A program made the position numbers and the translations under genes. From the IMG/VR virus record IMGVR_UViG_3300047329_000027, positions 1-44,716 of that record: a DNA stretch of 44,716 bases. One strand, given 5' to 3'. The notes beneath the pieces were generated by a model. It was given only the letters and a program-made list of their open reading frames with translations. It did no database searches and was not told where the DNA came from. This DNA is from a virus. Each line of letters starts with the position of its first letter. Within the stretch, counting starts at the first letter, position 1. Shown piece by piece: positions 1 through 44,716 of the stretch.

Positions 1-127
1 ACGACAGGTCAACGACGAGCCGGTGCGTCCGAAGCTTTTCGGTGAACGCCGGCCAGCCGGTCTTCTGGCCTTGGAGCTCGGGCGCGATCAGCTGCACGAG
101 GTTTCCGGCCGCCGTCGCGTATTCCAC
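1..127. repeat. Terminal direct repeat: nt 1-127 are identical to nt 44590-44716 (overlap of a circular or circularly permuted genome)
   Basis: Both termini read acgacaggtcaacgacgagccggtgcgtcc...gccgtcgcgtattccac. The match is 127 nt with no mismatch seen. Confidence 0.95.
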
Positions 128-964
128 GGCGGTCTTGAACCGGATATTGGGGAAGTTATCCTTGATCAGCTTTTCGGCCGTAACGCCGAAGCTGTTGGCG
201 CTCGTGATCGCCGTCATGGTGTAGGGGTCCATCGCCAGAACGAGCGGAACATCCATCTCAATCTCGACGTTGCCGCCCGCCTGCTTAGTCAGCTGGTAGA
301 ATATCGCCTGAATATCAGCATAGACCTCGTTCGGCGTCGCAGTGAACACGCCATTGGTGATCCAAGGACCATGCGCCTGGCTGTTGTATGCCTTCGGACC
401 GGGCTGGATTGACGCCGGCAGGATGGGATCGTTCAGCAAACCGTAGTTCTGAAGGTTCGCGACACCGAAAGCATAGCTGCGATTGCGAAACTTGTTGATC
501 GCGTAGACGCCGCCCGCCTTCTTCTCGGCCGGGGTATTGACGCCGACGAGCGCGGTCACGTCGGCTTCACGCTCGCCGTAGTTGACGATAGTCTGAAAGT
601 GGAACGACTGGCGTTGCGGGAAGTCAAGGTTGAACCCGGCTGACCCGTTATTGCTGTAGTCGTCATAGGCTGACACGTCGCCGGTCATTTCCAAGACGGG
701 GAAGGTCGAAACCTTGGCGGTCCAGTCGCCGACCTTGCGCTCATCGCCGAGGATTTCCGCAATCTTCATCGGCGAGAAGATGATGCGGAGAATGTCCCGG
801 TCATAGAACGTGGTCAGGAATGCCGGAATGCCCGCGTTGGCTGTCGTGCCGCTAAGTTGCGGCTGAGCGTCAAGGGCCATCGGGCCATCCATCGCGACCA
901 CGCCTCGCGCGGCAAGGTCACGGCGGTTGGCGAGCATTTCGCGATGGAAAACGGGATCAAACAT
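1..964 (-). CDS. Major capsid protein, N-terminal 321 codons. The gene crosses the window junction and ends at 44507.
   Basis: ATG at 964 (cat 962-964). My translation starts MFDPVFHREMLANRRDLAARGVVAMDGP... and stays open to nt 1. Through the 127-nt overlap it joins ORF 44507..44716, giving 348 aa in total. It sits after the scaffold and decoration genes. It resembles DUF2184/encapsulin-like HK97-fold coat proteins, from memory only. Confidence 0.75.
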   Translation of the reverse strand, partial: MFDPVFHREMLANRRDLAARGVVAMDGPMALDAQPQLSGTTANAGIPAFLTTFYDRDILRIIFSPMKIAEILGDERKVGDWTAKVSTFPVLEMTGDVSAYDDYSNNGSAGFNLDFPQRQSFHFQTIVNYGEREADVTALVGVNTPAEKKAGGVYAINKFRNRSYAFGVANLQNYGLLNDPILPASIQPGPKAYNSQAHGPWITNGVFTATPNEVYADIQAIFYQLTKQAGGNVEIEMDVPLVLAMDPYTMTAITSANSFGVTAEKLIKDNFPNIRFKTAVEYATAAGNLVQLIAPELQGQKTGWPAFTEKLRTHRLVVDLS

Positions 965-981
965 GGCGCGTTAGCCTTCGC

Positions 982-1935
982 TTAGCCGAGGGGTTGACTG
1001 GAGGCGCGGACAAGCTCGCCGACCGCGCGGCCGGTATCCATGCAGACCCATTTCGTTTCGATGTAGCCGGCCGCCGTGATGGTGGCGGAGGCGGCGGTCT
1101 GAGATGGCGTGACGTAATAGGTCCCCGTCCCGCCGGTCCCCGTCCCGAGCCCGACGACGACAGTCCCGGCCGTGACGTTGGCGCCGGTGAGGGCGTCGCC
1201 GACACCGACCGCACCCGATGCGACCGCCGAGACCGTGAGCACACCCACGGCTTCGGTAATGGTCGTGGAGGCGACTGTCTGCGGGATATTCACCGAGTAC
1301 GTCCCGATGCCGCCGGTCGTGCCGGTGAGCTGAGCGATGATCTGCGTGTTCGCCTGCACGCCGGTTCCCGACAGGATGCCGCCCGGAACCACAGTCCCCG
1401 AGCCGACCGCCGTAACGGTCAAGACGCCAGTCGGCGCCGACGTCCCGATAACGGCCGATCCCGGCGCGATAGAGCCGGTGACGCTGATTGCCGAGACGGG
1501 GGCGATGGCGCCGGTCACGCTGCCGGCGGCGGGCGGATTGCCGGTCGGGGCGAAGGCGACAAGGCCGGTCGCATAGTTGGCGTAAGCCTTCATGCCGATC
1601 GTGGTCACGAGCGTCCCGTTGTTGACCATCCAGAAATCGCCGCCGCTCATGGCGGAGCACTCAATCCCTGGAAGGATCTGCATCGTGTATTCGTTGAGGA
1701 ACGTCGTGATAATGCCTTGTTGGTTCCGATGCACGAATCCCGTCACCGGCCCGGAGCCGGTCGAGTTCAGGATCGAGCCGGTCGGGTCGGACCATGCGAA
1801 CCGGCCGACATAAAGCGCCGAGCCGGACGTAAAGGCGCCCTGACCAGACGGTGCGCTGAACCACGGATTGGCGGCGCAGAAGTCGCCCGCTACTGCAGGC
1901 GCTTCCGTATAGTTCACCTGGTTGGGAAAGGGCAT
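982..1935 (-). CDS. Head decoration / cement-like structural protein with tandem Gly/Thr-rich repeats
   Basis: 317-aa ORF between the scaffold and capsid genes. Two roughly 60-aa repeats end in [22 protein letters not shown] and [23 protein letters not shown]. The function is inferred from position only. Confidence 0.5.
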
Positions 1936-1950
1936 GGTTGCAGCAGCTCC

Positions 1951-3330
<1,380 letters not shown>

Positions 3331-3457
3331 GCCCGAAATGGTACAGGTTCGGTACTATCGGCGCAAGGCTTACCCGGACGCCTGCCGCGCGGGCCAGCAT
3401 CCTCAAAATCCCTGGACAAGTTTGATCAAAATTACATGGCGGATGGTGCGGCCCATG

Positions 3458-4012
3458 TCAGTTGATCTCCGTCACGGAGATTGTCGCCGCCGTGGTGCAG
3501 TAGGCATACACCGCGCTCTTAGGAACCGGGTCAAGTTGAGCCCAATGGAACCCACCAGGGATCGGCATTGAGTTGGCCGATGCGGCGTTGCCCGATATGT
3601 CAACAAGACATGAGGTGTTAGCCAGTGCCGGGATGATCGCCAGGCTTCGGCGCGTTGTATTTGCGGCGATTAGCAAGGTGCTGGTGTTGGCTGGAACGGA
3701 AACGGAGGTAAGGGTCGCCGTGCCTGGGTTATAGCCGGGACTGATATAAATCGGCGTGCTCGAGCTCGATCCGCTGCCCGAGCCCGAAGCGGGCGCTGGC
3801 CCGCAAACCGTCGTGAGGTAAGGCGCCACCGTTCCAAACTGCCCGACGATGCCGCCAGCCCCGCCGTTGCAGGCTTGGTTGTAAATCGTCGTCGGCGTGG
3901 GTGACTGCCATGTGCCGTCGTGGAAAACCGAACCCGTCTGCACGACCTGAGCAGACGCTTGGCTGGCGATAAGGGCCGCAATGGATAGGGCGGCAAATAA
4001 AAGTCGAACCAT
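3458..4012 (-). CDS. Secreted protein of unknown function (Sec-type signal peptide); moron inside the head module
   Basis: The internal ATG at 4012 of ORF 3458..4174 gives MVRLLFAALSIAALIASQASA|QVV, with a hydrophobic core and an AxA cleavage site. The mature part is Ser/Thr/Gly-rich with 4 Cys. An AT-rich leader and a GC-rich hairpin lie upstream. Confidence 0.6.
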   Translation of the reverse strand: MVRLLFAALSIAALIASQASAQVVQTGSVFHDGTWQSPTPTTIYNQACNGGAGGIVGQFGTVAPYLTTVCGPAPASGSGSGSSSSTPIYISPGYNPGTATLTSVSVPANTSTLLIAANTTRRSLAIIPALANTSCLVDISGNAASANSMPIPGGFHWAQLDPVPKSAVYAYCTTAATISVTEIN

Positions 4013-4079
4013 GCAGGGCGCTCCCGAATAGGAATACGATAATGCACAGGGTTTAAATTGGATAGTCCCCCAAGGTAAC

Positions 4080-4120
4080 GAGCCCCTCGGCGTCAGGAGG
4101 GGGGAACCGCCGAGGGGCTC
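4080..4120 (-). promoter_or_regulatory. GC-rich stem-loop (13-bp perfect stem, 15-nt loop) between the head-morphogenesis gene and the secreted-protein gene
   Basis: gagcccctcggcg (4080-4092) pairs with cgccgaggggctc (4108-4120). No clear U-tract follows on the minus strand, so terminator function is uncertain. Confidence 0.45.
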
Positions 4121-4154
4121 TAGCGTGAGGGGGCACGCAACGGGCAGAATGTCG

Positions 4155-4940
4155 CTAATCGAAGCCCGGCACAACCGTCTTTGAGACGCAGCGGCAATTG
4201 ATCAACACGCCAGGCCATGTCCACACCTTCGCGTCGGGGTCGAACCATCCCGTCCTGGGATCGTACAACTTGCCTGACTGCCGGACGTGCGATGGGCGAG
4301 GGGTCTTTCCGCCCGCGCTGTGCAGCCACTCAGCCTCAAGGTCGAGTTCTATCTGCCGCACCTTGACCAGCGCCGCCGTCGCCGCGTTGTTCTGCTGCCG
4401 CGCGATCAGCGAGGCGCGCCGTTTCGTCACCCCCAGGCGCTCGCGCAATTCGGTGTGCAGGCTGGCAAGGTCGCGGCCGGCCGTAACCGAACGCATCACC
4501 ATGCCCTCGACCTGCGTCAGGTGCTCACTCGCAATCGACTTGATCAGGCTGACGTTCTCGGCGATCGCGGCCTGAACCACGTCGTTCTGCACGCGCGTAG
4601 GGTCAAACCTGACCGATATTCCGCCCTTTCTGAGCATGTCCGCCATCGCCTTGTCCGTGCGCTTGGCGGTCGCGGTCGCGAAATATCGGGCCATCTTCGG
4701 CGCCAAGGCGTTGAACCGCCTCATCCAGCGGGTTCTGAGGCCACGCATCTCGTCCATCAGTTCGCGCGCGGGTGAAGCGTCCTGCGCAATCTCGGGCGTG
4801 TTGGCGCGATAGCAAGCGACCAGCCAGAACACGAGCGAGGCGTGCATGTCGTCAAGTTCGGCATCTAGGCGGCGCTGGAATTTCGCGCGAATGGCGGCCG
4901 ATGGGCGGACGGTGAAGCTGAACCCCTTGGCCGGCTTCAC
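4155..4940 (-). CDS. Head morphogenesis / minor head protein (SPP1 gp7 / Mu F-like)
   Basis: 261 aa. The C-terminal motif WLHSAGGKTPRPSHVRQSGKLYDP...WPGVLINCRCV is typical of the Phage_Mu_F domain. It lies directly downstream of the portal, with an ATGA-type overlap. Confidence 0.75.
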   Translation of the reverse strand: MKPAKGFSFTVRPSAAIRAKFQRRLDAELDDMHASLVFWLVACYRANTPEIAQDASPARELMDEMRGLRTRWMRRFNALAPKMARYFATATAKRTDKAMADMLRKGGISVRFDPTRVQNDVVQAAIAENVSLIKSIASEHLTQVEGMVMRSVTAGRDLASLHTELRERLGVTKRRASLIARQQNNAATAALVKVRQIELDLEAEWLHSAGGKTPRPSHVRQSGKLYDPRTGWFDPDAKVWTWPGVLINCRCVSKTVVPGFD

Positions 4941-6487
4941 ACTCCGCTCCGCTCTTCACCGCCGCCTTCCGCGCTCTTGGCCGGATCGCCCAATATCCGC
5001 TCCTGCACGCCCTCGTCAGGCTCCTCGGGAACGTCGTCGGGATCAAGGCCGCGATATGGGCTCTTGGGGTCGCGGGCCAGCACGCCGCGCGTTTCCTCGG
5101 GCGAAATCACGCCCTCCTGCATGTAAACCGCCGCCGTGTCCGCATCGGCCTTACGGATCGACGCCTCGGCCGCCGGGTCCATTTCCCAGAGCGAAACGAA
5201 GTTGAACCCGATCCTTGGATCTATCTTGCCGAAAAGATGAAGCTGTATCGTGTCGATGGCGATTTTCAGATTGTCGCGGAATATGTGCTCCTGCACCGAC
5301 AGGATGTTGTCATAATAAACCCGGATCACGCCATCGGTGCTGGAATTCAGGCCGGTTGGCGTGATGCCGAACAATTTGATGTCCGGCGTCTGCGAAACCG
5401 ATAGGAGCTGTTCCTGCGCCTGGGCTTGTAGGTGGTCAAGAGTGCCGAGCGGAGCGGCGAGGATTTTCAAGTCCTCCGTGTCCTTGTCCAGCACGAACGT
5501 CCCGCGATTGTCCCGCATCAGGTTGAACACATCGACGCGGTTGAACAGGTCATCCGACGCCTGACCCGCCAGCGTTCCGCCCATGTTTGTGAGCAGCGCC
5601 ACGATCGAAAACGAGTGCGTGATGTCGCTGACGGATTGTCGCGTCCGAAGCCAGTTATCCACGTAGGGCTTGGCGCGCTGAGACAGCGACACGCCCCCGA
5701 ACGCATATGCGGCTTTCAGGATGTCGGGAACCTCGGCGCTGATCATGGTCAAGAGGCGGCTCGCGTGAACCACCTTGCCCTGCACATACCACTGATTGGG
5801 CCGGTAGAAATCGGGCCTGAGCGGGTCAAGGGCGTTGTAGTCGTTCGGGTAGGTCCAGATTGGCTCGACGACGCGAAATTCCAATTTGCCGCCTTTGGGG
5901 ATTTTGGCCGAGTTGATCAGCAACGGCTTGGCGAGTTCATCTGGGTTTTCGGTCTTGCCGGTGTCGATGTAGATATGCCCGATGCCGAACGCGCCGTCGT
6001 GCTCGGCGCATTTGCGGAAATGATCGCGAAGCCGTTTCTCGCGCATGCACTCTTCGATCTTGGCCAGCTTGTCGCCTTCGTCCGCCTTGTCGTCGGCGTA
6101 GGTCAGCTCAATCCACTTGCGCGTCATCTCCTTGGCGCGCGTTTCAAATATTGCCCGATATTCCGACCGCTGGGCGAGCTGCGACAAGTAGGGGTAGCCG
6201 AGCCAGCCTTCCAGCCCCCAGCCGCCGCCGAACGCGCCTAGGTCGGCGTAGGCGTAGACATCCTGCATACAGCCGTCCATGGCGACTTGCGCGCTCTCGG
6301 GCACGCCAGGCGGGCGTTGAGCGACGGGGTAGATTTCCGCAAACGCCTTGGCGCGCTCGGAGCCGGACGGGAGCGACGATGCGCGACGAAGCAAATCGCC
6401 GAGAGACTTGGGCGCGGCGTCAATCGCCGGCACGGGGATGGGGTCGGGCGGCGGCTTGGGGAAAAGCCAATCCCAGAAGCCGCTCAT
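4937..6487 (-). CDS. Portal protein (DUF1073-type)
   Basis: 516 aa, immediately after terL (4-nt overlap), with an acidic C-terminus. Its size and position fit a portal. The family assignment is from memory. Confidence 0.75.
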   Translation of the reverse strand: MSGFWDWLFPKPPPDPIPVPAIDAAPKSLGDLLRRASSLPSGSERAKAFAEIYPVAQRPPGVPESAQVAMDGCMQDVYAYADLGAFGGGWGLEGWLGYPYLSQLAQRSEYRAIFETRAKEMTRKWIELTYADDKADEGDKLAKIEECMREKRLRDHFRKCAEHDGAFGIGHIYIDTGKTENPDELAKPLLINSAKIPKGGKLEFRVVEPIWTYPNDYNALDPLRPDFYRPNQWYVQGKVVHASRLLTMISAEVPDILKAAYAFGGVSLSQRAKPYVDNWLRTRQSVSDITHSFSIVALLTNMGGTLAGQASDDLFNRVDVFNLMRDNRGTFVLDKDTEDLKILAAPLGTLDHLQAQAQEQLLSVSQTPDIKLFGITPTGLNSSTDGVIRVYYDNILSVQEHIFRDNLKIAIDTIQLHLFGKIDPRIGFNFVSLWEMDPAAEASIRKADADTAAVYMQEGVISPEETRGVLARDPKSPYRGLDPDDVPEEPDEGVQERILGDPAKSAEGGGEERSGV

Positions 6488-7941
6488 CCTCGGCCTCGGG
6501 CGCGCGCCATGAAGTCGGGCGAAATCCTGATCGGCCCCGCGCTCATCCCGACCATACCGAATGCCCGACTGAGCGCGTCAACCTGGTCGTCCTTCATCCC
6601 GCCCGGGAATGCGGCCAGCTCATCCAGAAATGCAGCGTTCCAGGGTGCGCGCACGATATGAAAATTCCCGACGTTCACCTGAGACGCGACAGGGGCGGCG
6701 CGTGTTGCTTTGTCGCCCGTTTCAGGGGAGCTTTCAACCCGGTATCCTGTGAGCGCCCGCGTGAGGTAGAGCACTTGCGCCTTGCCGGCTTGGCCAGGGT
6801 CTTGCGGCAGGCCGACGCGGACGCTGCGTCCATCCTGCGCCGCCGTGTTGACGATTGCCGCCTGTGTCTCGTCAGGGCCGCCACGAAGCCGCACGACGTC
6901 AAGCACGCAGTACCGTCCATCGGGCAGGCGGGCGAATTTCACGCCAACGGTCCAGTCAGGGTCTCGCGTGCCGGTCTGGGCTGTTGCGGCCAGATCCCAA
7001 GCGCGACAGACATTACCGCCAGCGGGCGCCGCATCCATGACGCCGATTTGCGCCGTCTTGAACAGCGATCCCTCGGCCATGACGGGGCGCTGCTGGTAGA
7101 GCGCGGACCAGTCTCGCATGGCGCCGGCCGCTTCGTACTCGGCATGGGCAAGCTTCAGTTCCGCCCCATAGCCGTAATCGTCATCGGACCACAGCCATTC
7201 ACCAGGCTCACGCCCGAGCGCGTCGGCTTGCTCGGCGACGGCGGGCAGGCTGATCACGCGCCATAAGCCGGGCTGGCGCTCTAGCACGCGGCCTCCGAGG
7301 TCATCAGGATGCCAGCGAGTCATGATTAGCACTATGGCGGCATCGGGTTTGAGGCGCGTTCGCAGGTCAGCCGTGAACCATGCCCATTGGCTTTCACGCA
7401 CGGTCTCGCTTTCCGCATCCGCTCTACTTCTAGTTGGATCATCTATTAATACAACGTCCGCGCGCGTGCCGGCGATCGCCCCGCCGACACCGGCGGCTCG
7501 ATACCGCCCGCCGTTGGTCGTGTCCCATTGTTCGGCGCTTTCACGTCCTAGTCCATATCCAAGCGTCAAGGGATGGTCGCGGATGGTTTGCATCACGCGT
7601 CTCGAGAATGCTTCTGCCATTGTGGACGTGTTCGACGCGCCGATGATGTCCACGCGCGCCCGCTGCGCCATCAACCACGGCGGGAAGAGAACCGATCCGT
7701 AAGTTGATTTTGCCGAACCGGGTGGCATGTTGATCATCAGCCGCTTGGTCTGGCCGTTCGCGACCATCTCAAGTTCTCGGATAAGCAACCGATGGTGAGC
7801 GGCGGGGGATTGCCCTAGTGGCCGTAAAACATCCTCGCACCACGCCAAGAACGACCGCTTGCACTCGCGCCGCCGCAGCTCACGGGCGAGAAGTAATTCT
7901 CGCTCGGCGAACTGCCTCCAGCTCGGCTGCAAGCTCGTCAT
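6484..7941 (-). CDS. terL: Terminase large subunit
   Basis: 485 aa. Walker A-like MPPGSAKST, Walker B VVLIDDP, and a C-terminal nuclease-domain signature FLDELAAFPGGMKDDQVDALSRAF. Confidence 0.85.
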   Translation of the reverse strand: MTSLQPSWRQFAERELLLARELRRRECKRSFLAWCEDVLRPLGQSPAAHHRLLIRELEMVANGQTKRLMINMPPGSAKSTYGSVLFPPWLMAQRARVDIIGASNTSTMAEAFSRRVMQTIRDHPLTLGYGLGRESAEQWDTTNGGRYRAAGVGGAIAGTRADVVLIDDPTRSRADAESETVRESQWAWFTADLRTRLKPDAAIVLIMTRWHPDDLGGRVLERQPGLWRVISLPAVAEQADALGREPGEWLWSDDDYGYGAELKLAHAEYEAAGAMRDWSALYQQRPVMAEGSLFKTAQIGVMDAAPAGGNVCRAWDLAATAQTGTRDPDWTVGVKFARLPDGRYCVLDVVRLRGGPDETQAAIVNTAAQDGRSVRVGLPQDPGQAGKAQVLYLTRALTGYRVESSPETGDKATRAAPVASQVNVGNFHIVRAPWNAAFLDELAAFPGGMKDDQVDALSRAFGMVGMSAGPIRISPDFMARARGRG

Positions 7942-8356
7942 CCTTCATCCTTTGGATATCGTCGAGGCTCGCGTTGATATTGCGCTGAACCGGAGCGCCT
8001 TCAATGCGGTTCAAGAGCGCGATGGTTGCGGCAAGCTGCGTCGCCTCGGCTTCGGCGCCATGCATGAGGGCGTAAAGCTTCTGGCGCCCTTCCTCGGCCG
8101 CGCGCTCTTGGTCAAGCCGGTTCTGAGCCGTAATCGCCCGCTTCTCGGGCCCCTGACCCGGAATTAGCACCTTAGGCCCGCTGCCCCTCCCCTTCGACCC
8201 AAACTGCAAATTCCCCGACGCCGGGATGCCTGACGCGGGAATGCCTGACGGCGGCTTATAATTCGCGCCGCCCTTCTGGAACCCGCGCGGCTTGGCGGGC
8301 GTGCCGTCCTTTTTCAGGCCGAACGGGTGGACGTTTGAGGGGGACTCGTCGGTCAT
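7880..8356 (-). CDS. terS: Putative terminase small subunit
   Basis: 158 aa directly upstream of terL, overlapping it by 62 nt. It has a basic N-terminus (PAKPRGFQKGG) and a helical C-terminus. It contains a duplicated 15-bp unit encoding SGIPASGIPASG. The call rests mainly on position. Confidence 0.5.
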   Translation of the reverse strand: MTDESPSNVHPFGLKKDGTPAKPRGFQKGGANYKPPSGIPASGIPASGNLQFGSKGRGSGPKVLIPGQGPEKRAITAQNRLDQERAAEEGRQKLYALMHGAEAEATQLAATIALLNRIEGAPVQRNINASLDDIQRMKDDELAAELEAVRRARITSRP

Positions 8357-8365
8357 GCGGGGAGA

Positions 8366-8530
8366 TTACCTTATGGGCGCAAGTCCAGCAAATCGCACGC
8401 CACAAGAAGCGCCTCGTTGTTTGTCAAGGGACTTATAAAGCCACTTGTGCAGCGGGATATGGGACCGCTCGAAGATGGTCGCCGTCCGGGCGATGAAGCC
8501 TTGCAGGCGCTGCAGCGGTAGGAGCCGCCC
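8366..8530 (-). pseudogene. Possible frameshifted remnant of an IS1595/ISXO2-type zinc-ribbon N-terminal domain
   Basis: My minus-strand translation gives GSYRCSACK in one frame, then after an apparent 1-nt loss FIARTATIFERSHIPLHKWLYKSLDKQRGAS in another. This resembles the Y-R-C-x-x-C...F-S-x-T-x-G-T-I-F-E-x-S-K-I-P-L-x-K-W signature. There is no start codon, and it stops just before terS. Confidence 0.3.
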
Positions 8531-8680
8531 TTAATGGCAATCGGCGGGGAAAAACGCGCGCGCGCGTCGGAGGCGGGGTATTGGTTTTCTCAATCGCGCT
8601 TGCCCTATCCATAAGTTTTTCCGTCAATCGCGCGTACACGGAAAATGGGGGTTTTAGGGTGCTAAAATGGGCATGCCAAA

Positions 8681-8794
8681 TCGATGACAGGATGACACCA
8701 GATGACGTCACTTTCACTATAGACATATCCCTGCGCGCGTGCGCGTGAGGCCGATAATAGAAATGACAGTCATCACGTGTCATCCTGTCATCGA
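8681..8794. repeat. 18-bp perfect inverted repeat flanking a 78-bp spacer, built from GATGAC/GTCATC iterons
   Basis: tcgatgacaggatgacac (8681-8698) is the exact reverse complement of gtgtcatcctgtcatcga (8777-8794). GATGAC occurs at 8683, 8691 and 8701, and GTCATC at 8779, 8787, 8800 and 8806. The spacer contains the palindromes tgacgtca and atgacagtcat. Confidence 0.85.
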
Positions 8795-10140
8795 CCGTCG
8801 TCATCGTCATCGGATTTCTTGAGGGAGACGTGATAGAAATAACGGCCAGTCTTGTCTCTCTTATATTTGAAACCCATCCGCTCCATTGTCGCCTTGAAGC
8901 TTTTTGAGTTACCTATTTCAGCTCCATTAAGTTTTGCGAACCTAGACCAGCTCTCAAATAGAGGACCTGTTTTTTCGTATCGATAAAAATTACTAAAATC
9001 TACGTCGCAACTTTCCTCAAGCCATTGTTGCGTCGTGTTTTGATCTTCAAAGTACTCATCGGTTGCGGAGACAACAGAGTCCGGTCGGACTAATCCGTTG
9101 GCCTGCCAGTCAAGGCATCCGTTGATCATCCATCGCAAAATGCCCGGCGCCTCGCCCGCGAGCTTAGCGGCCAGGTTTCGGTCTTTTCGCTTCGGAATTA
9201 TCGTAAAAGGGATGATGTTGAATCGCCTCCGCATGGCCTCATCAACGGTGCGGAGGGTCGGTTTGAAATTGCCGACGATGACCAACGTGAACTGTGGCAG
9301 GAACTCGAAAAAGTCCTGCCTCATAAACCGGGCGGCAATCACGTCGCCGCCGGTAAGCTGTTTGATGCGCGCCTCGGCCCATGCGGCGCCTTCTTCGGTT
9401 TCGCTGGCCGTGACCAATCGGGCGCCGCGAAGCATGGCCAGTTCCGTCGAGTGCTGGGCATGTTTGCGAGCGGCGAAGGTTTCCATCGCGCTCACCTTGG
9501 CGTAGTCGCCCATCAGGTATTGCAGCGTATTAATGAACGTTCCTTTGCCCGCGCCGCCTGGCCCGTGGATGAAAAACAGCGCCTGCTCGGATATGTCGCC
9601 GGTCAGGCTGTAGCCCGCGATTTGCTGCAAAAACCTGATCATCTCCTCATCGCCACCGGTCGCCTCATTCAGGAAGCGAAACCACGTCGGGCAGTCCTCA
9701 AATTCCTCGGGCGCGACGGCGGTAGATTTCGTGATGAAATCGGACTGCATGGAAGCCCGAAGGCGTCCGGTGCGAAGATCAACGGTTCCAGCTGGCGTGC
9801 CGAGCAAGAAAATATCCCGATCCCAATGATCGGCCGTGCGACGGAAAATAGGATCGGCTTGTGCGAATTTCTCAACGCCAGCGGCAAATCTCGTTTTCAG
9901 CGCCGCAGCGGTCGGCTTCAAATTTGAGAGATTGCGCGAGAGTTCGCGAGCATATTGAAACGCCACGGGCACGCGGCAGAAGCGCCAAGTATTGCCGTCA
10001 TACTCAGCCCATTTTCCGTGGTCGTGGCAGAACGCCAGCTTGCCCCGCCACCGATGCGCGAACAGCCTGGCGACGCTATCTTCCGATATGCCGAGTTTGA
10101 TAATCTCGGCGTCTGTGAGTTCTGGCGGCTCTCCCATCAC
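8788..10140 (-). CDS. DNA primase/helicase, P4-alpha / D5 family NTPase
   Basis: 450 aa. It has the D5_N-like segment WFRFLNEATGGDEEMIRFLQQIAGYSLTG followed by the Walker A motif FIHGPGGAGKGTF, as in the P4-family primase C-terminal domain. Confidence 0.8.
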   Translation of the reverse strand: MMGEPPELTDAEIIKLGISEDSVARLFAHRWRGKLAFCHDHGKWAEYDGNTWRFCRVPVAFQYARELSRNLSNLKPTAAALKTRFAAGVEKFAQADPIFRRTADHWDRDIFLLGTPAGTVDLRTGRLRASMQSDFITKSTAVAPEEFEDCPTWFRFLNEATGGDEEMIRFLQQIAGYSLTGDISEQALFFIHGPGGAGKGTFINTLQYLMGDYAKVSAMETFAARKHAQHSTELAMLRGARLVTASETEEGAAWAEARIKQLTGGDVIAARFMRQDFFEFLPQFTLVIVGNFKPTLRTVDEAMRRRFNIIPFTIIPKRKDRNLAAKLAGEAPGILRWMINGCLDWQANGLVRPDSVVSATDEYFEDQNTTQQWLEESCDVDFSNFYRYEKTGPLFESWSRFAKLNGAEIGNSKSFKATMERMGFKYKRDKTGRYFYHVSLKKSDDDDDGR

Positions 10141-10415
10141 TCACGCTCACAAAGCGCATCAAGCGACGCCTCAATCAGCCGCTCGAGCTGCGCCCGCGTC
10201 CGATGCTGCAACAGCTCGTCCATGTGGGCAATCAGGAGCCATTCGTGCGCCCTGCCAAGCCGGATGAAGTCGCGAGCGATGGCCGAGGCCGTGGACCGTG
10301 CTGCCGTGGCGCACAGAGCCGCCAGCCATGCTTTTTGCACGTCGGTCAACGGGTCGTCATAGGACGCGCGTGGCGGGTCGCTGGCGGGCAACGCTGGGGG
10401 ATGGTGCGACGACAT
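10137..10415 (-). CDS. Hypothetical protein
   Basis: 92-aa ORF with a 4-nt overlap onto the primase-helicase start. It belongs to the leftward early operon. Confidence 0.5.
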   Translation of the reverse strand: MSSHHPPALPASDPPRASYDDPLTDVQKAWLAALCATAARSTASAIARDFIRLGRAHEWLLIAHMDELLQHRTRAQLERLIEASLDALCERE

Positions 10416-10417
10416 GT

Positions 10418-10630
10418 CTAGGCCGCGGTACGCGATTTTGCCGCGCGCTCCATATCCAAAAGCGACTGAAGCCCCAGCTCGGGATAGGCCAGCATCAGGT
10501 CAGGCCAATGCGCGCGAGGAATCAGGTTCACCGACGAATAACTACGGATTGTGCCGGATGGTTTATCAAGCACAATCTCTAGCGTCCGAAACCCCTTGGC
10601 CTTGATAAATGAAGAAAAATCTTCGTACAT
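10418..10630 (-). CDS. Hypothetical protein (first gene of the leftward early operon)
   Basis: I used the internal ATG at 10630 (MYEDFSSFIKAKGF...). The longer ORF to 10900 would run antisense through ssb. Confidence 0.45.
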   Translation of the reverse strand: MYEDFSSFIKAKGFRTLEIVLDKPSGTIRSYSSVNLIPRAHWPDLMLAYPELGLQSLLDMERAAKSRTAA

Positions 10631-10703
10631 GGCGCCATCGCATTGTTGACCGAACCAGCAATAACGTGCCACGCTACCCGTCGATAAAGCAAGCCGTATT
10701 AGG

Positions 10704-11156
10704 ATGAAACGAGTGGCCTTCAACCAATGCACATTCATCGGCCACGCTGGCAAAGACCCCGAGGTCAAAACCCTGTCCAGCGGCGCCAAGGTCTGCAACT
10801 TCTCAATCGCAGTCACCGAGAAATGGAAAAAGAATGGCGAGAAGGTTGAGCGCACGGAATGGGTCAACATCGTCGTATGGTCCGAGGGCCTGATTGGCAT
10901 CGTTGAACGCTACGTCAAAAAGGGTTCCAAGCTGCTTGTGCAGGGCAAGATGCAGACGCGAAAATACGAGAAAGATGGCGTCGGCCGATACGCGACCGAG
11001 ATCGTTTTGCAGGGGTTTGACGCCAAGATTGAGCTGCTCGATCCGAAGGGCGAGGGGTCGGAGGATCACGGGTCGTCGGGATATGGCGCGGCGAGTGGCG
11101 GAGGCGGACGGACGCAAGCCTACACCGCCGACCTTGACGATGAGATCCCGTTTTGA
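10704..11156 (+). CDS. ssb: Single-stranded DNA-binding protein
   Basis: OB-fold N-terminus (FIGHAGKDPEVKTLSSGAKVCNFSIAV...TEWVNIVVW), a Gly-rich linker and the canonical acidic tail DLDDEIPF. Confidence 0.9.
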   Translation: MKRVAFNQCTFIGHAGKDPEVKTLSSGAKVCNFSIAVTEKWKKNGEKVERTEWVNIVVWSEGLIGIVERYVKKGSKLLVQGKMQTRKYEKDGVGRYATEIVLQGFDAKIELLDPKGEGSEDHGSSGYGAASGGGGRTQAYTADLDDEIPF

Positions 11157-12147
11157 CCAGCGCGCGCAAACGGGCAGAGCGGGCGAGGATGCGGGCGTGA
11201 GGGAGCCGCTCGCCATAGATTTGTTCTGCGGTCTCGGCGGGTGGACGGCTGGCCTGCTGGCCGAGGGCTATTTCACCGTAGGCTTCGACATCGAGGCCCA
11301 CGCCTACGACGGCGAACGCTACCCCGGCCATCTGGTAATTCAGGACGTGCTGACGATCCACGGCTCGCAATTCAAGGACGCGGCGCTGATCGTCGCGAGC
11401 CCGCCGTGTCAGGAATATTCGTACATGGCGATGCCGTGGAGCCGCGCGAAGGCGAAGGCTGCGGCAATCCGGGCTGACGAAACCGGCGCCGAACTTGAAC
11501 GGCTCAACCGACTGTTCAACGCCTGCTTTCGCATCCAGCGCGAGGCGTGCGAAGCCGCGGGGCGACACATTCCGATGGTGGTCGAAAATGTTCGCGGCGC
11601 TCAGCCTTGGGTCGGGCGCGCGCGGTGGAACTTCGGGAGCTATTATTTGTGGGGCGACGTGCCGTTATTCATACCGGAGCCGAAGCGGCGAGCGGTAAAG
11701 CGACCGGGAATGAATTGGAGCGGATCGGACAAGCCCGTCTATGTCACCATTGCTTTTAACGATACGCGCGCCGTTCACCCGGACGATGGCAGCAAGATCC
11801 CCGGCTTCCGCTTCGACGGCTCGGGGAGGTCGTTTCAGAGCGCGGCGGTGGCGGAGGCAGCAGCGGCACGGGCTGCTGTTGATATTGGCGAGGAATATTC
11901 TCCCGGCGCTCGCTATCTCAGCATGGTCGCGGAGCGATCCGAGCGCCATCAAGCCGAAGGCATCAAGCAGGGCGGAACGCGGTTTCACGACGCAACGTCG
12001 GCGTCTCGCACATCCTCCTCCAAATCCCCCGCCCGCAAAGCCGCCAGCGCCCGCATCGCCAAAATCCCCGAAGTCCTCAGCCACTACGTAGCGGCCTATT
12101 ACCACCCCGAGCAGGAACGCCGCATGCAAGTGAGGGGAGGCGCTTGA
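11140..12147 (+). CDS. DNA (cytosine-5) methyltransferase, short phage type (MTase 1 of 4)
   Basis: Motif I DLFCGLGGW, motif IV ASPPCQEYS, motif VI MVVENVRG. I chose the in-frame ATG at 11140, which overlaps the ssb stop. GTG at 11197 is an alternative start. Confidence 0.75.
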   Translation: MRSRFDQRAQTGRAGEDAGVREPLAIDLFCGLGGWTAGLLAEGYFTVGFDIEAHAYDGERYPGHLVIQDVLTIHGSQFKDAALIVASPPCQEYSYMAMPWSRAKAKAAAIRADETGAELERLNRLFNACFRIQREACEAAGRHIPMVVENVRGAQPWVGRARWNFGSYYLWGDVPLFIPEPKRRAVKRPGMNWSGSDKPVYVTIAFNDTRAVHPDDGSKIPGFRFDGSGRSFQSAAVAEAAAARAAVDIGEEYSPGARYLSMVAERSERHQAEGIKQGGTRFHDATSASRTSSSKSPARKAASARIAKIPEVLSHYVAAYYHPEQERRMQVRGGA

Positions 12148-12335
12148 ATATGGTTGATCTTGCCCGCGGCCTGATCCGCTACACAGCCATCCCGATCGCC
12201 GCGTCGTCTGTGGCCGGAACTGCAGTTGGGCTTGCGACTTCCGCGAGGTTCGGCTTTCTTGCGTCCTTCATGACCTTGGCGATTTCCATCCTGCTATTGA
12301 ATGCGCTGACAAATGCCAAGCCGGGAAGAGATTGA
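12144..12335 (+). CDS. Small membrane protein
   Basis: 63 aa with two hydrophobic segments. Its start overlaps the methylase stop (ATGA-type). Confidence 0.5.
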   Translation: MNMVDLARGLIRYTAIPIAASSVAGTAVGLATSARFGFLASFMTLAISILLLNALTNAKPGRD

Positions 12336-12356
12336 CGCGCGTTGGGTCGTCACCGC

Positions 12357-12482
12357 ATGAACCTCCGCCACGTCCACCCCGCCACCGCCAGCGCCGTATT
12401 CCGCGCCTGGGCGGCTGTTGCGAAGCCTACGCGGGTTGTTAGGGTGATGGATGTAAGGCCCCCACCGGAGCGCAAGAAATGA
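12357..12482 (+). CDS. Small ORF (41 aa), hypothetical
   Basis: My translation is MNLRHVHPATASAVFRAWAAVAKPTRVVRVMDVRPPPERKK. Its stop overlaps the next ATG (ATGA at 12479-12482). It is below the ORF-track cutoff. Confidence 0.3.
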   Translation: MNLRHVHPATASAVFRAWAAVAKPTRVVRVMDVRPPPERKK

Positions 12483-12676
12483 ACCGCACCCCCGCCCAAT
12501 GGTCCGCCGTGAGCCCTCACGCCGTAGTATCCGGCTCAGCCGCTCAAACCGAAAACATCCTGAAAATGGCCCTCGCCGACATCGCCGAACTCTCGGCCGA
12601 ACTTGAAGCCATGCGCAAGGTCGCCGGCATTCGCCTGGTGAAGGCGATAGAGAGCCGACCCTTCACCGCCTCGTAG
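12479..12676 (+). CDS. Hypothetical protein
   Basis: 65-aa ORF, the last gene of the short rightward unit. It converges on the gcrA-like gene with a 2-nt gap. Confidence 0.45.
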   Translation: MNRTPAQWSAVSPHAVVSGSAAQTENILKMALADIAELSAELEAMRKVAGIRLVKAIESRPFTAS

Positions 12677-12678
12677 AC

Positions 12679-13293
12679 CTAGAGCCATGCCGCCCGCAAA
12701 TACCCCCGCGCCGCATCCTTCCTTTGAGCATCCGTCTTCGGCGCCGTGTACATCACCCGCCGACACGCGGGGCAATACGTCTGCCCCTCATCCGTCACCC
12801 CGCCGCAGAACAACGTGTCCGCCCCGTGGCCGCTGACGGGATAGGCGCACCGTTGACCACGCTCTACCAACGTGAGGGGCGGCCAGTCGCGGGGTTGCGT
12901 GTAACTCGGCATCACCGGATGCTCCACCAGAGCCGCCGACAACAGCTTTGGCGCTGACACTTTCGTCCTTATGGGAGCCGAGACCTTGTAGCGCTTGAAC
13001 AGGGCGTCAACCGCGTCGCGCGTGGTTCCGAACTTCTCGGCTATCGCGCCCGCAGCCATCCCCGCCGCGCGCATGGCCGATGCGGCTTGCAATTGTTCTG
13101 GCGACCATCGGCGCGTGTGCAGCGCTACACCCTCAGTTCGCGGCGCCGATATGCGGTGAATCCGACCGATCACCGAATTGCGCGAGCGTTTCATTTTCCG
13201 GCCGATCTGGCTCGCGCTGTAACCCTTGGCGGCGAGGGATTTCAGCTCGGCGTCTTCGTCTTCGGACCATCGGGTTCCGGTGGCGTGTTTCAT
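12679..13293 (-). CDS. gcrA: GcrA-like cell-cycle transcription regulator
   Basis: From the internal ATG at 13293: RWSEDEDAELKSLAAKGYSASQIGRKMKRSRNSVIGRIHRI matches the GcrA N-terminal DNA-binding signature. The C-terminus CAYPVSG...LFCGG...GQTYCPAC matches the GcrA C-terminal Cys pattern. Confidence 0.8.
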   Translation of the reverse strand: MKHATGTRWSEDEDAELKSLAAKGYSASQIGRKMKRSRNSVIGRIHRISAPRTEGVALHTRRWSPEQLQAASAMRAAGMAAGAIAEKFGTTRDAVDALFKRYKVSAPIRTKVSAPKLLSAALVEHPVMPSYTQPRDWPPLTLVERGQRCAYPVSGHGADTLFCGGVTDEGQTYCPACRRVMYTAPKTDAQRKDAARGYLRAAWL

Positions 13294-13294
13294 G

Positions 13295-13477
13295 CTATTT
13301 TCCCTTCTGCAATTCTTCAAGCTCGGCTTTCCACTTCGCCGAAAACTCCGCGCTGATTGCCAACGCCCGCTTGCCCTCGTCCGTGGCCGCCCATTTGGCG
13401 AACTTGCGCGCCGAACGCTGCATCTTGGTCTGATCGTCCTGCTTTTTCTTGAGGGCGTCGGGGCGGGTGTCACGCAT
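13295..13477 (-). CDS. Hypothetical basic protein
   Basis: 60-aa ORF packed tightly between the VRR-NUC and gcrA-like genes. Confidence 0.45.
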   Translation of the reverse strand: MRDTRPDALKKKQDDQTKMQRSARKFAKWAATDEGKRALAISAEFSAKWKAELEELQKGK

Positions 13478-13910
13478 GGTTGATCTCCTCCCGCCAAGCC
13501 CTCTGCGCCGGCGTTTCAGCGGCGAACGGGTTCGGCTTCAGCCTGACGCCCCAGCCAATCAGAGCCGCCTCTACCTCGTCAACCGACCTACACACGGCGT
13601 AAATCCCGAACGGCGCGCATTGGGCCTGAAACGCCTTCTGTTCGGCCGACATGGCGCCCCTCGCTTGGCCCTTCACGTCGGGACGTTTTAGCTCCACAAA
13701 TCTCGTGATGCCGTCCGCACACAAGAACGACCAGTCGGGCCAGCCGGCGCGCAAACCCCCCGCCGCCTTGGCTTTCATGCGGGTCATCGGGGTGAGCTTC
13801 ACGCCTGAGAGCGACGCGATGTAGAATGACCCATCGGGCATGCGCTCTTTCAAAAAGCGGTGAACCTTGACCTGCAAGGCTTGCTCGGGGGCGGCGTTCT
13901 TGCGGGTCAT
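13470..13910 (-). CDS. VRR-NUC domain nuclease
   Basis: 146 aa. The pattern QVKVHRFL...GWPDWSF...FVELKRP...LSAEQKAF fits the PD-(D/E)XK VRR-NUC layout (D-x-n-E-x-K). Confidence 0.7.
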   Translation of the reverse strand: MTRKNAAPEQALQVKVHRFLKERMPDGSFYIASLSGVKLTPMTRMKAKAAGGLRAGWPDWSFLCADGITRFVELKRPDVKGQARGAMSAEQKAFQAQCAPFGIYAVCRSVDEVEAALIGWGVRLKPNPFAAETPAQRAWREEINHA

Positions 13911-14050
13911 CGCGCCGCCATAATACGAGCAATCTCAGCCGCCACGGCAGGCGTCGGCGGCCGCAAGCCGGTGGCGAGTTCGCGCGCTTTCTGTTCGGTG
14001 TATCCGCGCCGCATGAGGGCGTTGGCTAGGGCGCGCTGATCAGGGGTCAT
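13907..14050 (-). CDS. Small ORF (47 aa), hypothetical
   Basis: My translation is MTPDQRALANALMRRGYTEQKARELATGLRPPTPAVAAEIARIMAAR. It overlaps both neighbours (TGATG upstream, ATGA downstream). Confidence 0.45.
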   Translation of the reverse strand: MTPDQRALANALMRRGYTEQKARELATGLRPPTPAVAAEIARIMAAR

Positions 14051-15114
14051 CACGCCGCCTCATCCTCATCCGCCACGGTTTCCGGCTCGGCGAACTCAAG
14101 CGCCTGTTCGGGGCGGTCCTGGCCGGCGCGGGCGATGTTTTTTACGGCCTGACGGTAGTATGAGGGTTTGAGTTCGATGCCGAGCCCGTACCGACCGCGC
14201 TCAACGGCGGCGTAAACCTCCGAACCGATGCCGAGGAATGGGGTGATCACAGTCTCGCCGGGCAGGCTCCACAAGTCGATACACCGCTCAATCACGTCAA
14301 GCTGGAGCGGCGAGATATGAACCTCGTCGGCCACGTCCCGACCGCCGCGATATTGCAGTGTGCGGCCTTGGCGGATGTCGGACCAGACGGGCGAGGCGTA
14401 ACGCTGCCAGATGAGGATAGATTTCCATTTCTCGTAGGTCCACGCGAATTTCTCGCTTTCGGGCGGACGCTCGCGCAACTGAGCCTCGTAAGCCGCCTCT
14501 GAGATATCAAGGCTCTCGTCGCCGCTCCAATGGTCCAGATGGCCCGCAATCGCCTCGTCATTGTCGCCGGGCTTCCTGAACGTCACCACGTAGTCGGCCA
14601 GCCCTTGGCCTGACAGCGAACTGTCCTTGACGATTTGCTTGTGGAGCAACCGCAGCGATTTCGTCCGCTGCTGAGCCACCACGGGATCTTTCCAGATGCA
14701 GACCTCGGAGTGTAGCAGCCAACCGGCCGCCTCGTAGTTGCGGATGACCTCGCCTCGGAAGTCTCGCATTCCTATGAAACCATCGCGGCCCTTGTTGCGG
14801 GGAAGCTGCATGACGTGGACTGAGTGAAGTCGGCCCGGACGTGTCACGCGCAGCAATTCGGCGATGATGAACTGATAGTGCGCGTCGAATTCGCCTCCCT
14901 CAGAATTGGAGACGTCGCGATCATAATTGCTGAATTTGTAGAGCCCGGAAAACGGCGGCGAGTGAATGCCGAAATGGATGCTGTCGCCGGGAATACCACG
15001 CAGTATTTCGCAACTGTCGCCCTCATAGATCGCGTACTTGTCAGTGATCTTCTGATCAACCGTCAGAACGCCATCGGGGCGCACGCCGGTTTTTTTCTTC
15101 ACGCTGCGAGCCAT
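14050..15114 (-). CDS. DNA methyltransferase, N4-cytosine/N6-adenine beta class (MTase 2 of 4)
   Basis: From the internal ATG at 15114. Motif IV is HSPPF, and the C-terminal motif I is TPFLGIGSEVYAAVERGRYGLGIE. This order is typical of N6_N4_Mtase (beta-class) enzymes. Confidence 0.8.
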   Translation of the reverse strand: MARSVKKKTGVRPDGVLTVDQKITDKYAIYEGDSCEILRGIPGDSIHFGIHSPPFSGLYKFSNYDRDVSNSEGGEFDAHYQFIIAELLRVTRPGRLHSVHVMQLPRNKGRDGFIGMRDFRGEVIRNYEAAGWLLHSEVCIWKDPVVAQQRTKSLRLLHKQIVKDSSLSGQGLADYVVTFRKPGDNDEAIAGHLDHWSGDESLDISEAAYEAQLRERPPESEKFAWTYEKWKSILIWQRYASPVWSDIRQGRTLQYRGGRDVADEVHISPLQLDVIERCIDLWSLPGETVITPFLGIGSEVYAAVERGRYGLGIELKPSYYRQAVKNIARAGQDRPEQALEFAEPETVADEDEAA

Positions 15115-16487
15115 GCGGGCAATTCCATCTGTTTCTGAGGGTTGTAATTCGGCGTATCGCGAACCTGGCCGCGCACCGCCAGCGATGAGATGTCGGAGGT
15201 ATGGCGCACCATCGCGGCCATCATCCGGTCGGCATCCGCTTCCTTGCGCCGAAGGTTCTGGATGACATTGCCTTCGGTTTCGGCGGCAATCATGTGAACG
15301 TCTACGGGGTGCCCTTGGCCGAACCTCCAGAAGCGGCGGACGGCCTGATAGTATTGCTCCCAACTGTCATTCAACCCCACAAAGCACGTCCAGTGACAGA
15401 CCTGGGCATTGACCCCGAACCCCATCATTGAACTTTTGGTGACCATCCGCGTGATTGACCCGTCGCAGAACCCGAGGATTTTCCGCTCCTTTTCGTCCTC
15501 GCTATCGGACCCGCGCAACTCCACGGCTCCGGGGATGGCCTTCGCCAGCGCCTCGCTCTCGGCGTTCAGACTGCACCACCAGAGCGCCGACTGACCGGCC
15601 GGCGGGGCAATCTCCGCAGCCTTGGCCACGCGCTCCTTAATCGTGTCCCGGCGCGCCGCCTGGCGCTCGGCCAGCGTCTCGGCTGGCATGGCGAACAGGA
15701 ACCCCGCCTCGTTCGCCGCAGCGATATCGACGCCGACCGTATGCTGATGCAGCCGCAGCGGTGGAAGGTCATAGCCGGTATCGTCATAGCCAAGGTCAGA
15801 CGGCTTCCGCAGCATCACCGACCAAGACGCCATCCAGCGCCAGAAGTCGTTTTCCGCATGGCCCTTCAGCCGCCATTTCTGAGTTTCGCCGCCATCGTGC
15901 GTAAAGAATGTGGCGAGCATGTCGGTGTAGGACATGACGCCGAGAAATTCGGCGTGGTTGCCTAGCTCCATGTAATCGTTCGGCGCTGGCGTTGCCGTTG
16001 CGGCAAGGCGGAAGGGGATTTGGGCGCACGCCTTGATCAAAGCCGTCCGATAGTGGCCGCTCTCGTTTTTCAATATTCCCGATTCATCGAGGATCACCCC
16101 TCCGAACTGCGACAAGTCGAAATGCTCAAGCTTCTGGTAGTTGGTGATATTCGTCCCAGCCATCACGTCGGCTTGCGTCCGAACCTGACGCGCGGCCATG
16201 CCGAACTTGTCGGCCTCCCGCACCATCTGAGCGGTGACGGCAAGCGGCGCGAGGTGCAGGATATCGCGCCCCGTCTCGCGATGGACGGCATCGGCCCACG
16301 CCAGCTCCATATAGCTCTTGCCGAGCCCAGTTCCGGCGAACAGCGCCGCCCGGCCACGACGCAGCGCCCACGCGACGATATCGCGCTGAAACGGGAACAT
16401 GCGCTCGGGCAGCGGCGGAATGTCCGTCAGGCCCGTTGACGGAGCGGTGATGGCCTTGCGGGCGAGAAATTCGGCGTAGGCGTCCAT
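15099..16487 (-). CDS. Superfamily-2 DEAD/SNF2-like helicase
   Basis: 462 aa. Motif I FAGTGLGKS, motif II ILDESG, and a helicase-C region near RRFWRFGQ. Its 3' end overlaps the methylase start by 16 nt. Confidence 0.75.
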   Translation of the reverse strand: MDAYAEFLARKAITAPSTGLTDIPPLPERMFPFQRDIVAWALRRGRAALFAGTGLGKSYMELAWADAVHRETGRDILHLAPLAVTAQMVREADKFGMAARQVRTQADVMAGTNITNYQKLEHFDLSQFGGVILDESGILKNESGHYRTALIKACAQIPFRLAATATPAPNDYMELGNHAEFLGVMSYTDMLATFFTHDGGETQKWRLKGHAENDFWRWMASWSVMLRKPSDLGYDDTGYDLPPLRLHQHTVGVDIAAANEAGFLFAMPAETLAERQAARRDTIKERVAKAAEIAPPAGQSALWWCSLNAESEALAKAIPGAVELRGSDSEDEKERKILGFCDGSITRMVTKSSMMGFGVNAQVCHWTCFVGLNDSWEQYYQAVRRFWRFGQGHPVDVHMIAAETEGNVIQNLRRKEADADRMMAAMVRHTSDISSLAVRGQVRDTPNYNPQKQMELPAWLAA

Positions 16488-17578
16488 TATGCCCGCAACC
16501 CCATCAGCACCGCCGTAAACGACGCATCATCCGCCGCCTTCCACCGAACCGGCGACATGGCATCCGCGCCAAATTCCCCGGTCACAGTGTCCGAACCGCA
16601 CGCCGTCAGCATGTCGAGCAGATAGCTTGCGTTGAACCCGATCAGCAGATCCGGCCCGCTGTAATCGACCTCAACCTCGTCTTCGCCGTCGCCCGCATCG
16701 CCGCGCGCCGAGACGGTCGCCGTGGACCCGGCGATCTTGAGCCGGGCCGAGCGCGCCTTTCCGTCATCGATCGACGTCGTGCGCCTGACCGCATCGGCCA
16801 GCGCCTCGCGCCCGATGTTCACCACGTTGGGGTTGTCGGTCGGGATAACGCGGCGGAAATCGGGGTATGTCCCTTCGATCAGCTTCGCGACAATCCGCGT
16901 CTCCGCCGTCTTGGCCGCGACCTTGGAGGACGAAACCGACAGGGCGATGGGCTCGCCCGCCTCGGCCAGGCGCACGATTTCCGCCACCGTGGCCGTCGAA
17001 ACGATGGCCGAGACGTCGCCGGTGAAGGCCAGCTCGCGTTCCACCAGGGCGAGGCGATGCCCGTCCGTGGCGACAACGCCAAGGCCATTTTTCGACCCGT
17101 ACAGATGCACGCCGCATAGATAGGTTCGAGACGCCTCCCGGCTCTGGGCGAACGCCACGCGCCCGAACGTGCCGACGATATCCGCCGCGCTCATCGTCAC
17201 GCTCGATGCCTTTGGCATGGCGTCGAACATGGGAAAATCCGCAGTCGGCAACGTCGCGAGGTTGAATCGCGACCGCCCCGACTTGACCGATAGCCGGTCC
17301 TTAAGCTCAAGGTGGATATCGGCGCCCTCCACCGCGTTCTTAGCGATGTTGAACAGCGTATCAGCCAGCACACAGCACGCGCCGGCCTGAGACACTTCCG
17401 AGCGCGTGGTGACGGTCGCCTCAATGTCCAGATTTGTCCCCCTGAACACGACGCGGCCATCCTCGGCGCAGTCGATCAGGACATGGCTCAGAATGGCGAC
17501 GCCGTGTTTTTTGGGCACGATGGAGGATAGCCGCGACATGGCGGCCAAGAGGGTTGAGCGTTCGATGGTGAGTTTCAC
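16487..17578 (-). CDS. dnaN: DNA polymerase III beta sliding clamp homologue
   Basis: From GTG at 17578: VKLTIERSTLLAAMSRLSSIV...GTNLDIEATV...SGRSRFNLATLPTADFP is collinear with bacterial DnaN, as I recall the E. coli sequence. Confidence 0.85.
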   Translation of the reverse strand: MKLTIERSTLLAAMSRLSSIVPKKHGVAILSHVLIDCAEDGRVVFRGTNLDIEATVTTRSEVSQAGACCVLADTLFNIAKNAVEGADIHLELKDRLSVKSGRSRFNLATLPTADFPMFDAMPKASSVTMSAADIVGTFGRVAFAQSREASRTYLCGVHLYGSKNGLGVVATDGHRLALVERELAFTGDVSAIVSTATVAEIVRLAEAGEPIALSVSSSKVAAKTAETRIVAKLIEGTYPDFRRVIPTDNPNVVNIGREALADAVRRTTSIDDGKARSARLKIAGSTATVSARGDAGDGEDEVEVDYSGPDLLIGFNASYLLDMLTACGSDTVTGEFGADAMSPVRWKAADDASFTAVLMGLRA

Positions 17579-17904
17579 AGGGCGGCCTCTAGGTGTTCGA
17601 CGATGGCGTCGATTTTTTCGGTTATGGCGGCGTCTTCCAGTTTTGCGGTGATGCGACCTAGGCCGGTCACGCAACCGGAAATCACACTGCGAAGCTGATC
17701 AAGTTCAGTTTCAATACGCTCAAGTTCGGACTGCGCCAGCACAAAGGCTGCGTCGTCCACTTCCTCCAGCGCATCAAGCGCCGGATCACCCCATTTCTTC
17801 GCCCAATACGCAAACTCGTCTAGCGATGTGCAGCGGTGCAATTCGTGCCGCGCCTGGATGACGTTTCCGTGGTCTGATAGATCGTTGAGTGTTGTGGTTA
17901 TCAC
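17575..17904 (-). CDS. Hypothetical acidic helical protein
   Basis: 109-aa ORF, overlapping-coupled to both neighbours. Confidence 0.5.
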   Translation of the reverse strand: MITTTLNDLSDHGNVIQARHELHRCTSLDEFAYWAKKWGDPALDALEEVDDAAFVLAQSELERIETELDQLRSVISGCVTGLGRITAKLEDAAITEKIDAIVEHLEAAL

Positions 17905-18101
17905 TAGTCCCTCCGCAGTCTGTAATCAGTGACGACGACTAACCCGAGCGCGTCCAAAATTTTCTGGCCAGGCTCACGATGACCGCGCAAAACGTCGCTC
18001 ACATACTGAGGCGACACGCCGATTTCTCGCGCCCAATCTTGCGCCAGTCCGACTTTCTTTATGCGCGCACGCATCAGGTTTCGCACCTGTTCGCTTGTCA
18101 T
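17904..18101 (-). CDS. XRE/Cro-like helix-turn-helix regulator
   Basis: 65 aa. GLAQDWAREIGVSPQYVSDVLRG is a typical HTH_3 core. It is the first gene after the divergent control region. Confidence 0.7.
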   Translation of the reverse strand: MTSEQVRNLMRARIKKVGLAQDWAREIGVSPQYVSDVLRGHREPGQKILDALGLVVVTDYRLRRD

Positions 18102-18142
18102 AGGCTACTCCGTTACGCGAACCCTATACGGCAAATTGTTTT

Positions 18143-18169
18143 AGTCAAGTCGCAGATTTGAGATTGACT
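18143..18169. promoter_or_regulatory. Divergent early control region: two TTGACT -35-like hexamers in inverted orientation, 15 bp apart
   Basis: agtcaa at 18143-18148 (TTGACT on the minus strand, then N16 and TAGGGT) and ttgact at 18164-18169 (then N17 and AAATGT). They lie in the 133-bp gap between the XRE gene and the first rightward gene. The -10 matches are weak. Confidence 0.35.
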
Positions 18170-18234
18170 CCATCCCCCATCGGCGCAAATGTGTCCTCAC
18201 AAACCGGCGACGGGAAACGCCGAGGGAGACTGAG

Positions 18235-18474
18235 ATGATCCTCACGATTGGCAAAGGCTACTATCCGGTTCGCGATTTCGCGGACGCCTCGGATATGTAT
18301 TCCACCGCCCGCACGAAGAAGTTCACGCGCACGGGGGGATCAAAGTTCCCCGAGGGCGTCATCACAGACGACGGCAAGCCGGTTGCTCGCGTAAGTCTGA
18401 ACGGCTGCGTATGGGCTCCGGGGCCGTGGGTTCCGGGTTTGGTTCCGATATATGATCCGAGGGTTTCGGCATGA
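18235..18474 (+). CDS. Hypothetical protein
   Basis: 79-aa ORF with the RBS gagggag 6 nt upstream. It is the first gene of the rightward early operon. Confidence 0.55.
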   Translation: MILTIGKGYYPVRDFADASDMYSTARTKKFTRTGGSKFPEGVITDDGKPVARVSLNGCVWAPGPWVPGLVPIYDPRVSA

Positions 18475-18767
18475 CCATCACGCCCCACATGGAAACCGTC
18501 CTCGCCAAGATCGACGCGGCGTTCAACCAGCCGCCGGTCGATAAGACCGAAGCGCTGCACAAGGCCATCGCGTTTTGGTCGCAGGACATCCGCCGCATCC
18601 GTGCTCAGATCGAAGCGCATACCGAATGGCGCGCGACCATGAACGCCAAGAACCCCGGATCGCTGGTGTTTTTCTCCGATGATCGCCCGGCCCTGCAACG
18701 CCAGATCGACCGGCTGAGCGCCCTGATCACAGCGGCGGAAAGCAAGTTGGCGGAGGGGGTGTCGTGA
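18471..18767 (+). CDS. Hypothetical protein
   Basis: 98-aa ORF with an ATGA overlap onto the previous gene. Confidence 0.55.
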   Translation: MTITPHMETVLAKIDAAFNQPPVDKTEALHKAIAFWSQDIRRIRAQIEAHTEWRATMNAKNPGSLVFFSDDRPALQRQIDRLSALITAAESKLAEGVS

Positions 18768-18853
18768 CCGCCCTCCGCATGATCCCGTCCCTGTTCGCGC
18801 TCGCCATCTGCGGCGTCGTGCTGCTGTTCGTCAGCTTTGGAGGTGGCCTGTGA
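18764..18853 (+). CDS. Micro-ORF (29 aa) encoding a single transmembrane helix
   Basis: My translation is V-TALRMIPSLFALAICGVVLLFVSFGGGL. There are GTGA overlaps at both ends. Confidence 0.3.
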   Translation: MTALRMIPSLFALAICGVVLLFVSFGGGL

Positions 18854-19065
18854 GCCAGACGATGCGCCGTGACTTGGCCGAACACGAAGATGGGTTGCGT
18901 GACCTGTTCAACGCCAGCACCCGTCTCGTTCAGGTCATCGATATGGTCGGCGTCTTGCGTCTTTCGACGGCGGTCGAGCTGGGCCAGATCAGTTGGTATC
19001 ACAAGTGCAACGATGCGGTCGCTTGGGTGAACGCCGAGTTGGACAAATGGGAGAGGAAGACGTGA
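18850..19065 (+). CDS. Hypothetical protein
   Basis: 71-aa ORF, overlap-coupled to its neighbours. Confidence 0.5.
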   Translation: MSQTMRRDLAEHEDGLRDLFNASTRLVQVIDMVGVLRLSTAVELGQISWYHKCNDAVAWVNAELDKWERKT

Positions 19066-19172
19066 AGCGAGCCACCGACTACGTAGCCCTGTCTCGGGTG
19101 AGCGACGGTCAAATCTGGGCTGCATCAGCTTCGATGATACAGAGGAGAGCCTGTGATGGCTGCAAAAACTAA
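19062..19172 (+). CDS. Micro-ORF (36 aa), hypothetical
   Basis: The GTG start overlaps the previous stop (GTGA). The ORF fills the gap before the pentapeptide gene and overlaps its start by 17 nt. Confidence 0.25.
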
Positions 19173-19947
19173 GACCGCGCCCGTCGAAGATACGACCGAA
19201 GACTACATCATCCGCAACAGCTTTTCCGGCGAGCCCCAAGTCACCGTCAAAATTCAGTCGGTGAACGAGCCTGAGGCTTTGAAGCTGGGCCGGGCGATCA
19301 TGGAAGCTATTAAGACCGGGGCCAATCTCGCCGGGGCCGATCTCGCCGGGGCCAATCTCGCCGGGGCCAATCTCGCCAGAGCCAATCTCGACGGGGCCAA
19401 TCTCGCCGGGGCCGATCTCGCCGGGGCCAATCTCGCCGGGGCCAATCTCGCCAGGGCCAATCTCGACGGGGCCGATCTCGACGGGGCCAATCTCGACGGG
19501 GCCAATCTCAAGGGGGCCAATCTCGCCGGGGCCAATCTCCACGGGGCCAATCTCGCCAGGGCCTATCTCGCCAGGGCCAATCTCGACGGGGCCTATCTCG
19601 CCAGGGCCAATCTCGACGGGGCCAATCTCGCCAGGGCCAATCTCGACGGGGCCAATCTCGCCAGGGCCAATCTCGACGGGGCCTATCTCGCCGGGGCCAA
19701 TCTCAAGGGGGCCAAAATTGGCGAGCGTACCGTTTTCACCCTCAAGGGCCGCGCGACGCGCTCTGACGGCTACGAGTTTCTACTGTTCAAAACTGAGGAC
19801 GGCGAAGTCATCCGCGCCGGGTGTCGCACCTTCACCCTGGCCGAGTTCCGCACCCATACCGACCGATACTGCAGCGCAGGCAAGAGCGCCGAGACGCTGC
19901 GCATCCTCAATTTCCTTGAAGCCCAAATGAACGGGGAGGTGTGGTGA
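19156..19947 (+). CDS. Pentapeptide-repeat protein (about 26 A(N/D/Y)L(A/D/K/H)(G/R) repeats) with unique N- and C-terminal domains
   Basis: ATG at 19156 lies behind the RBS agaggagag. The translation is ...[30 protein letters not shown].... The central residue is L and the i-2 residue is A, as in the canonical A(D/N)LXX pentapeptide family. Confidence 0.85.
19321..19710 (+). repeat. Tandem array of 26 in-phase 15-bp units (consensus GCCAATCTCGCCGGG)
   Basis: Every 60-nt sequence line from 19321 to 19680 starts in phase with gcc(a/t)atctc. There are four units per line plus two units in the next line, and a degenerate 27th unit at 19711-19725. Confidence 0.95.
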
Positions 19948-20105
19948 TGTACCGCTCAGAATACCGCCAATGGCGCGACGAGCTAGCCGGTGAGCGCCCG
20001 TCCCAGGGCTGGCGTCTCGCTGGCATGGCGATGCAATTCGCGTCCGTCGTGTCCGTGATTTGGGCCGCTTATGCGGCTGGGCGTCATTTTGGGTGGTGGG
20101 GATGA
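19947..20105 (+). CDS. Small ORF (52 aa) with a C-terminal hydrophobic helix
   Basis: My translation is [52 protein letters not shown]. Its ATG overlaps the TGA of the pentapeptide gene (TGATG). Confidence 0.4.
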   Translation: MYRSEYRQWRDELAGERPSQGWRLAGMAMQFASVVSVIWAAYAAGRHFGWWG

Positions 20106-20109
20106 ACAC

Positions 20110-20331
20110 ATGATCTTCATCATCATCTGGATAACCGCCGCTCTAATTATCACAATGGTTGATGCGGCCGTCCAAGACGAAGCAGGCCTTGGTCGCGCAT
20201 TGGTGTGGTTACTTTGGCCCTTTATGCTTCCAGCGGCCTTAGTCGTCCTGACGTTTGCAGCGGCGCAATGGGTGGGGCTCTATGCCCGGAAGATTTGGGC
20301 CGCCCTCGCAGCACAGGAGGGGCAGAGGTGA
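20110..20331 (+). CDS. Small membrane protein (two predicted TM helices)
   Basis: From the internal ATG at 20110: MIFIIIWITAALIITMV...LLWPFMLPAALVVLTFAAAQWV. Confidence 0.5.
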   Translation: MIFIIIWITAALIITMVDAAVQDEAGLGRALVWLLWPFMLPAALVVLTFAAAQWVGLYARKIWAALAAQEGQR

Positions 20332-20522
20332 GCCTTCAGAAGCTAAAGCCGTGCCCGAAGTGCGGCGGTCAGGTCAACGTCTGGACGTATGAAAGCGGCT
20401 GGCGTCGCGCTGAGTGTTACTCCTGCGACTACATCGCCAAGCCCGCTGAAAACCTTGTGCGCGCCTGCCGAAATCACAACGAGCGTGTTCGCGCAGCACA
20501 GGAGGGGAGCGAGAGATCATGA
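20328..20522 (+). CDS. Lar-like zinc-ribbon protein (restriction-alleviation family)
   Basis: From GTG at 20328 (GTGA overlap): LKPCPKCGGQ...AECYSCDY...ACRNHNER matches the Lar_restr_allev pattern (LKPCPFCGG ... C-x2-C ... WN-R) as I recall it. Confidence 0.55.
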   Translation: MSLQKLKPCPKCGGQVNVWTYESGWRRAECYSCDYIAKPAENLVRACRNHNERVRAAQEGSERS

Positions 20523-20842
20523 GCCGAGATCCGCGCATTGCAGAGGCCGCCGCAAAGGCCGCCGAGTATTACAAGAACCGCCAGCACGGCATGAGCGCGT
20601 TCTGCGCCAAAGCAGCTATTCGCGCCTATCTTGAAGCTGTAAGGCCAGAAATGGCGATGGTCCCCGTTGAGCCGACTGAGCAAATGCTTCGCGCTGGATT
20701 CGCAGCCATGAATGAGACACCGAGCAGCCAGTGGAAACGGATGAAGGCCGAAGGTGTCACGCCCCGGCGCATGTTCGACGTCAAGATGGCTCCGCGCTGG
20801 CGAGCGATGATCGACGCCGCCCTTTCAGAGCGGAGGGAGTAG
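20519..20842 (+). CDS. Hypothetical protein (PTExM...W..MIDAAL domain)
   Basis: 107-aa ORF with an ATGA overlap. Its C-terminal half resembles that of 25874..26275. Confidence 0.55.
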   Translation: MSRDPRIAEAAAKAAEYYKNRQHGMSAFCAKAAIRAYLEAVRPEMAMVPVEPTEQMLRAGFAAMNETPSSQWKRMKAEGVTPRRMFDVKMAPRWRAMIDAALSERRE

Positions 20843-21016
20843 ATGGGCCTATCCGCAGAACAAGCCGCCGCCGCAATCCGCGCCACCATCGCCCGCGTGC
20901 TCGGCATCCCGCCGTTATTCGTGAGCGAGGAAATATGCGAGCGCGAGGTTGAGCGCGAGATGCATCGAGGGCCTCGGCTCACCGTGGATGGCGTGCGTAT
21001 TCAGTCCACGGACTAG
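20843..21016 (+). CDS. Small ORF (57 aa), hypothetical
   Basis: My translation is MGLSAEQAAAAIRATIARVLGIPPLFVSEEICEREVEREMHRGPRLTVDGVRIQSTD. It starts 1 nt after the previous stop. Confidence 0.4.
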   Translation: MGLSAEQAAAAIRATIARVLGIPPLFVSEEICEREVEREMHRGPRLTVDGVRIQSTD

Positions 21017-21073
21017 ACCGACTTGTTGACGGGCGCTTGGAAAAGGGCGTTGATGATTTTGGAGGGAAATATC

Positions 21074-21754
21074 ATGGGCATAAAATATTACCGCGACCTG
21101 ATTCAGGGTTCGCCCGAATGGCTTGAGGCCAGACGCGGGCTTCTCGCCACGTCAGAGATGAAACTGATCCTGACGCCGACGCTCAAGATCGCCAGCAATG
21201 ATAAGGAGCGCGCGCACCTTTACGAACTGCTGGCCCAACGCATCAGCGGGTACGTTGAGCCGTCCTATATTGGCGACGACATGTTGCGCGGGATGGAAAG
21301 CGAAATCCTCGCGCGCCAACGCTATGCCGAACGGTACGCGCCGGTTGAGGAAATTGGGTTCATCACAAACGACAAATGGGGCTTCAAGATCGGCTACAGC
21401 CCGGATGGCTTGGTCGGGAAAACCGGCGCCATCGAGGTCAAAGGTCCGCGCCAGAAATCGCATGTTGAGACCATTCTAAACGGCGTTGTCCCGGTCGAGC
21501 ACGTCTTACAGATCCAGACCGGAATGATGGTCGCCGAATTGGAGTGGATCGACTTCATTTCTTACCATGGCGGTTTGCCCATGGTGACGATCAGGGCTTA
21601 TCCCGATCCGGTGATTCAGTCCGCCATTGTGGAAGCCGCAACGTCATTTGAGGCCAAATTGGGGGAGAAGCTGCGCGAGTGGAAAAAGATTTTGGCCGGC
21701 GAAGCGCGCCTCATTCCAACCGAACGCGTGATTGAACAGGAGATGTTCGTATGA
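21074..21754 (+). CDS. YqaJ-like (lambda Exo-type) recombination exonuclease
   Basis: ATG at 21074 behind the RBS ggaggg. The pattern GSPEWLEARRGLLATSEM...GYSPDGLV...GAIEVKGP follows the YqaJ PD-(D/E)XK pattern. Confidence 0.75.
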   Translation: MGIKYYRDLIQGSPEWLEARRGLLATSEMKLILTPTLKIASNDKERAHLYELLAQRISGYVEPSYIGDDMLRGMESEILARQRYAERYAPVEEIGFITNDKWGFKIGYSPDGLVGKTGAIEVKGPRQKSHVETILNGVVPVEHVLQIQTGMMVAELEWIDFISYHGGLPMVTIRAYPDPVIQSAIVEAATSFEAKLGEKLREWKKILAGEARLIPTERVIEQEMFV

Positions 21755-22551
21755 GCGAGCAACAATCACTGGTCGCTTTGGCCGATAACCCTGTCATAGT
21801 TTTGACGGACGCCGAGAAGTTCGACCGCTTCTATGAAGAAATGAAGCGCGAAAGCGCCAAAGCAATGAAGCCCCGCTTGCTCGATCTGTTCTGTTGCGCT
21901 GGCGGCGCGGGCGTCGGCTACGCCAGGGCCGGTTTCGAGGTCGTGGGCGTCGATATTGATCCGCAGCCCCGTTATCCGTTCACCTTCGTCCAAGCCGACG
22001 CGCTCGCCCTCGATCCCGAATGGGTGGCGTCGTTCGACGCAATCCACGCCTCGCCGCCGTGCCAATCCTATTCGGACCTAGCGAAGCGCAACAACAACGC
22101 GGACGCATGGCCTCGCCTCATTGATCCGACCCGCGATCTACTGGTCCGGTCAGGCCGCCCGTGGGTGATCGAGAATGTGGACGGCGCGCCGTTGCGCGAT
22201 CCCGTCATCCTTTGCGGAACGATGTTCCCCGGCTTGCGGGTGCTCCGCCACCGCCTGTTTGAGGCGAATTTCCCCATCATCGCACCGCCTCACGGCAAAC
22301 ACCCGAAAGTGCATACCTTCGACAGGCGAAAGTCTCACTTCGGCAAAACCGACGATATGCGCGATTTCGTCCAAGTCACGGGGGGCGGCAACTGCACGAT
22401 CGCCGCCGCGAAAGACGCGATGGGAATCGACTGGATGACCAAGAACGAGATGAACGAGTCCATCCCGCCCGCCTATACCCAACTGATCGGCGAACAGCTC
22501 TTGGCCCATATCAGCGCCGTGGATGAACCTCCGATGCGGCGCCGGGCCTGA
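21751..22551 (+). CDS. DNA (cytosine-5) methyltransferase, short type (MTase 3 of 4)
   Basis: Motif I LLDLFCCAGGAGVGY, motif IV HASPPCQSYS, motif VI WVIENV, and a C-terminal NESIPPAYTQLIG (motif X-like). Confidence 0.8.
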   Translation: MSEQQSLVALADNPVIVLTDAEKFDRFYEEMKRESAKAMKPRLLDLFCCAGGAGVGYARAGFEVVGVDIDPQPRYPFTFVQADALALDPEWVASFDAIHASPPCQSYSDLAKRNNNADAWPRLIDPTRDLLVRSGRPWVIENVDGAPLRDPVILCGTMFPGLRVLRHRLFEANFPIIAPPHGKHPKVHTFDRRKSHFGKTDDMRDFVQVTGGGNCTIAAAKDAMGIDWMTKNEMNESIPPAYTQLIGEQLLAHISAVDEPPMRRRA

Positions 22552-22552
22552 C

Positions 22553-22978
22553 GTGAGCGCCAAGGACCTCATTCGCCAGTTTTTCCTGGCGAACCTCGGA
22601 ACAGTCGTCAATTCGGGCCAGATTCGCGATGCGTCGGGCGGCATCACCGAATGGGCTAGACGCGTCAGAGAGCTTCGCGACGAAGAGGGATGGCCCATCC
22701 TCTCGCACAACGACTCCGCCGCATTGAAGCCCGGCGAATATCTCCTCAAGGAAACGCCGCCGCCGAAAAAGGACGTGTCGTTCTCGCGCGCCATATCGAC
22801 GAAACTGAGAGCCGAAGTCCTCGACCGTAACGGCTTCACCTGCCAAATGTGCGGCCTCACACCGGGGGATATTGACCCCTCGACCAACCGCAAGGTTCGC
22901 CTTCACCTGGGCCACATCACCGGGTCGATAGCCTCCTGCACGGCGCCGTGGGCCGCCGGATCACCTATGCGGAGCTGA
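22553..22978 (+). CDS. Winged-helix plus HNH endonuclease-like protein, truncated inside the HNH motif (probably inactive)
   Basis: From GTG at 22553. The N-terminus ITEWARRVRELRDEEGWPILSH is typical of HNH restriction-type enzymes next to Dcm genes. The C-terminus RNGFTCQMCG...VRLHLGHI breaks off where D-H-I-x-P...GG...N...C-x2-C is expected, and ends in unrelated sequence. Confidence 0.55.
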   Translation: MSAKDLIRQFFLANLGTVVNSGQIRDASGGITEWARRVRELRDEEGWPILSHNDSAALKPGEYLLKETPPPKKDVSFSRAISTKLRAEVLDRNGFTCQMCGLTPGDIDPSTNRKVRLHLGHITGSIASCTAPWAAGSPMRS

Positions 22979-22982
22979 CGGC

Positions 22983-24248
22983 ATGAGCGAGGGACTCGAA
23001 GAACTGACAGCCCTGGTCAAGGTCGTGATGTCATATAGGCCGGACACTAAAGCGGCTAAGCGACCAAGGATCGAGGCCATCGCACCGCCCAAACTGACCG
23101 CCATTGACCTGTTCTGCGGCGCTGGCGGATTGTCTGAGGGCTTCCGGCAGGCGGGCTTTCATGTGCTTGTCGGGCAGGACTATGACGCGGCAGCTGGCCG
23201 GACGTTCGGGGCCACGCACCCGGAGGCCACCTTCATCGGCGGTCGTATCCAAGACGTGACGCCCGCCCAAATCCTGAAAGATGCCGGTAAGCGTCGGGGC
23301 GAGATTGACGTGATCGTCGGCGGCCCCCCCTGTCAGGGCTATTCGGTCTACAATCATCAGCGCGGCGAGAGCGATCCGCGCGCGGGCCTGTTCCGTGAAT
23401 ATCTGCGGATCGTGGAGGGTATCTATCCCCGCTGGCTGGTCATGGAAAACGTGACGGGGATCACGTCCATCGCCGGCGGCGGCGTTGTCCGAGAGATTTA
23501 TGCGGGGATGGAAAGTCTCGGCTATCGCGTCGATATGCGCGTCCTCAAGGCGGAAGAATACGGCGTCCCCCAGGAGCGCCGCCGGGTCGTGTTTATCGCC
23601 ACGCGAGGGGACGCGCCCATCCTTTTCCCCGAACCTACCCACGGCCCCGGCCTTGCGCCTTTCGTGACTGTTTGGGATGCGATCTCTGACCTGCCGAAGA
23701 TTGAAAACGGGGCCAAGGCTGGCGTTCTGGCGTATGCCACCGAACCCCGGAACGATTACCAGCGCACCCTTCGCGGCAACGCCGTCGCCGTGACCAATCA
23801 CTCAGCGCCGCGCCTCGCCAAGATTAACGAGCAACGGATGCTGCACATCCCGCCGGGCGGATCGTGGCGGGATATTCCCTTCGAGCTTCTGCCCGCCGGG
23901 ATGAAGAAGGCCAAGCGAAGCGACCACACAAAGCGGTATGGTCGCCCTCGCAAGACGGACCTCGCCTGCACGATCCTGACCAAGTGCGACGTGCATTGGG
24001 GCGCTTATATCCATCCCGTTCAGAACCGGGCGTTGACCGTGCGCGAGGCCGCCCGCCTACAGTCGTTCCCTGACTCGTTCGCCTTCCAGGGCAGCGGCAC
24101 GGAACAATATGTTCAAGTCGGCAACGCCGTGCCGCCGCTCCTGGGCCGTCGCGTTGCGGAGGCCCTTCTAATCGCAGATAGCAAGGCAGAGGCTTCGCAC
24201 AAAAGCAGCCGCGCCGGAGAGCGATTGGAAATGGTCGTTGCCGTTTAA
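22983..24248 (+). CDS. DNA (cytosine-5) methyltransferase, full-length type II (MTase 4 of 4; partner of the NotI-like endonuclease)
   Basis: 421 aa with all canonical motifs: I DLFCGAGGLSEGF, IV GGPPCQGYS, VI MENV, VIII QERRRV, IX REAARLQSFPD, X GNAVPPLL. Confidence 0.9.
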   Translation: MSEGLEELTALVKVVMSYRPDTKAAKRPRIEAIAPPKLTAIDLFCGAGGLSEGFRQAGFHVLVGQDYDAAAGRTFGATHPEATFIGGRIQDVTPAQILKDAGKRRGEIDVIVGGPPCQGYSVYNHQRGESDPRAGLFREYLRIVEGIYPRWLVMENVTGITSIAGGGVVREIYAGMESLGYRVDMRVLKAEEYGVPQERRRVVFIATRGDAPILFPEPTHGPGLAPFVTVWDAISDLPKIENGAKAGVLAYATEPRNDYQRTLRGNAVAVTNHSAPRLAKINEQRMLHIPPGGSWRDIPFELLPAGMKKAKRSDHTKRYGRPRKTDLACTILTKCDVHWGAYIHPVQNRALTVREAARLQSFPDSFAFQGSGTEQYVQVGNAVPPLLGRRVAEALLIADSKAEASHKSSRAGERLEMVVAV

Positions 24249-25116
24249 CCCCGAGACCATCATCGGAGAGGTTTTGGGCGAACGGGCGCTCAAGGGCGCG
24301 GACCCCGCGTCTAAGGCGTTCATGTGCCCCTACATTGATGCGACATGCCCGAAGCGCAGCACGAACTTGCCAGGCATTGAGTCCTATCCGGTTTGTTCGA
24401 TTTGGAAGGGCAACCCGATCGCTCCCGCACCCGGCGTCGATCTTATCTGTGTCTGCCCGAAGCGGTTTCACGCCATCGACTTCCTTGCCGACGTGATCGC
24501 GTATTGTTGGCCGGGGGAGCCTCCCGCCCATCCGCGCATCGCGCCTGAAGTTAAGATGGAGGGTTTCGGCAACGTCGATTTTGTGATCGCCGACGTGGGC
24601 GAAGACGGCCAGATCGGGCAATTTCTGTCTGTTGAATTGCAGGCCATCGACATCACCGGATCGGTCTTTCCGGCCTATCAGGCGTTGCGGGCCGGGGCCG
24701 ACCTTGAACGCAGACCGACCTACGGCCTGAATTGGGATAACGTCTATAAGCGCTACATCACCCAGCTCATCCGCAAGGGCTACTTTCACCATCACTGGAA
24801 AACCAAAATCGTCGCGGTGATCCAGGAGCAGATTTATCGGAACATTGTAGAGCGCGCGGCCTTCATGCGGACGCCGGACGTGAAGGGCGCCGACGTGAAT
24901 ATCATCTTCATGACCTACCGCTTCGACCATGATCCTGACCGGCCCGGCCAATTCAGGCCGGCCCTAACCACCGTCGAAGGCACCAGCCACGCCAGCCTTT
25001 CGCAAGCCATCCTCTACAAAGAAGCTCCTACCCGCGACGCCTTCTGCGCTCGCATTTCCGCCTCGATGAAGCGGGCGGACGCGGGGGCGATCACCCTAGC
25101 CAAATTAGGACTTTAG
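24238..25116 (+). CDS. Type II restriction endonuclease, NotI family (candidate)
   Basis: The TTG start overlaps the methylase stop by 11 nt. The Cys cluster CPYIDATCPK...PVCSIW...CVCPKRF, the core NVDFVIADVG...SVELQAIDITGS and NWDNVYKRYITQ parallel the Fe-Cys4 plus D...E-x-Q layout I recall for R.NotI. Confidence 0.6.
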   Translation: MPFNPETIIGEVLGERALKGADPASKAFMCPYIDATCPKRSTNLPGIESYPVCSIWKGNPIAPAPGVDLICVCPKRFHAIDFLADVIAYCWPGEPPAHPRIAPEVKMEGFGNVDFVIADVGEDGQIGQFLSVELQAIDITGSVFPAYQALRAGADLERRPTYGLNWDNVYKRYITQLIRKGYFHHHWKTKIVAVIQEQIYRNIVERAAFMRTPDVKGADVNIIFMTYRFDHDPDRPGQFRPALTTVEGTSHASLSQAILYKEAPTRDAFCARISASMKRADAGAITLAKLGL

Positions 25117-25199
25117 GGAGTTAACGCGATAATTCCCAAAAAGATCGTCCTTGCCATCGTTGCGGGTGAAATTCCCGCCGTCACTCTGAGGTTTTGAAC

Positions 25200-25877
25200 A
25201 TGAACGACATGAGCCCCGTAATCGTCGCCAAGAGCGACCAAATGAACGCCGATGACCTCATGGGCTCGCCGCGAACCATCCGCATCACCAAGGTTGATAT
25301 TACCGCGGGCAATGAACAACCCGTCAACGTCTATTTCGAAGGCGACGACGGCAAACCCTGGCGCCCGTGCAAGTCGATGTCGCGCGTCATGGTCGCTCTG
25401 TGGGGGCCGGATGCGAAACAGTACGCCGGCAAGAGCTTGACGCTGTTCCGTGATCCGAAGGTGAAATGGGGCGGCCTAGAGGTTGGCGGTATCCGTATCA
25501 GCCACGCCTCGCACATTGATGGTGATACGGTTGTGATTGTTAACTCGTCAAAGGGGAAAAAGGCGGCTTACAAGGTGGCGCCGCTCAAGGCTCCGGTTGC
25601 GAAATTGGTTCAGCAGCCAGCACCCGCACCCGAACCCGATCTAGACGCGCCCATAGGCGCGCCGTCCGACATCCCCGGCGACCTCGCCGACTTCGCCGAC
25701 GCCCTAGAACTTGAAATCGAGCACGTCACGGACGGCAAGGCGTTTGGCGCCAAGTTCAACGCCATGATGCGCGATGATCCGTTGTGGAAGGCGCTGAGGA
25801 ACGACCACGGCGAAGCTGGCCAGCGTCGGGCGGCGGATTTGAAGGCGAAGGCTACAGCGAAGATTAGGGGGGCGTGA
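25200..25877 (+). CDS. Hypothetical conserved phage protein
   Basis: ATG at 25200 behind gagg. The N-domain NADDLMGSPRTIRITKV...KPWRPCKSMSRVMVALWG...GKSLTLFRDPKVKWGGLEVGGIRI resembles an uncharacterised family I have seen in many phages. Confidence 0.55.
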   Translation: MNDMSPVIVAKSDQMNADDLMGSPRTIRITKVDITAGNEQPVNVYFEGDDGKPWRPCKSMSRVMVALWGPDAKQYAGKSLTLFRDPKVKWGGLEVGGIRISHASHIDGDTVVIVNSSKGKKAAYKVAPLKAPVAKLVQQPAPAPEPDLDAPIGAPSDIPGDLADFADALELEIEHVTDGKAFGAKFNAMMRDDPLWKALRNDHGEAGQRRAADLKAKATAKIRGA

Positions 25878-26275
25878 TGAGCGAGATGGTTGAACGAGTG
25901 GCGCTAGCTTATGAGACCGAGCGCAAACTTTGGACCCAGAAATTCACCGCAATCGCGAATGGTATTCAGGTCGAAATGTGTCGAGATGGGCGCGCTATTG
26001 GATCGCCGTGGAGTTTGCATGTTTTTGAAGTCAGCGGTTGGCGTGCGTGGCAATCTTTAAGGGACGAGGCTTCAGCCCGCGCCGCCATCGCTGCCATGCG
26101 CGAGCCAACTGAGGAAATGGCGCGCGCCATGGCCGAAGCGTGCATGACGCGCGAGGAGGCGCGCAATAAGCATCTCATGGCGATGGTGGACTATAAAACC
26201 ATTGCGGCATCTTGGCGGGGCGGAATAGACGCCGCCCTTAAAGCCGCCCCATCAACGCCAGCACCACGAGAATAA
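25874..26275 (+). CDS. Hypothetical protein (PTEEM...W..IDAAL domain)
   Basis: 133-aa ORF with an ATGA overlap. It is the last gene of the rightward operon. Confidence 0.5.
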   Translation: MMSEMVERVALAYETERKLWTQKFTAIANGIQVEMCRDGRAIGSPWSLHVFEVSGWRAWQSLRDEASARAAIAAMREPTEEMARAMAEACMTREEARNKHLMAMVDYKTIAASWRGGIDAALKAAPSTPAPRE

Positions 26276-26396
26276 CCAGCAACAGCCCCGCAAACCCAAA
26301 CCCGCCATAGCGCCCATTTACGCCCCCAACGCCGCTGAACCCAAGGCCTCCGCCAAACAGGATCAGCACTAGGATTATGATCAGGATGAGCGACAT
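26238..26396 (-). CDS. DUF3309-like small membrane protein (52 aa)
   Basis: My translation is MSLILIIILVLILFGGGLGFSGVGGVNGRYGGFGFAGLLLVILVVLALMGRL. It has two hydrophobic helices around a Gly-rich loop and ends in GRL, like DUF3309 proteins. It overlaps the 3' end of 25874..26275 convergently by 38 nt. Confidence 0.5.
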   Translation of the reverse strand: MSLILIIILVLILFGGGLGFSGVGGVNGRYGGFGFAGLLLVILVVLALMGRL

Positions 26397-26440
26397 GGCG
26401 GGTGTCCGTTTTCACGGTAACGCCTGTCAGCGGTTACGGT

Positions 26441-26764
26441 TCACCGCAGATCACAAGCCAGCCATCCCCCCTCACGCTTAGCCGTCATCACAGCGTCTGT
26501 TAATCGGCCGTGGGCGGCGTCCTCCGCGTTCCACCTGTCAAACAGCGCGCACATTTCCCGCATGGCCCAACGCGCGTTTTCTGACGATCCATGCTTGCCG
26601 CGCCGCCATACGAGGGCGAGCGGCATGGCGACTTTGCCGCGCGTGGCCATGAGGTTGTGAAATTTGGTTCGGCAAGCGGAGGAGCAAAACAGGCCCGTGT
26701 TGCGCTTGCCGGGCGTGGGGAAGCCGCATTCGGCGCAGGGTTTAGGTGTGGTCACAACGCCCAT
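26441..26764 (-). CDS. Zinc-ribbon protein of unknown function
   Basis: MGVVTTPKPCAECGFPTPGKRNTGLFCSSACRTKFHN contains a CxxC...CxxxC motif. An alternative start lies at 26803. Confidence 0.5.
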   Translation of the reverse strand: MGVVTTPKPCAECGFPTPGKRNTGLFCSSACRTKFHNLMATRGKVAMPLALVWRRGKHGSSENARWAMREMCALFDRWNAEDAAHGRLTDAVMTAKREGGWLACDLR

Positions 26765-26815
26765 CTCATGTCTCTCCCAAGCGGGCTTCCCATCCCGCAA
26801 CATAGCGCAGACACG

Positions 26816-26851
26816 AAAAAGCCGCCGTAGCGCAAACTACGGCGGCTTCTT
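26816..26851 (-). terminator. Intrinsic terminator at the end of the late (structural/lysis) operon, possibly bidirectional
   Basis: The 10-bp GC stem gccgccgtag (26821-26830) pairs with ctacggcggc (26837-26846), with a 6-nt loop. The minus-strand RNA continues with UUUUUCG and the plus-strand RNA with UUCUU. Confidence 0.75.
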
Positions 26852-26873
26852 GAGTGGTCGGCCTGATAGCCCG

Positions 26874-27068
26874 TTATTGCGTCTGCGCCGCCGCGTTCAA
26901 ATCCGTGATGGCCTGCGCCTCGTCCGCCGCTTCCTGAGACGTCGCCGTCGCGAGTGCGGCGTCAACGGTTGCCTGATCGCTAGCCGACAGGGCCGCCTTG
27001 GCGTTGTTGATCACGGTGAGGATCGAACTTACGCCCTCCACGAGCGCAAGGATTGATGCGAGGTCCAT
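26874..27068 (-). CDS. Hypothetical Ala-rich helical protein
   Basis: 64-aa ORF, the last gene before the terminator. Confidence 0.45.
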   Translation of the reverse strand: MDLASILALVEGVSSILTVINNAKAALSASDQATVDAALATATSQEAADEAQAITDLNAAAQTQ

Positions 27069-27403
27069 TACTGTCCAGCCTCCGTCATGATCGTGGCGAC
27101 AAGGGCAGCGATGGCCGTGACGCGCGCCGTAAGCGTGGTCTGGTCAAGCGCCGCCTCGGCCGCCTTGGCGTCGTTGAGGTAGCTTTGAGCTGTGGCGAGA
27201 TCGGCCGCCGCCTTGGCCGCCGCCGAACCCTTGAGGTAGCCGGATTTGGCGGCGGTATCCAGAGCCACGGCGGCGCCGTCCACGGACGCGACGGCGACGA
27301 GCAGTGTCTTGTGCGCCGTCAGGGTTGGCGTTGCGGTCAGGCTGGATACGGTGGAGCAACTGGCCAGCGCCAAGGCGGCGGCGGCGAGAACGAGCGCCTT
27401 CAC
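27068..27403 (-). CDS. Lipoprotein (candidate outer-membrane spanin component or exclusion lipoprotein)
   Basis: MKALVLAAAALALASC has the lipobox L-A-S-C. The mature part is Ala-rich and helical. It lies downstream of the endolysin. Confidence 0.6.
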   Translation of the reverse strand: MKALVLAAAALALASCSTVSSLTATPTLTAHKTLLVAVASVDGAAVALDTAAKSGYLKGSAAAKAAADLATAQSYLNDAKAAEAALDQTTLTARVTAIAALVATIMTEAGQ

Positions 27404-27711
27404 GACTTGGCCGCCGCTGCTGCCGTGTCAGCCGCCGCAATTCGCGCCGCCTGAGCCTTGGTCAGTTCGTCCTGAAGTTTGGCGATGATGCCGTCCCATG
27501 CGTCCACGGCCATTTGCGCGGCGACGGGTCCGAGCGTCGGCACGTTGACTTGAGCCGCGATCATGGGCGCGTCAGTGGCGATGGCCTTGTCGCCGATGCC
27601 CTTGAGATCTTGAAGCGCATTGGAGAAGTCGGCGCTGAGTTCGGCGGGAATCACGGAGAAAAAGCCCTCCAGTTTGGTGCCTACGTTGCTGATGTCGTCT
27701 GCGATGGTCAT
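27400..27711 (-). CDS. Hypothetical helical protein in the lysis cassette
   Basis: From the internal ATG at 27711 (MTIADDISNVG...) behind the RBS ggaaggga. The longer ORF would overlap the endolysin. Confidence 0.45.
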   Translation of the reverse strand: MTIADDISNVGTKLEGFFSVIPAELSADFSNALQDLKGIGDKAIATDAPMIAAQVNVPTLGPVAAQMAVDAWDGIIAKLQDELTKAQAARIAAADTAAAAAKS

Positions 27712-27724
27712 GGTATTTCCCTTC

Positions 27725-28204
27725 CTAGTCTGGTTGAAGTGGATACGCGGCACAAAGGGGATCTGTGCCGTTCCATAGCGCAATTTCGGCAGCCCGCCTA
27801 TTAACGAGCCCCTGAACCACTTGGCCGCCCGCGTAAACAAATCTCGTAAGCTCGGCGGGAACGTCCACATAGTCGCCCTTTCGGAGGTCGGCCCAAACCG
27901 CCCATGACGCGCCAGCGCCTTCATTGAAACAAAACGAAACAAGGGCTGAAAACTGATAATCGTTCAGCTTGGCTACGGCGTCAGGACCGATAGCCCATGT
28001 CAGCCGCTGCACCGCCATCTGAAGATCGGCCGACAATGCGGCGTCGATCTGCGCCTGTGTCCACTCCACGCCCCCGCGCACGTCCGACCCCGTATGCCCT
28101 ACGCCCACGGTAAGGACCCCTGCACTGTCGCGGTACGGCATCGACTGTTCGCCTTCCTCGCGCTCGAGGAATTTGATCAGGATAGTGGGGATGAAGCGCG
28201 TCAC
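27725..28204 (-). CDS. Endolysin, GH24 (T4/lambda-type) lysozyme
   Basis: The signature LEREEGEQSMPYRDSAGVLTVGVGHTG (E-x8-D-x5-T), followed by QFSALVSFCFNEG. The start is GTG at 28204. Confidence 0.85.
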   Translation of the reverse strand: MTRFIPTILIKFLEREEGEQSMPYRDSAGVLTVGVGHTGSDVRGGVEWTQAQIDAALSADLQMAVQRLTWAIGPDAVAKLNDYQFSALVSFCFNEGAGASWAVWADLRKGDYVDVPAELTRFVYAGGQVVQGLVNRRAAEIALWNGTDPLCAAYPLQPD

Positions 28205-28299
28205 TTCGGCCCACCCTTAAGCGCCGCCAACGCCGCACATGCCCCGAATGCCATCGCCAACACAACAATCGCAGCAATCTCGGGGCCGGTGTAGATCAA
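28201..28299 (-). CDS. Micro-ORF (32 aa), single TM helix
   Basis: My translation is (TTG)IYTGPEIAAIVVLAMAFGACAALAALKGGPK. There are overlap signals at both ends. The non-ATG start makes it tentative. Confidence 0.25.
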   Translation of the reverse strand: MIYTGPEIAAIVVLAMAFGACAALAALKGGPK

Positions 28300-28430
28300 A
28301 ACGGCCTCCGCTTGCGTGGAGGAATTGGGTTTCGGGCTTGCTCACGTCTAACCGTAATCTCTTCAATTACCTCCGCGATGAACACGGCGGCGATAAAGAA
28401 TCCGATCAGGGTGAGGGCGAGTAGCATCAT
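28296..28430 (-). CDS. Micro-ORF (44 aa), TM helix plus basic tail (holin/antiholin-like accessory)
   Basis: My translation is MMLLALTLIGFFIAAVFIAEVIEEITVRREQARNPIPPRKRRPF. It has an ATGA overlap with the holin-like gene. Confidence 0.4.
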   Translation of the reverse strand: MMLLALTLIGFFIAAVFIAEVIEEITVRREQARNPIPPRKRRPF

Positions 28431-28711
28431 TTTGGCGCCGCAAGCCAACCTGGCTTTGTTTCAACGGGCGTTGTCGGAAGGGCGGCGTGGGCCAGTTTAA
28501 AGGTTTTTAGCTGGCCAATTACGATGACGATCAGCCCCGCTATGGGACCAGCCATGCCTAACAGGGCGCCGAACTTACCCGCCACGCCGGAATAGCCAAG
28601 CGCAGACGCCACGCCAGCCGCGACGAGAAGAATTTGGCGAACAAGGGATTCGACGTTTTCTTGCGCCGGATTGGCGTTGACGATGACGGGCGTTGGGGTC
28701 GGGTCACTCAT
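28427..28711 (-). CDS. Putative holin (two TM helices)
   Basis: 94 aa from ATG at 28711. The hydrophobic segments are ILLVAAGVASALGY and GPIAGLIVIVIG. It lies upstream of the endolysin. Confidence 0.5.
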   Translation of the reverse strand: MSDPTPTPVIVNANPAQENVESLVRQILLVAAGVASALGYSGVAGKFGALLGMAGPIAGLIVIVIGQLKTFKLAHAALPTTPVETKPGWLAAPK

Positions 28712-28778
28712 CAATGTGCGCCTTTCGGTTCCAAGCTACCCCATGCGGCAGATTAGCGCAACGCTACTTGGATGCCGA

Positions 28779-29219
28779 TCAATCCTGGTTATCGTTTTGC
28801 TCGCTCAAAATAATCATGGGCTCTTCGGGATCGTCTTCGCTTCGCCGAGGCTGCGGGACGTTGATACCGCGCATTTTAAGCTGACGCTGCAGAGCTTCAA
28901 TGGTTGAATACATATTTGCCATCTCGCCCTTGCGCTGGCTTTCCTCCCTGGCGTGCTTGACTTTGAGATGGTCCAACTCGCCGCGAAGCTCCTTGTTCGC
29001 TGCGCGCGCCTCTTCCAACTGCGCCGACAGGGACGCGGTGATGCGTGTAAACCCGTCGTTCATCGCGTTTTGAAACGCGGCCTTGCCGAGCGTGCGGTTG
29101 GCGACCCAGACCGCCACGCCGCCGATGAACGCTCCAATCGCGCTGAGCCCTGCAGCGATAACGCCGCTGCCTGGCTCGGCGGGCAATCCTCCTGACGGTG
29201 CTGTCATCGCGGGGTTCAT
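28779..29219 (-). CDS. Type II membrane protein with coiled coil (i-spanin-like architecture)
   Basis: An N-terminal TM segment (VIAAGLSAIGAFIGGVAVWVA) is followed by a charged helix (QLEEARAANKELRGELDHLKVKHAREESQRK). Confidence 0.4.
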   Translation of the reverse strand: MNPAMTAPSGGLPAEPGSGVIAAGLSAIGAFIGGVAVWVANRTLGKAAFQNAMNDGFTRITASLSAQLEEARAANKELRGELDHLKVKHAREESQRKGEMANMYSTIEALQRQLKMRGINVPQPRRSEDDPEEPMIILSEQNDNQD

Positions 29220-29231
29220 TCTTTGGCTCGC

Positions 29232-29729
29232 TTAGAGCGGTCTTCGACGCGCCGCGCGCGCCACCGCGCGGTGATTATGAACACGATTGCGTTGATGAAA
29301 ACGCAGATTTTGGATAGGAAAAGCAAGTGCACGGGCTCTCGGTCCCCCATACGCAATTGCCAACTGGATTGCATATGTCACGTCCAGTTGCAGTGCCAAA
29401 TCGTATCTTCGCGCCAGCGTTGCCGGCCCCTCCTCGTAATTTTGATGGATCGCGAGCTGAGCCATGAACACGAGAGACATCAGGATGGACCAGCTGCGAC
29501 CGCTGCACCCATACAGCATTATGAAGATGCAGCTCTCAATCGTATCCATGATGATGCCGAGCGCGCGAAATTGATCATCGCCGCTGACAATCATCGTCGC
29601 CGTCATGCACGTTATCCAGCCGGTCGCCAAGATCCACGCGCCGAACTTTGCGGCGGGATCGCGGTCATAGGCGGACGTTGCGACGAAAGCCGTTGCGAAG
29701 CCGAACATGACAGGCGATAAGTTTTTCAC
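29232..29729 (-). CDS. Polytopic membrane protein of unknown function (lower-GC insert)
   Basis: 165 aa with 4-5 hydrophobic segments. The DNA is visibly more AT-rich than its neighbours. Confidence 0.5.
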   Translation of the reverse strand: MKNLSPVMFGFATAFVATSAYDRDPAAKFGAWILATGWITCMTATMIVSGDDQFRALGIIMDTIESCIFIMLYGCSGRSWSILMSLVFMAQLAIHQNYEEGPATLARRYDLALQLDVTYAIQLAIAYGGPRARALAFPIQNLRFHQRNRVHNHRAVARAARRRPL

Positions 29730-29989
29730 GGCTTGCCGGTTCCACCGTCAAGCGGATGCGGAAGAGGCTGAGCCCCGAGGCTTTTACCGGTTTCCCCAAG
29801 ATGCGAGCCCAGCGTGTCGGCCGCGTGGGCAAGATCGGCGTGAAGCTGCACAATCGCGGCCTTGAGCACAATCCAAGCTGCTTGAGCGCCCGGACTAATA
29901 TCGGCCTCAAGCTGCGCCGCCGCATTCTCAACGGCTTGGAGCGCCGCGCGGATTGTGGATATTTCAGCTTTTGCGTCGTCTATGAGCAT
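29726..29989 (-). CDS. Hypothetical helical protein
   Basis: 87-aa ORF with an overlapping stop/start onto the next gene. Confidence 0.45.
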   Translation of the reverse strand: MLIDDAKAEISTIRAALQAVENAAAQLEADISPGAQAAWIVLKAAIVQLHADLAHAADTLGSHLGETGKSLGAQPLPHPLDGGTGKP

Positions 29990-30013
29990 TTCGTGGGTTT
30001 CTCCGCATCGCTG

Positions 30014-31780
30014 TCAGCGCTTCAAGACCCGCACAATGATAGTGTGCGCGGGGATTGTCACGCCCGAGGTGGTGTAGTTGCCGTACGTGACTTCGACATA
30101 GCCGTTCGTGTTGATGAACCCCTGAACGGTGACGCCCGGCATGCCCACGGCGCCGCCCGCTGGAGCCGCCGTCGTATAGCCGGCAAATGCGTCAACGCCG
30201 GCCACAGCGCCCGGGCAGCCGACAGCAAACGATAGCGCGCCGTTTGCTGAAATCGTCTGGCCTGTTACCGAATTTCCGCCTTCGATCTGATCAAGACGAA
30301 GCCCGAACCGGCGAATTCCTAGGTTGTCATAGACCCCGTTCGCGACCGATGCGGCGTCAATGGTCGCGCCGTCCGCATCTACATTCGGCAAATCTCCCGC
30401 AGCAATAATGGCAAGTGCGCCGCTAGAGCCGGGGAAGCTCGTATCCATGCAGACCAATTTCTTGATTTTCCACTTGCCTATGCCGCTGCCGAAGTCGAGG
30501 GAATAGTTTGTTCCGCCGGAAATGAATATGCCAATCGCCCCCTTCGACGATGGGCCAAAATACGCCACATAGTTCGTGCAAATTCCTGCGACGAGATCAA
30601 TATCAAACAGCGCATTTGTGGCGGTATGTTCTGCCACGATTGCTAAGCCCACGGCGCCGGTGTAGAACTCACCCGTCAGAGACATGGCTGACGAGTTGTT
30701 TGAGAACAGGCCATACGTGGAATAATTGTTTGCGACGTCCGCGACAGAGCCGCTACCTGCCGCGCCCCAACTGCAATCCGCGCCGCAGTTTTTCAGGCGC
30801 GCCGAAGTCTGTGGGCCCGAGGCATAAAGCTCCACAGAGGTCTGCCAGTTGTAGGTAAAGCAGTCCGACAGAAGCGCCCCATCGACGTGACCCTCAATGA
30901 GTATTCCGATACCCGAGCGATAGGTCACGTCGCGGGCATTGGCCGTGAGCGGGAGCGCTGTACCCGACGAGTTGATGCGCGCGTCAGGATCGGACGGGTT
31001 TGCGCCGATATGGCCGGTGATGTACTGCCAACCATGGTGAAAATTGAACTCCGAAGTATCGTCCACGCCGGTAATCACCGGGCCGTTTGTGCAGTCGTAA
31101 AGGATGCCGTCCACTTTGACACACGCAAGCAGCTGACCCGTTCCGAAGCGATAAGTCGGGGCCACTTGGTAGGCATAGGCGAACCCTATGATCAGACAGT
31201 CCTTTAGCCGCGCCTCGTTGTCGGTCAGGAAAAACGCCGAACACGAATAGGTGTTGAACGCCCGGATTTGCGCGAGGATATTCGCGATTGTCATGGACAA
31301 TTGCTGCGTTTGGCCGGACGTGTAAGAGCATGTCTGGGCGACGGGATAGGTGATGTCGCTGTTCAGTACCGTGACGCCCTCCCACTTAGCGCCCATGCCG
31401 ATATTGATGCCGCATCCTCCATTTCCGATGGCCGTGCCGGAAATGCCGATCGATGTGCCGTGCGCCTTGTAATTCAGATCAAAGTCGTTCTCGCCAGGGC
31501 TGGCAAGTGCGCCGACCACGCGCACAAAAGGCGGCGTGACGAACGGAGGCGTAAGGGTGAAATAGCCAGGCGGGATATAGACCACACCGCCATAGGTGAG
31601 CGACGCGCAAGCGTTCGTCAGCGCAGTCGTGATATTCATCCCCGCCGAATATGTGCCGTTGTAAAAGTCCAGCACGTTGACGGTATCGTTTAGCTTGGCG
31701 AGTGCGCCGCGCGCATAGGCTCCCGTCCCCGTTGCGAGGTAGTTCATATTTGAAAAATCGGCGTTGCCAACGAGACCCAT
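30014..31780 (-). CDS. Tailspike with pectate-lyase-like beta-helix (candidate polysaccharide depolymerase)
   Basis: 588 aa. The N-terminus VNVLDFYNGTYSAG...TALTNACASLTYGGVVYIPPGYF follows the usual V-x-V-x-D-F-G...G-G-x-V-Y-x-P-x-G entry of beta-helix tailspikes. The protein is Gly/Asn/Thr-rich throughout. Confidence 0.6.
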   Translation of the reverse strand: MGLVGNADFSNMNYLATGTGAYARGALAKLNDTVNVLDFYNGTYSAGMNITTALTNACASLTYGGVVYIPPGYFTLTPPFVTPPFVRVVGALASPGENDFDLNYKAHGTSIGISGTAIGNGGCGINIGMGAKWEGVTVLNSDITYPVAQTCSYTSGQTQQLSMTIANILAQIRAFNTYSCSAFFLTDNEARLKDCLIIGFAYAYQVAPTYRFGTGQLLACVKVDGILYDCTNGPVITGVDDTSEFNFHHGWQYITGHIGANPSDPDARINSSGTALPLTANARDVTYRSGIGILIEGHVDGALLSDCFTYNWQTSVELYASGPQTSARLKNCGADCSWGAAGSGSVADVANNYSTYGLFSNNSSAMSLTGEFYTGAVGLAIVAEHTATNALFDIDLVAGICTNYVAYFGPSSKGAIGIFISGGTNYSLDFGSGIGKWKIKKLVCMDTSFPGSSGALAIIAAGDLPNVDADGATIDAASVANGVYDNLGIRRFGLRLDQIEGGNSVTGQTISANGALSFAVGCPGAVAGVDAFAGYTTAAPAGGAVGMPGVTVQGFINTNGYVEVTYGNYTTSGVTIPAHTIIVRVLKR

Positions 31781-32223
31781 TACGGCGTCACCCCCTGATA
31801 GATATTCCCGAGCGCGCGAAGGTTGCCAGCCGTGTCAACGGACATGACGACGGTTGATCCTGAGACGAGATAGGCCTTGCCGGCGTTTGCGTACCATCCC
31901 CAGACTACAGAGGACGCCCGGTCGGTCCAGCTTACGATATTTGTCGCGCCTGACGTCAGGACTTCCGTGAACGGGACACCAGACAGGGCCGCCGCAAGCG
32001 CGTCAAGTTGAGGTGTTGAGACGCCCGCGAAATTGACGTTGGCCAGAAGATTGTCAGCAACGCCGTTCGCAATTGCGACGGCTGCAACCGCAATCGCCTG
32101 TGAACTACCCGAGGGGTAATTCGCCCCGTTAACCGCTGGCGCCAGAAACGTGAAATTCGCATCCAGCCATGCGGCCGGAATTGTCTCGCCTCCGTAATTT
32201 GCGAATGTGTAGGGAAGCGCCAT
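31780..32223 (-). CDS. Tail fibre-associated protein (adaptor or short fibre)
   Basis: 147 aa. The N-terminus YTFANYGGETIPAAWLDANFTFL resembles tail-fibre N-termini. It shares start/stop overlaps with the flanking fibre genes. Confidence 0.45.
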   Translation of the reverse strand: MALPYTFANYGGETIPAAWLDANFTFLAPAVNGANYPSGSSQAIAVAAVAIANGVADNLLANVNFAGVSTPQLDALAAALSGVPFTEVLTSGATNIVSWTDRASSVVWGWYANAGKAYLVSGSTVVMSVDTAGNLRALGNIYQGVTP

Positions 32224-32916
32224 CTAGTGGCCCCACGCCTGCCACAGAAGCGGAACGGTTTGATTGAACAGCAGCCGCTCGGCGGTGTTGACAAGTTGGC
32301 CGGTGTTCGTGTCCGCCGCCGCCGTAAATCCCGATGCGCTGAGACCGCTGTATCCCAGGATTGGCCGGCCACCGTTTGTGGAGTTGACAGTACCGCCGGC
32401 CGTGAGTGCGACAAAGTCGCAGGCGTTGGGAAATGCCGGCGAGAATGTAATTGCAACAGTGGACGTCACGGCGCCTGACGCCGGCAGCGTCGCCGTGCCG
32501 ATTTTCGCGATCGAACCCAGCGCCTGAACCGGAAACCGCGACCAGCCTGCGCCGCCCGTATCCGGGTCGGTCATATTGTTGTCGGCGGTAGAAATCCATT
32601 CGTGCGTGCTGTCGCCGCTGAGAAGGCGAGCGCCCGCCGGATATCCGCCTATCGCAGTCTGGAATGTCGCATCGTAAGTGATTGGGCCGCCTGCTGCAAG
32701 CCATTGCGACCACGCCGTTTCCTCGTAGAGAATACCGTTAAAATCTGCCCCCTTAGGCGCACCGCCTGGCAAAAACGTCGAGGGCGGAAAACCGAGCGTG
32801 TACGAAGCCGCGTTGGGCGTTGACGTCGTGACCGGAATGGGATTGGTGATGTACGCCCCGCCAGCGGACGAAGCGAACGGGACGGCGACCTTGGCGGGGA
32901 TGTTTGAGGCTTGCAC
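32224..32916 (-). CDS. Tail fibre protein
   Basis: 230 aa. LGFPPSTFLPGGAPKGADFNGILYEETAW is the conserved motif of P2/Mu-type tail-fibre N-domains. Confidence 0.7.
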   Translation of the reverse strand: MQASNIPAKVAVPFASSAGGAYITNPIPVTTSTPNAASYTLGFPPSTFLPGGAPKGADFNGILYEETAWSQWLAAGGPITYDATFQTAIGGYPAGARLLSGDSTHEWISTADNNMTDPDTGGAGWSRFPVQALGSIAKIGTATLPASGAVTSTVAITFSPAFPNACDFVALTAGGTVNSTNGGRPILGYSGLSASGFTAAADTNTGQLVNTAERLLFNQTVPLLWQAWGH

Positions 32917-33485
32917 TATAATTGGACCACTAGGGCCGAAACACCCGTTGGTTTGGGCAGCGCGCCGCTCTGAGACAAGATCGCCACCTCCGTATTGGTC
33001 AGGGCAAAATCGAACGTGTATGTCATTGTCATATCCAGCCCATCGGTAACGTAACAGTTTCCGCGACCAGGAAAAAGATTGAGCAGAATTTGATTTATCG
33101 CCGGGATGGCGCCGTCGCAGATATTTGCGAGCGCCTTCGCGAAGATCAGCGTCTGATATTGCGCGTCAGGCAGATTGTACGCCTGCGTCAGCACGGCCGA
33201 TCCACCCCAAAACGGGCCCTGACCGAACCCGACCGAATAGGGCAGCGCCTCAAAAAACCCGAAGAACGGCGTCGTCAGGGGGATAAGCACGACGCGGCCT
33301 ACGCCGACAATCCGCCCCCAGACGTCAAGGCCATACCCCGTCGCCGAAGTGATGTTCATGATTGAATTGTAAAACGCGGAGATGTTGACCGATGGGTCAA
33401 TGTAGGCGTTGAGGTTTTCGATCAGCGCGACAAGATTGCGGCTGTTCGCGTACTGGCTGATTATGGTCTGATCGACGTTTTGCAC
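32916..33485 (-). CDS. Baseplate wedge protein (DUF2612-like)
   Basis: I chose GTG at 33485, just after the baseplate-J stop. VQNVDQTIISQYANSRNLVALIENL fits the DUF2612 N-terminus as recalled. The longer ORF would overlap by 120 nt. Confidence 0.55.
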   Translation of the reverse strand: MQNVDQTIISQYANSRNLVALIENLNAYIDPSVNISAFYNSIMNITSATGYGLDVWGRIVGVGRVVLIPLTTPFFGFFEALPYSVGFGQGPFWGGSAVLTQAYNLPDAQYQTLIFAKALANICDGAIPAINQILLNLFPGRGNCYVTDGLDMTMTYTFDFALTNTEVAILSQSGALPKPTGVSALVVQL

Positions 33486-33487
33486 GA

Positions 33488-34693
33488 TCAGGCCCCCGTC
33501 GTGACCGTGATATCGCCCGCCGAGACGGTCGGAACCTGATTTATATTCAGGGTTAAGTCGTTCAGCGTCGCCGATGACGTACCGATCAGGATGGATACGA
33601 TTTGCGCCCACGTTCCGAGCGCCGCCACGGTCGAATAGAATCGGCTCGCGAAAATCTCTGAGCCGATGCGCGCTCTTGGGCCGCCGTCTCCGCCCGCAAA
33701 CGCCGAGATGATCGCGTTTTGAATGAGCGCCACATAGTTGGACGGAACCGCCGCGCTGTTTTTGATGACGACCGCGAACATGATATCAACCGCCGTGGGG
33801 ATCTCAAACGTGACCTGATATGTCGGCGCGGGCGTGTTGTAGCCGGAATTATTGTCTGTCACGGTGACGGTCGTGTTGCCGTTGTAAGCGCACCCCGGCG
33901 CCTTTTTCTGCCAAATGGCCGTTGCGATGGCTAAGCTATTTCCACCGACAACGGCGACATAAAGGCTGTTCGGCGCCAGAGACACCCCGCCGATGGTCTG
34001 CGTTACGGCCGACGTGTTCTCTGTCACATAGGCGTCCAGCACGTTCGGGACGGCCAGAACGGAGCCGAGGATGGACGGCAGCGAGCCGATGCTGTTCAGC
34101 GCAACGGATTGCTCACGCCGGTATTCGAACGCCGCCCGGCTCTCGACGTTGTTTCCGAGCACGCCGTCTGCTGCGTTGGTGATCGTATCCCAGCCCGGAA
34201 TGGTCTGGTAAATCGTTGTCAGTGTCCCGGCCGGGCAAGCGATAGGCCCGGTGACTTGGCATGCGAACGGCAGAACCACCGATCCGCCAGTGATTGTTCC
34301 CGGGGTGGTGCAAGTATAGAGATTGCCGTCTGTCGCTTGGGCGAGCGCGCCGGCAGGAATGACCACGCCGTTACCGCCCGAACATAACGCCTGAACAACG
34401 GTTGGCTGAGCGGGGTTGCGCTCAAGGAAATAAATCCGGGCGATGGCGTCCTGATAGATGCCTTCCGAGTAATTCGGATCAAACATCTGTGATAGGAACA
34501 GGAACTGATTGTTTTTGTCCGAGATGACCGCCGTTTGCGATACGGCAATCTGGCCCTGCGGCGTCGTCTGGTCGAAATTCAGGCCACCGCCGAATGCAGT
34601 ATCAATGTCCGCCTCGACGCCCGCTAGAATGTCGGCTTGCGCCGGGAGTATAAACCCGTTCGGCCCAAATGTCGGCTCGGGAACGCTCGTCAT
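33488..34693 (-). CDS. Baseplate J-like protein
   Basis: 401 aa. The size, position and N-terminus (ILPAQADILAGVEADIDTAFGG) fit the Baseplate_J family. Confidence 0.7.
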   Translation of the reverse strand: MTSVPEPTFGPNGFILPAQADILAGVEADIDTAFGGGLNFDQTTPQGQIAVSQTAVISDKNNQFLFLSQMFDPNYSEGIYQDAIARIYFLERNPAQPTVVQALCSGGNGVVIPAGALAQATDGNLYTCTTPGTITGGSVVLPFACQVTGPIACPAGTLTTIYQTIPGWDTITNAADGVLGNNVESRAAFEYRREQSVALNSIGSLPSILGSVLAVPNVLDAYVTENTSAVTQTIGGVSLAPNSLYVAVVGGNSLAIATAIWQKKAPGCAYNGNTTVTVTDNNSGYNTPAPTYQVTFEIPTAVDIMFAVVIKNSAAVPSNYVALIQNAIISAFAGGDGGPRARIGSEIFASRFYSTVAALGTWAQIVSILIGTSSATLNDLTLNINQVPTVSAGDITVTTGA

Positions 34694-35043
34694 CAGAATG
34701 ACGTCGCTAATGTGACGCCGCTTGACGTCGTGAACTGGATTTGACCGCTGAGTTTACGGTCGGTGATGGCCGTGAAGTAGCACTCCGCCGAGACCACTTC
34801 GGGGACCTGCAGAGCCGCTGCGATGAATTGAGCGCGCATGAACTCCACCGGCGGAAACTGGCCCAGGATTTCCCCGAAGTACGGGATACCCTGCGTGGTG
34901 TCATACCACAATTCGCCCGCAAATAGCTTGACGCGGGAGGCGACGTCCTGAGCGACGGAATAGGGGTCCGACGCCACGGCGATATTGCCGGTTGCATCAA
35001 GGCAAAGGTCCCATGCGTCCTGCGTGAGAAGGAGCGTTTTCAC
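34693..35043 (-). CDS. Baseplate protein (gp25/W-like)
   Basis: 116 aa from GTG at 35043 (GTGA overlap). The call rests on DPYSVAQDVASRVKLFAGELWYDTTQGIPYF. The upstream part of the ORF is a shadow. Confidence 0.55.
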   Translation of the reverse strand: MKTLLLTQDAWDLCLDATGNIAVASDPYSVAQDVASRVKLFAGELWYDTTQGIPYFGEILGQFPPVEFMRAQFIAAALQVPEVVSAECYFTAITDRKLSGQIQFTTSSGVTLATSF

Positions 35044-35672
35044 GTTGCACGCACCTTGGTTGATGACGCGACAACTGCGCCGCTCACGACAGGATCGCCG
35101 TCCAAAACCACCTTCTTTCCTCCCGCCGCGCCTAATTGCACCGCAGTAGAATTGACTATTACGGACGGCGCTGCAACCGTGACGCCCGACGTGCTGGTGA
35201 TGTTGATTCCCCCCGGCGATACCTGAACAAACGACGTAGGCGTCACCCCAAGCAGCGCGCCGACATAAACCCCGTCGCTCCAATCGTACATCCGCCTTGA
35301 GCCCGGCAGAGACGGCGCGAGCGTTTTCTTGACGACGGAAATATCCCGCATCGCAAAAACGGCCATGCCGATGTCGCCGACAACCGGATCAACCACGACC
35401 GCGCATGGGCCGCCCTGCATCCGGTAGCAGGGCAAGCCGCCTATGATGCCGTGAAGCCAAGGGGCGCCATTACCGTCCACTTGATGCACTAGCGGCTGTA
35501 CGCTGACGACGGCAGGCGTTGATATCCCCCCGCCCGTCACGCTCTTGACCTGCACGAGCGCCATAGTCGCCTGCTGGCTGATCAGTGACAGGATGAGCGA
35601 GACCATCGCGTTGTAATCGTTCGCATAGGCTCCAATGCCATCCCAGCCCGGATATGTCTGGCGCTCGGTCAC
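35040..35672 (-). CDS. Baseplate central spike / assembly protein V-like
   Basis: 210 aa with an OB-like N-domain followed by a Gly/Val-rich beta-stranded tail (VTVAAPSVIVNSTAVQLGAAGGKKVVLDGDPV). Confidence 0.6.
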   Translation of the reverse strand: MTERQTYPGWDGIGAYANDYNAMVSLILSLISQQATMALVQVKSVTGGGISTPAVVSVQPLVHQVDGNGAPWLHGIIGGLPCYRMQGGPCAVVVDPVVGDIGMAVFAMRDISVVKKTLAPSLPGSRRMYDWSDGVYVGALLGVTPTSFVQVSPGGINITSTSGVTVAAPSVIVNSTAVQLGAAGGKKVVLDGDPVVSGAVVASSTKVRAT

Positions 35673-36547
35673 TGGTTGCCCCCCGCCTTGGTCGCGGTCA
35701 CGTCAATGAACCACGGCGCGTTAGGGCGTTCGGTCGCCAGATTATACACGATGCTGGTCGGATACCATGTGCCGCTGACAGGCGTTTCCGACGTCTGCAA
35801 ATTGATCGGCGCGTTGATTTGAAGTCCAGGCATGAACAGCGTCGTGAAGGCTATGCCGTTGTCGGAATATCGGGGATAGCCGACGAGGCCGCTTGATGAT
35901 GAGATCAGCGGCGCTTGCAGATTATACGCTTGGCCTTTGGGCGATATGATAATGACCGAACCATTTGGAGGCCCGTTCGGCTCAACATTGATGTTGGCGA
36001 TCCGGGCCATATTGTTCATCATGTCCACGGCGGTTCCGGTTAGATATTGATAATCCACCGTTCCCGTAACGCCGTTGTTCACAAATCCCTTTCCCATAAG
36101 GGCTGCGATTTGCGACATAATCACGCTGATTTGAGTGCCCGCATTGAACGAAATCGGATTGACAGGCCGCTTTAAAAAATAGCTGTCCGCCATGCAGTTC
36201 AAACTGACGAACGCATCCGGCGCCGAAGCGAAATCCCCGAGCGCGGTGATAATGTCGCCTTGATAGATCTGAGACATGCCCGAGACGTCATCGCCCGCCG
36301 TAAGCGTGAGCGTATTCCGCACGGTCTGGTCTGGCGTAAGGATGCCCAGCCGCGTGATCTGGTTAATCAGCTTTTGCGTCATCCCGTAGACTTGCACTTG
36401 CGCTGTGTCGGCGTTCGGCAAGCCGGCCTTCTGGATGCTCGCGACAACCTCAAGCCCGCTGAGCGTCACCGTGTCGCCCGTACCTGCGCCGAAGTCACCC
36501 GTTCCGAGGGTGATCTGCACGTCAATCTTGCGGCGGACGAGAGCCAT
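35669..36547 (-). CDS. Baseplate hub protein
   Basis: 292-aa ORF between the tape-measure-proximal genes and the spike. The call is by position. Confidence 0.45.
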   Translation of the reverse strand: MALVRRKIDVQITLGTGDFGAGTGDTVTLSGLEVVASIQKAGLPNADTAQVQVYGMTQKLINQITRLGILTPDQTVRNTLTLTAGDDVSGMSQIYQGDIITALGDFASAPDAFVSLNCMADSYFLKRPVNPISFNAGTQISVIMSQIAALMGKGFVNNGVTGTVDYQYLTGTAVDMMNNMARIANINVEPNGPPNGSVIIISPKGQAYNLQAPLISSSSGLVGYPRYSDNGIAFTTLFMPGLQINAPINLQTSETPVSGTWYPTSIVYNLATERPNAPWFIDVTATKAGGNQ

Positions 36548-36969
36548 CAGAGGCCCCCGACGAACACGATCAGTTCGCCACTAGATCCGGCGAACGAGAC
36601 AATCCCGCCATTGGACCCGACGAATTCGATGATGCCGCGGGTGTTGGCCAGCCCTGGATAGGTGAAATCAATCGTATCCCCAACTTCCAGATAGGCCAGC
36701 ACCCAGCGCAAGCCCATGCCGGTATAGTCGGGATCGTCGCGCCCTTGCGTGTCCAGCCATGCAAAATCGCCCGTGAACCCGAGATACGCCGAGCGCACGA
36801 TGGGGTTAGCATTGTGGCAGATGACGCCCGTAACAATGGCCGCATCGTTGACCAGAACGTCCATGAACACGCCGTAGGGGTTCTGATAGATATTCAGTCG
36901 CACCGGCTGGCTCGCGAGTGATACCGTGAGCGTCTGGTTAGGATGAGCGAGGGTCGGAACGATCAGCAT
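36547..36969 (-). CDS. Tail/baseplate protein, hypothetical
   Basis: 140-aa ORF with ATGA overlaps on both sides. Confidence 0.5.
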   Translation of the reverse strand: MLIVPTLAHPNQTLTVSLASQPVRLNIYQNPYGVFMDVLVNDAAIVTGVICHNANPIVRSAYLGFTGDFAWLDTQGRDDPDYTGMGLRWVLAYLEVGDTIDFTYPGLANTRGIIEFVGSNGGIVSFAGSSGELIVFVGGL

Positions 36970-37586
36970 CAGGAGCCTTGCCCCGTCGTCGCGGCCGCCT
37001 GCGTCGGCGTTGGCGTCGAAGCCTGTACCGCACCGCCGTCAACCCTGGATGCGTCGGTTGGCGATTTGACCGTGCTGAACGCCTGCGTGGCTGATACGCG
37101 CACCTCCTCAAATAGCAGTTCCACCGTGATGAGCTGTGCCCCACGATCCGCCGCGCGCCGGTAATTCTCGCGCACGAGATTGGCGTTAGCGTAGCTGACC
37201 GTTGGCGTAACGATGCTATAGAGCGTCAAAGCTCCAAGGGCCGTGTCCACGGTCGCCAGAAACGCGCCTCGATCCGCATCCGTGCCGCCTTGGGTGAGGA
37301 CGATGTGCGCCGAATACGGGCGCTCAATCTTGTTGTAGCTCTCAAACCCGCCGCCCTCGACGGGGTAGGTGGCGATGGAATATTCCTTATCGTACTCGAC
37401 CGCGACCACGCTATCGGCGACGATGGCCACCGATCCATCCGCATTGAACACGCCCCATTTCTGGACGGGCGCCGTAGCCGCCACGGACGGCGCGTCAGCG
37501 GTCAGGGGCGGCGGCGTGGTGAAATCCCCGCCCGGGCCCGACCTGAGCAGCGGAGGCACGCCAGGGAGCGGCGGGACGTCAGGCAT
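36969..37586 (-). CDS. Tail/baseplate protein, hypothetical (Pro-rich N-terminus)
   Basis: 205-aa ORF immediately after the tape measure (TAATG overlap). Confidence 0.5.
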   Translation of the reverse strand: MPDVPPLPGVPPLLRSGPGGDFTTPPPLTADAPSVAATAPVQKWGVFNADGSVAIVADSVVAVEYDKEYSIATYPVEGGGFESYNKIERPYSAHIVLTQGGTDADRGAFLATVDTALGALTLYSIVTPTVSYANANLVRENYRRAADRGAQLITVELLFEEVRVSATQAFSTVKSPTDASRVDGGAVQASTPTPTQAAATTGQGS

Positions 37587-39187
37587 TACCTCATCCCGCT
37601 ATTGGATTGGATGGTGATTGGCTGTGAGCCGATGGCGGCGGGGAGGGCGGCGGCGAACCCCTTGGCGTCTTTTACGCCGGGAAGGTTGACGGTCATGTTC
37701 TGAACGTTGACGGCCGCCGCCTTGGCGAGTGCCGCGCTCCCGCGTGCGATATCGCCGCCCAGTCCAATGCCAGGGCGCATGTTGTGCGTCAGGTAGGCAA
37801 TCATGGCGGAGCGGGAGTTTTTCCCATGAATGCGAGCGCCGGCCGCCGCTTCGGTGTGGCGAAGCTCCCAGTCAATGAAGTCGATTTCGTTCTCAAGCGT
37901 CGGGTTCGGCCCGTACCGCTTAAACAGTTCCTTTTGGCGAGCGCCAAGATGTTGGCCGATACCGTAGGCGCCGGATGTCGGATTGCGCCGTGACGGGTCC
38001 AGAGTATTATTTTCGGCCATCATGCCCGCAAGCATCCCGCTTGCTTCAGCATCGGTCCAGCCGAGCGAGATAAGCCGCGCCTTTATAGTGGACGCCCGGC
38101 TTCCACCGGCCGCCCGAGATTCGGCCATGACCCGCTTCTCGTAGCCGCCGTCACCGGGTCCGGGGTTGAGCGCCACACCAAGAAACGCCGCTATTCCAGC
38201 CAAGACGGGATTGGCGAGCACCGCACCGCCAACAACTCCGAGCAATCCCCGCCCGCCAGCACCCGCGCCAGCCGCCACAACCGCCCGTCCGCCGCCTCCG
38301 AGCAAGCCGCCGATTGTACGAATACCCCCGAGCGCGAACAGGGCCACAGACGCGGCTATTGCGGCCTGAGTGAGCGCCGGGAACGCGCGAGCCAAATCCG
38401 CCGTGCCGTGGAACAAGGCGGTCAGGGCCGGCGCAACATCGGTGATCAGTTCGTTCGCTTGGCCTTGAAGGGTTTGACGCAAAGTCAGGAAACTGTCTTG
38501 AAGGCGTTGGGCGGCGTCGATTGATTTCTGATTTGTGTCGATCAGCTTGCGGCTTTTGTCCATTTCCGCGCTCATCGTCTTGCCGCCGCGCAAGGCGAGA
38601 TCAACGGCGGCTGGGTCAAGCCCGAGCATGTTGCGGCCCACATAGGAGGCATACTGTTTGTCAGACTGGTTTCCGGCCCAATTCGCGAACTTCTGAACAA
38701 TCTGGACGGCAGTCATGTTCGGGCCGCCGCCAATCAGGCTAAGCCCTTGGGCGAGGTTTCGGTCGGGCGGCGCAAACCCCGTTTTCCAGCCCTCCAATCG
38801 GTCGGCGAGAGTACTCAGCGACGCTCCAGCCGCATTCGGATCGCCGCCGTTTCGCTGCACCATGTTCTGATAAGCGGAGAAGTCCCTAACGTCGATACCG
38901 GCCGCGCGTGCAGCCCGGCCAATGGCGGCGTACCCCTGCACGGTTTTGGCGACGTACTGCTCGATCCCCGCCGCCCCGACGATGGTCGCGAACAGGCCGA
39001 TGGCTTCCTTCTGAACCTGCTTGAAGCTCTCCGCCTGCTTCTTGTTCGCCTCGGAGACCTTCTTCGCGGACGTCTCGGCAACGTCGCGGTTTTTGGCGTC
39101 CTCCTCGCGATACTTGCGCGAGCCGTCAACGAATTTGGCGGGATCGAGGCCGAGTGTTACGACTAGGGCGTCAATAACAGTCGCCAT
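37586..39187 (-). CDS. Tape measure protein with a C-terminal tail-lysozyme-like domain
   Basis: From ATG at 39187. It has a helical N-terminal half and Gly/Ala-rich TM-like segments. The C-terminus ASGMLAGMMAENNTLDPSRRNPTSGAYGIGQHLGARQKEL resembles the phage tail lysozyme domain. Confidence 0.7.
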   Translation of the reverse strand: MATVIDALVVTLGLDPAKFVDGSRKYREEDAKNRDVAETSAKKVSEANKKQAESFKQVQKEAIGLFATIVGAAGIEQYVAKTVQGYAAIGRAARAAGIDVRDFSAYQNMVQRNGGDPNAAGASLSTLADRLEGWKTGFAPPDRNLAQGLSLIGGGPNMTAVQIVQKFANWAGNQSDKQYASYVGRNMLGLDPAAVDLALRGGKTMSAEMDKSRKLIDTNQKSIDAAQRLQDSFLTLRQTLQGQANELITDVAPALTALFHGTADLARAFPALTQAAIAASVALFALGGIRTIGGLLGGGGRAVVAAGAGAGGRGLLGVVGGAVLANPVLAGIAAFLGVALNPGPGDGGYEKRVMAESRAAGGSRASTIKARLISLGWTDAEASGMLAGMMAENNTLDPSRRNPTSGAYGIGQHLGARQKELFKRYGPNPTLENEIDFIDWELRHTEAAAGARIHGKNSRSAMIAYLTHNMRPGIGLGGDIARGSAALAKAAAVNVQNMTVNLPGVKDAKGFAAALPAAIGSQPITIQSNSGMR

Positions 39188-39791
39188 TACCCGCCCTCCC
39201 AATCCATCGCCAACTTGTCGTTATAGGCGTCCACGTCGATGATCTCTAGCAGCCTGTAAAGGTCCGCCACGCCGAGGATTGTTGACAGCTCGGCTAGGCT
39301 GGCTTTCCCGGCAGAGATGACGCTTCCCACGCTTCGGGGAATGTTTCGGTATCGGATGAACTCGGGTCCGGCGGCGAGTAGGTCGATGCCATCATCGCAC
39401 TCGACAGGTATTCGCGTATGGAAAAACCCGCGTGCACGCGGAACACCTCATCTCGAAGAATGGCGCGCGTCTGAATATCCTCGATGTCCGTCTCAACCAG
39501 AGCCCGGACGGCGGCCGGCGTCCTGATCTGTACGCACGCCATCATCTCGTCAAGCAGCGGCTTAACAGCGGCATAATCGGCCGACAGGATGGCCTTTAGC
39601 CCGACGATGGCGATCACACTCCAGCCCATGCCCATGAACTCGGGCGGGATTTCCGTGCCGCTCTTGGCCATCGCGCCGAGCGCGCGAACAGCCCAATCTT
39701 CGCCCTGAGACGCGGGCATTTCGGTGATGACGAAGGTCTTGCCCTTGTCGCGCCCCTCGGCCGTGACGGTGTATTCAGCCGTGTTACGCAA
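39187..39791 (-). CDS. Tail assembly chaperone, -1 frameshift fusion product (GT-like, about 201 aa)
   Basis: After G-GGT-TTT (39429..39423) the -1 frame stays open for 78 codons (FHTRIPVECDDGIDLL...LYRLLEIIDVDAYNDKLAMDWEGG). It ends at TAA 39189..39187, overlapping the tape-measure ATG. Confidence 0.65.
39294..39791 (-). CDS. Tail assembly chaperone (G-like, zero-frame product)
   Basis: 165-aa ORF between the tube and tape-measure genes. It contains a canonical slippery heptamer. Confidence 0.7.
   Translation of the reverse strand: MRNTAEYTVTAEGRDKGKTFVITEMPASQGEDWAVRALGAMAKSGTEIPPEFMGMGWSVIAIVGLKAILSADYAAVKPLLDEMMACVQIRTPAAVRALVETDIEDIQTRAILRDEVFRVHAGFSIREYLSSAMMASTYSPPDPSSSDTETFPEAWEASSLPGKPA
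39423..39429 (-). other. Programmed -1 ribosomal frameshift slippery site GGGTTTT (X XXY YYZ in the zero frame)
   Basis: The zero frame reads gcG GGT TTT tcc. The -1 frame opens only 8 codons upstream, after a TGA. Confidence 0.65.
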
Positions 39792-40221
39792 GTGGCGCCA
39801 CCGTCACGTAATTCCACTCGATCCGAAACGCCCGGCCTTGCAGCACCTTGGCGGCGGCGGGAATGGGCACGACACCGCGAAGATAGCCGGTCTTGAGCGT
39901 GTATTCTTTTTGGGTGCCAGTCAGACGGATGGTCGCGTTCGCCGGCAAAAGCGCGCGGTTGGCGTCCTGCGTTTGCAGCCAGGTTTCAAAGATATCCGAC
40001 GACAGGCTGTCGGGCATGATCGAAATCGTCTGCATGGTGGTGTGCGGAACCCAGCCCGCCGACAGATGCCCGTCAACGCCGAGCACGGTTTCCGCAGTGT
40101 CCACGGCGTCGGTTTCAAACGCGCGGTCAGCCATGAACCCTTGCAGGATTTGCGCCGTACTGTAGAGCGTCGGGATCGTGAGGGCGTAAACCGCATCGGC
40201 GGCAGTGATGTTGCGCGCCAT
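39784..40221 (-). CDS. Tail tube protein (DUF3277-like)
   Basis: 145 aa directly downstream of the sheath gene. The family assignment is from memory and position. Confidence 0.65.
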   Translation of the reverse strand: MARNITAADAVYALTIPTLYSTAQILQGFMADRAFETDAVDTAETVLGVDGHLSAGWVPHTTMQTISIMPDSLSSDIFETWLQTQDANRALLPANATIRLTGTQKEYTLKTGYLRGVVPIPAAAKVLQGRAFRIEWNYVTVAPLA

Positions 40222-41714
40222 TATTGGACTTCCTCACTAAAGAGCGAGATATTTTGTACGCTCTGGCCGTCGACATAATATAGCGAAATCGGCGGCGACG
40301 TCCTGGCCGCTCGAACCTGCGACGTCGCGTTACCGATGACGAGCACCCATCCGCGCGTCTGGAGCGGAACCGACACGTCAAATCCGACCGCGTTGTTGAT
40401 CTCGGCGATTTGGAGCGCCGACAGGGCGACGCCCGGGCGGATGGACCCGAAGTTTACCGCCGCCGCAATGGGATCGGCGCACGCGGCAGAGATCAGCGCG
40501 TATCCGGTCGCGTTGTAGGGGATAGAATGAACCGTCGTCAGCAGGGTCATCAGCGCCAGTTGAAGCCCGTTGTTGAGCGACACCTGATCAACGTAGCTAT
40601 CGTCCCAGAGGAACGGGCCGGAAATGGAGCCGTTGGAATAGAAATTAAATTGCTGGTTGGCGGTCGCGGCCGAGACATAGCCGTTATAGCCGTTTGCGAT
40701 CATGTTGGCGTAAACAGTGGTATTTACGATGTCGGGCGTAAGGCCGGTCTGCGTCAGGAACGCCGATGTCGCGCGGCCATTCGTGGCGGACGGGTTGACG
40801 CTCGCCGGAATTGACAGGGCGAAGGCTGCGGCGGTCGCTCCAAGCGTTGGCGCATAAACCAGCACCGTACCCGAGTAATTGGCCTGCGTGATCGCGTACC
40901 CAGCCGACGCGGTGGCGGGAACGGTCGTCGCCACGGTAGCATCGGTATCCCACATGCAATACCGATAGCGGTTGCCCTGTGCGTTGTTCCACTGCGCGAA
41001 CGAAATGCAATCCGGCGTAGACGGTTCAAACGTCGTCGTCCACGAGACGAAATTTTGCGTCTGAGCGATGACGCCCGCCATAAACGTCGCCGCAACGCCG
41101 ATGGCCGCGCCAGCCGACACGACCGCGCCCGTCGCCGCCGTAAGCCCGAGCGGCGCGGCATTGGTCCCGGTGGCGAAAGAGAGAATGGACGTGGCGCCGG
41201 TTGTGGTGGACGTGACGAGGAACCCGCCGCCGATGCTGTCATATGTGACGGTGAACGTCGGCGAGGTGAAGGCGGCTTGAATGGATGTGGCGGCGTTGGT
41301 GAGCGATGTTGCGGTTGAAAGGTTCAGCGCCGACGACGTGAATACCGTACCGTTGGACGTGATTGTCAGCGTACCGGACGTGATCGCGTTGACCTGCGCC
41401 AGCGTGACCGCACCTCCCCGCAGATATGCCGCCGTCGCTGCCGTGGGATACTGCGTGATCAGGAGCGCGCCGGGCTTGACGGTCGAACCGTCAAACCCGT
41501 TGAAGTAGGTTTGAGCGAGTGCGACAAGCGGGTCAGACGCGCCGAAATACGCGGAAACGGCGGCGACGTTCGCGAATGATTGAACGGTCCCGATCGGGAT
41601 GCGCGTGTTGGCCGTCAGCATCAGCCCCGTCAGGCTGAGCGCGGAACCGCCCGCGCTGATGACGCCAGGCGTGACGTTGACGAAGGTTGAGGCCGGGATG
41701 CTCTGGAATGTCAT
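40221..41714 (-). CDS. Contractile tail sheath protein (DUF3383-like)
   Basis: 497 aa. The N-terminus IPASTFVNVTPGVISAGGSALSLTGLMLT fits DUF3383 sheath proteins as recalled. The tube gene follows. Confidence 0.7.
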   Translation of the reverse strand: MTFQSIPASTFVNVTPGVISAGGSALSLTGLMLTANTRIPIGTVQSFANVAAVSAYFGASDPLVALAQTYFNGFDGSTVKPGALLITQYPTAATAAYLRGGAVTLAQVNAITSGTLTITSNGTVFTSSALNLSTATSLTNAATSIQAAFTSPTFTVTYDSIGGGFLVTSTTTGATSILSFATGTNAAPLGLTAATGAVVSAGAAIGVAATFMAGVIAQTQNFVSWTTTFEPSTPDCISFAQWNNAQGNRYRYCMWDTDATVATTVPATASAGYAITQANYSGTVLVYAPTLGATAAAFALSIPASVNPSATNGRATSAFLTQTGLTPDIVNTTVYANMIANGYNGYVSAATANQQFNFYSNGSISGPFLWDDSYVDQVSLNNGLQLALMTLLTTVHSIPYNATGYALISAACADPIAAAVNFGSIRPGVALSALQIAEINNAVGFDVSVPLQTRGWVLVIGNATSQVRAARTSPPISLYYVDGQSVQNISLFSEEVQ

Positions 41715-41724
41715 GTGCGGTCCA

Positions 41725-42258
41725 TCACCCCGGGTAGGTCGTATCGACTTCGATTAGTCCAATCACGAGACTATCTGCAAACTGTTGCGCTGTCACTATG
41801 ACCGGATTGGTTTGCAGCACGGCGCTCAGCGTCCACCGATCCTCGTACTGACCTTCGCCGTTGACCATTGCGAGCTGGATGGGGTCGCTGCTGTAGAGAG
41901 GCGCGACACCGACGTTTAGGCCGTTGAAATAGTCCGCCGCGTATCGGTCGCGAAGTAGGGAGGCGATCAGCTGTGCGTTGTCGCCACCGCCCGAACCGTG
42001 GCAGTCCAGCTGCACTGTGTATTGCATCGGAGTCAGGGTTGAGATGGTCGTCGGTTCGGCGGTCGTGATCCATGTGTCGGTGTTCGTTTCCAGCCGAACC
42101 GCGCTCGTCGGCGTCATCATCACGAAATCGGGGGCGCCTGGTTCAGGCACGCGGTTCGCTTGCCCGAGGATGATGGGCGTGCCGCTGGCGAGGACGCTCG
42201 TCAGGAAGCCGCCTAGAGCGGTCATCGTGATGGATTGCGTGACGGATGGGGCGGCCAC
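41725..42258 (-). CDS. Neck / tail completion protein, hypothetical
   Basis: 177-aa ORF between the head-tail joining genes and the sheath. Confidence 0.45.
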   Translation of the reverse strand: MAAPSVTQSITMTALGGFLTSVLASGTPIILGQANRVPEPGAPDFVMMTPTSAVRLETNTDTWITTAEPTTISTLTPMQYTVQLDCHGSGGGDNAQLIASLLRDRYAADYFNGLNVGVAPLYSSDPIQLAMVNGEGQYEDRWTLSAVLQTNPVIVTAQQFADSLVIGLIEVDTTYPG

Positions 42259-42259
42259 G

Positions 42260-42673
42260 TCACTGGTCCTGTGCCGGGGGATTGTTCTGAAGCTGCACGA
42301 TCACATGCACCCAGCCATCGGTATCCCAAGCCTCAACCTGCTCAACCACAAGCCAAGTATCCAACGAGCCCGACGAATAGCCGGTCGGGAGCATGAGGAT
42401 GTCGCCGCCATTGCCGGCCGCCCGCACGACGCCGTTGAGCGTCCCATTGAGCCATACAGACCGGAACACGCCCTGGATATTCAGCGCATCCATGTGCTGA
42501 AGCTGACGCGAGGTCAGGGGCTGCACCTGCATCGTGACGCCGGTCGTGGTCGTATAGGTAGGCGTGCGGCTGAAATCCGCGTTCTGTGACGAGCCGGTCG
42601 AAACCATGACGTTGCCGACCATCGGGGGGCTGACGGCGTTGATGGCGGAGGCGATTACGGCGTGAAGGTTCAT
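42260..42673 (-). CDS. Head-tail joining protein, hypothetical
   Basis: 137-aa ORF. The call is by position. Confidence 0.45.
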   Translation of the reverse strand: MNLHAVIASAINAVSPPMVGNVMVSTGSSQNADFSRTPTYTTTTGVTMQVQPLTSRQLQHMDALNIQGVFRSVWLNGTLNGVVRAAGNGGDILMLPTGYSSGSLDTWLVVEQVEAWDTDGWVHVIVQLQNNPPAQDQ

Positions 42674-43194
42674 GCGCCCGCGTCCGTAATTTCAAAATCG
42701 ACGCTTCCGAGCATATGGCCACTTTGAACGAGTGGTTTTCCAGCCGGCGCATTGACACCCGCAGCCACATCACGCCGAGCGGTAAGCACGTCATCAAACG
42801 TCTGTCCGCCCATCGGAAACCGTTGCTTGAGCAAATCGGTAACGGGTGAATTTGGCGGCGAGTTCGTGTCCACGATGGATTGCCGCAACTGCCCCGCAAT
42901 TCCCTCGCCCATCATGGCCAGCGCCTTCTTGGCGTCCATGCCGTTCGCCTTCAACAACTGGCCTAGCTGTTCGGGCCATTTCGGCCCCTTCTCCGCGATC
43001 ATGTTGCTGAAAAACGGACGCGGCGGGATACCTTTAGCCGGGGCGCCAAAATTCTGGATGGCCGCAATCATGGCGACAGGCTTGCCGTCGTCATAGGTTG
43101 CGCTCTCAAGGAACCCGACGCGAAGGGTTCCGGGGTTGCTGACCTTATTAGCCGTCTCGCGCAAATAGGCGTTCAACTTCTCCCCGCCAGCCAT
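42670..43194 (-). CDS. HK97 gp10-like head-tail connector / tail-attachment protein
   Basis: 174 aa from the internal ATG at 43194 (MAGGEKLNAYLRETANKV...IPPRPFF). The upstream part of the ORF overlaps the preceding gene. Confidence 0.55.
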   Translation of the reverse strand: MAGGEKLNAYLRETANKVSNPGTLRVGFLESATYDDGKPVAMIAAIQNFGAPAKGIPPRPFFSNMIAEKGPKWPEQLGQLLKANGMDAKKALAMMGEGIAGQLRQSIVDTNSPPNSPVTDLLKQRFPMGGQTFDDVLTARRDVAAGVNAPAGKPLVQSGHMLGSVDFEITDAGA

Positions 43195-43196
43195 CG

Positions 43197-43673
43197 CTAC
43201 CATCGGCCGCCCCCATAGCCATAGCAGGGATACGTGCCAGGATAGCCTCCACGCCCCTGAGCGAACCGGCCAGGCGAGGCGCGATAACGGGCCAATCTGA
43301 ATGGGGCGAGCGCCTGATACGCCGCAAGCCCCCAGGACGTTTGCGTGAACCATGCCGCTGTGCCGGGAAGCCCGTCCAGCGCCGTGCCGACGCTCACGGA
43401 GCCCTCCGAGGCGTCGCTGATGCGCCCGACAAGTCCCGACGCCGGCTGTCCATTCACGCCCGAGAACAGCGCGGCAAGGTGCGCGGTGATCAGGTAGAGG
43501 ATCATGGATCTCGGCTGGAACGTGACCGGATCGGCCGGAACGGGCGAACAGTCCGAATTGTCGAGGTAGAGCGTCGCCTGCGTAAAATACGAGGTCGCGG
43601 CCTGCTGAGACACCGTGCTGAACTGCGGAAACTGCGCCGTCCAATCGGTATAGACGAAGGGCGCGACCGTCAC
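43197..43673 (-). CDS. Head-tail connector protein (DUF4054-like)
   Basis: 158 aa. FPQFSTVSQQAATSYFTQATLYLDN...YLITAHLAAL fits DUF4054 as recalled. Confidence 0.55.
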   Translation of the reverse strand: MTVAPFVYTDWTAQFPQFSTVSQQAATSYFTQATLYLDNSDCSPVPADPVTFQPRSMILYLITAHLAALFSGVNGQPASGLVGRISDASEGSVSVGTALDGLPGTAAWFTQTSWGLAAYQALAPFRLARYRASPGRFAQGRGGYPGTYPCYGYGGGRW

Positions 43674-43678
43674 GACAG

Positions 43679-44116
43679 TCAGTCCTTGTCGGTGCGAACT
43701 TCAACCCCGGCGGCGGCCATATCCTTGCGGTCGGCGGGTTCCATGCCGTTCTTCACGCCCGCACGGTCGCGGGCTTCGGAGCGCACGGCATTGGCGGACG
43801 GCAACGCGAAAATCAGACCCTTGGCGACGGGCGCGTAATCCTTATTTTCCTCGAACCACTTATCCCAGAATTGCTTATCCACGTTCGGGGTGATGCCGTA
43901 GCCGCCGACGACGTTGCCGGCCTCGCCGAGAACCTGGCCGCCCGCTTCAAGCCTGCGCTGCGCCGCGCTTCCGGTAAACGTCACGCTCGCCAGCACAGGC
44001 CCGGCAATCAGATGATCGCCCTGCGAAGTATGCATGACCTTGGGTTCGGCGCGGATGTCCGCGATTAGGCCGGCGGGGAGCTTGCATGCGACAGTGACGG
44101 TTTCGGCAGCGGCCAT
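43679..44116 (-). CDS. Hypothetical head-associated protein (paralogue B)
   Basis: 145 aa. It shares TVTV...LP and FWDKWFEENKDYAPV with the upstream gene. Confidence 0.5.
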   Translation of the reverse strand: MAAAETVTVACKLPAGLIADIRAEPKVMHTSQGDHLIAGPVLASVTFTGSAAQRRLEAGGQVLGEAGNVVGGYGITPNVDKQFWDKWFEENKDYAPVAKGLIFALPSANAVRSEARDRAGVKNGMEPADRKDMAAAGVEVRTDKD

Positions 44117-44505
44117 TAGGGGTTCTCGGGCGTGAAGATGGGCGTGTGCTGAGCGGCTAGCGCGTCTTCGGCTTGGACGCTCGGCGCCGACGTCGGCAGT
44201 TGCTGATCAAGCGGCAGTTCGGATTCAGGCGTGGCGACAGGCAACGGCTCGGCATCCCCGACCGTCTCGCCGCCCGCGTGTTCCTCGGGATGTTCGGTCG
44301 GCTTCTCGGAGTCCTCAAGCGGTCCTGAGATCATGCCGCCGAGCACCGGCGGATAATCCTTGTTCTCGGCGATCCAGATTTTCCAGAACGCCTCGTCAAC
44401 CTCGTTCTGCCCATGAATGAGCGTAACATGGTCTATGCCCTCGCCGCCGACGACGGTAAGCCGGACGGCGCCGGGAAGGCCGCTGGTTACAGTGACGGTT
44501 CCCAC
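44116..44505 (-). CDS. Hypothetical head-associated protein (paralogue A) with an acidic Pro/Glu tail
   Basis: 129 aa from GTG at 44505, immediately after the capsid stop. It contains FWKIWIAENKDYPPV. Confidence 0.5.
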   Translation of the reverse strand: MGTVTVTSGLPGAVRLTVVGGEGIDHVTLIHGQNEVDEAFWKIWIAENKDYPPVLGGMISGPLEDSEKPTEHPEEHAGGETVGDAEPLPVATPESELPLDQQLPTSAPSVQAEDALAAQHTPIFTPENP

Positions 44506-44506
44506 G

Positions 44507-44716
44507 TCAGACCCCCAGCATCGAAGCGACGGCGAACCCCTGGCGGAGCACCGTGCCCCACGTCCCGGCTGAAATCTTCATGCGGAACGACGACAGGTCA
44601 ACGACGAGCCGGTGCGTCCGAAGCTTTTCGGTGAACGCCGGCCAGCCGGTCTTCTGGCCTTGGAGCTCGGGCGCGATCAGCTGCACGAGGTTTCCGGCCG
44701 CCGTCGCGTATTCCAC
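44507..44716 (-). CDS. Major capsid protein, C-terminal end. Nt 44590-44716 duplicate nt 1-127.
   Basis: The ORF is open to the window edge. [28 protein letters not shown]... is the same sequence as that read from nt 127..1. Confidence 0.75.
44590..44716. repeat. Second copy of the 127-nt terminal overlap
   Basis: Identical to nt 1-127. Confidence 0.95.

Follow-up and report, generated by a model that had tools for sequence, protein, structure and literature searches.

This stretch of viral DNA raises the question of whether a tightly packed run of rightward genes is one functional system or an assembly of parts with separate histories. A preliminary description took it to be an undescribed system, that is a counter-defence and offence module, selected as a coordinated whole and with its timing set by a single early transcript, in which a pentapeptide DNA mimic and a Lar protein would blunt restriction, methylases would mark the phage and a nuclease would destroy unmarked DNA. 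The window (the whole stretch analysed, 44,716 nt) also holds the surroundings of these genes, and the run is best explained as the distal part of a rightward early/middle operon (18235-26275) in a tailed phage of about 44.7 kb, the host of which is probably an alphaproteobacterium. It is probable that the run is a three-layer mosaic and not one system, the layers being accessory ORFs, a recombination pair and inserted restriction-modification (R-M) DNA.

The operon and its small accessory genes

Sixteen consecutive plus-strand ORFs, defined by ORF scan and junction analysis, make up the operon (Table 1), with gaps of −29 to +87 nt between them and GC3 values of 0.58-0.83 (0.64-0.83 except for the last ORF), which fits real coding. 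ORF scan and domain searches bear out the gene content and order listed before, as well as the co-directional, tight packing of 19153-25116; of the block bounds first given (19062-25116) the packed run from 19153 holds, but the operon starts at 18235 and not at 19062. A sigma-70 consensus scan found no promoter-like site on the plus strand and no match within the divergent intergenic region, and terminator-like sites were not enriched over shuffled sequence (10 observed against 10.0 expected). The close packing of co-directional genes, among which terminator predictions do not exceed background, does favour a coordinated module. The divergent region, across from which lies a leftward replication operon (an HTH_3 gene at 17904-18101, DnaN and a helicase), contains the inverted repeat AGTCAA-N15-TTGACT and is presumed to be a control region with a promoter or operator role. 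The three opening ORFs gave no Pfam family at E≤0.001 and no PHROG match, a single marginal match to SlyX (E 0.0099) apart.

Table 1. Features of the rightward operon and its upstream flank (positions in the window)
Feature	Position	Strand	Basis or context
Divergent intergenic region	18102..18234	.	between leftward replication operon and rightward operon
Three small ORFs opening the operon	18235-18474, 18471-18767, 18850-19065	+	GC3 0.69-0.83
Pentapeptide-repeat protein	19153..19947	+	Pfam PF00805, E 1e-38
52-aa ORF, one hydrophobic segment	19947..20105	+	read directly
73-aa ORF, two hydrophobic segments	20110..20331	+	GRAVY 1.15
Cys4 zinc-ribbon protein, 64 aa, weakly Lar-like	20328..20522	+	CxxC-x17-CxxC
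Basic protein, 107 aa	20519..20842	+	C-terminal ~55-aa domain
57-aa ORF, no assigned function	20843..21016	+	ORF scan
YqaJ / lambda-exonuclease-family nuclease	21074..21754 (alternative start 21023)	+	Pfam YqaJ, E 3e-12
M1, compact C5 cytosine methylase, now solitary	21751..22551	+	motifs I, IV, VI, VIII
R1 remnant, HNH type II restriction enzyme	22523..22918	+	PADLOC REase_II, E 1e-13
IS1595-family DDE transposase remnant, last 22 codons	22918..22983	+	tblastn with L092 transposase
M2, full-length C5 cytosine methylase, putative transposon cargo	22983..24248	+	Pfam, E 7e-65
R2, NotI-family restriction endonuclease	24238..25116	+	Pfam NotI, E 2e-10
Right terminal inverted repeat, IS1595-type element	25113..25137	+	TTAGGGAGTTAACGCGATAATTCCC
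YqaJ partner	25200..25877	+	phrog_11517, E 1e-50
Last operon ORF, 133 aa	25874..26275	+	ORF scan, Pfam/PHROG search, junction analysis

The pentapeptide-repeat protein is built of 27 tandem A(D/N)LxG units between short N- and C-terminal caps, the gene showing 15-nt periodic DNA repeats; gp021 of Caulobacter phage RapA is 51% identical, and the gene of its closest relative among phages lies between those for DNA polymerase and helicase. Like the DNA mimics Qnr, MfpA and McbG it is a long pentapeptide-repeat protein, but it scores far under every Qnr/MfpA equivalog cut-off and, in contrast to these and to the anti-restriction mimics Ocr and ArdA, is near-neutral (pI 5.8, net charge −2) and not strongly acidic. 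The repeat family to which it was first assigned stands, whereas a tie to restriction finds no support here; its charge and a nearest named relative in a replication module both speak against a coordinated module. So does the failure of the pentapeptide proteins McbG and QnrB to inhibit BREX in one published test (PMC7261183).

The two tiny membrane ORFs that follow were correctly recognised by their hydrophobic segments, and an independent assembly also calls both as genes; the first has no family match in Pfam or PHROG searches. For the next protein the zinc ribbon is sound but the restriction-alleviation label is not: the "Lar-like" identity is weak because the profile scores fall under the curated cut-offs (Pfam Lar_restr_allev E 7e-4, 20.2 bits against 28.6; TIGR03655 16.6 bits against 39.6), the match to phrog_599 "Lar-like" having E 2e-5, and no relatives were found in IMG/VR. 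The C-terminal domain of the basic protein is conserved across about 30 clusters of proteins. None of the small upstream ORFs has a relative in 80 related contigs, two having none in IMG/VR, and 19153-21016 reads as a series of small accessory ORFs specific to this lineage, rare orphans that would act independently of the R-M genes, although they could still cooperate functionally with the methylases while not having co-evolved with them.

A probable recombination pair split by inserted DNA

The YqaJ nuclease (phrog_149, E 2e-23) has 80 homologues in IMG/VR at 52-65% identity, and in 77 of the 80 contigs a homologue of the gene at 25200-25877 lies directly downstream, the gap being no more than 63 nt in 60 of the 77 (median 12 nt). 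In the window this gap is 3443 nt, with 3.4 kb of R-M DNA between the two genes. Twelve contigs with gaps of 347-935 nt carry one extra gene there, which where identifiable is a DnaQ-like exonuclease or an HNH_3/NUMOD4/AP2 homing endonuclease, and the interval appears to be a recurrent insertion hot spot. The partner gene, lying just past the block as first described, had been overlooked. It has no Pfam family, and its predicted fold, an N-terminal beta-barrel and a C-terminal helical bundle (AF2 pLDDT 88), gave only weak OB-fold matches (E 0.02-0.6). As in lambda Red and Rac RecET, the YqaJ gene of nearly every relative is followed closely by a single conserved partner gene; in contrast to those systems, the partner (phrog_11517) cannot be recognised as a RecT, Redbeta, ERF or Rad52 protein, its barrel being weakly OB-like, and we infer an annealing role for it. 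On this gene order YqaJ would be half of a phage recombination pair and no part of a defence programme, which again counts against a coordinated module.

Two cassettes and how they may have been joined

The first of the inserted elements is the M1-R1 pair. M1 keeps motifs I, IV (PPCQ), VI (ENV) and VIII intact, shares 88% amino acid identity with the methylase of L084 and has a dN/dS of 0.07. R1, already called a decayed HNH nuclease, is dead: its REase_II match spans profile positions 23-152 of 218, and it is colinear with homologues of 185-191 aa through residue 132 only, after which 19 unrelated codons lead to a stop at 22978, so that DKSLGG...CSTCNQGAKN and the second half of the HNH motif are gone. 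The contig L084 comes from an unrelated phage and has both genes intact (methylase 231 aa, HNH nuclease 191 aa); it is 79% identical in nucleotides to 21880-22919, and the homology stops at 22919. L087-L091 also have this pair, in one case accompanied by Vsr and a resolvase and in one case chromosomal, and M1-R1 would derive from a widespread mobile two-gene cassette of small C5 methylase and HNH nuclease. R-M decay in phages usually ends in solitary methylases, and Bacillus phages carry multispecific C5 methylases for self-protection. M1, which belongs to an early operon and has no nuclease partner left, is comparable to the solitary self-protection methylases of phages (for example PHROG 363 and 116), but here the junction shows directly that it came from an R-M pair disabled not long ago.

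The second element begins where that homology ends. The remnant at the junction corresponds to residues 284-305 of the L092 transposase (91% identity), the rest being deleted, and the IS1595 family was assigned by Pfam on the intact transposase. The remnant and the terminal inverted repeat had escaped the preliminary description. Three loci (L092, L093 and L094) show the complete order of left repeat, IS1595 transposase (305 aa), M2 (421 aa, adjoining the transposase), R2 (292 aa) and right repeat, and 22918-25138 matches them at 81.4% identity over 2226 nt; neither a left inverted repeat nor an intact transposase was found in the window. M2 and R2 are adjacent in L082 and L083 too. M2 matches PADLOC MTase_II (E 2e-124) and, in a PDB sequence search, DNMT1 and M.HaeIII, and its 3' end overlaps the R2 start by 11 nt. 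M2-R2 would be the cargo of a crippled IS1595-family transposon.

R2 scores 40.7 bits against Pfam NotI (PF12183; cut-off 22), and some of its 634 homologues are named "NotI family restriction endonuclease" by NCBI. It resembles that family in a conserved four-Cys cluster, a D...ExQ motif and its pairing with a C5 methylase, but differs in having no direct sequence match to PDB NotI chains and no structural match: when its predicted structure (pLDDT 81.6) was searched with Foldseek, the NotI crystal structure was not among the matches, the best of which was PaqCI (E 0.09), and so the NotI assignment is that of the Pfam profile alone. The window holds only 2 GCGGCCGC sites. This lack of confirmation of a NotI-like fold, the prior destruction of R1 and the transposase, and solitary methylases being the usual end state would fit the R-M DNA being a decaying hitch-hiker, with R2 inactive or silenced and the methylases alone, or nothing, mattering to the phage. 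We regard that as unlikely, since R2 keeps all the family-invariant residues (C30, C53, C73, D114, E133 and Q135, with the near-invariant C37), has the length and overlapping start of its homologues, and shows a dN/dS of 0.09 against an 85%-identical homologue, equal to that of its methylase. Purifying selection has acted on all four R-M genes (M1, the R1 remnant, M2 and R2; dN/dS 0.05-0.09).

Both cassettes are mobile elsewhere and both junctions are legible in the DNA, from the end-points of which an order of events can be proposed, the closest backbone relatives being only about 65% identical. The compact type II cassette M1-R1 would have entered between YqaJ and its partner; an IS1595-family transposon carrying M2 and R2 would then have inserted at the 3' end of that cassette or slightly past it; and a deletion would have joined R1 codon 132 to transposase codon 284, inactivating the two genes and stranding M2-R2 with the right inverted repeat only. 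Mobile type II R-M cassettes that insert into operon-like clusters, are prophage-borne or are IS-flanked have been described (Furuta, Abe & Kobayashi 2010, PMC2853133), and that paper cites Siguier et al. 2009 for IS1595-family elements with passenger genes. The window resembles those cases in methylase-nuclease pairs moving among unrelated genomes, in a transposase with terminal inverted repeats beside the pair and in insertion between operon genes. It differs in that two cassettes are nested inside a phage recombination module, and in that the second lost its transposase and left repeat by the deletion that also truncated the nuclease of the first.

Consequences for the phage

The genome has four methylases in total, two of them outside the 19153-25116 block, and avoids many 6-bp palindromes, and so restriction pressure seems real. 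This, with both methylases of the block and R2 looking intact, would suit a coordinated module. However, no more than one of the pentapeptide, methylase and nuclease parts occurs in any of the 80 related contigs, the R-M part consists of two mobile cassettes in a nested arrangement in which the transposase and one nuclease are dead, and the Lar call falls under curated cut-offs; a coordinated, undescribed programme finds no support in these comparisons and is very unlikely.

Were the phage temperate, M2-R2 could instead be a prophage defence of the lysogen (superinfection exclusion) and no infection-time weapon. There is ample documentation of prophage-borne R-M systems (PMC2853133), the operon faces the divergent gene of a small HTH_3 protein as in a lysogeny switch, and bacterial chromosomes of 2.9-3.4 Mb carry homologues of the partner of YqaJ. 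Against this, Pfam scans that covered most ORFs of 110 aa or more turned up neither an integrase nor a large repressor, and R-M genes inside a replication/recombination operon would need a promoter of their own to escape repression in a lysogen, making prophage defence distinctly unlikely.

Under the mosaic reading, M1 and M2 with the two methylases elsewhere would methylate phage DNA during infection and thereby protect it against R2 and against any host enzymes that share their specificity. R2 itself would cut unmethylated DNA of the host chromosome or of co-infecting rivals, and it may make loss of the cassette difficult. On balance the phage would probably gain additional self-methylation and a single nuclease that looks intact, and to this extent the earlier proposal of self-methylation with a probably active nuclease was reasonable, given two intact-looking C5 methylases and the conservation of R2. 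Chloroviruses degrade host DNA with virus-encoded R-M. The phage likewise carries a methylase and a nuclease by which its own DNA would be protected and unmodified DNA cut. It differs in the transposon origin of the cassette, which suggests that selfish spread came first, and the locus would be a mosaic of an ordinary sort, assembled from known kinds of element, whose evolutionary history is neat.

YqaJ, its partner and the landing site between them

The middle of the rightward operon, described preliminarily as a coordinated island of counter-defence and offence genes, owes its island look to a nested insertion at a hot spot, with unrelated accessory ORFs upstream. The YqaJ exonuclease included in that description is solid (Pfam domain match of 47.5 bits against a cut-off of 22), and its surroundings were compared in 80 viral contigs carrying a YqaJ homologue at 52-65% identity, the window's proteins being sought nearby in each. 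Only one of these proteins is conserved there, termed here the partner, which is encoded near YqaJ in 77 of the 80 contigs, and two of the three lacking it end about 0.6 kb or less from the YqaJ match. The partner lies directly downstream of YqaJ, across a gap of 63 nt or less in 60 contigs (median 12 nt, maximum 935 nt), and so YqaJ belongs with its partner in a conserved pair rather than in a defence programme. Defence-type components of the block fare differently: none of the 80 contigs has two or more of them, and this comparison does not support a co-evolved anti-defence island.

Within the window the gap between YqaJ and the partner has grown to 3443 nt and is filled by a C5 methylase (M1), the remnant of an HNH enzyme (R1), a second C5 methylase (M2) and a NotI-like endonuclease (R2). 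Smaller gains at the same place are seen in 12 of the 80 contigs, where the gap is 347-935 nt and the extra DNA is a single gene, which where identifiable encodes an RNase_T exonuclease of DnaQ type or a homing endonuclease of the HNH_3 kind that also carries NUMOD4 or AP2 domains. The YqaJ-partner junction is thus a recurrent landing site in related phages.

The partner (phrog_11517) belongs to no Pfam family, and its predicted structure (pLDDT 88) is a beta-barrel with a helical bundle, the barrel having only a weak OB-fold likeness with sub-significant matches in PDB structure searches. Searching BFVD by structure returned uncharacterised phage proteins only. Where an exonuclease and annealing module would have a RecT, Redbeta, ERF, Rad52 or Gp2.5 protein beside the nuclease, YqaJ has a conserved neighbour with a possible annealing role, no Pfam assignment and weak OB-fold matches. 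Its homologues, over 6,700 of them, come from metagenomes and from Sphingomonadales, Caulobacterales and Rhodopila genomes, and together they may form a new family of recombination accessory proteins.

Features of the window referred to in the text
Feature	Position	Strand	Remarks
Portal	4937-6487		head end of contig
Terminase	6484-7941		head end of contig
Mu-F-like gene			head end of contig
DUF3383 protein, baseplate hub, Baseplate_J, lysozyme			tail/baseplate genes, opposite end from head genes
Second IS1595-type transposase fragment	8435-8538	-	zinc-ribbon region, residues ~47-82
SSB	within 10704-12147	+	Pfam 3e-29; C-terminal DDEIPF tail; followed by third C5 methylase-like gene
Third C5 methylase-like gene	~11140-12147	+	FCGLGG, PPCQ and ENV motifs; Pfam 9e-8
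GcrA-like cell-cycle regulator homologue	12679-13497	-	
N6/N4 DNA methylase	14050-15363	-	near GcrA-like gene
Leftward operon			small HTH_3 protein, DnaN, helicase, N6/N4 methylase, GcrA-like regulator, D5-type primase
Divergent intergenic region	18102-18234		133 nt
Inverted repeat	18138-18170		AGTCAA-N15-TTGACT, beside HTH_3 gene
Rightward operon	18235-26275	+	16 ORFs
Pentapeptide gene	19153-19947		
Small ORFs	19947-21016		
M1	21751-22551		N-terminal extension at 21751-21864
R1 remnant	22523-22918		
Transposase remnant	22918-22983		last 22 codons
M2	22983-24248		
R2	24238-25116		
Right inverted repeat	25113-25137		
Partner	25200-25877		phrog_11517
Last ORF of rightward operon	25874-26275		

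Two restriction-modification cassettes, one upon the other

The first cassette consists of M1 and R1. M1 is short and aligns throughout with intact relatives, its catalytic motifs all being kept, and so the first C5 methylase stands as called. R1 is an HNH-kind type II restriction enzyme (PADLOC 1e-13) whose more than 7,000 homologues are 185-191 aa long, and the window copy matches these to residue 132 of about 190 before running into 19 unrelated codons. It was rightly called a decayed nuclease, as its HNH motif now lacks the second half, and M1 and R1 do not form a pair with an intact endonuclease. The missing 3' half was sought elsewhere in the window and in other frames and is absent. An intact version is found in L084, an unrelated phage contig with 79% nucleotide identity to window 21880-22919, where a 231-aa methylase overlaps an intact 191-aa HNH enzyme. 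The same methylase and HNH pair occurs elsewhere beside a resolvase with Vsr, and also in a bacterial chromosome, and is a widespread mobile restriction-modification (R-M) cassette.

Two IS1595-family transposase genes flank the cassette in L084 (7020-12540), 1.4 kb upstream and 1 kb downstream, and are 69% and 36% identical to the transposase adjacent to M2 and R2 in other contigs; no convincing inverted repeats were found around the cassette there. M1 of the window also carries an N-terminal extension of 35-38 residues that is missing from all compared homologues and whose GC3 is lower, at 0.63. Translation may really begin at the ATG at 21865, or the extra residues may be what remains of displaced sequence. 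In a search for the origin of the 38 residues, two contigs gave only weak matches, at E 5e-4, in DNA upstream of YqaJ, too weak to interpret.

The second cassette is the cargo of an IS1595-type element. Three contigs (L092-L094) match window 22918-25138 with 81.4% identity across 2226 nt, and the intact unit, present in L092 and L093, runs from a 25-nt inverted repeat through an IS1595-family DDE transposase (305 aa, Pfam 5e-46), M2 (421 aa) and R2 (292 aa) to a second inverted repeat. What the window keeps of the transposase is 91% identical to it and lies in a different frame from R1; the right inverted repeat is retained and a left one is absent anywhere in the window. A functional IS1595 transposon was considered and rejected on these grounds, and the copy in the window is a remnant that cannot move. 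A further IS1595-type transposase fragment has the terminase region on one side and the D5 primase gene on the other; its amino acid identity is about 62-71% and its nucleotide identity to L084 is 83%, and so IS1595 elements have hit this genome more than once.

The cargo itself has fared better. M2, the second C5 methylase of the preliminary description, is full length (Pfam 7e-65, covering positions 2-322 of 324) and is paired with R2 also in L082, L083 and L092-L094, as a type II R-M gene pair. R2 was called NotI-like, which holds at the level of sequence profiles, with a Pfam NotI match above cut-off and all of the residues invariant among 25 sequences, its own included (C30, C53, C73, D114, E133 and Q135), as well as the near-invariant C37, so that the Cys cluster is kept. 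A Foldseek search with the R2 model (pLDDT 81.6) found no NotI chain, the best match being at E 0.09, and a NotI fold is not claimed. PDB sequence searches with R2 and its small alignment, with the HNH remnant and with the partner alignment gave nothing useful.

Homology to cassette 1 ends at 22919 and that to cassette 2 begins at 22918, limits from which it follows that a single deletion, or a single illegitimate recombination, brought codon 284 of the transposase up against codon 132 of R1. Values of dN/dS against relatives are 0.05-0.09 for all four R-M genes, the R1 remnant included, from which it follows that the truncation is recent relative to the divergence from those relatives, and that R2 is as constrained as its methylase. 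The history is one of nested insertion, leaving a dead R1, a dead transposase and an intact-looking M1, M2 and R2.

Upstream ORFs and the genome around the block

Upstream of YqaJ the pentapeptide-repeat protein is beyond doubt, its 27 tandem A(D/N)LXX repeats scoring 130.9 bits against the PF00805 cut-off of 20.2 (E 1e-38). The proposal that it is a DNA mimic is not supported: an Ocr/ArdA-like mimic would have a strongly acidic surface, or a Qnr/MfpA equivalog a curated match, and this protein is near-neutral (pI 5.8, net charge -2) and reaches 38-55 bits with NCBIfam Qnr/MfpA models having cut-offs of 240-500. In one published study the pentapeptide proteins McbG and QnrB did not inhibit BREX (PMC7261183). 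Caulobacter phage RapA has the closest named relative (gp021, 51% identity), its gene flanked by those for DNA polymerase I and a helicase, and pentapeptide proteins occur near YqaJ in 3 of the 80 contigs, at differing positions and in every case without a methylase. At the DNA level the gene is a 15-nt tandem repeat (19228-19812), in which many 18-mers are 89-100% identical, suggesting that the repeats were recently expanded or homogenised; long spurious ORFs (for example 18727-19542) are seen on the opposite strand.

The two small ORFs that follow were described as membrane proteins, and their hydrophobicity is confirmed. Lar-like restriction alleviation was proposed for the next, and a small Cys4 zinc ribbon (CPKCG-x17-CYSC, read from the translation) is indeed present, but it scores below both curated Lar models (PF14354, 20.2 bits against 28.6; TIGR03655, 16.6 against 39.6), other support being limited to PHROG 599, labelled 'Lar-like', at E 2e-5. 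All the small ORFs at 19947-21016 lack a detectable relative in the 80 YqaJ contigs, and neither the zinc ribbon nor the 107-aa ORF has relatives in IMG/VR. About 30 clusters related to the 107-aa ORF, all unannotated, were found in a library of 1.8 billion representatives, with context given by one phage-like contig where the neighbours are small unannotated ORFs only.

The two operons diverge from a common intergenic region, from which transcription of the rightward operon would start, and an inverted repeat there is a possible operator. Gaps between rightward-operon ORFs are -29 to +87 nt and their GC3 is 0.58-0.83 (0.64-0.83 excluding the last). A consensus scan of this operon gave no promoter-like site on the + strand, and terminator-like sites no more frequent than in shuffled sequence; an Rfam search gave nothing above background. 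An independent assembly has the identical gene set and calls. Among deposited phages there is no near match, distant matches spanning single genes only. The window takes in a complete contig of 44,716 bp. Head genes at one end of the contig and tail and baseplate genes at the other suggest a circularly permuted genome, and since no recognisable integrase was found among the ORFs scanned the phage is possibly virulent.

Methylase genes number four in all. The SSB and third C5 methylase-like genes lie on the + strand inside an otherwise leftward arm, and the pairing of an N6/N4 methylase with a GcrA-like regulator is a hint that the phage interferes with methylation control of the alphaproteobacterial cell cycle. 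Many 6-bp palindromes are strongly avoided across the whole window (observed against Markov expectation: GGATCC 0/14.7, TCCGGA 0/13.2, GTCGAC 1/18.4, CCGCGG 5/48.9), and so the genome has been shaped by restriction. Depletion on the same measure is mild or nil for CGGCCG, GCCGGC and GGCGCC. Site avoidance does not give the specificity of R2, as CGGCCG and GCGGCCGC are not specifically depleted, unlike many other 6-bp palindromes.

Possible function and meaning of the block

As to function, M1 and M2 would methylate phage DNA, besides the third C5 and the N6/N4 methylases; M2 would shield it from R2, which would cut the DNA of the host or of rivals where it is unmethylated and may make losing the cassette costly. 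An ambitious reading has a possibly virulent phage, one without a recognisable integrase, domesticate a NotI-family R-M pair brought in by a transposon and use it as a weapon during infection. Its own DNA would be shielded by four methylases while the nuclease destroyed the chromosome of the host or the DNA of rival phages, and at least one orphan upstream ORF (pentapeptide, zinc ribbon, 107-aa or 57-aa) would act as a new inhibitor of host defence; taken whole, this is improbable.

Solitary methylases are commonplace in phages. R-M genes on phages and prophages are documented, as are R-M pairs that are IS-flanked or in transposon-like units and cases where R-M genes have inserted into operon-like clusters (PMC2853133). 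With each of these kinds already known the block is a fresh instance of them, and there is no evidence here of a new defence, counter-defence or coordinated system.

The partner family, with its thousands of members and no Pfam entry, merits study and is a better lead for new biology than the block itself. The value of the block is in an unusually legible history, a clean example of how a phage accessory region is assembled: a recombination gene pair served as the landing pad, one selfish R-M cassette landed on another, and a single deletion left the first as a solitary methylase and the second unable to move. Islands read from the gene order of one genome may be accidents of nested insertion, a caution for guilt-by-association scans that seek anti-defence loci.

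Follow-up and report, generated by a model that had tools for sequence, protein, structure and literature searches.

A type II restriction-modification cassette with a NotI-family endonuclease, probably transposon-delivered, beside a truncated HNH endonuclease gene in a tailed-phage genome

The window (the whole 44,716-nucleotide stretch of IMG/VR record IMGVR_UViG_3300047329_000027 analysed here) encodes what is predicted to be an intact two-gene type II restriction-modification (R-M) cassette, consisting of a C5 cytosine methylase (M) followed by a NotI-family endonuclease (R). Comparison with homologous loci makes it quite likely that an IS1595-family transposon delivered this cassette intact, and that a subsequent deletion fixed it in place and disabled a resident HNH endonuclease. 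The genome is that of a complete tailed phage of ~44.6 kb, with terminase, portal, sheath and baseplate genes and a 127-bp terminal repeat at its ends, through which the contig closes on itself. The features discussed below are:

21751..22551, + strand: short C5 methylase of 266 aa that pairs with the truncated HNH endonuclease (Pfam DNA_methylase, E = 4.5e-07)
22523..22978, + strand: truncated HNH type II restriction endonuclease, predicted inactive (viral homologues, PADLOC)
22918..22983, + strand: IS1595-family transposase remnant, last 22 codons, directly upstream of M
22983..24248, + strand: M, C5 cytosine DNA methyltransferase, 421 aa, ATG start (Pfam DNA_methylase, TIGR00675, PADLOC)
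24238..25116, + strand: R, NotI-family PD-(D/E)XK type II restriction endonuclease, 292 aa, TTG start (Pfam NotI, PDB profile, AF2/Foldseek)
25114..25138, + strand: right terminal inverted repeat of an IS1595-family transposon, beginning at the R stop codon and forming the right end of the cassette

Both cassette ORFs lie where a preliminary description of the sequence had placed them, as does their 11-nt overlap (M TAA, 24246-24248; R TTG, 24238-24240). M matches Pfam DNA_methylase over nearly the whole profile (E = 7e-65; residues 39-395, profile positions 2-322 of 324), TIGR00675 dcm (E = 3e-57) and PADLOC MTase_II (E = 2e-124). Motifs I, IV, VI, VIII, IX and X are seen directly in its translation, where the strings DLFCGAGG, PPCQGYS, ENV, QERRRV, RLQSFPD and GNAVPP can all be read as first reported. 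R matches Pfam NotI (PF12183; E = 2.2e-10; profile positions 11-230 of 238) at 40.7 bits, above the curated gathering cut-off of 22 bits, and also PADLOC REase_II; no NCBIfam model matched it. Homologues of R number 634, mostly full length, and both M and R are full length compared with hundreds of homologues. M is 87% identical in amino acid sequence to the methylase of the bacterial transposon L001 (dN/dS 0.09), and R gives the same ratio against its nearest, likewise bacterial, relatives, although low ratios against bacterial relatives and intact ORFs would not amount to proof of activity in the phage. Exact look-ups of the window methylase and of a Rhizobium homologue returned no record. 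The genome has four methylase genes in all, and the three besides M had been overlooked.

The proposed pairing of a C5 methylase with a NotI-family endonuclease is thus borne out by family HMMs, and for R also by a profile-to-PDB match and by predicted fold. A profile of 40 diverse family members (A2) matched NotI (3bvq, E = 7e-20) in the PDB, and was alone in doing so; neither a single-sequence phmmer search with R nor a profile of 25 close homologues found a PDB match. An AF2 model of R built from the 40-sequence alignment (pLDDT 92.6) had the NotI-DNA complex 3c25_A as its best Foldseek match (E = 7.8e-10, probability 1.00, TM 0.66); with a poorer model (pLDDT 84.9), Foldseek did not find NotI. 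The strings picked out earlier in R (CPY..CPK, PVCS, CVCPKRF, FVIADVG, SVELQAIDITGS and NWDNVYKRY) are all present in the translation, with the correction that the first cysteine spacing is CPY-x4-CPK (C30...C37) rather than CPY-x5-CPK. The suggested NotI-like Cys4 site also holds up in alignment, with R C30/C37/C53/C73 facing NotI C42/C55/C65/C81; these four cysteines are invariant across the 40 diverse homologues, and the metal bound at this site in NotI is iron (PMC4081073). R D114/E133/Q135 likewise align with NotI D160/E182/Q184, in agreement with the suggested D...E-x-Q core. Among the same homologues E133 is invariant, with conservation of 90% or more at D114 and Q135, and R retains every family-invariant residue. 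In the NotI active site, Gln stands in place of Lys (PMC4081073). D119 of FVIADVG was considered as the catalytic Asp and rejected, the NotI alignment placing that residue at D114 of GNVDF.

By Pfam, profile and fold, R and R.NotI (Nocardia otitidiscaviarum; PDB 3BVQ, 3C25) belong to the same family, sharing the Cys4 metal-site residues, Asp...Glu-x-Gln and the N-x5-KR and Q-x3-K motifs. They differ in that R is only ~21% identical to R.NotI and has 292 aa against 383 aa, with ~90 residues and several NotI insertions missing, so that NotI specificity is not transferable to R; a NotI-like 8-bp specificity of R is a guess, and the literature searched held nothing usable on the specificity of its subfamily. 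The genome has exactly two GCGGCCGC sites, at 13957 and 36991, the two that had been found by eye. This is against ~3.3 expected, and CGGCCG occurs 46 times against 53 expected, so neither sequence is avoided. Other 6-bp palindromes are mostly strongly avoided by the phage, and all-G/C palindromes behave like CGGCCG. Because of this shared behaviour, and because the cassette is possibly a recent arrival, no specificity is drawn from the non-avoidance of CGGCCG, but we count the non-avoidance of both sequences in favour of a need of the phage for self-protection.

The boundaries of the cassette point to a transposon, an origin that had been overlooked. DNA homology to the bacterial IS1595-family transposons L001-L003 (~81% identity) begins at 22918-22921 and stops exactly at 25138, giving a cassette of ~2.2 kb (22921-25138). 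In these bacterial relatives the layout is inverted repeat, transposase gene, M, R, inverted repeat. On the right, TAGGGAGTTAACGCGATAATTCCCA (25114-25138) matches 23 of the 25 bases of the perfect terminal repeats that flank the transposase, M and R genes in L001, a match found in none of 100 shuffles. On the left, tblastn with the L001 transposase matched residues 284-305 at 91% identity within 22918..22983, in a frame differing from that of the ORF covering it. The complete 305-aa transposase (Pfam Zn_ribbon_IS1595 plus DDE_Tnp_IS1595) is found in L001, L002 and L005; of this IS1595-type DDE transposase only the last 22 codons are left in the window, so that what survives there is a remnant rather than a live element. 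Similarly, both terminal repeats are present as perfect 25-nt copies in L001 and L002, and only the right repeat in the window. No 8-bp target duplication was found around the complete L001 element, whose flanks differ (AGTTTCTT versus TTCCAATC). From these boundaries we infer that the cassette probably arrived as cargo of an IS1595-family transposon.

The bacterial counterparts, comprising L001-L003 and alphaproteobacterial pairs of Dcm and 'NotI family restriction endonuclease' (Rhizobium ruizarguesonis, a Parvibaculum MAG), show 66-89% amino acid identity to R and 76-87% to M, with the same gene order and overlapping junction as the window; L001-L003 additionally share its right repeat and transposase tail. 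These copies reside in chromosomes or integrative islands, with a complete transposase in L001/L002, whereas the window is a tailed phage from which the transposase and left repeat are gone.

Directly upstream of M lies a truncated HNH endonuclease gene, which had also been overlooked. The 22523..22978 ORF consists of HNH codons 1-132 followed by 19 codons of the transposase remnant read out of frame, and its homologues in 18 viral loci align only with residues ~10-132. Full-length HNH relatives have 188-202 aa and continue with KDKSLGG...NLR.LCSTCNQGAK and a Pfam HNH match; PADLOC REase_II PDLC03503 covers the truncated ORF over profile positions 23-152 of 218. Kinship of this 151-aa ORF with the IS1595 transposase was considered and rejected, the two showing no protein relatedness. 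The methylase at 21751..22551 is 74-78% identical in amino acid sequence to the methylases of L004, L006 and L007, each followed by a full-length HNH endonuclease, and together with HNH codons 1-132 it is 67-78% identical to its counterparts there. Methylase-HNH(-Vsr) modules on phage contigs (L004-L019), including L004 with Vsr downstream of the module, represent the resident module type that the cassette would have displaced. Unlike these modules, the window has an HNH protein without its catalytic C-terminal half and lacks vsr, and no HNH 3' remnant or vsr was found elsewhere in it. The 21751..22551 methylase thus appears to be effectively solitary now.

An insertion followed by a deletion is the most economical reading of a window without the left repeat. 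One IS1595-family transposon would have inserted downstream of the resident methylase-HNH module, after which a single deletion with end points at codon 132 of the HNH gene and codon 283 of the transposase gene would have taken away the catalytic half of the HNH endonuclease together with any downstream vsr, the left repeat and the bulk of the transposase. This would have fixed the new cassette in place and left the old methylase without a working partner. M and R now lie within a tightly packed + strand gene block that includes a YqaJ exonuclease, with which they are probably co-transcribed during infection; the surroundings of the cassette show no obvious promoter-like or terminator-like site, so expression timing is read from gene packing. 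M precedes R, which would be translationally coupled to it. M may then methylate the phage's own sites on replicating and packaged DNA, and R may cleave unmethylated DNA such as the host chromosome or co-infecting phages.

The pair is rare for a phage but built from known parts. M and R recur adjacent and co-oriented in L001-L003, L026-L030 and L033, and the M-R order with overlapping ends is shared by bacterial chromosomes and islands. The earlier view that complete R-M systems are rare in phages agrees with a published survey, which found 9 in 831 phage genomes (PMC4176335), and with database searches for a NotI-family-like R, which returned one distant match among 50,697 GenBank phages and two loci in IMG/VR. 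The GenBank match is in Pseudomonas phage vB_Pae_U8 (PP003920.1), where the ORF directly follows a C5 methylase, as R follows M; it is only 30% identical to R over 52% of the query, comes from a different host group and is labelled 'hypothetical protein'. Another phage contig, L029, has an intact M-R pair from this family, adjoining terminase and portal genes. Megablast of 20000-28000 against GenBank phages gave no match. The cassette occupies a variable slot that holds other genes in related phages: there, 350-800 bp with other small genes separate the YqaJ exonuclease from a phrog_11517 gene downstream of it.

The metagenomic origin of the contig and the position of the cassette's closest relatives on bacterial islands raise the prospect of an assembly chimera between phage and bacterial mobile element, which we regard as very improbable indeed. 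It would need two precise junctions 2.2 kb apart within one co-oriented phage operon, the left of which gives an in-frame continuation of a phage-type gene; moreover, the cassette differs from the bacterial copies, at 81% identity, the contig closes via its 127-bp repeat, and IS1595 elements with the same repeat occur in 57 other viral stretches. It is doubtful, too, that the cassette is a recent selfish hitch-hiker without benefit to the phage, in which only M matters (for anti-restriction) and R is silent or decaying. Such a course would fit a genome already holding four methylase genes and a neighbouring resident endonuclease already lost, and solitary methylases are common in phages whereas complete systems are rare (PMC4176335). 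R can indeed be lost: in at least one related lineage (L031-L033) it is frameshifted while M is intact. In the window, however, R is full length, keeps the family-invariant residues under a dN/dS of 0.09 and preserves the 11-nt M/R overlap of its relatives, and the intact pair in L029 likewise argues against decay.

The phage might instead be temperate, or persist as a carrier or episome via unrecognised functions, with the R-M system acting mainly in the lysogen through anti-phage defence and post-segregational killing, as has been proposed for prophage-borne type II systems. Prophage R-M density is ~8-fold that of virion-derived phage genomes (PMC4176335), yet we consider this reading unlikely here. 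The preliminary description had recognised no integrase, CI-type repressor or partition genes. The integrase and partition parts of that statement stand for the long ORFs (~300 aa or more), among which no integrase, recombinase or partition gene was found; these ORFs have structural, replication or methylase functions or are without an integrase match, and the uncalled gaps are all < ~0.9 kb and thus too small to hide such a gene. The sole repressor-like gene encodes a 65-aa XRE-type HTH protein at a divergent junction (17904-18101); this gene, a GcrA-like regulator and numerous small ORFs without annotation favour a temperate phage, and small lysogeny regulators may have gone unrecognised among the window ORFs. 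Against this, no tRNA genes were found in the window, and among 185,579 genomes searched with the terminase there was a single relative (57%), which provides no evidence of integrated close relatives.

Transposon delivery followed by deletion, the reading preferred here, has precedents in part. Transposon-like R-M units, as well as insertion sequences of the IS1595 family that carry passenger genes, have been described (Furuta, Abe and Kobayashi 2010, PMC2853133; Siguier et al. 2009, as cited there). The window shares with those transposon-like R-M units the bracketing by inverted repeats, the transposase link and R-M substitution at one locus, but the earlier cases are on bacterial chromosomes, whereas in the window it is a phage genome that was hit, with truncation of a resident endonuclease gene. 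Chloroviruses (PBCV-1 and relatives) are lytic viruses that also have adjacent methylase and endonuclease genes, whose proposed role is to break down the unmethylated DNA of the host and spare the protected viral genome (PMC7019647); they differ from the window pair in their eukaryotic host, 2-4 bp sites, virion-packaged endonucleases and unrelated enzyme families. The route of R-M systems into phage genomes is seldom visible, and here both steps may be readable from the sequence. The locus would also illustrate directly how loss of the partner turns a complete system into a solitary methylase without relocation, a route judged uncommon (PMC4176335). If active, R would be a phage-borne member of a rare-cutter family, possibly with a new specificity, and the phage would offer a tractable system for the role of an endonuclease alongside no recognisable lysogeny genes, be it host DNA breakdown or competitor exclusion.

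More broadly, it is possible, and proposed here only tentatively, that this IS1595 group (repeat AGGGAGTYAA-N4-ATAATTCCCA, 305-aa transposase) serves generally to shuttle interchangeable type II R-M systems and methylases between bacterial chromosomes and phages. Incoming cassettes might repeatedly knock out resident phage endonucleases, making solitary methylases, and virulent phages might turn the endonuclease that survives on host DNA and rivals. The same repeat and transposase accompany methylase plus HNH cargo in viral contigs L005/L068, a methylase with a 160-aa endonuclease in L046, L067 and L057, and lone methylases in further viral contigs. The cargo range of the group thus spans NotI-family, HNH and 160-aa endonucleases as well as lone C5 or N6/N4 methylases.

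The modification and restriction genes of the cassette, M and R, are read on the + strand, and the positions, 11-nt overlap and motif strings given for them in the preliminary description were all recovered from the window and its translations. They belong to a genome with four DNA methyltransferase genes:

Modification and restriction features of the window
10894-12147, +, methylase of 417 aa with a C5-methylase N-terminal region
14050-15084, -, N6/N4-type methylase (Pfam N6_N4_Mtase)
21751-22551, +, C5 methylase, short, belonging to the former HNH module
22523-22978, HNH endonuclease remnant, upstream of M
22983-24248, +, M, methylase of the NotI-family pair, 421 aa
24238-25116, +, R, NotI-family endonuclease, 292 aa, TTG start
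25114-25138, right terminal repeat of the transposon, matching that of bacterial island L001 at 23 of 25 bases

M covers almost the entire Pfam DNA_methylase model (E = 7e-65) and also matches TIGR00675 and the PADLOC type II methylase model (E = 2e-124). Measured against hundreds of homologues, M and R are each full length, and dN/dS against L001 is 0.09 for M and 0.09 for R, a reading limited in that the bulk of this divergence may have built up in bacteria.

R is a genuine yet distant member of the NotI family, because Pfam score, profile match, aligned residues and predicted fold all point there, bearing out the relationship first proposed from motif order. R scores 40.7 bits against Pfam NotI (curated threshold, 22). 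Neither a single-sequence search with R nor a profile of its close relatives reached NotI in the PDB. A search of 1.84 billion representatives gave 302 clusters at E <= 0.001, and the profile built on 40 diverse family members from it matched NotI 3bvq across NotI residues 14-332 (E = 7e-20). In the profile alignment, the family-invariant C30, C37, C53 and C73 of R correspond to NotI C42, C55, C65 and C81, and D114, E133 and Q135 to NotI D160, E182 and Q184; NotI reportedly holds iron in a Cys4 motif and has Gln where Lys is usual (PMC4081073). Two details of the preliminary description are corrected: the first Cys pair is CPY-x4-CPK rather than CPY-x5-CPK, and the catalytic Asp hinted at FVIADVG is placed by the alignment at D114 in GNVDF. 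A first structure model (pLDDT 84.9) gave no NotI match; the model from a deeper alignment (pLDDT 92.6) had DNA-bound NotI as its top match (E = 7.8e-10, TM 0.66). R is about 21% identical to NotI and 90 residues shorter.

The 3.4 kb from 21751 to 25194 is accessory DNA at a variable position, because in related phages (L022-L025) the interval between the YqaJ exonuclease gene and the homologue of window gene 25194-25877, which follows YqaJ within 350-800 bp, is filled differently, by a gene for either a 96-aa protein or an exonuclease-like protein of 235 aa. The closest relatives of M and R (85-87% at the amino acid level) are found on bacterial islands L001-L003, and the DNA match to these islands (81% identity) runs from 22918 to 25138 and ends there. 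In L001, a 305-aa IS1595-type transposase, M and R are enclosed by perfect 25-nt inverted repeats (7766-7790 and 10877-10901), the right one starting at the stop codon of R. The window retains this right repeat (no match in 100 shuffles) and, upstream of M, the last 22 transposase codons (91% amino acid identity); the left repeat was not found in the window, nor were other transposase parts beside the cassette. We note that the terminal repeat, in L001 and in the window, contains a perfect TATAAT, with TTGAC on the opposite strand, and judging by these motifs could hold an outward- or inward-facing promoter element. Distant from the cassette, between the terminase and primase genes, a stretch at 8435-8538 (-) inside ORF 8433-8810 is similar to residues 47-82, the zinc-ribbon region, of the IS1595-type transposase (tblastn E = 1e-5; DNA 76% identical to L001).

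The cassette adjoins the remains of another restriction-modification module. Homologues of ORF 22523-22978 in 18 viral loci match it only to residue 132; the full-length relatives have 188-202 aa and a Pfam HNH domain, are always preceded by a C5 methylase and often followed by Vsr, and are classed by PADLOC as type II endonucleases. The window copy breaks off just past the GHI of its HNH motif, and transposon-derived sequence starts at precisely that point; neither the HNH 3' fragment nor a vsr gene occurs elsewhere in the window. The partner methylase at 21751-22551 is intact, with 74-78% identity to its counterparts on three phage contigs (L004, L006 and L007). The most economical history that we infer has two steps, in which the transposon would have inserted downstream of the resident methylase-HNH module and a single deletion would then have joined HNH codon 132 to transposase codon 283. 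In a second viral case, at about 5600-9300 of L020/L021 (the same contigs as L057/L069), an HNH endonuclease reduced to a fragment of residues 29-70 adjoins an IS1595-type cassette with a methylase, a 160-aa endonuclease, a terminal repeat and only the last 37 transposase codons, and this may be an independent example of one restriction-modification cassette breaking another.

Across IMG/VR, 57 stretches contain the terminal repeat pattern, and about half of the matches adjoin a transposase (60-80% identical). Cargo comprises a methylase with an HNH endonuclease (L005/L068), a methylase with a 160-aa endonuclease and once Vsr (L046, L067 and L057/L069), or lone C5 or N6/N4 methylases (L039, L073 and L051), and several of these loci, like the window, retain only the last 37-52 transposase codons. 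From bacteria, both restriction-modification units of a transposon-like kind and IS1595 elements that carry passenger genes have been described before (PMC2853133).

The recipient genome is complete at 44.6 kb, circularly closed or terminally redundant, because a 127-bp direct repeat occupies the window ends (1-127 and 44590-44716). It encodes large terminase, portal, head protease, tail sheath, baseplate and tape measure proteins, a primase, a helicase and a sliding-clamp-like protein, and no tRNA genes were found in it. Further features are:

Junction-crossing gene and recognised regulators
44507..964, -, 348 aa, crossing the end junction; probable major capsid protein, weak Pfam match only
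12679-13497, -, homologue of a GcrA-like cell-cycle regulator
17904-18101, -, XRE-type HTH of 65 aa, at the junction of divergent gene blocks

The GcrA-like homologue and the XRE-type HTH are the only recognised regulators, and the former suggests an alphaproteobacterial host. The lack of a visible lysogeny module holds within the limits of annotation, since ORFs of about 300 aa or more include no integrase or recombinase and uncalled gaps are all <= about 0.9 kb.

Because M and R lie within a tightly packed + strand block (21023-26275) with no convincing internal promoter or terminator, we infer co-transcription with the recombination genes, expression of M first and translational coupling. 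The window has exactly two GCGGCCGC sites (13957 and 36991), of which at least two had been seen by eye; with about 3.3 expected these are not avoided, nor is CGGCCG (46 versus 53 expected). As a class, 6-bp palindromes are strongly avoided (median observed/expected 0.41 versus 1.0 for all 6-mers): GTCGAC occurs once versus 16 expected, and neither GGATCC nor TCCGGA occurs at all. GCCGGC, GGCGCC, CGGCCG, GCGCGC, CGCGCG, TGATCA and TCGCGA escape avoidance, and may be sites that methylases encoded by the phage itself cover. From these counts, the phage probably depends on M to protect its DNA, whichever GC-rich site R cuts. R would most likely act on the host chromosome and on co-infecting phages; chlorovirus restriction-modification systems are the nearest lytic-virus precedent (PMC7019647). 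Immediately upstream of the block lie a pentapeptide-repeat protein (19153-19947, +; Pfam E = 1e-38), possibly mimicking DNA, and an ORF with a weak match to Lar-like restriction alleviation (20205-20522, +).

Phages rarely carry an intact endonuclease partner, as first supposed. The R subfamily occurs at only two IMG/VR loci, one of them truly within phage DNA (L029), the other on an integrative mobilisable element (L030), and 50,697 GenBank phage records hold a single distant match; a phage survey counted 9 restriction-modification systems in 831 genomes (PMC4176335). The GenBank match lies in Pseudomonas phage vB_Pae_U8 (PP003920.1, 38443-40568), where the gene after a DNA-cytosine methyltransferase encodes a 'hypothetical protein' of 300 aa that is distantly similar to the NotI family and has no endonuclease annotation; the two are probably an unannotated restriction-modification pair. 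Every component of the present case is already of a known kind, and what gives it value is how clearly it records one restriction-modification system entering a phage and replacing another. In a related lineage (L031-L033), the NotI-family gene beside an intact methylase matches as two segments, residues 1-214 in one reading frame and 211-283 in another, and looks like a frameshifted, decaying endonuclease.
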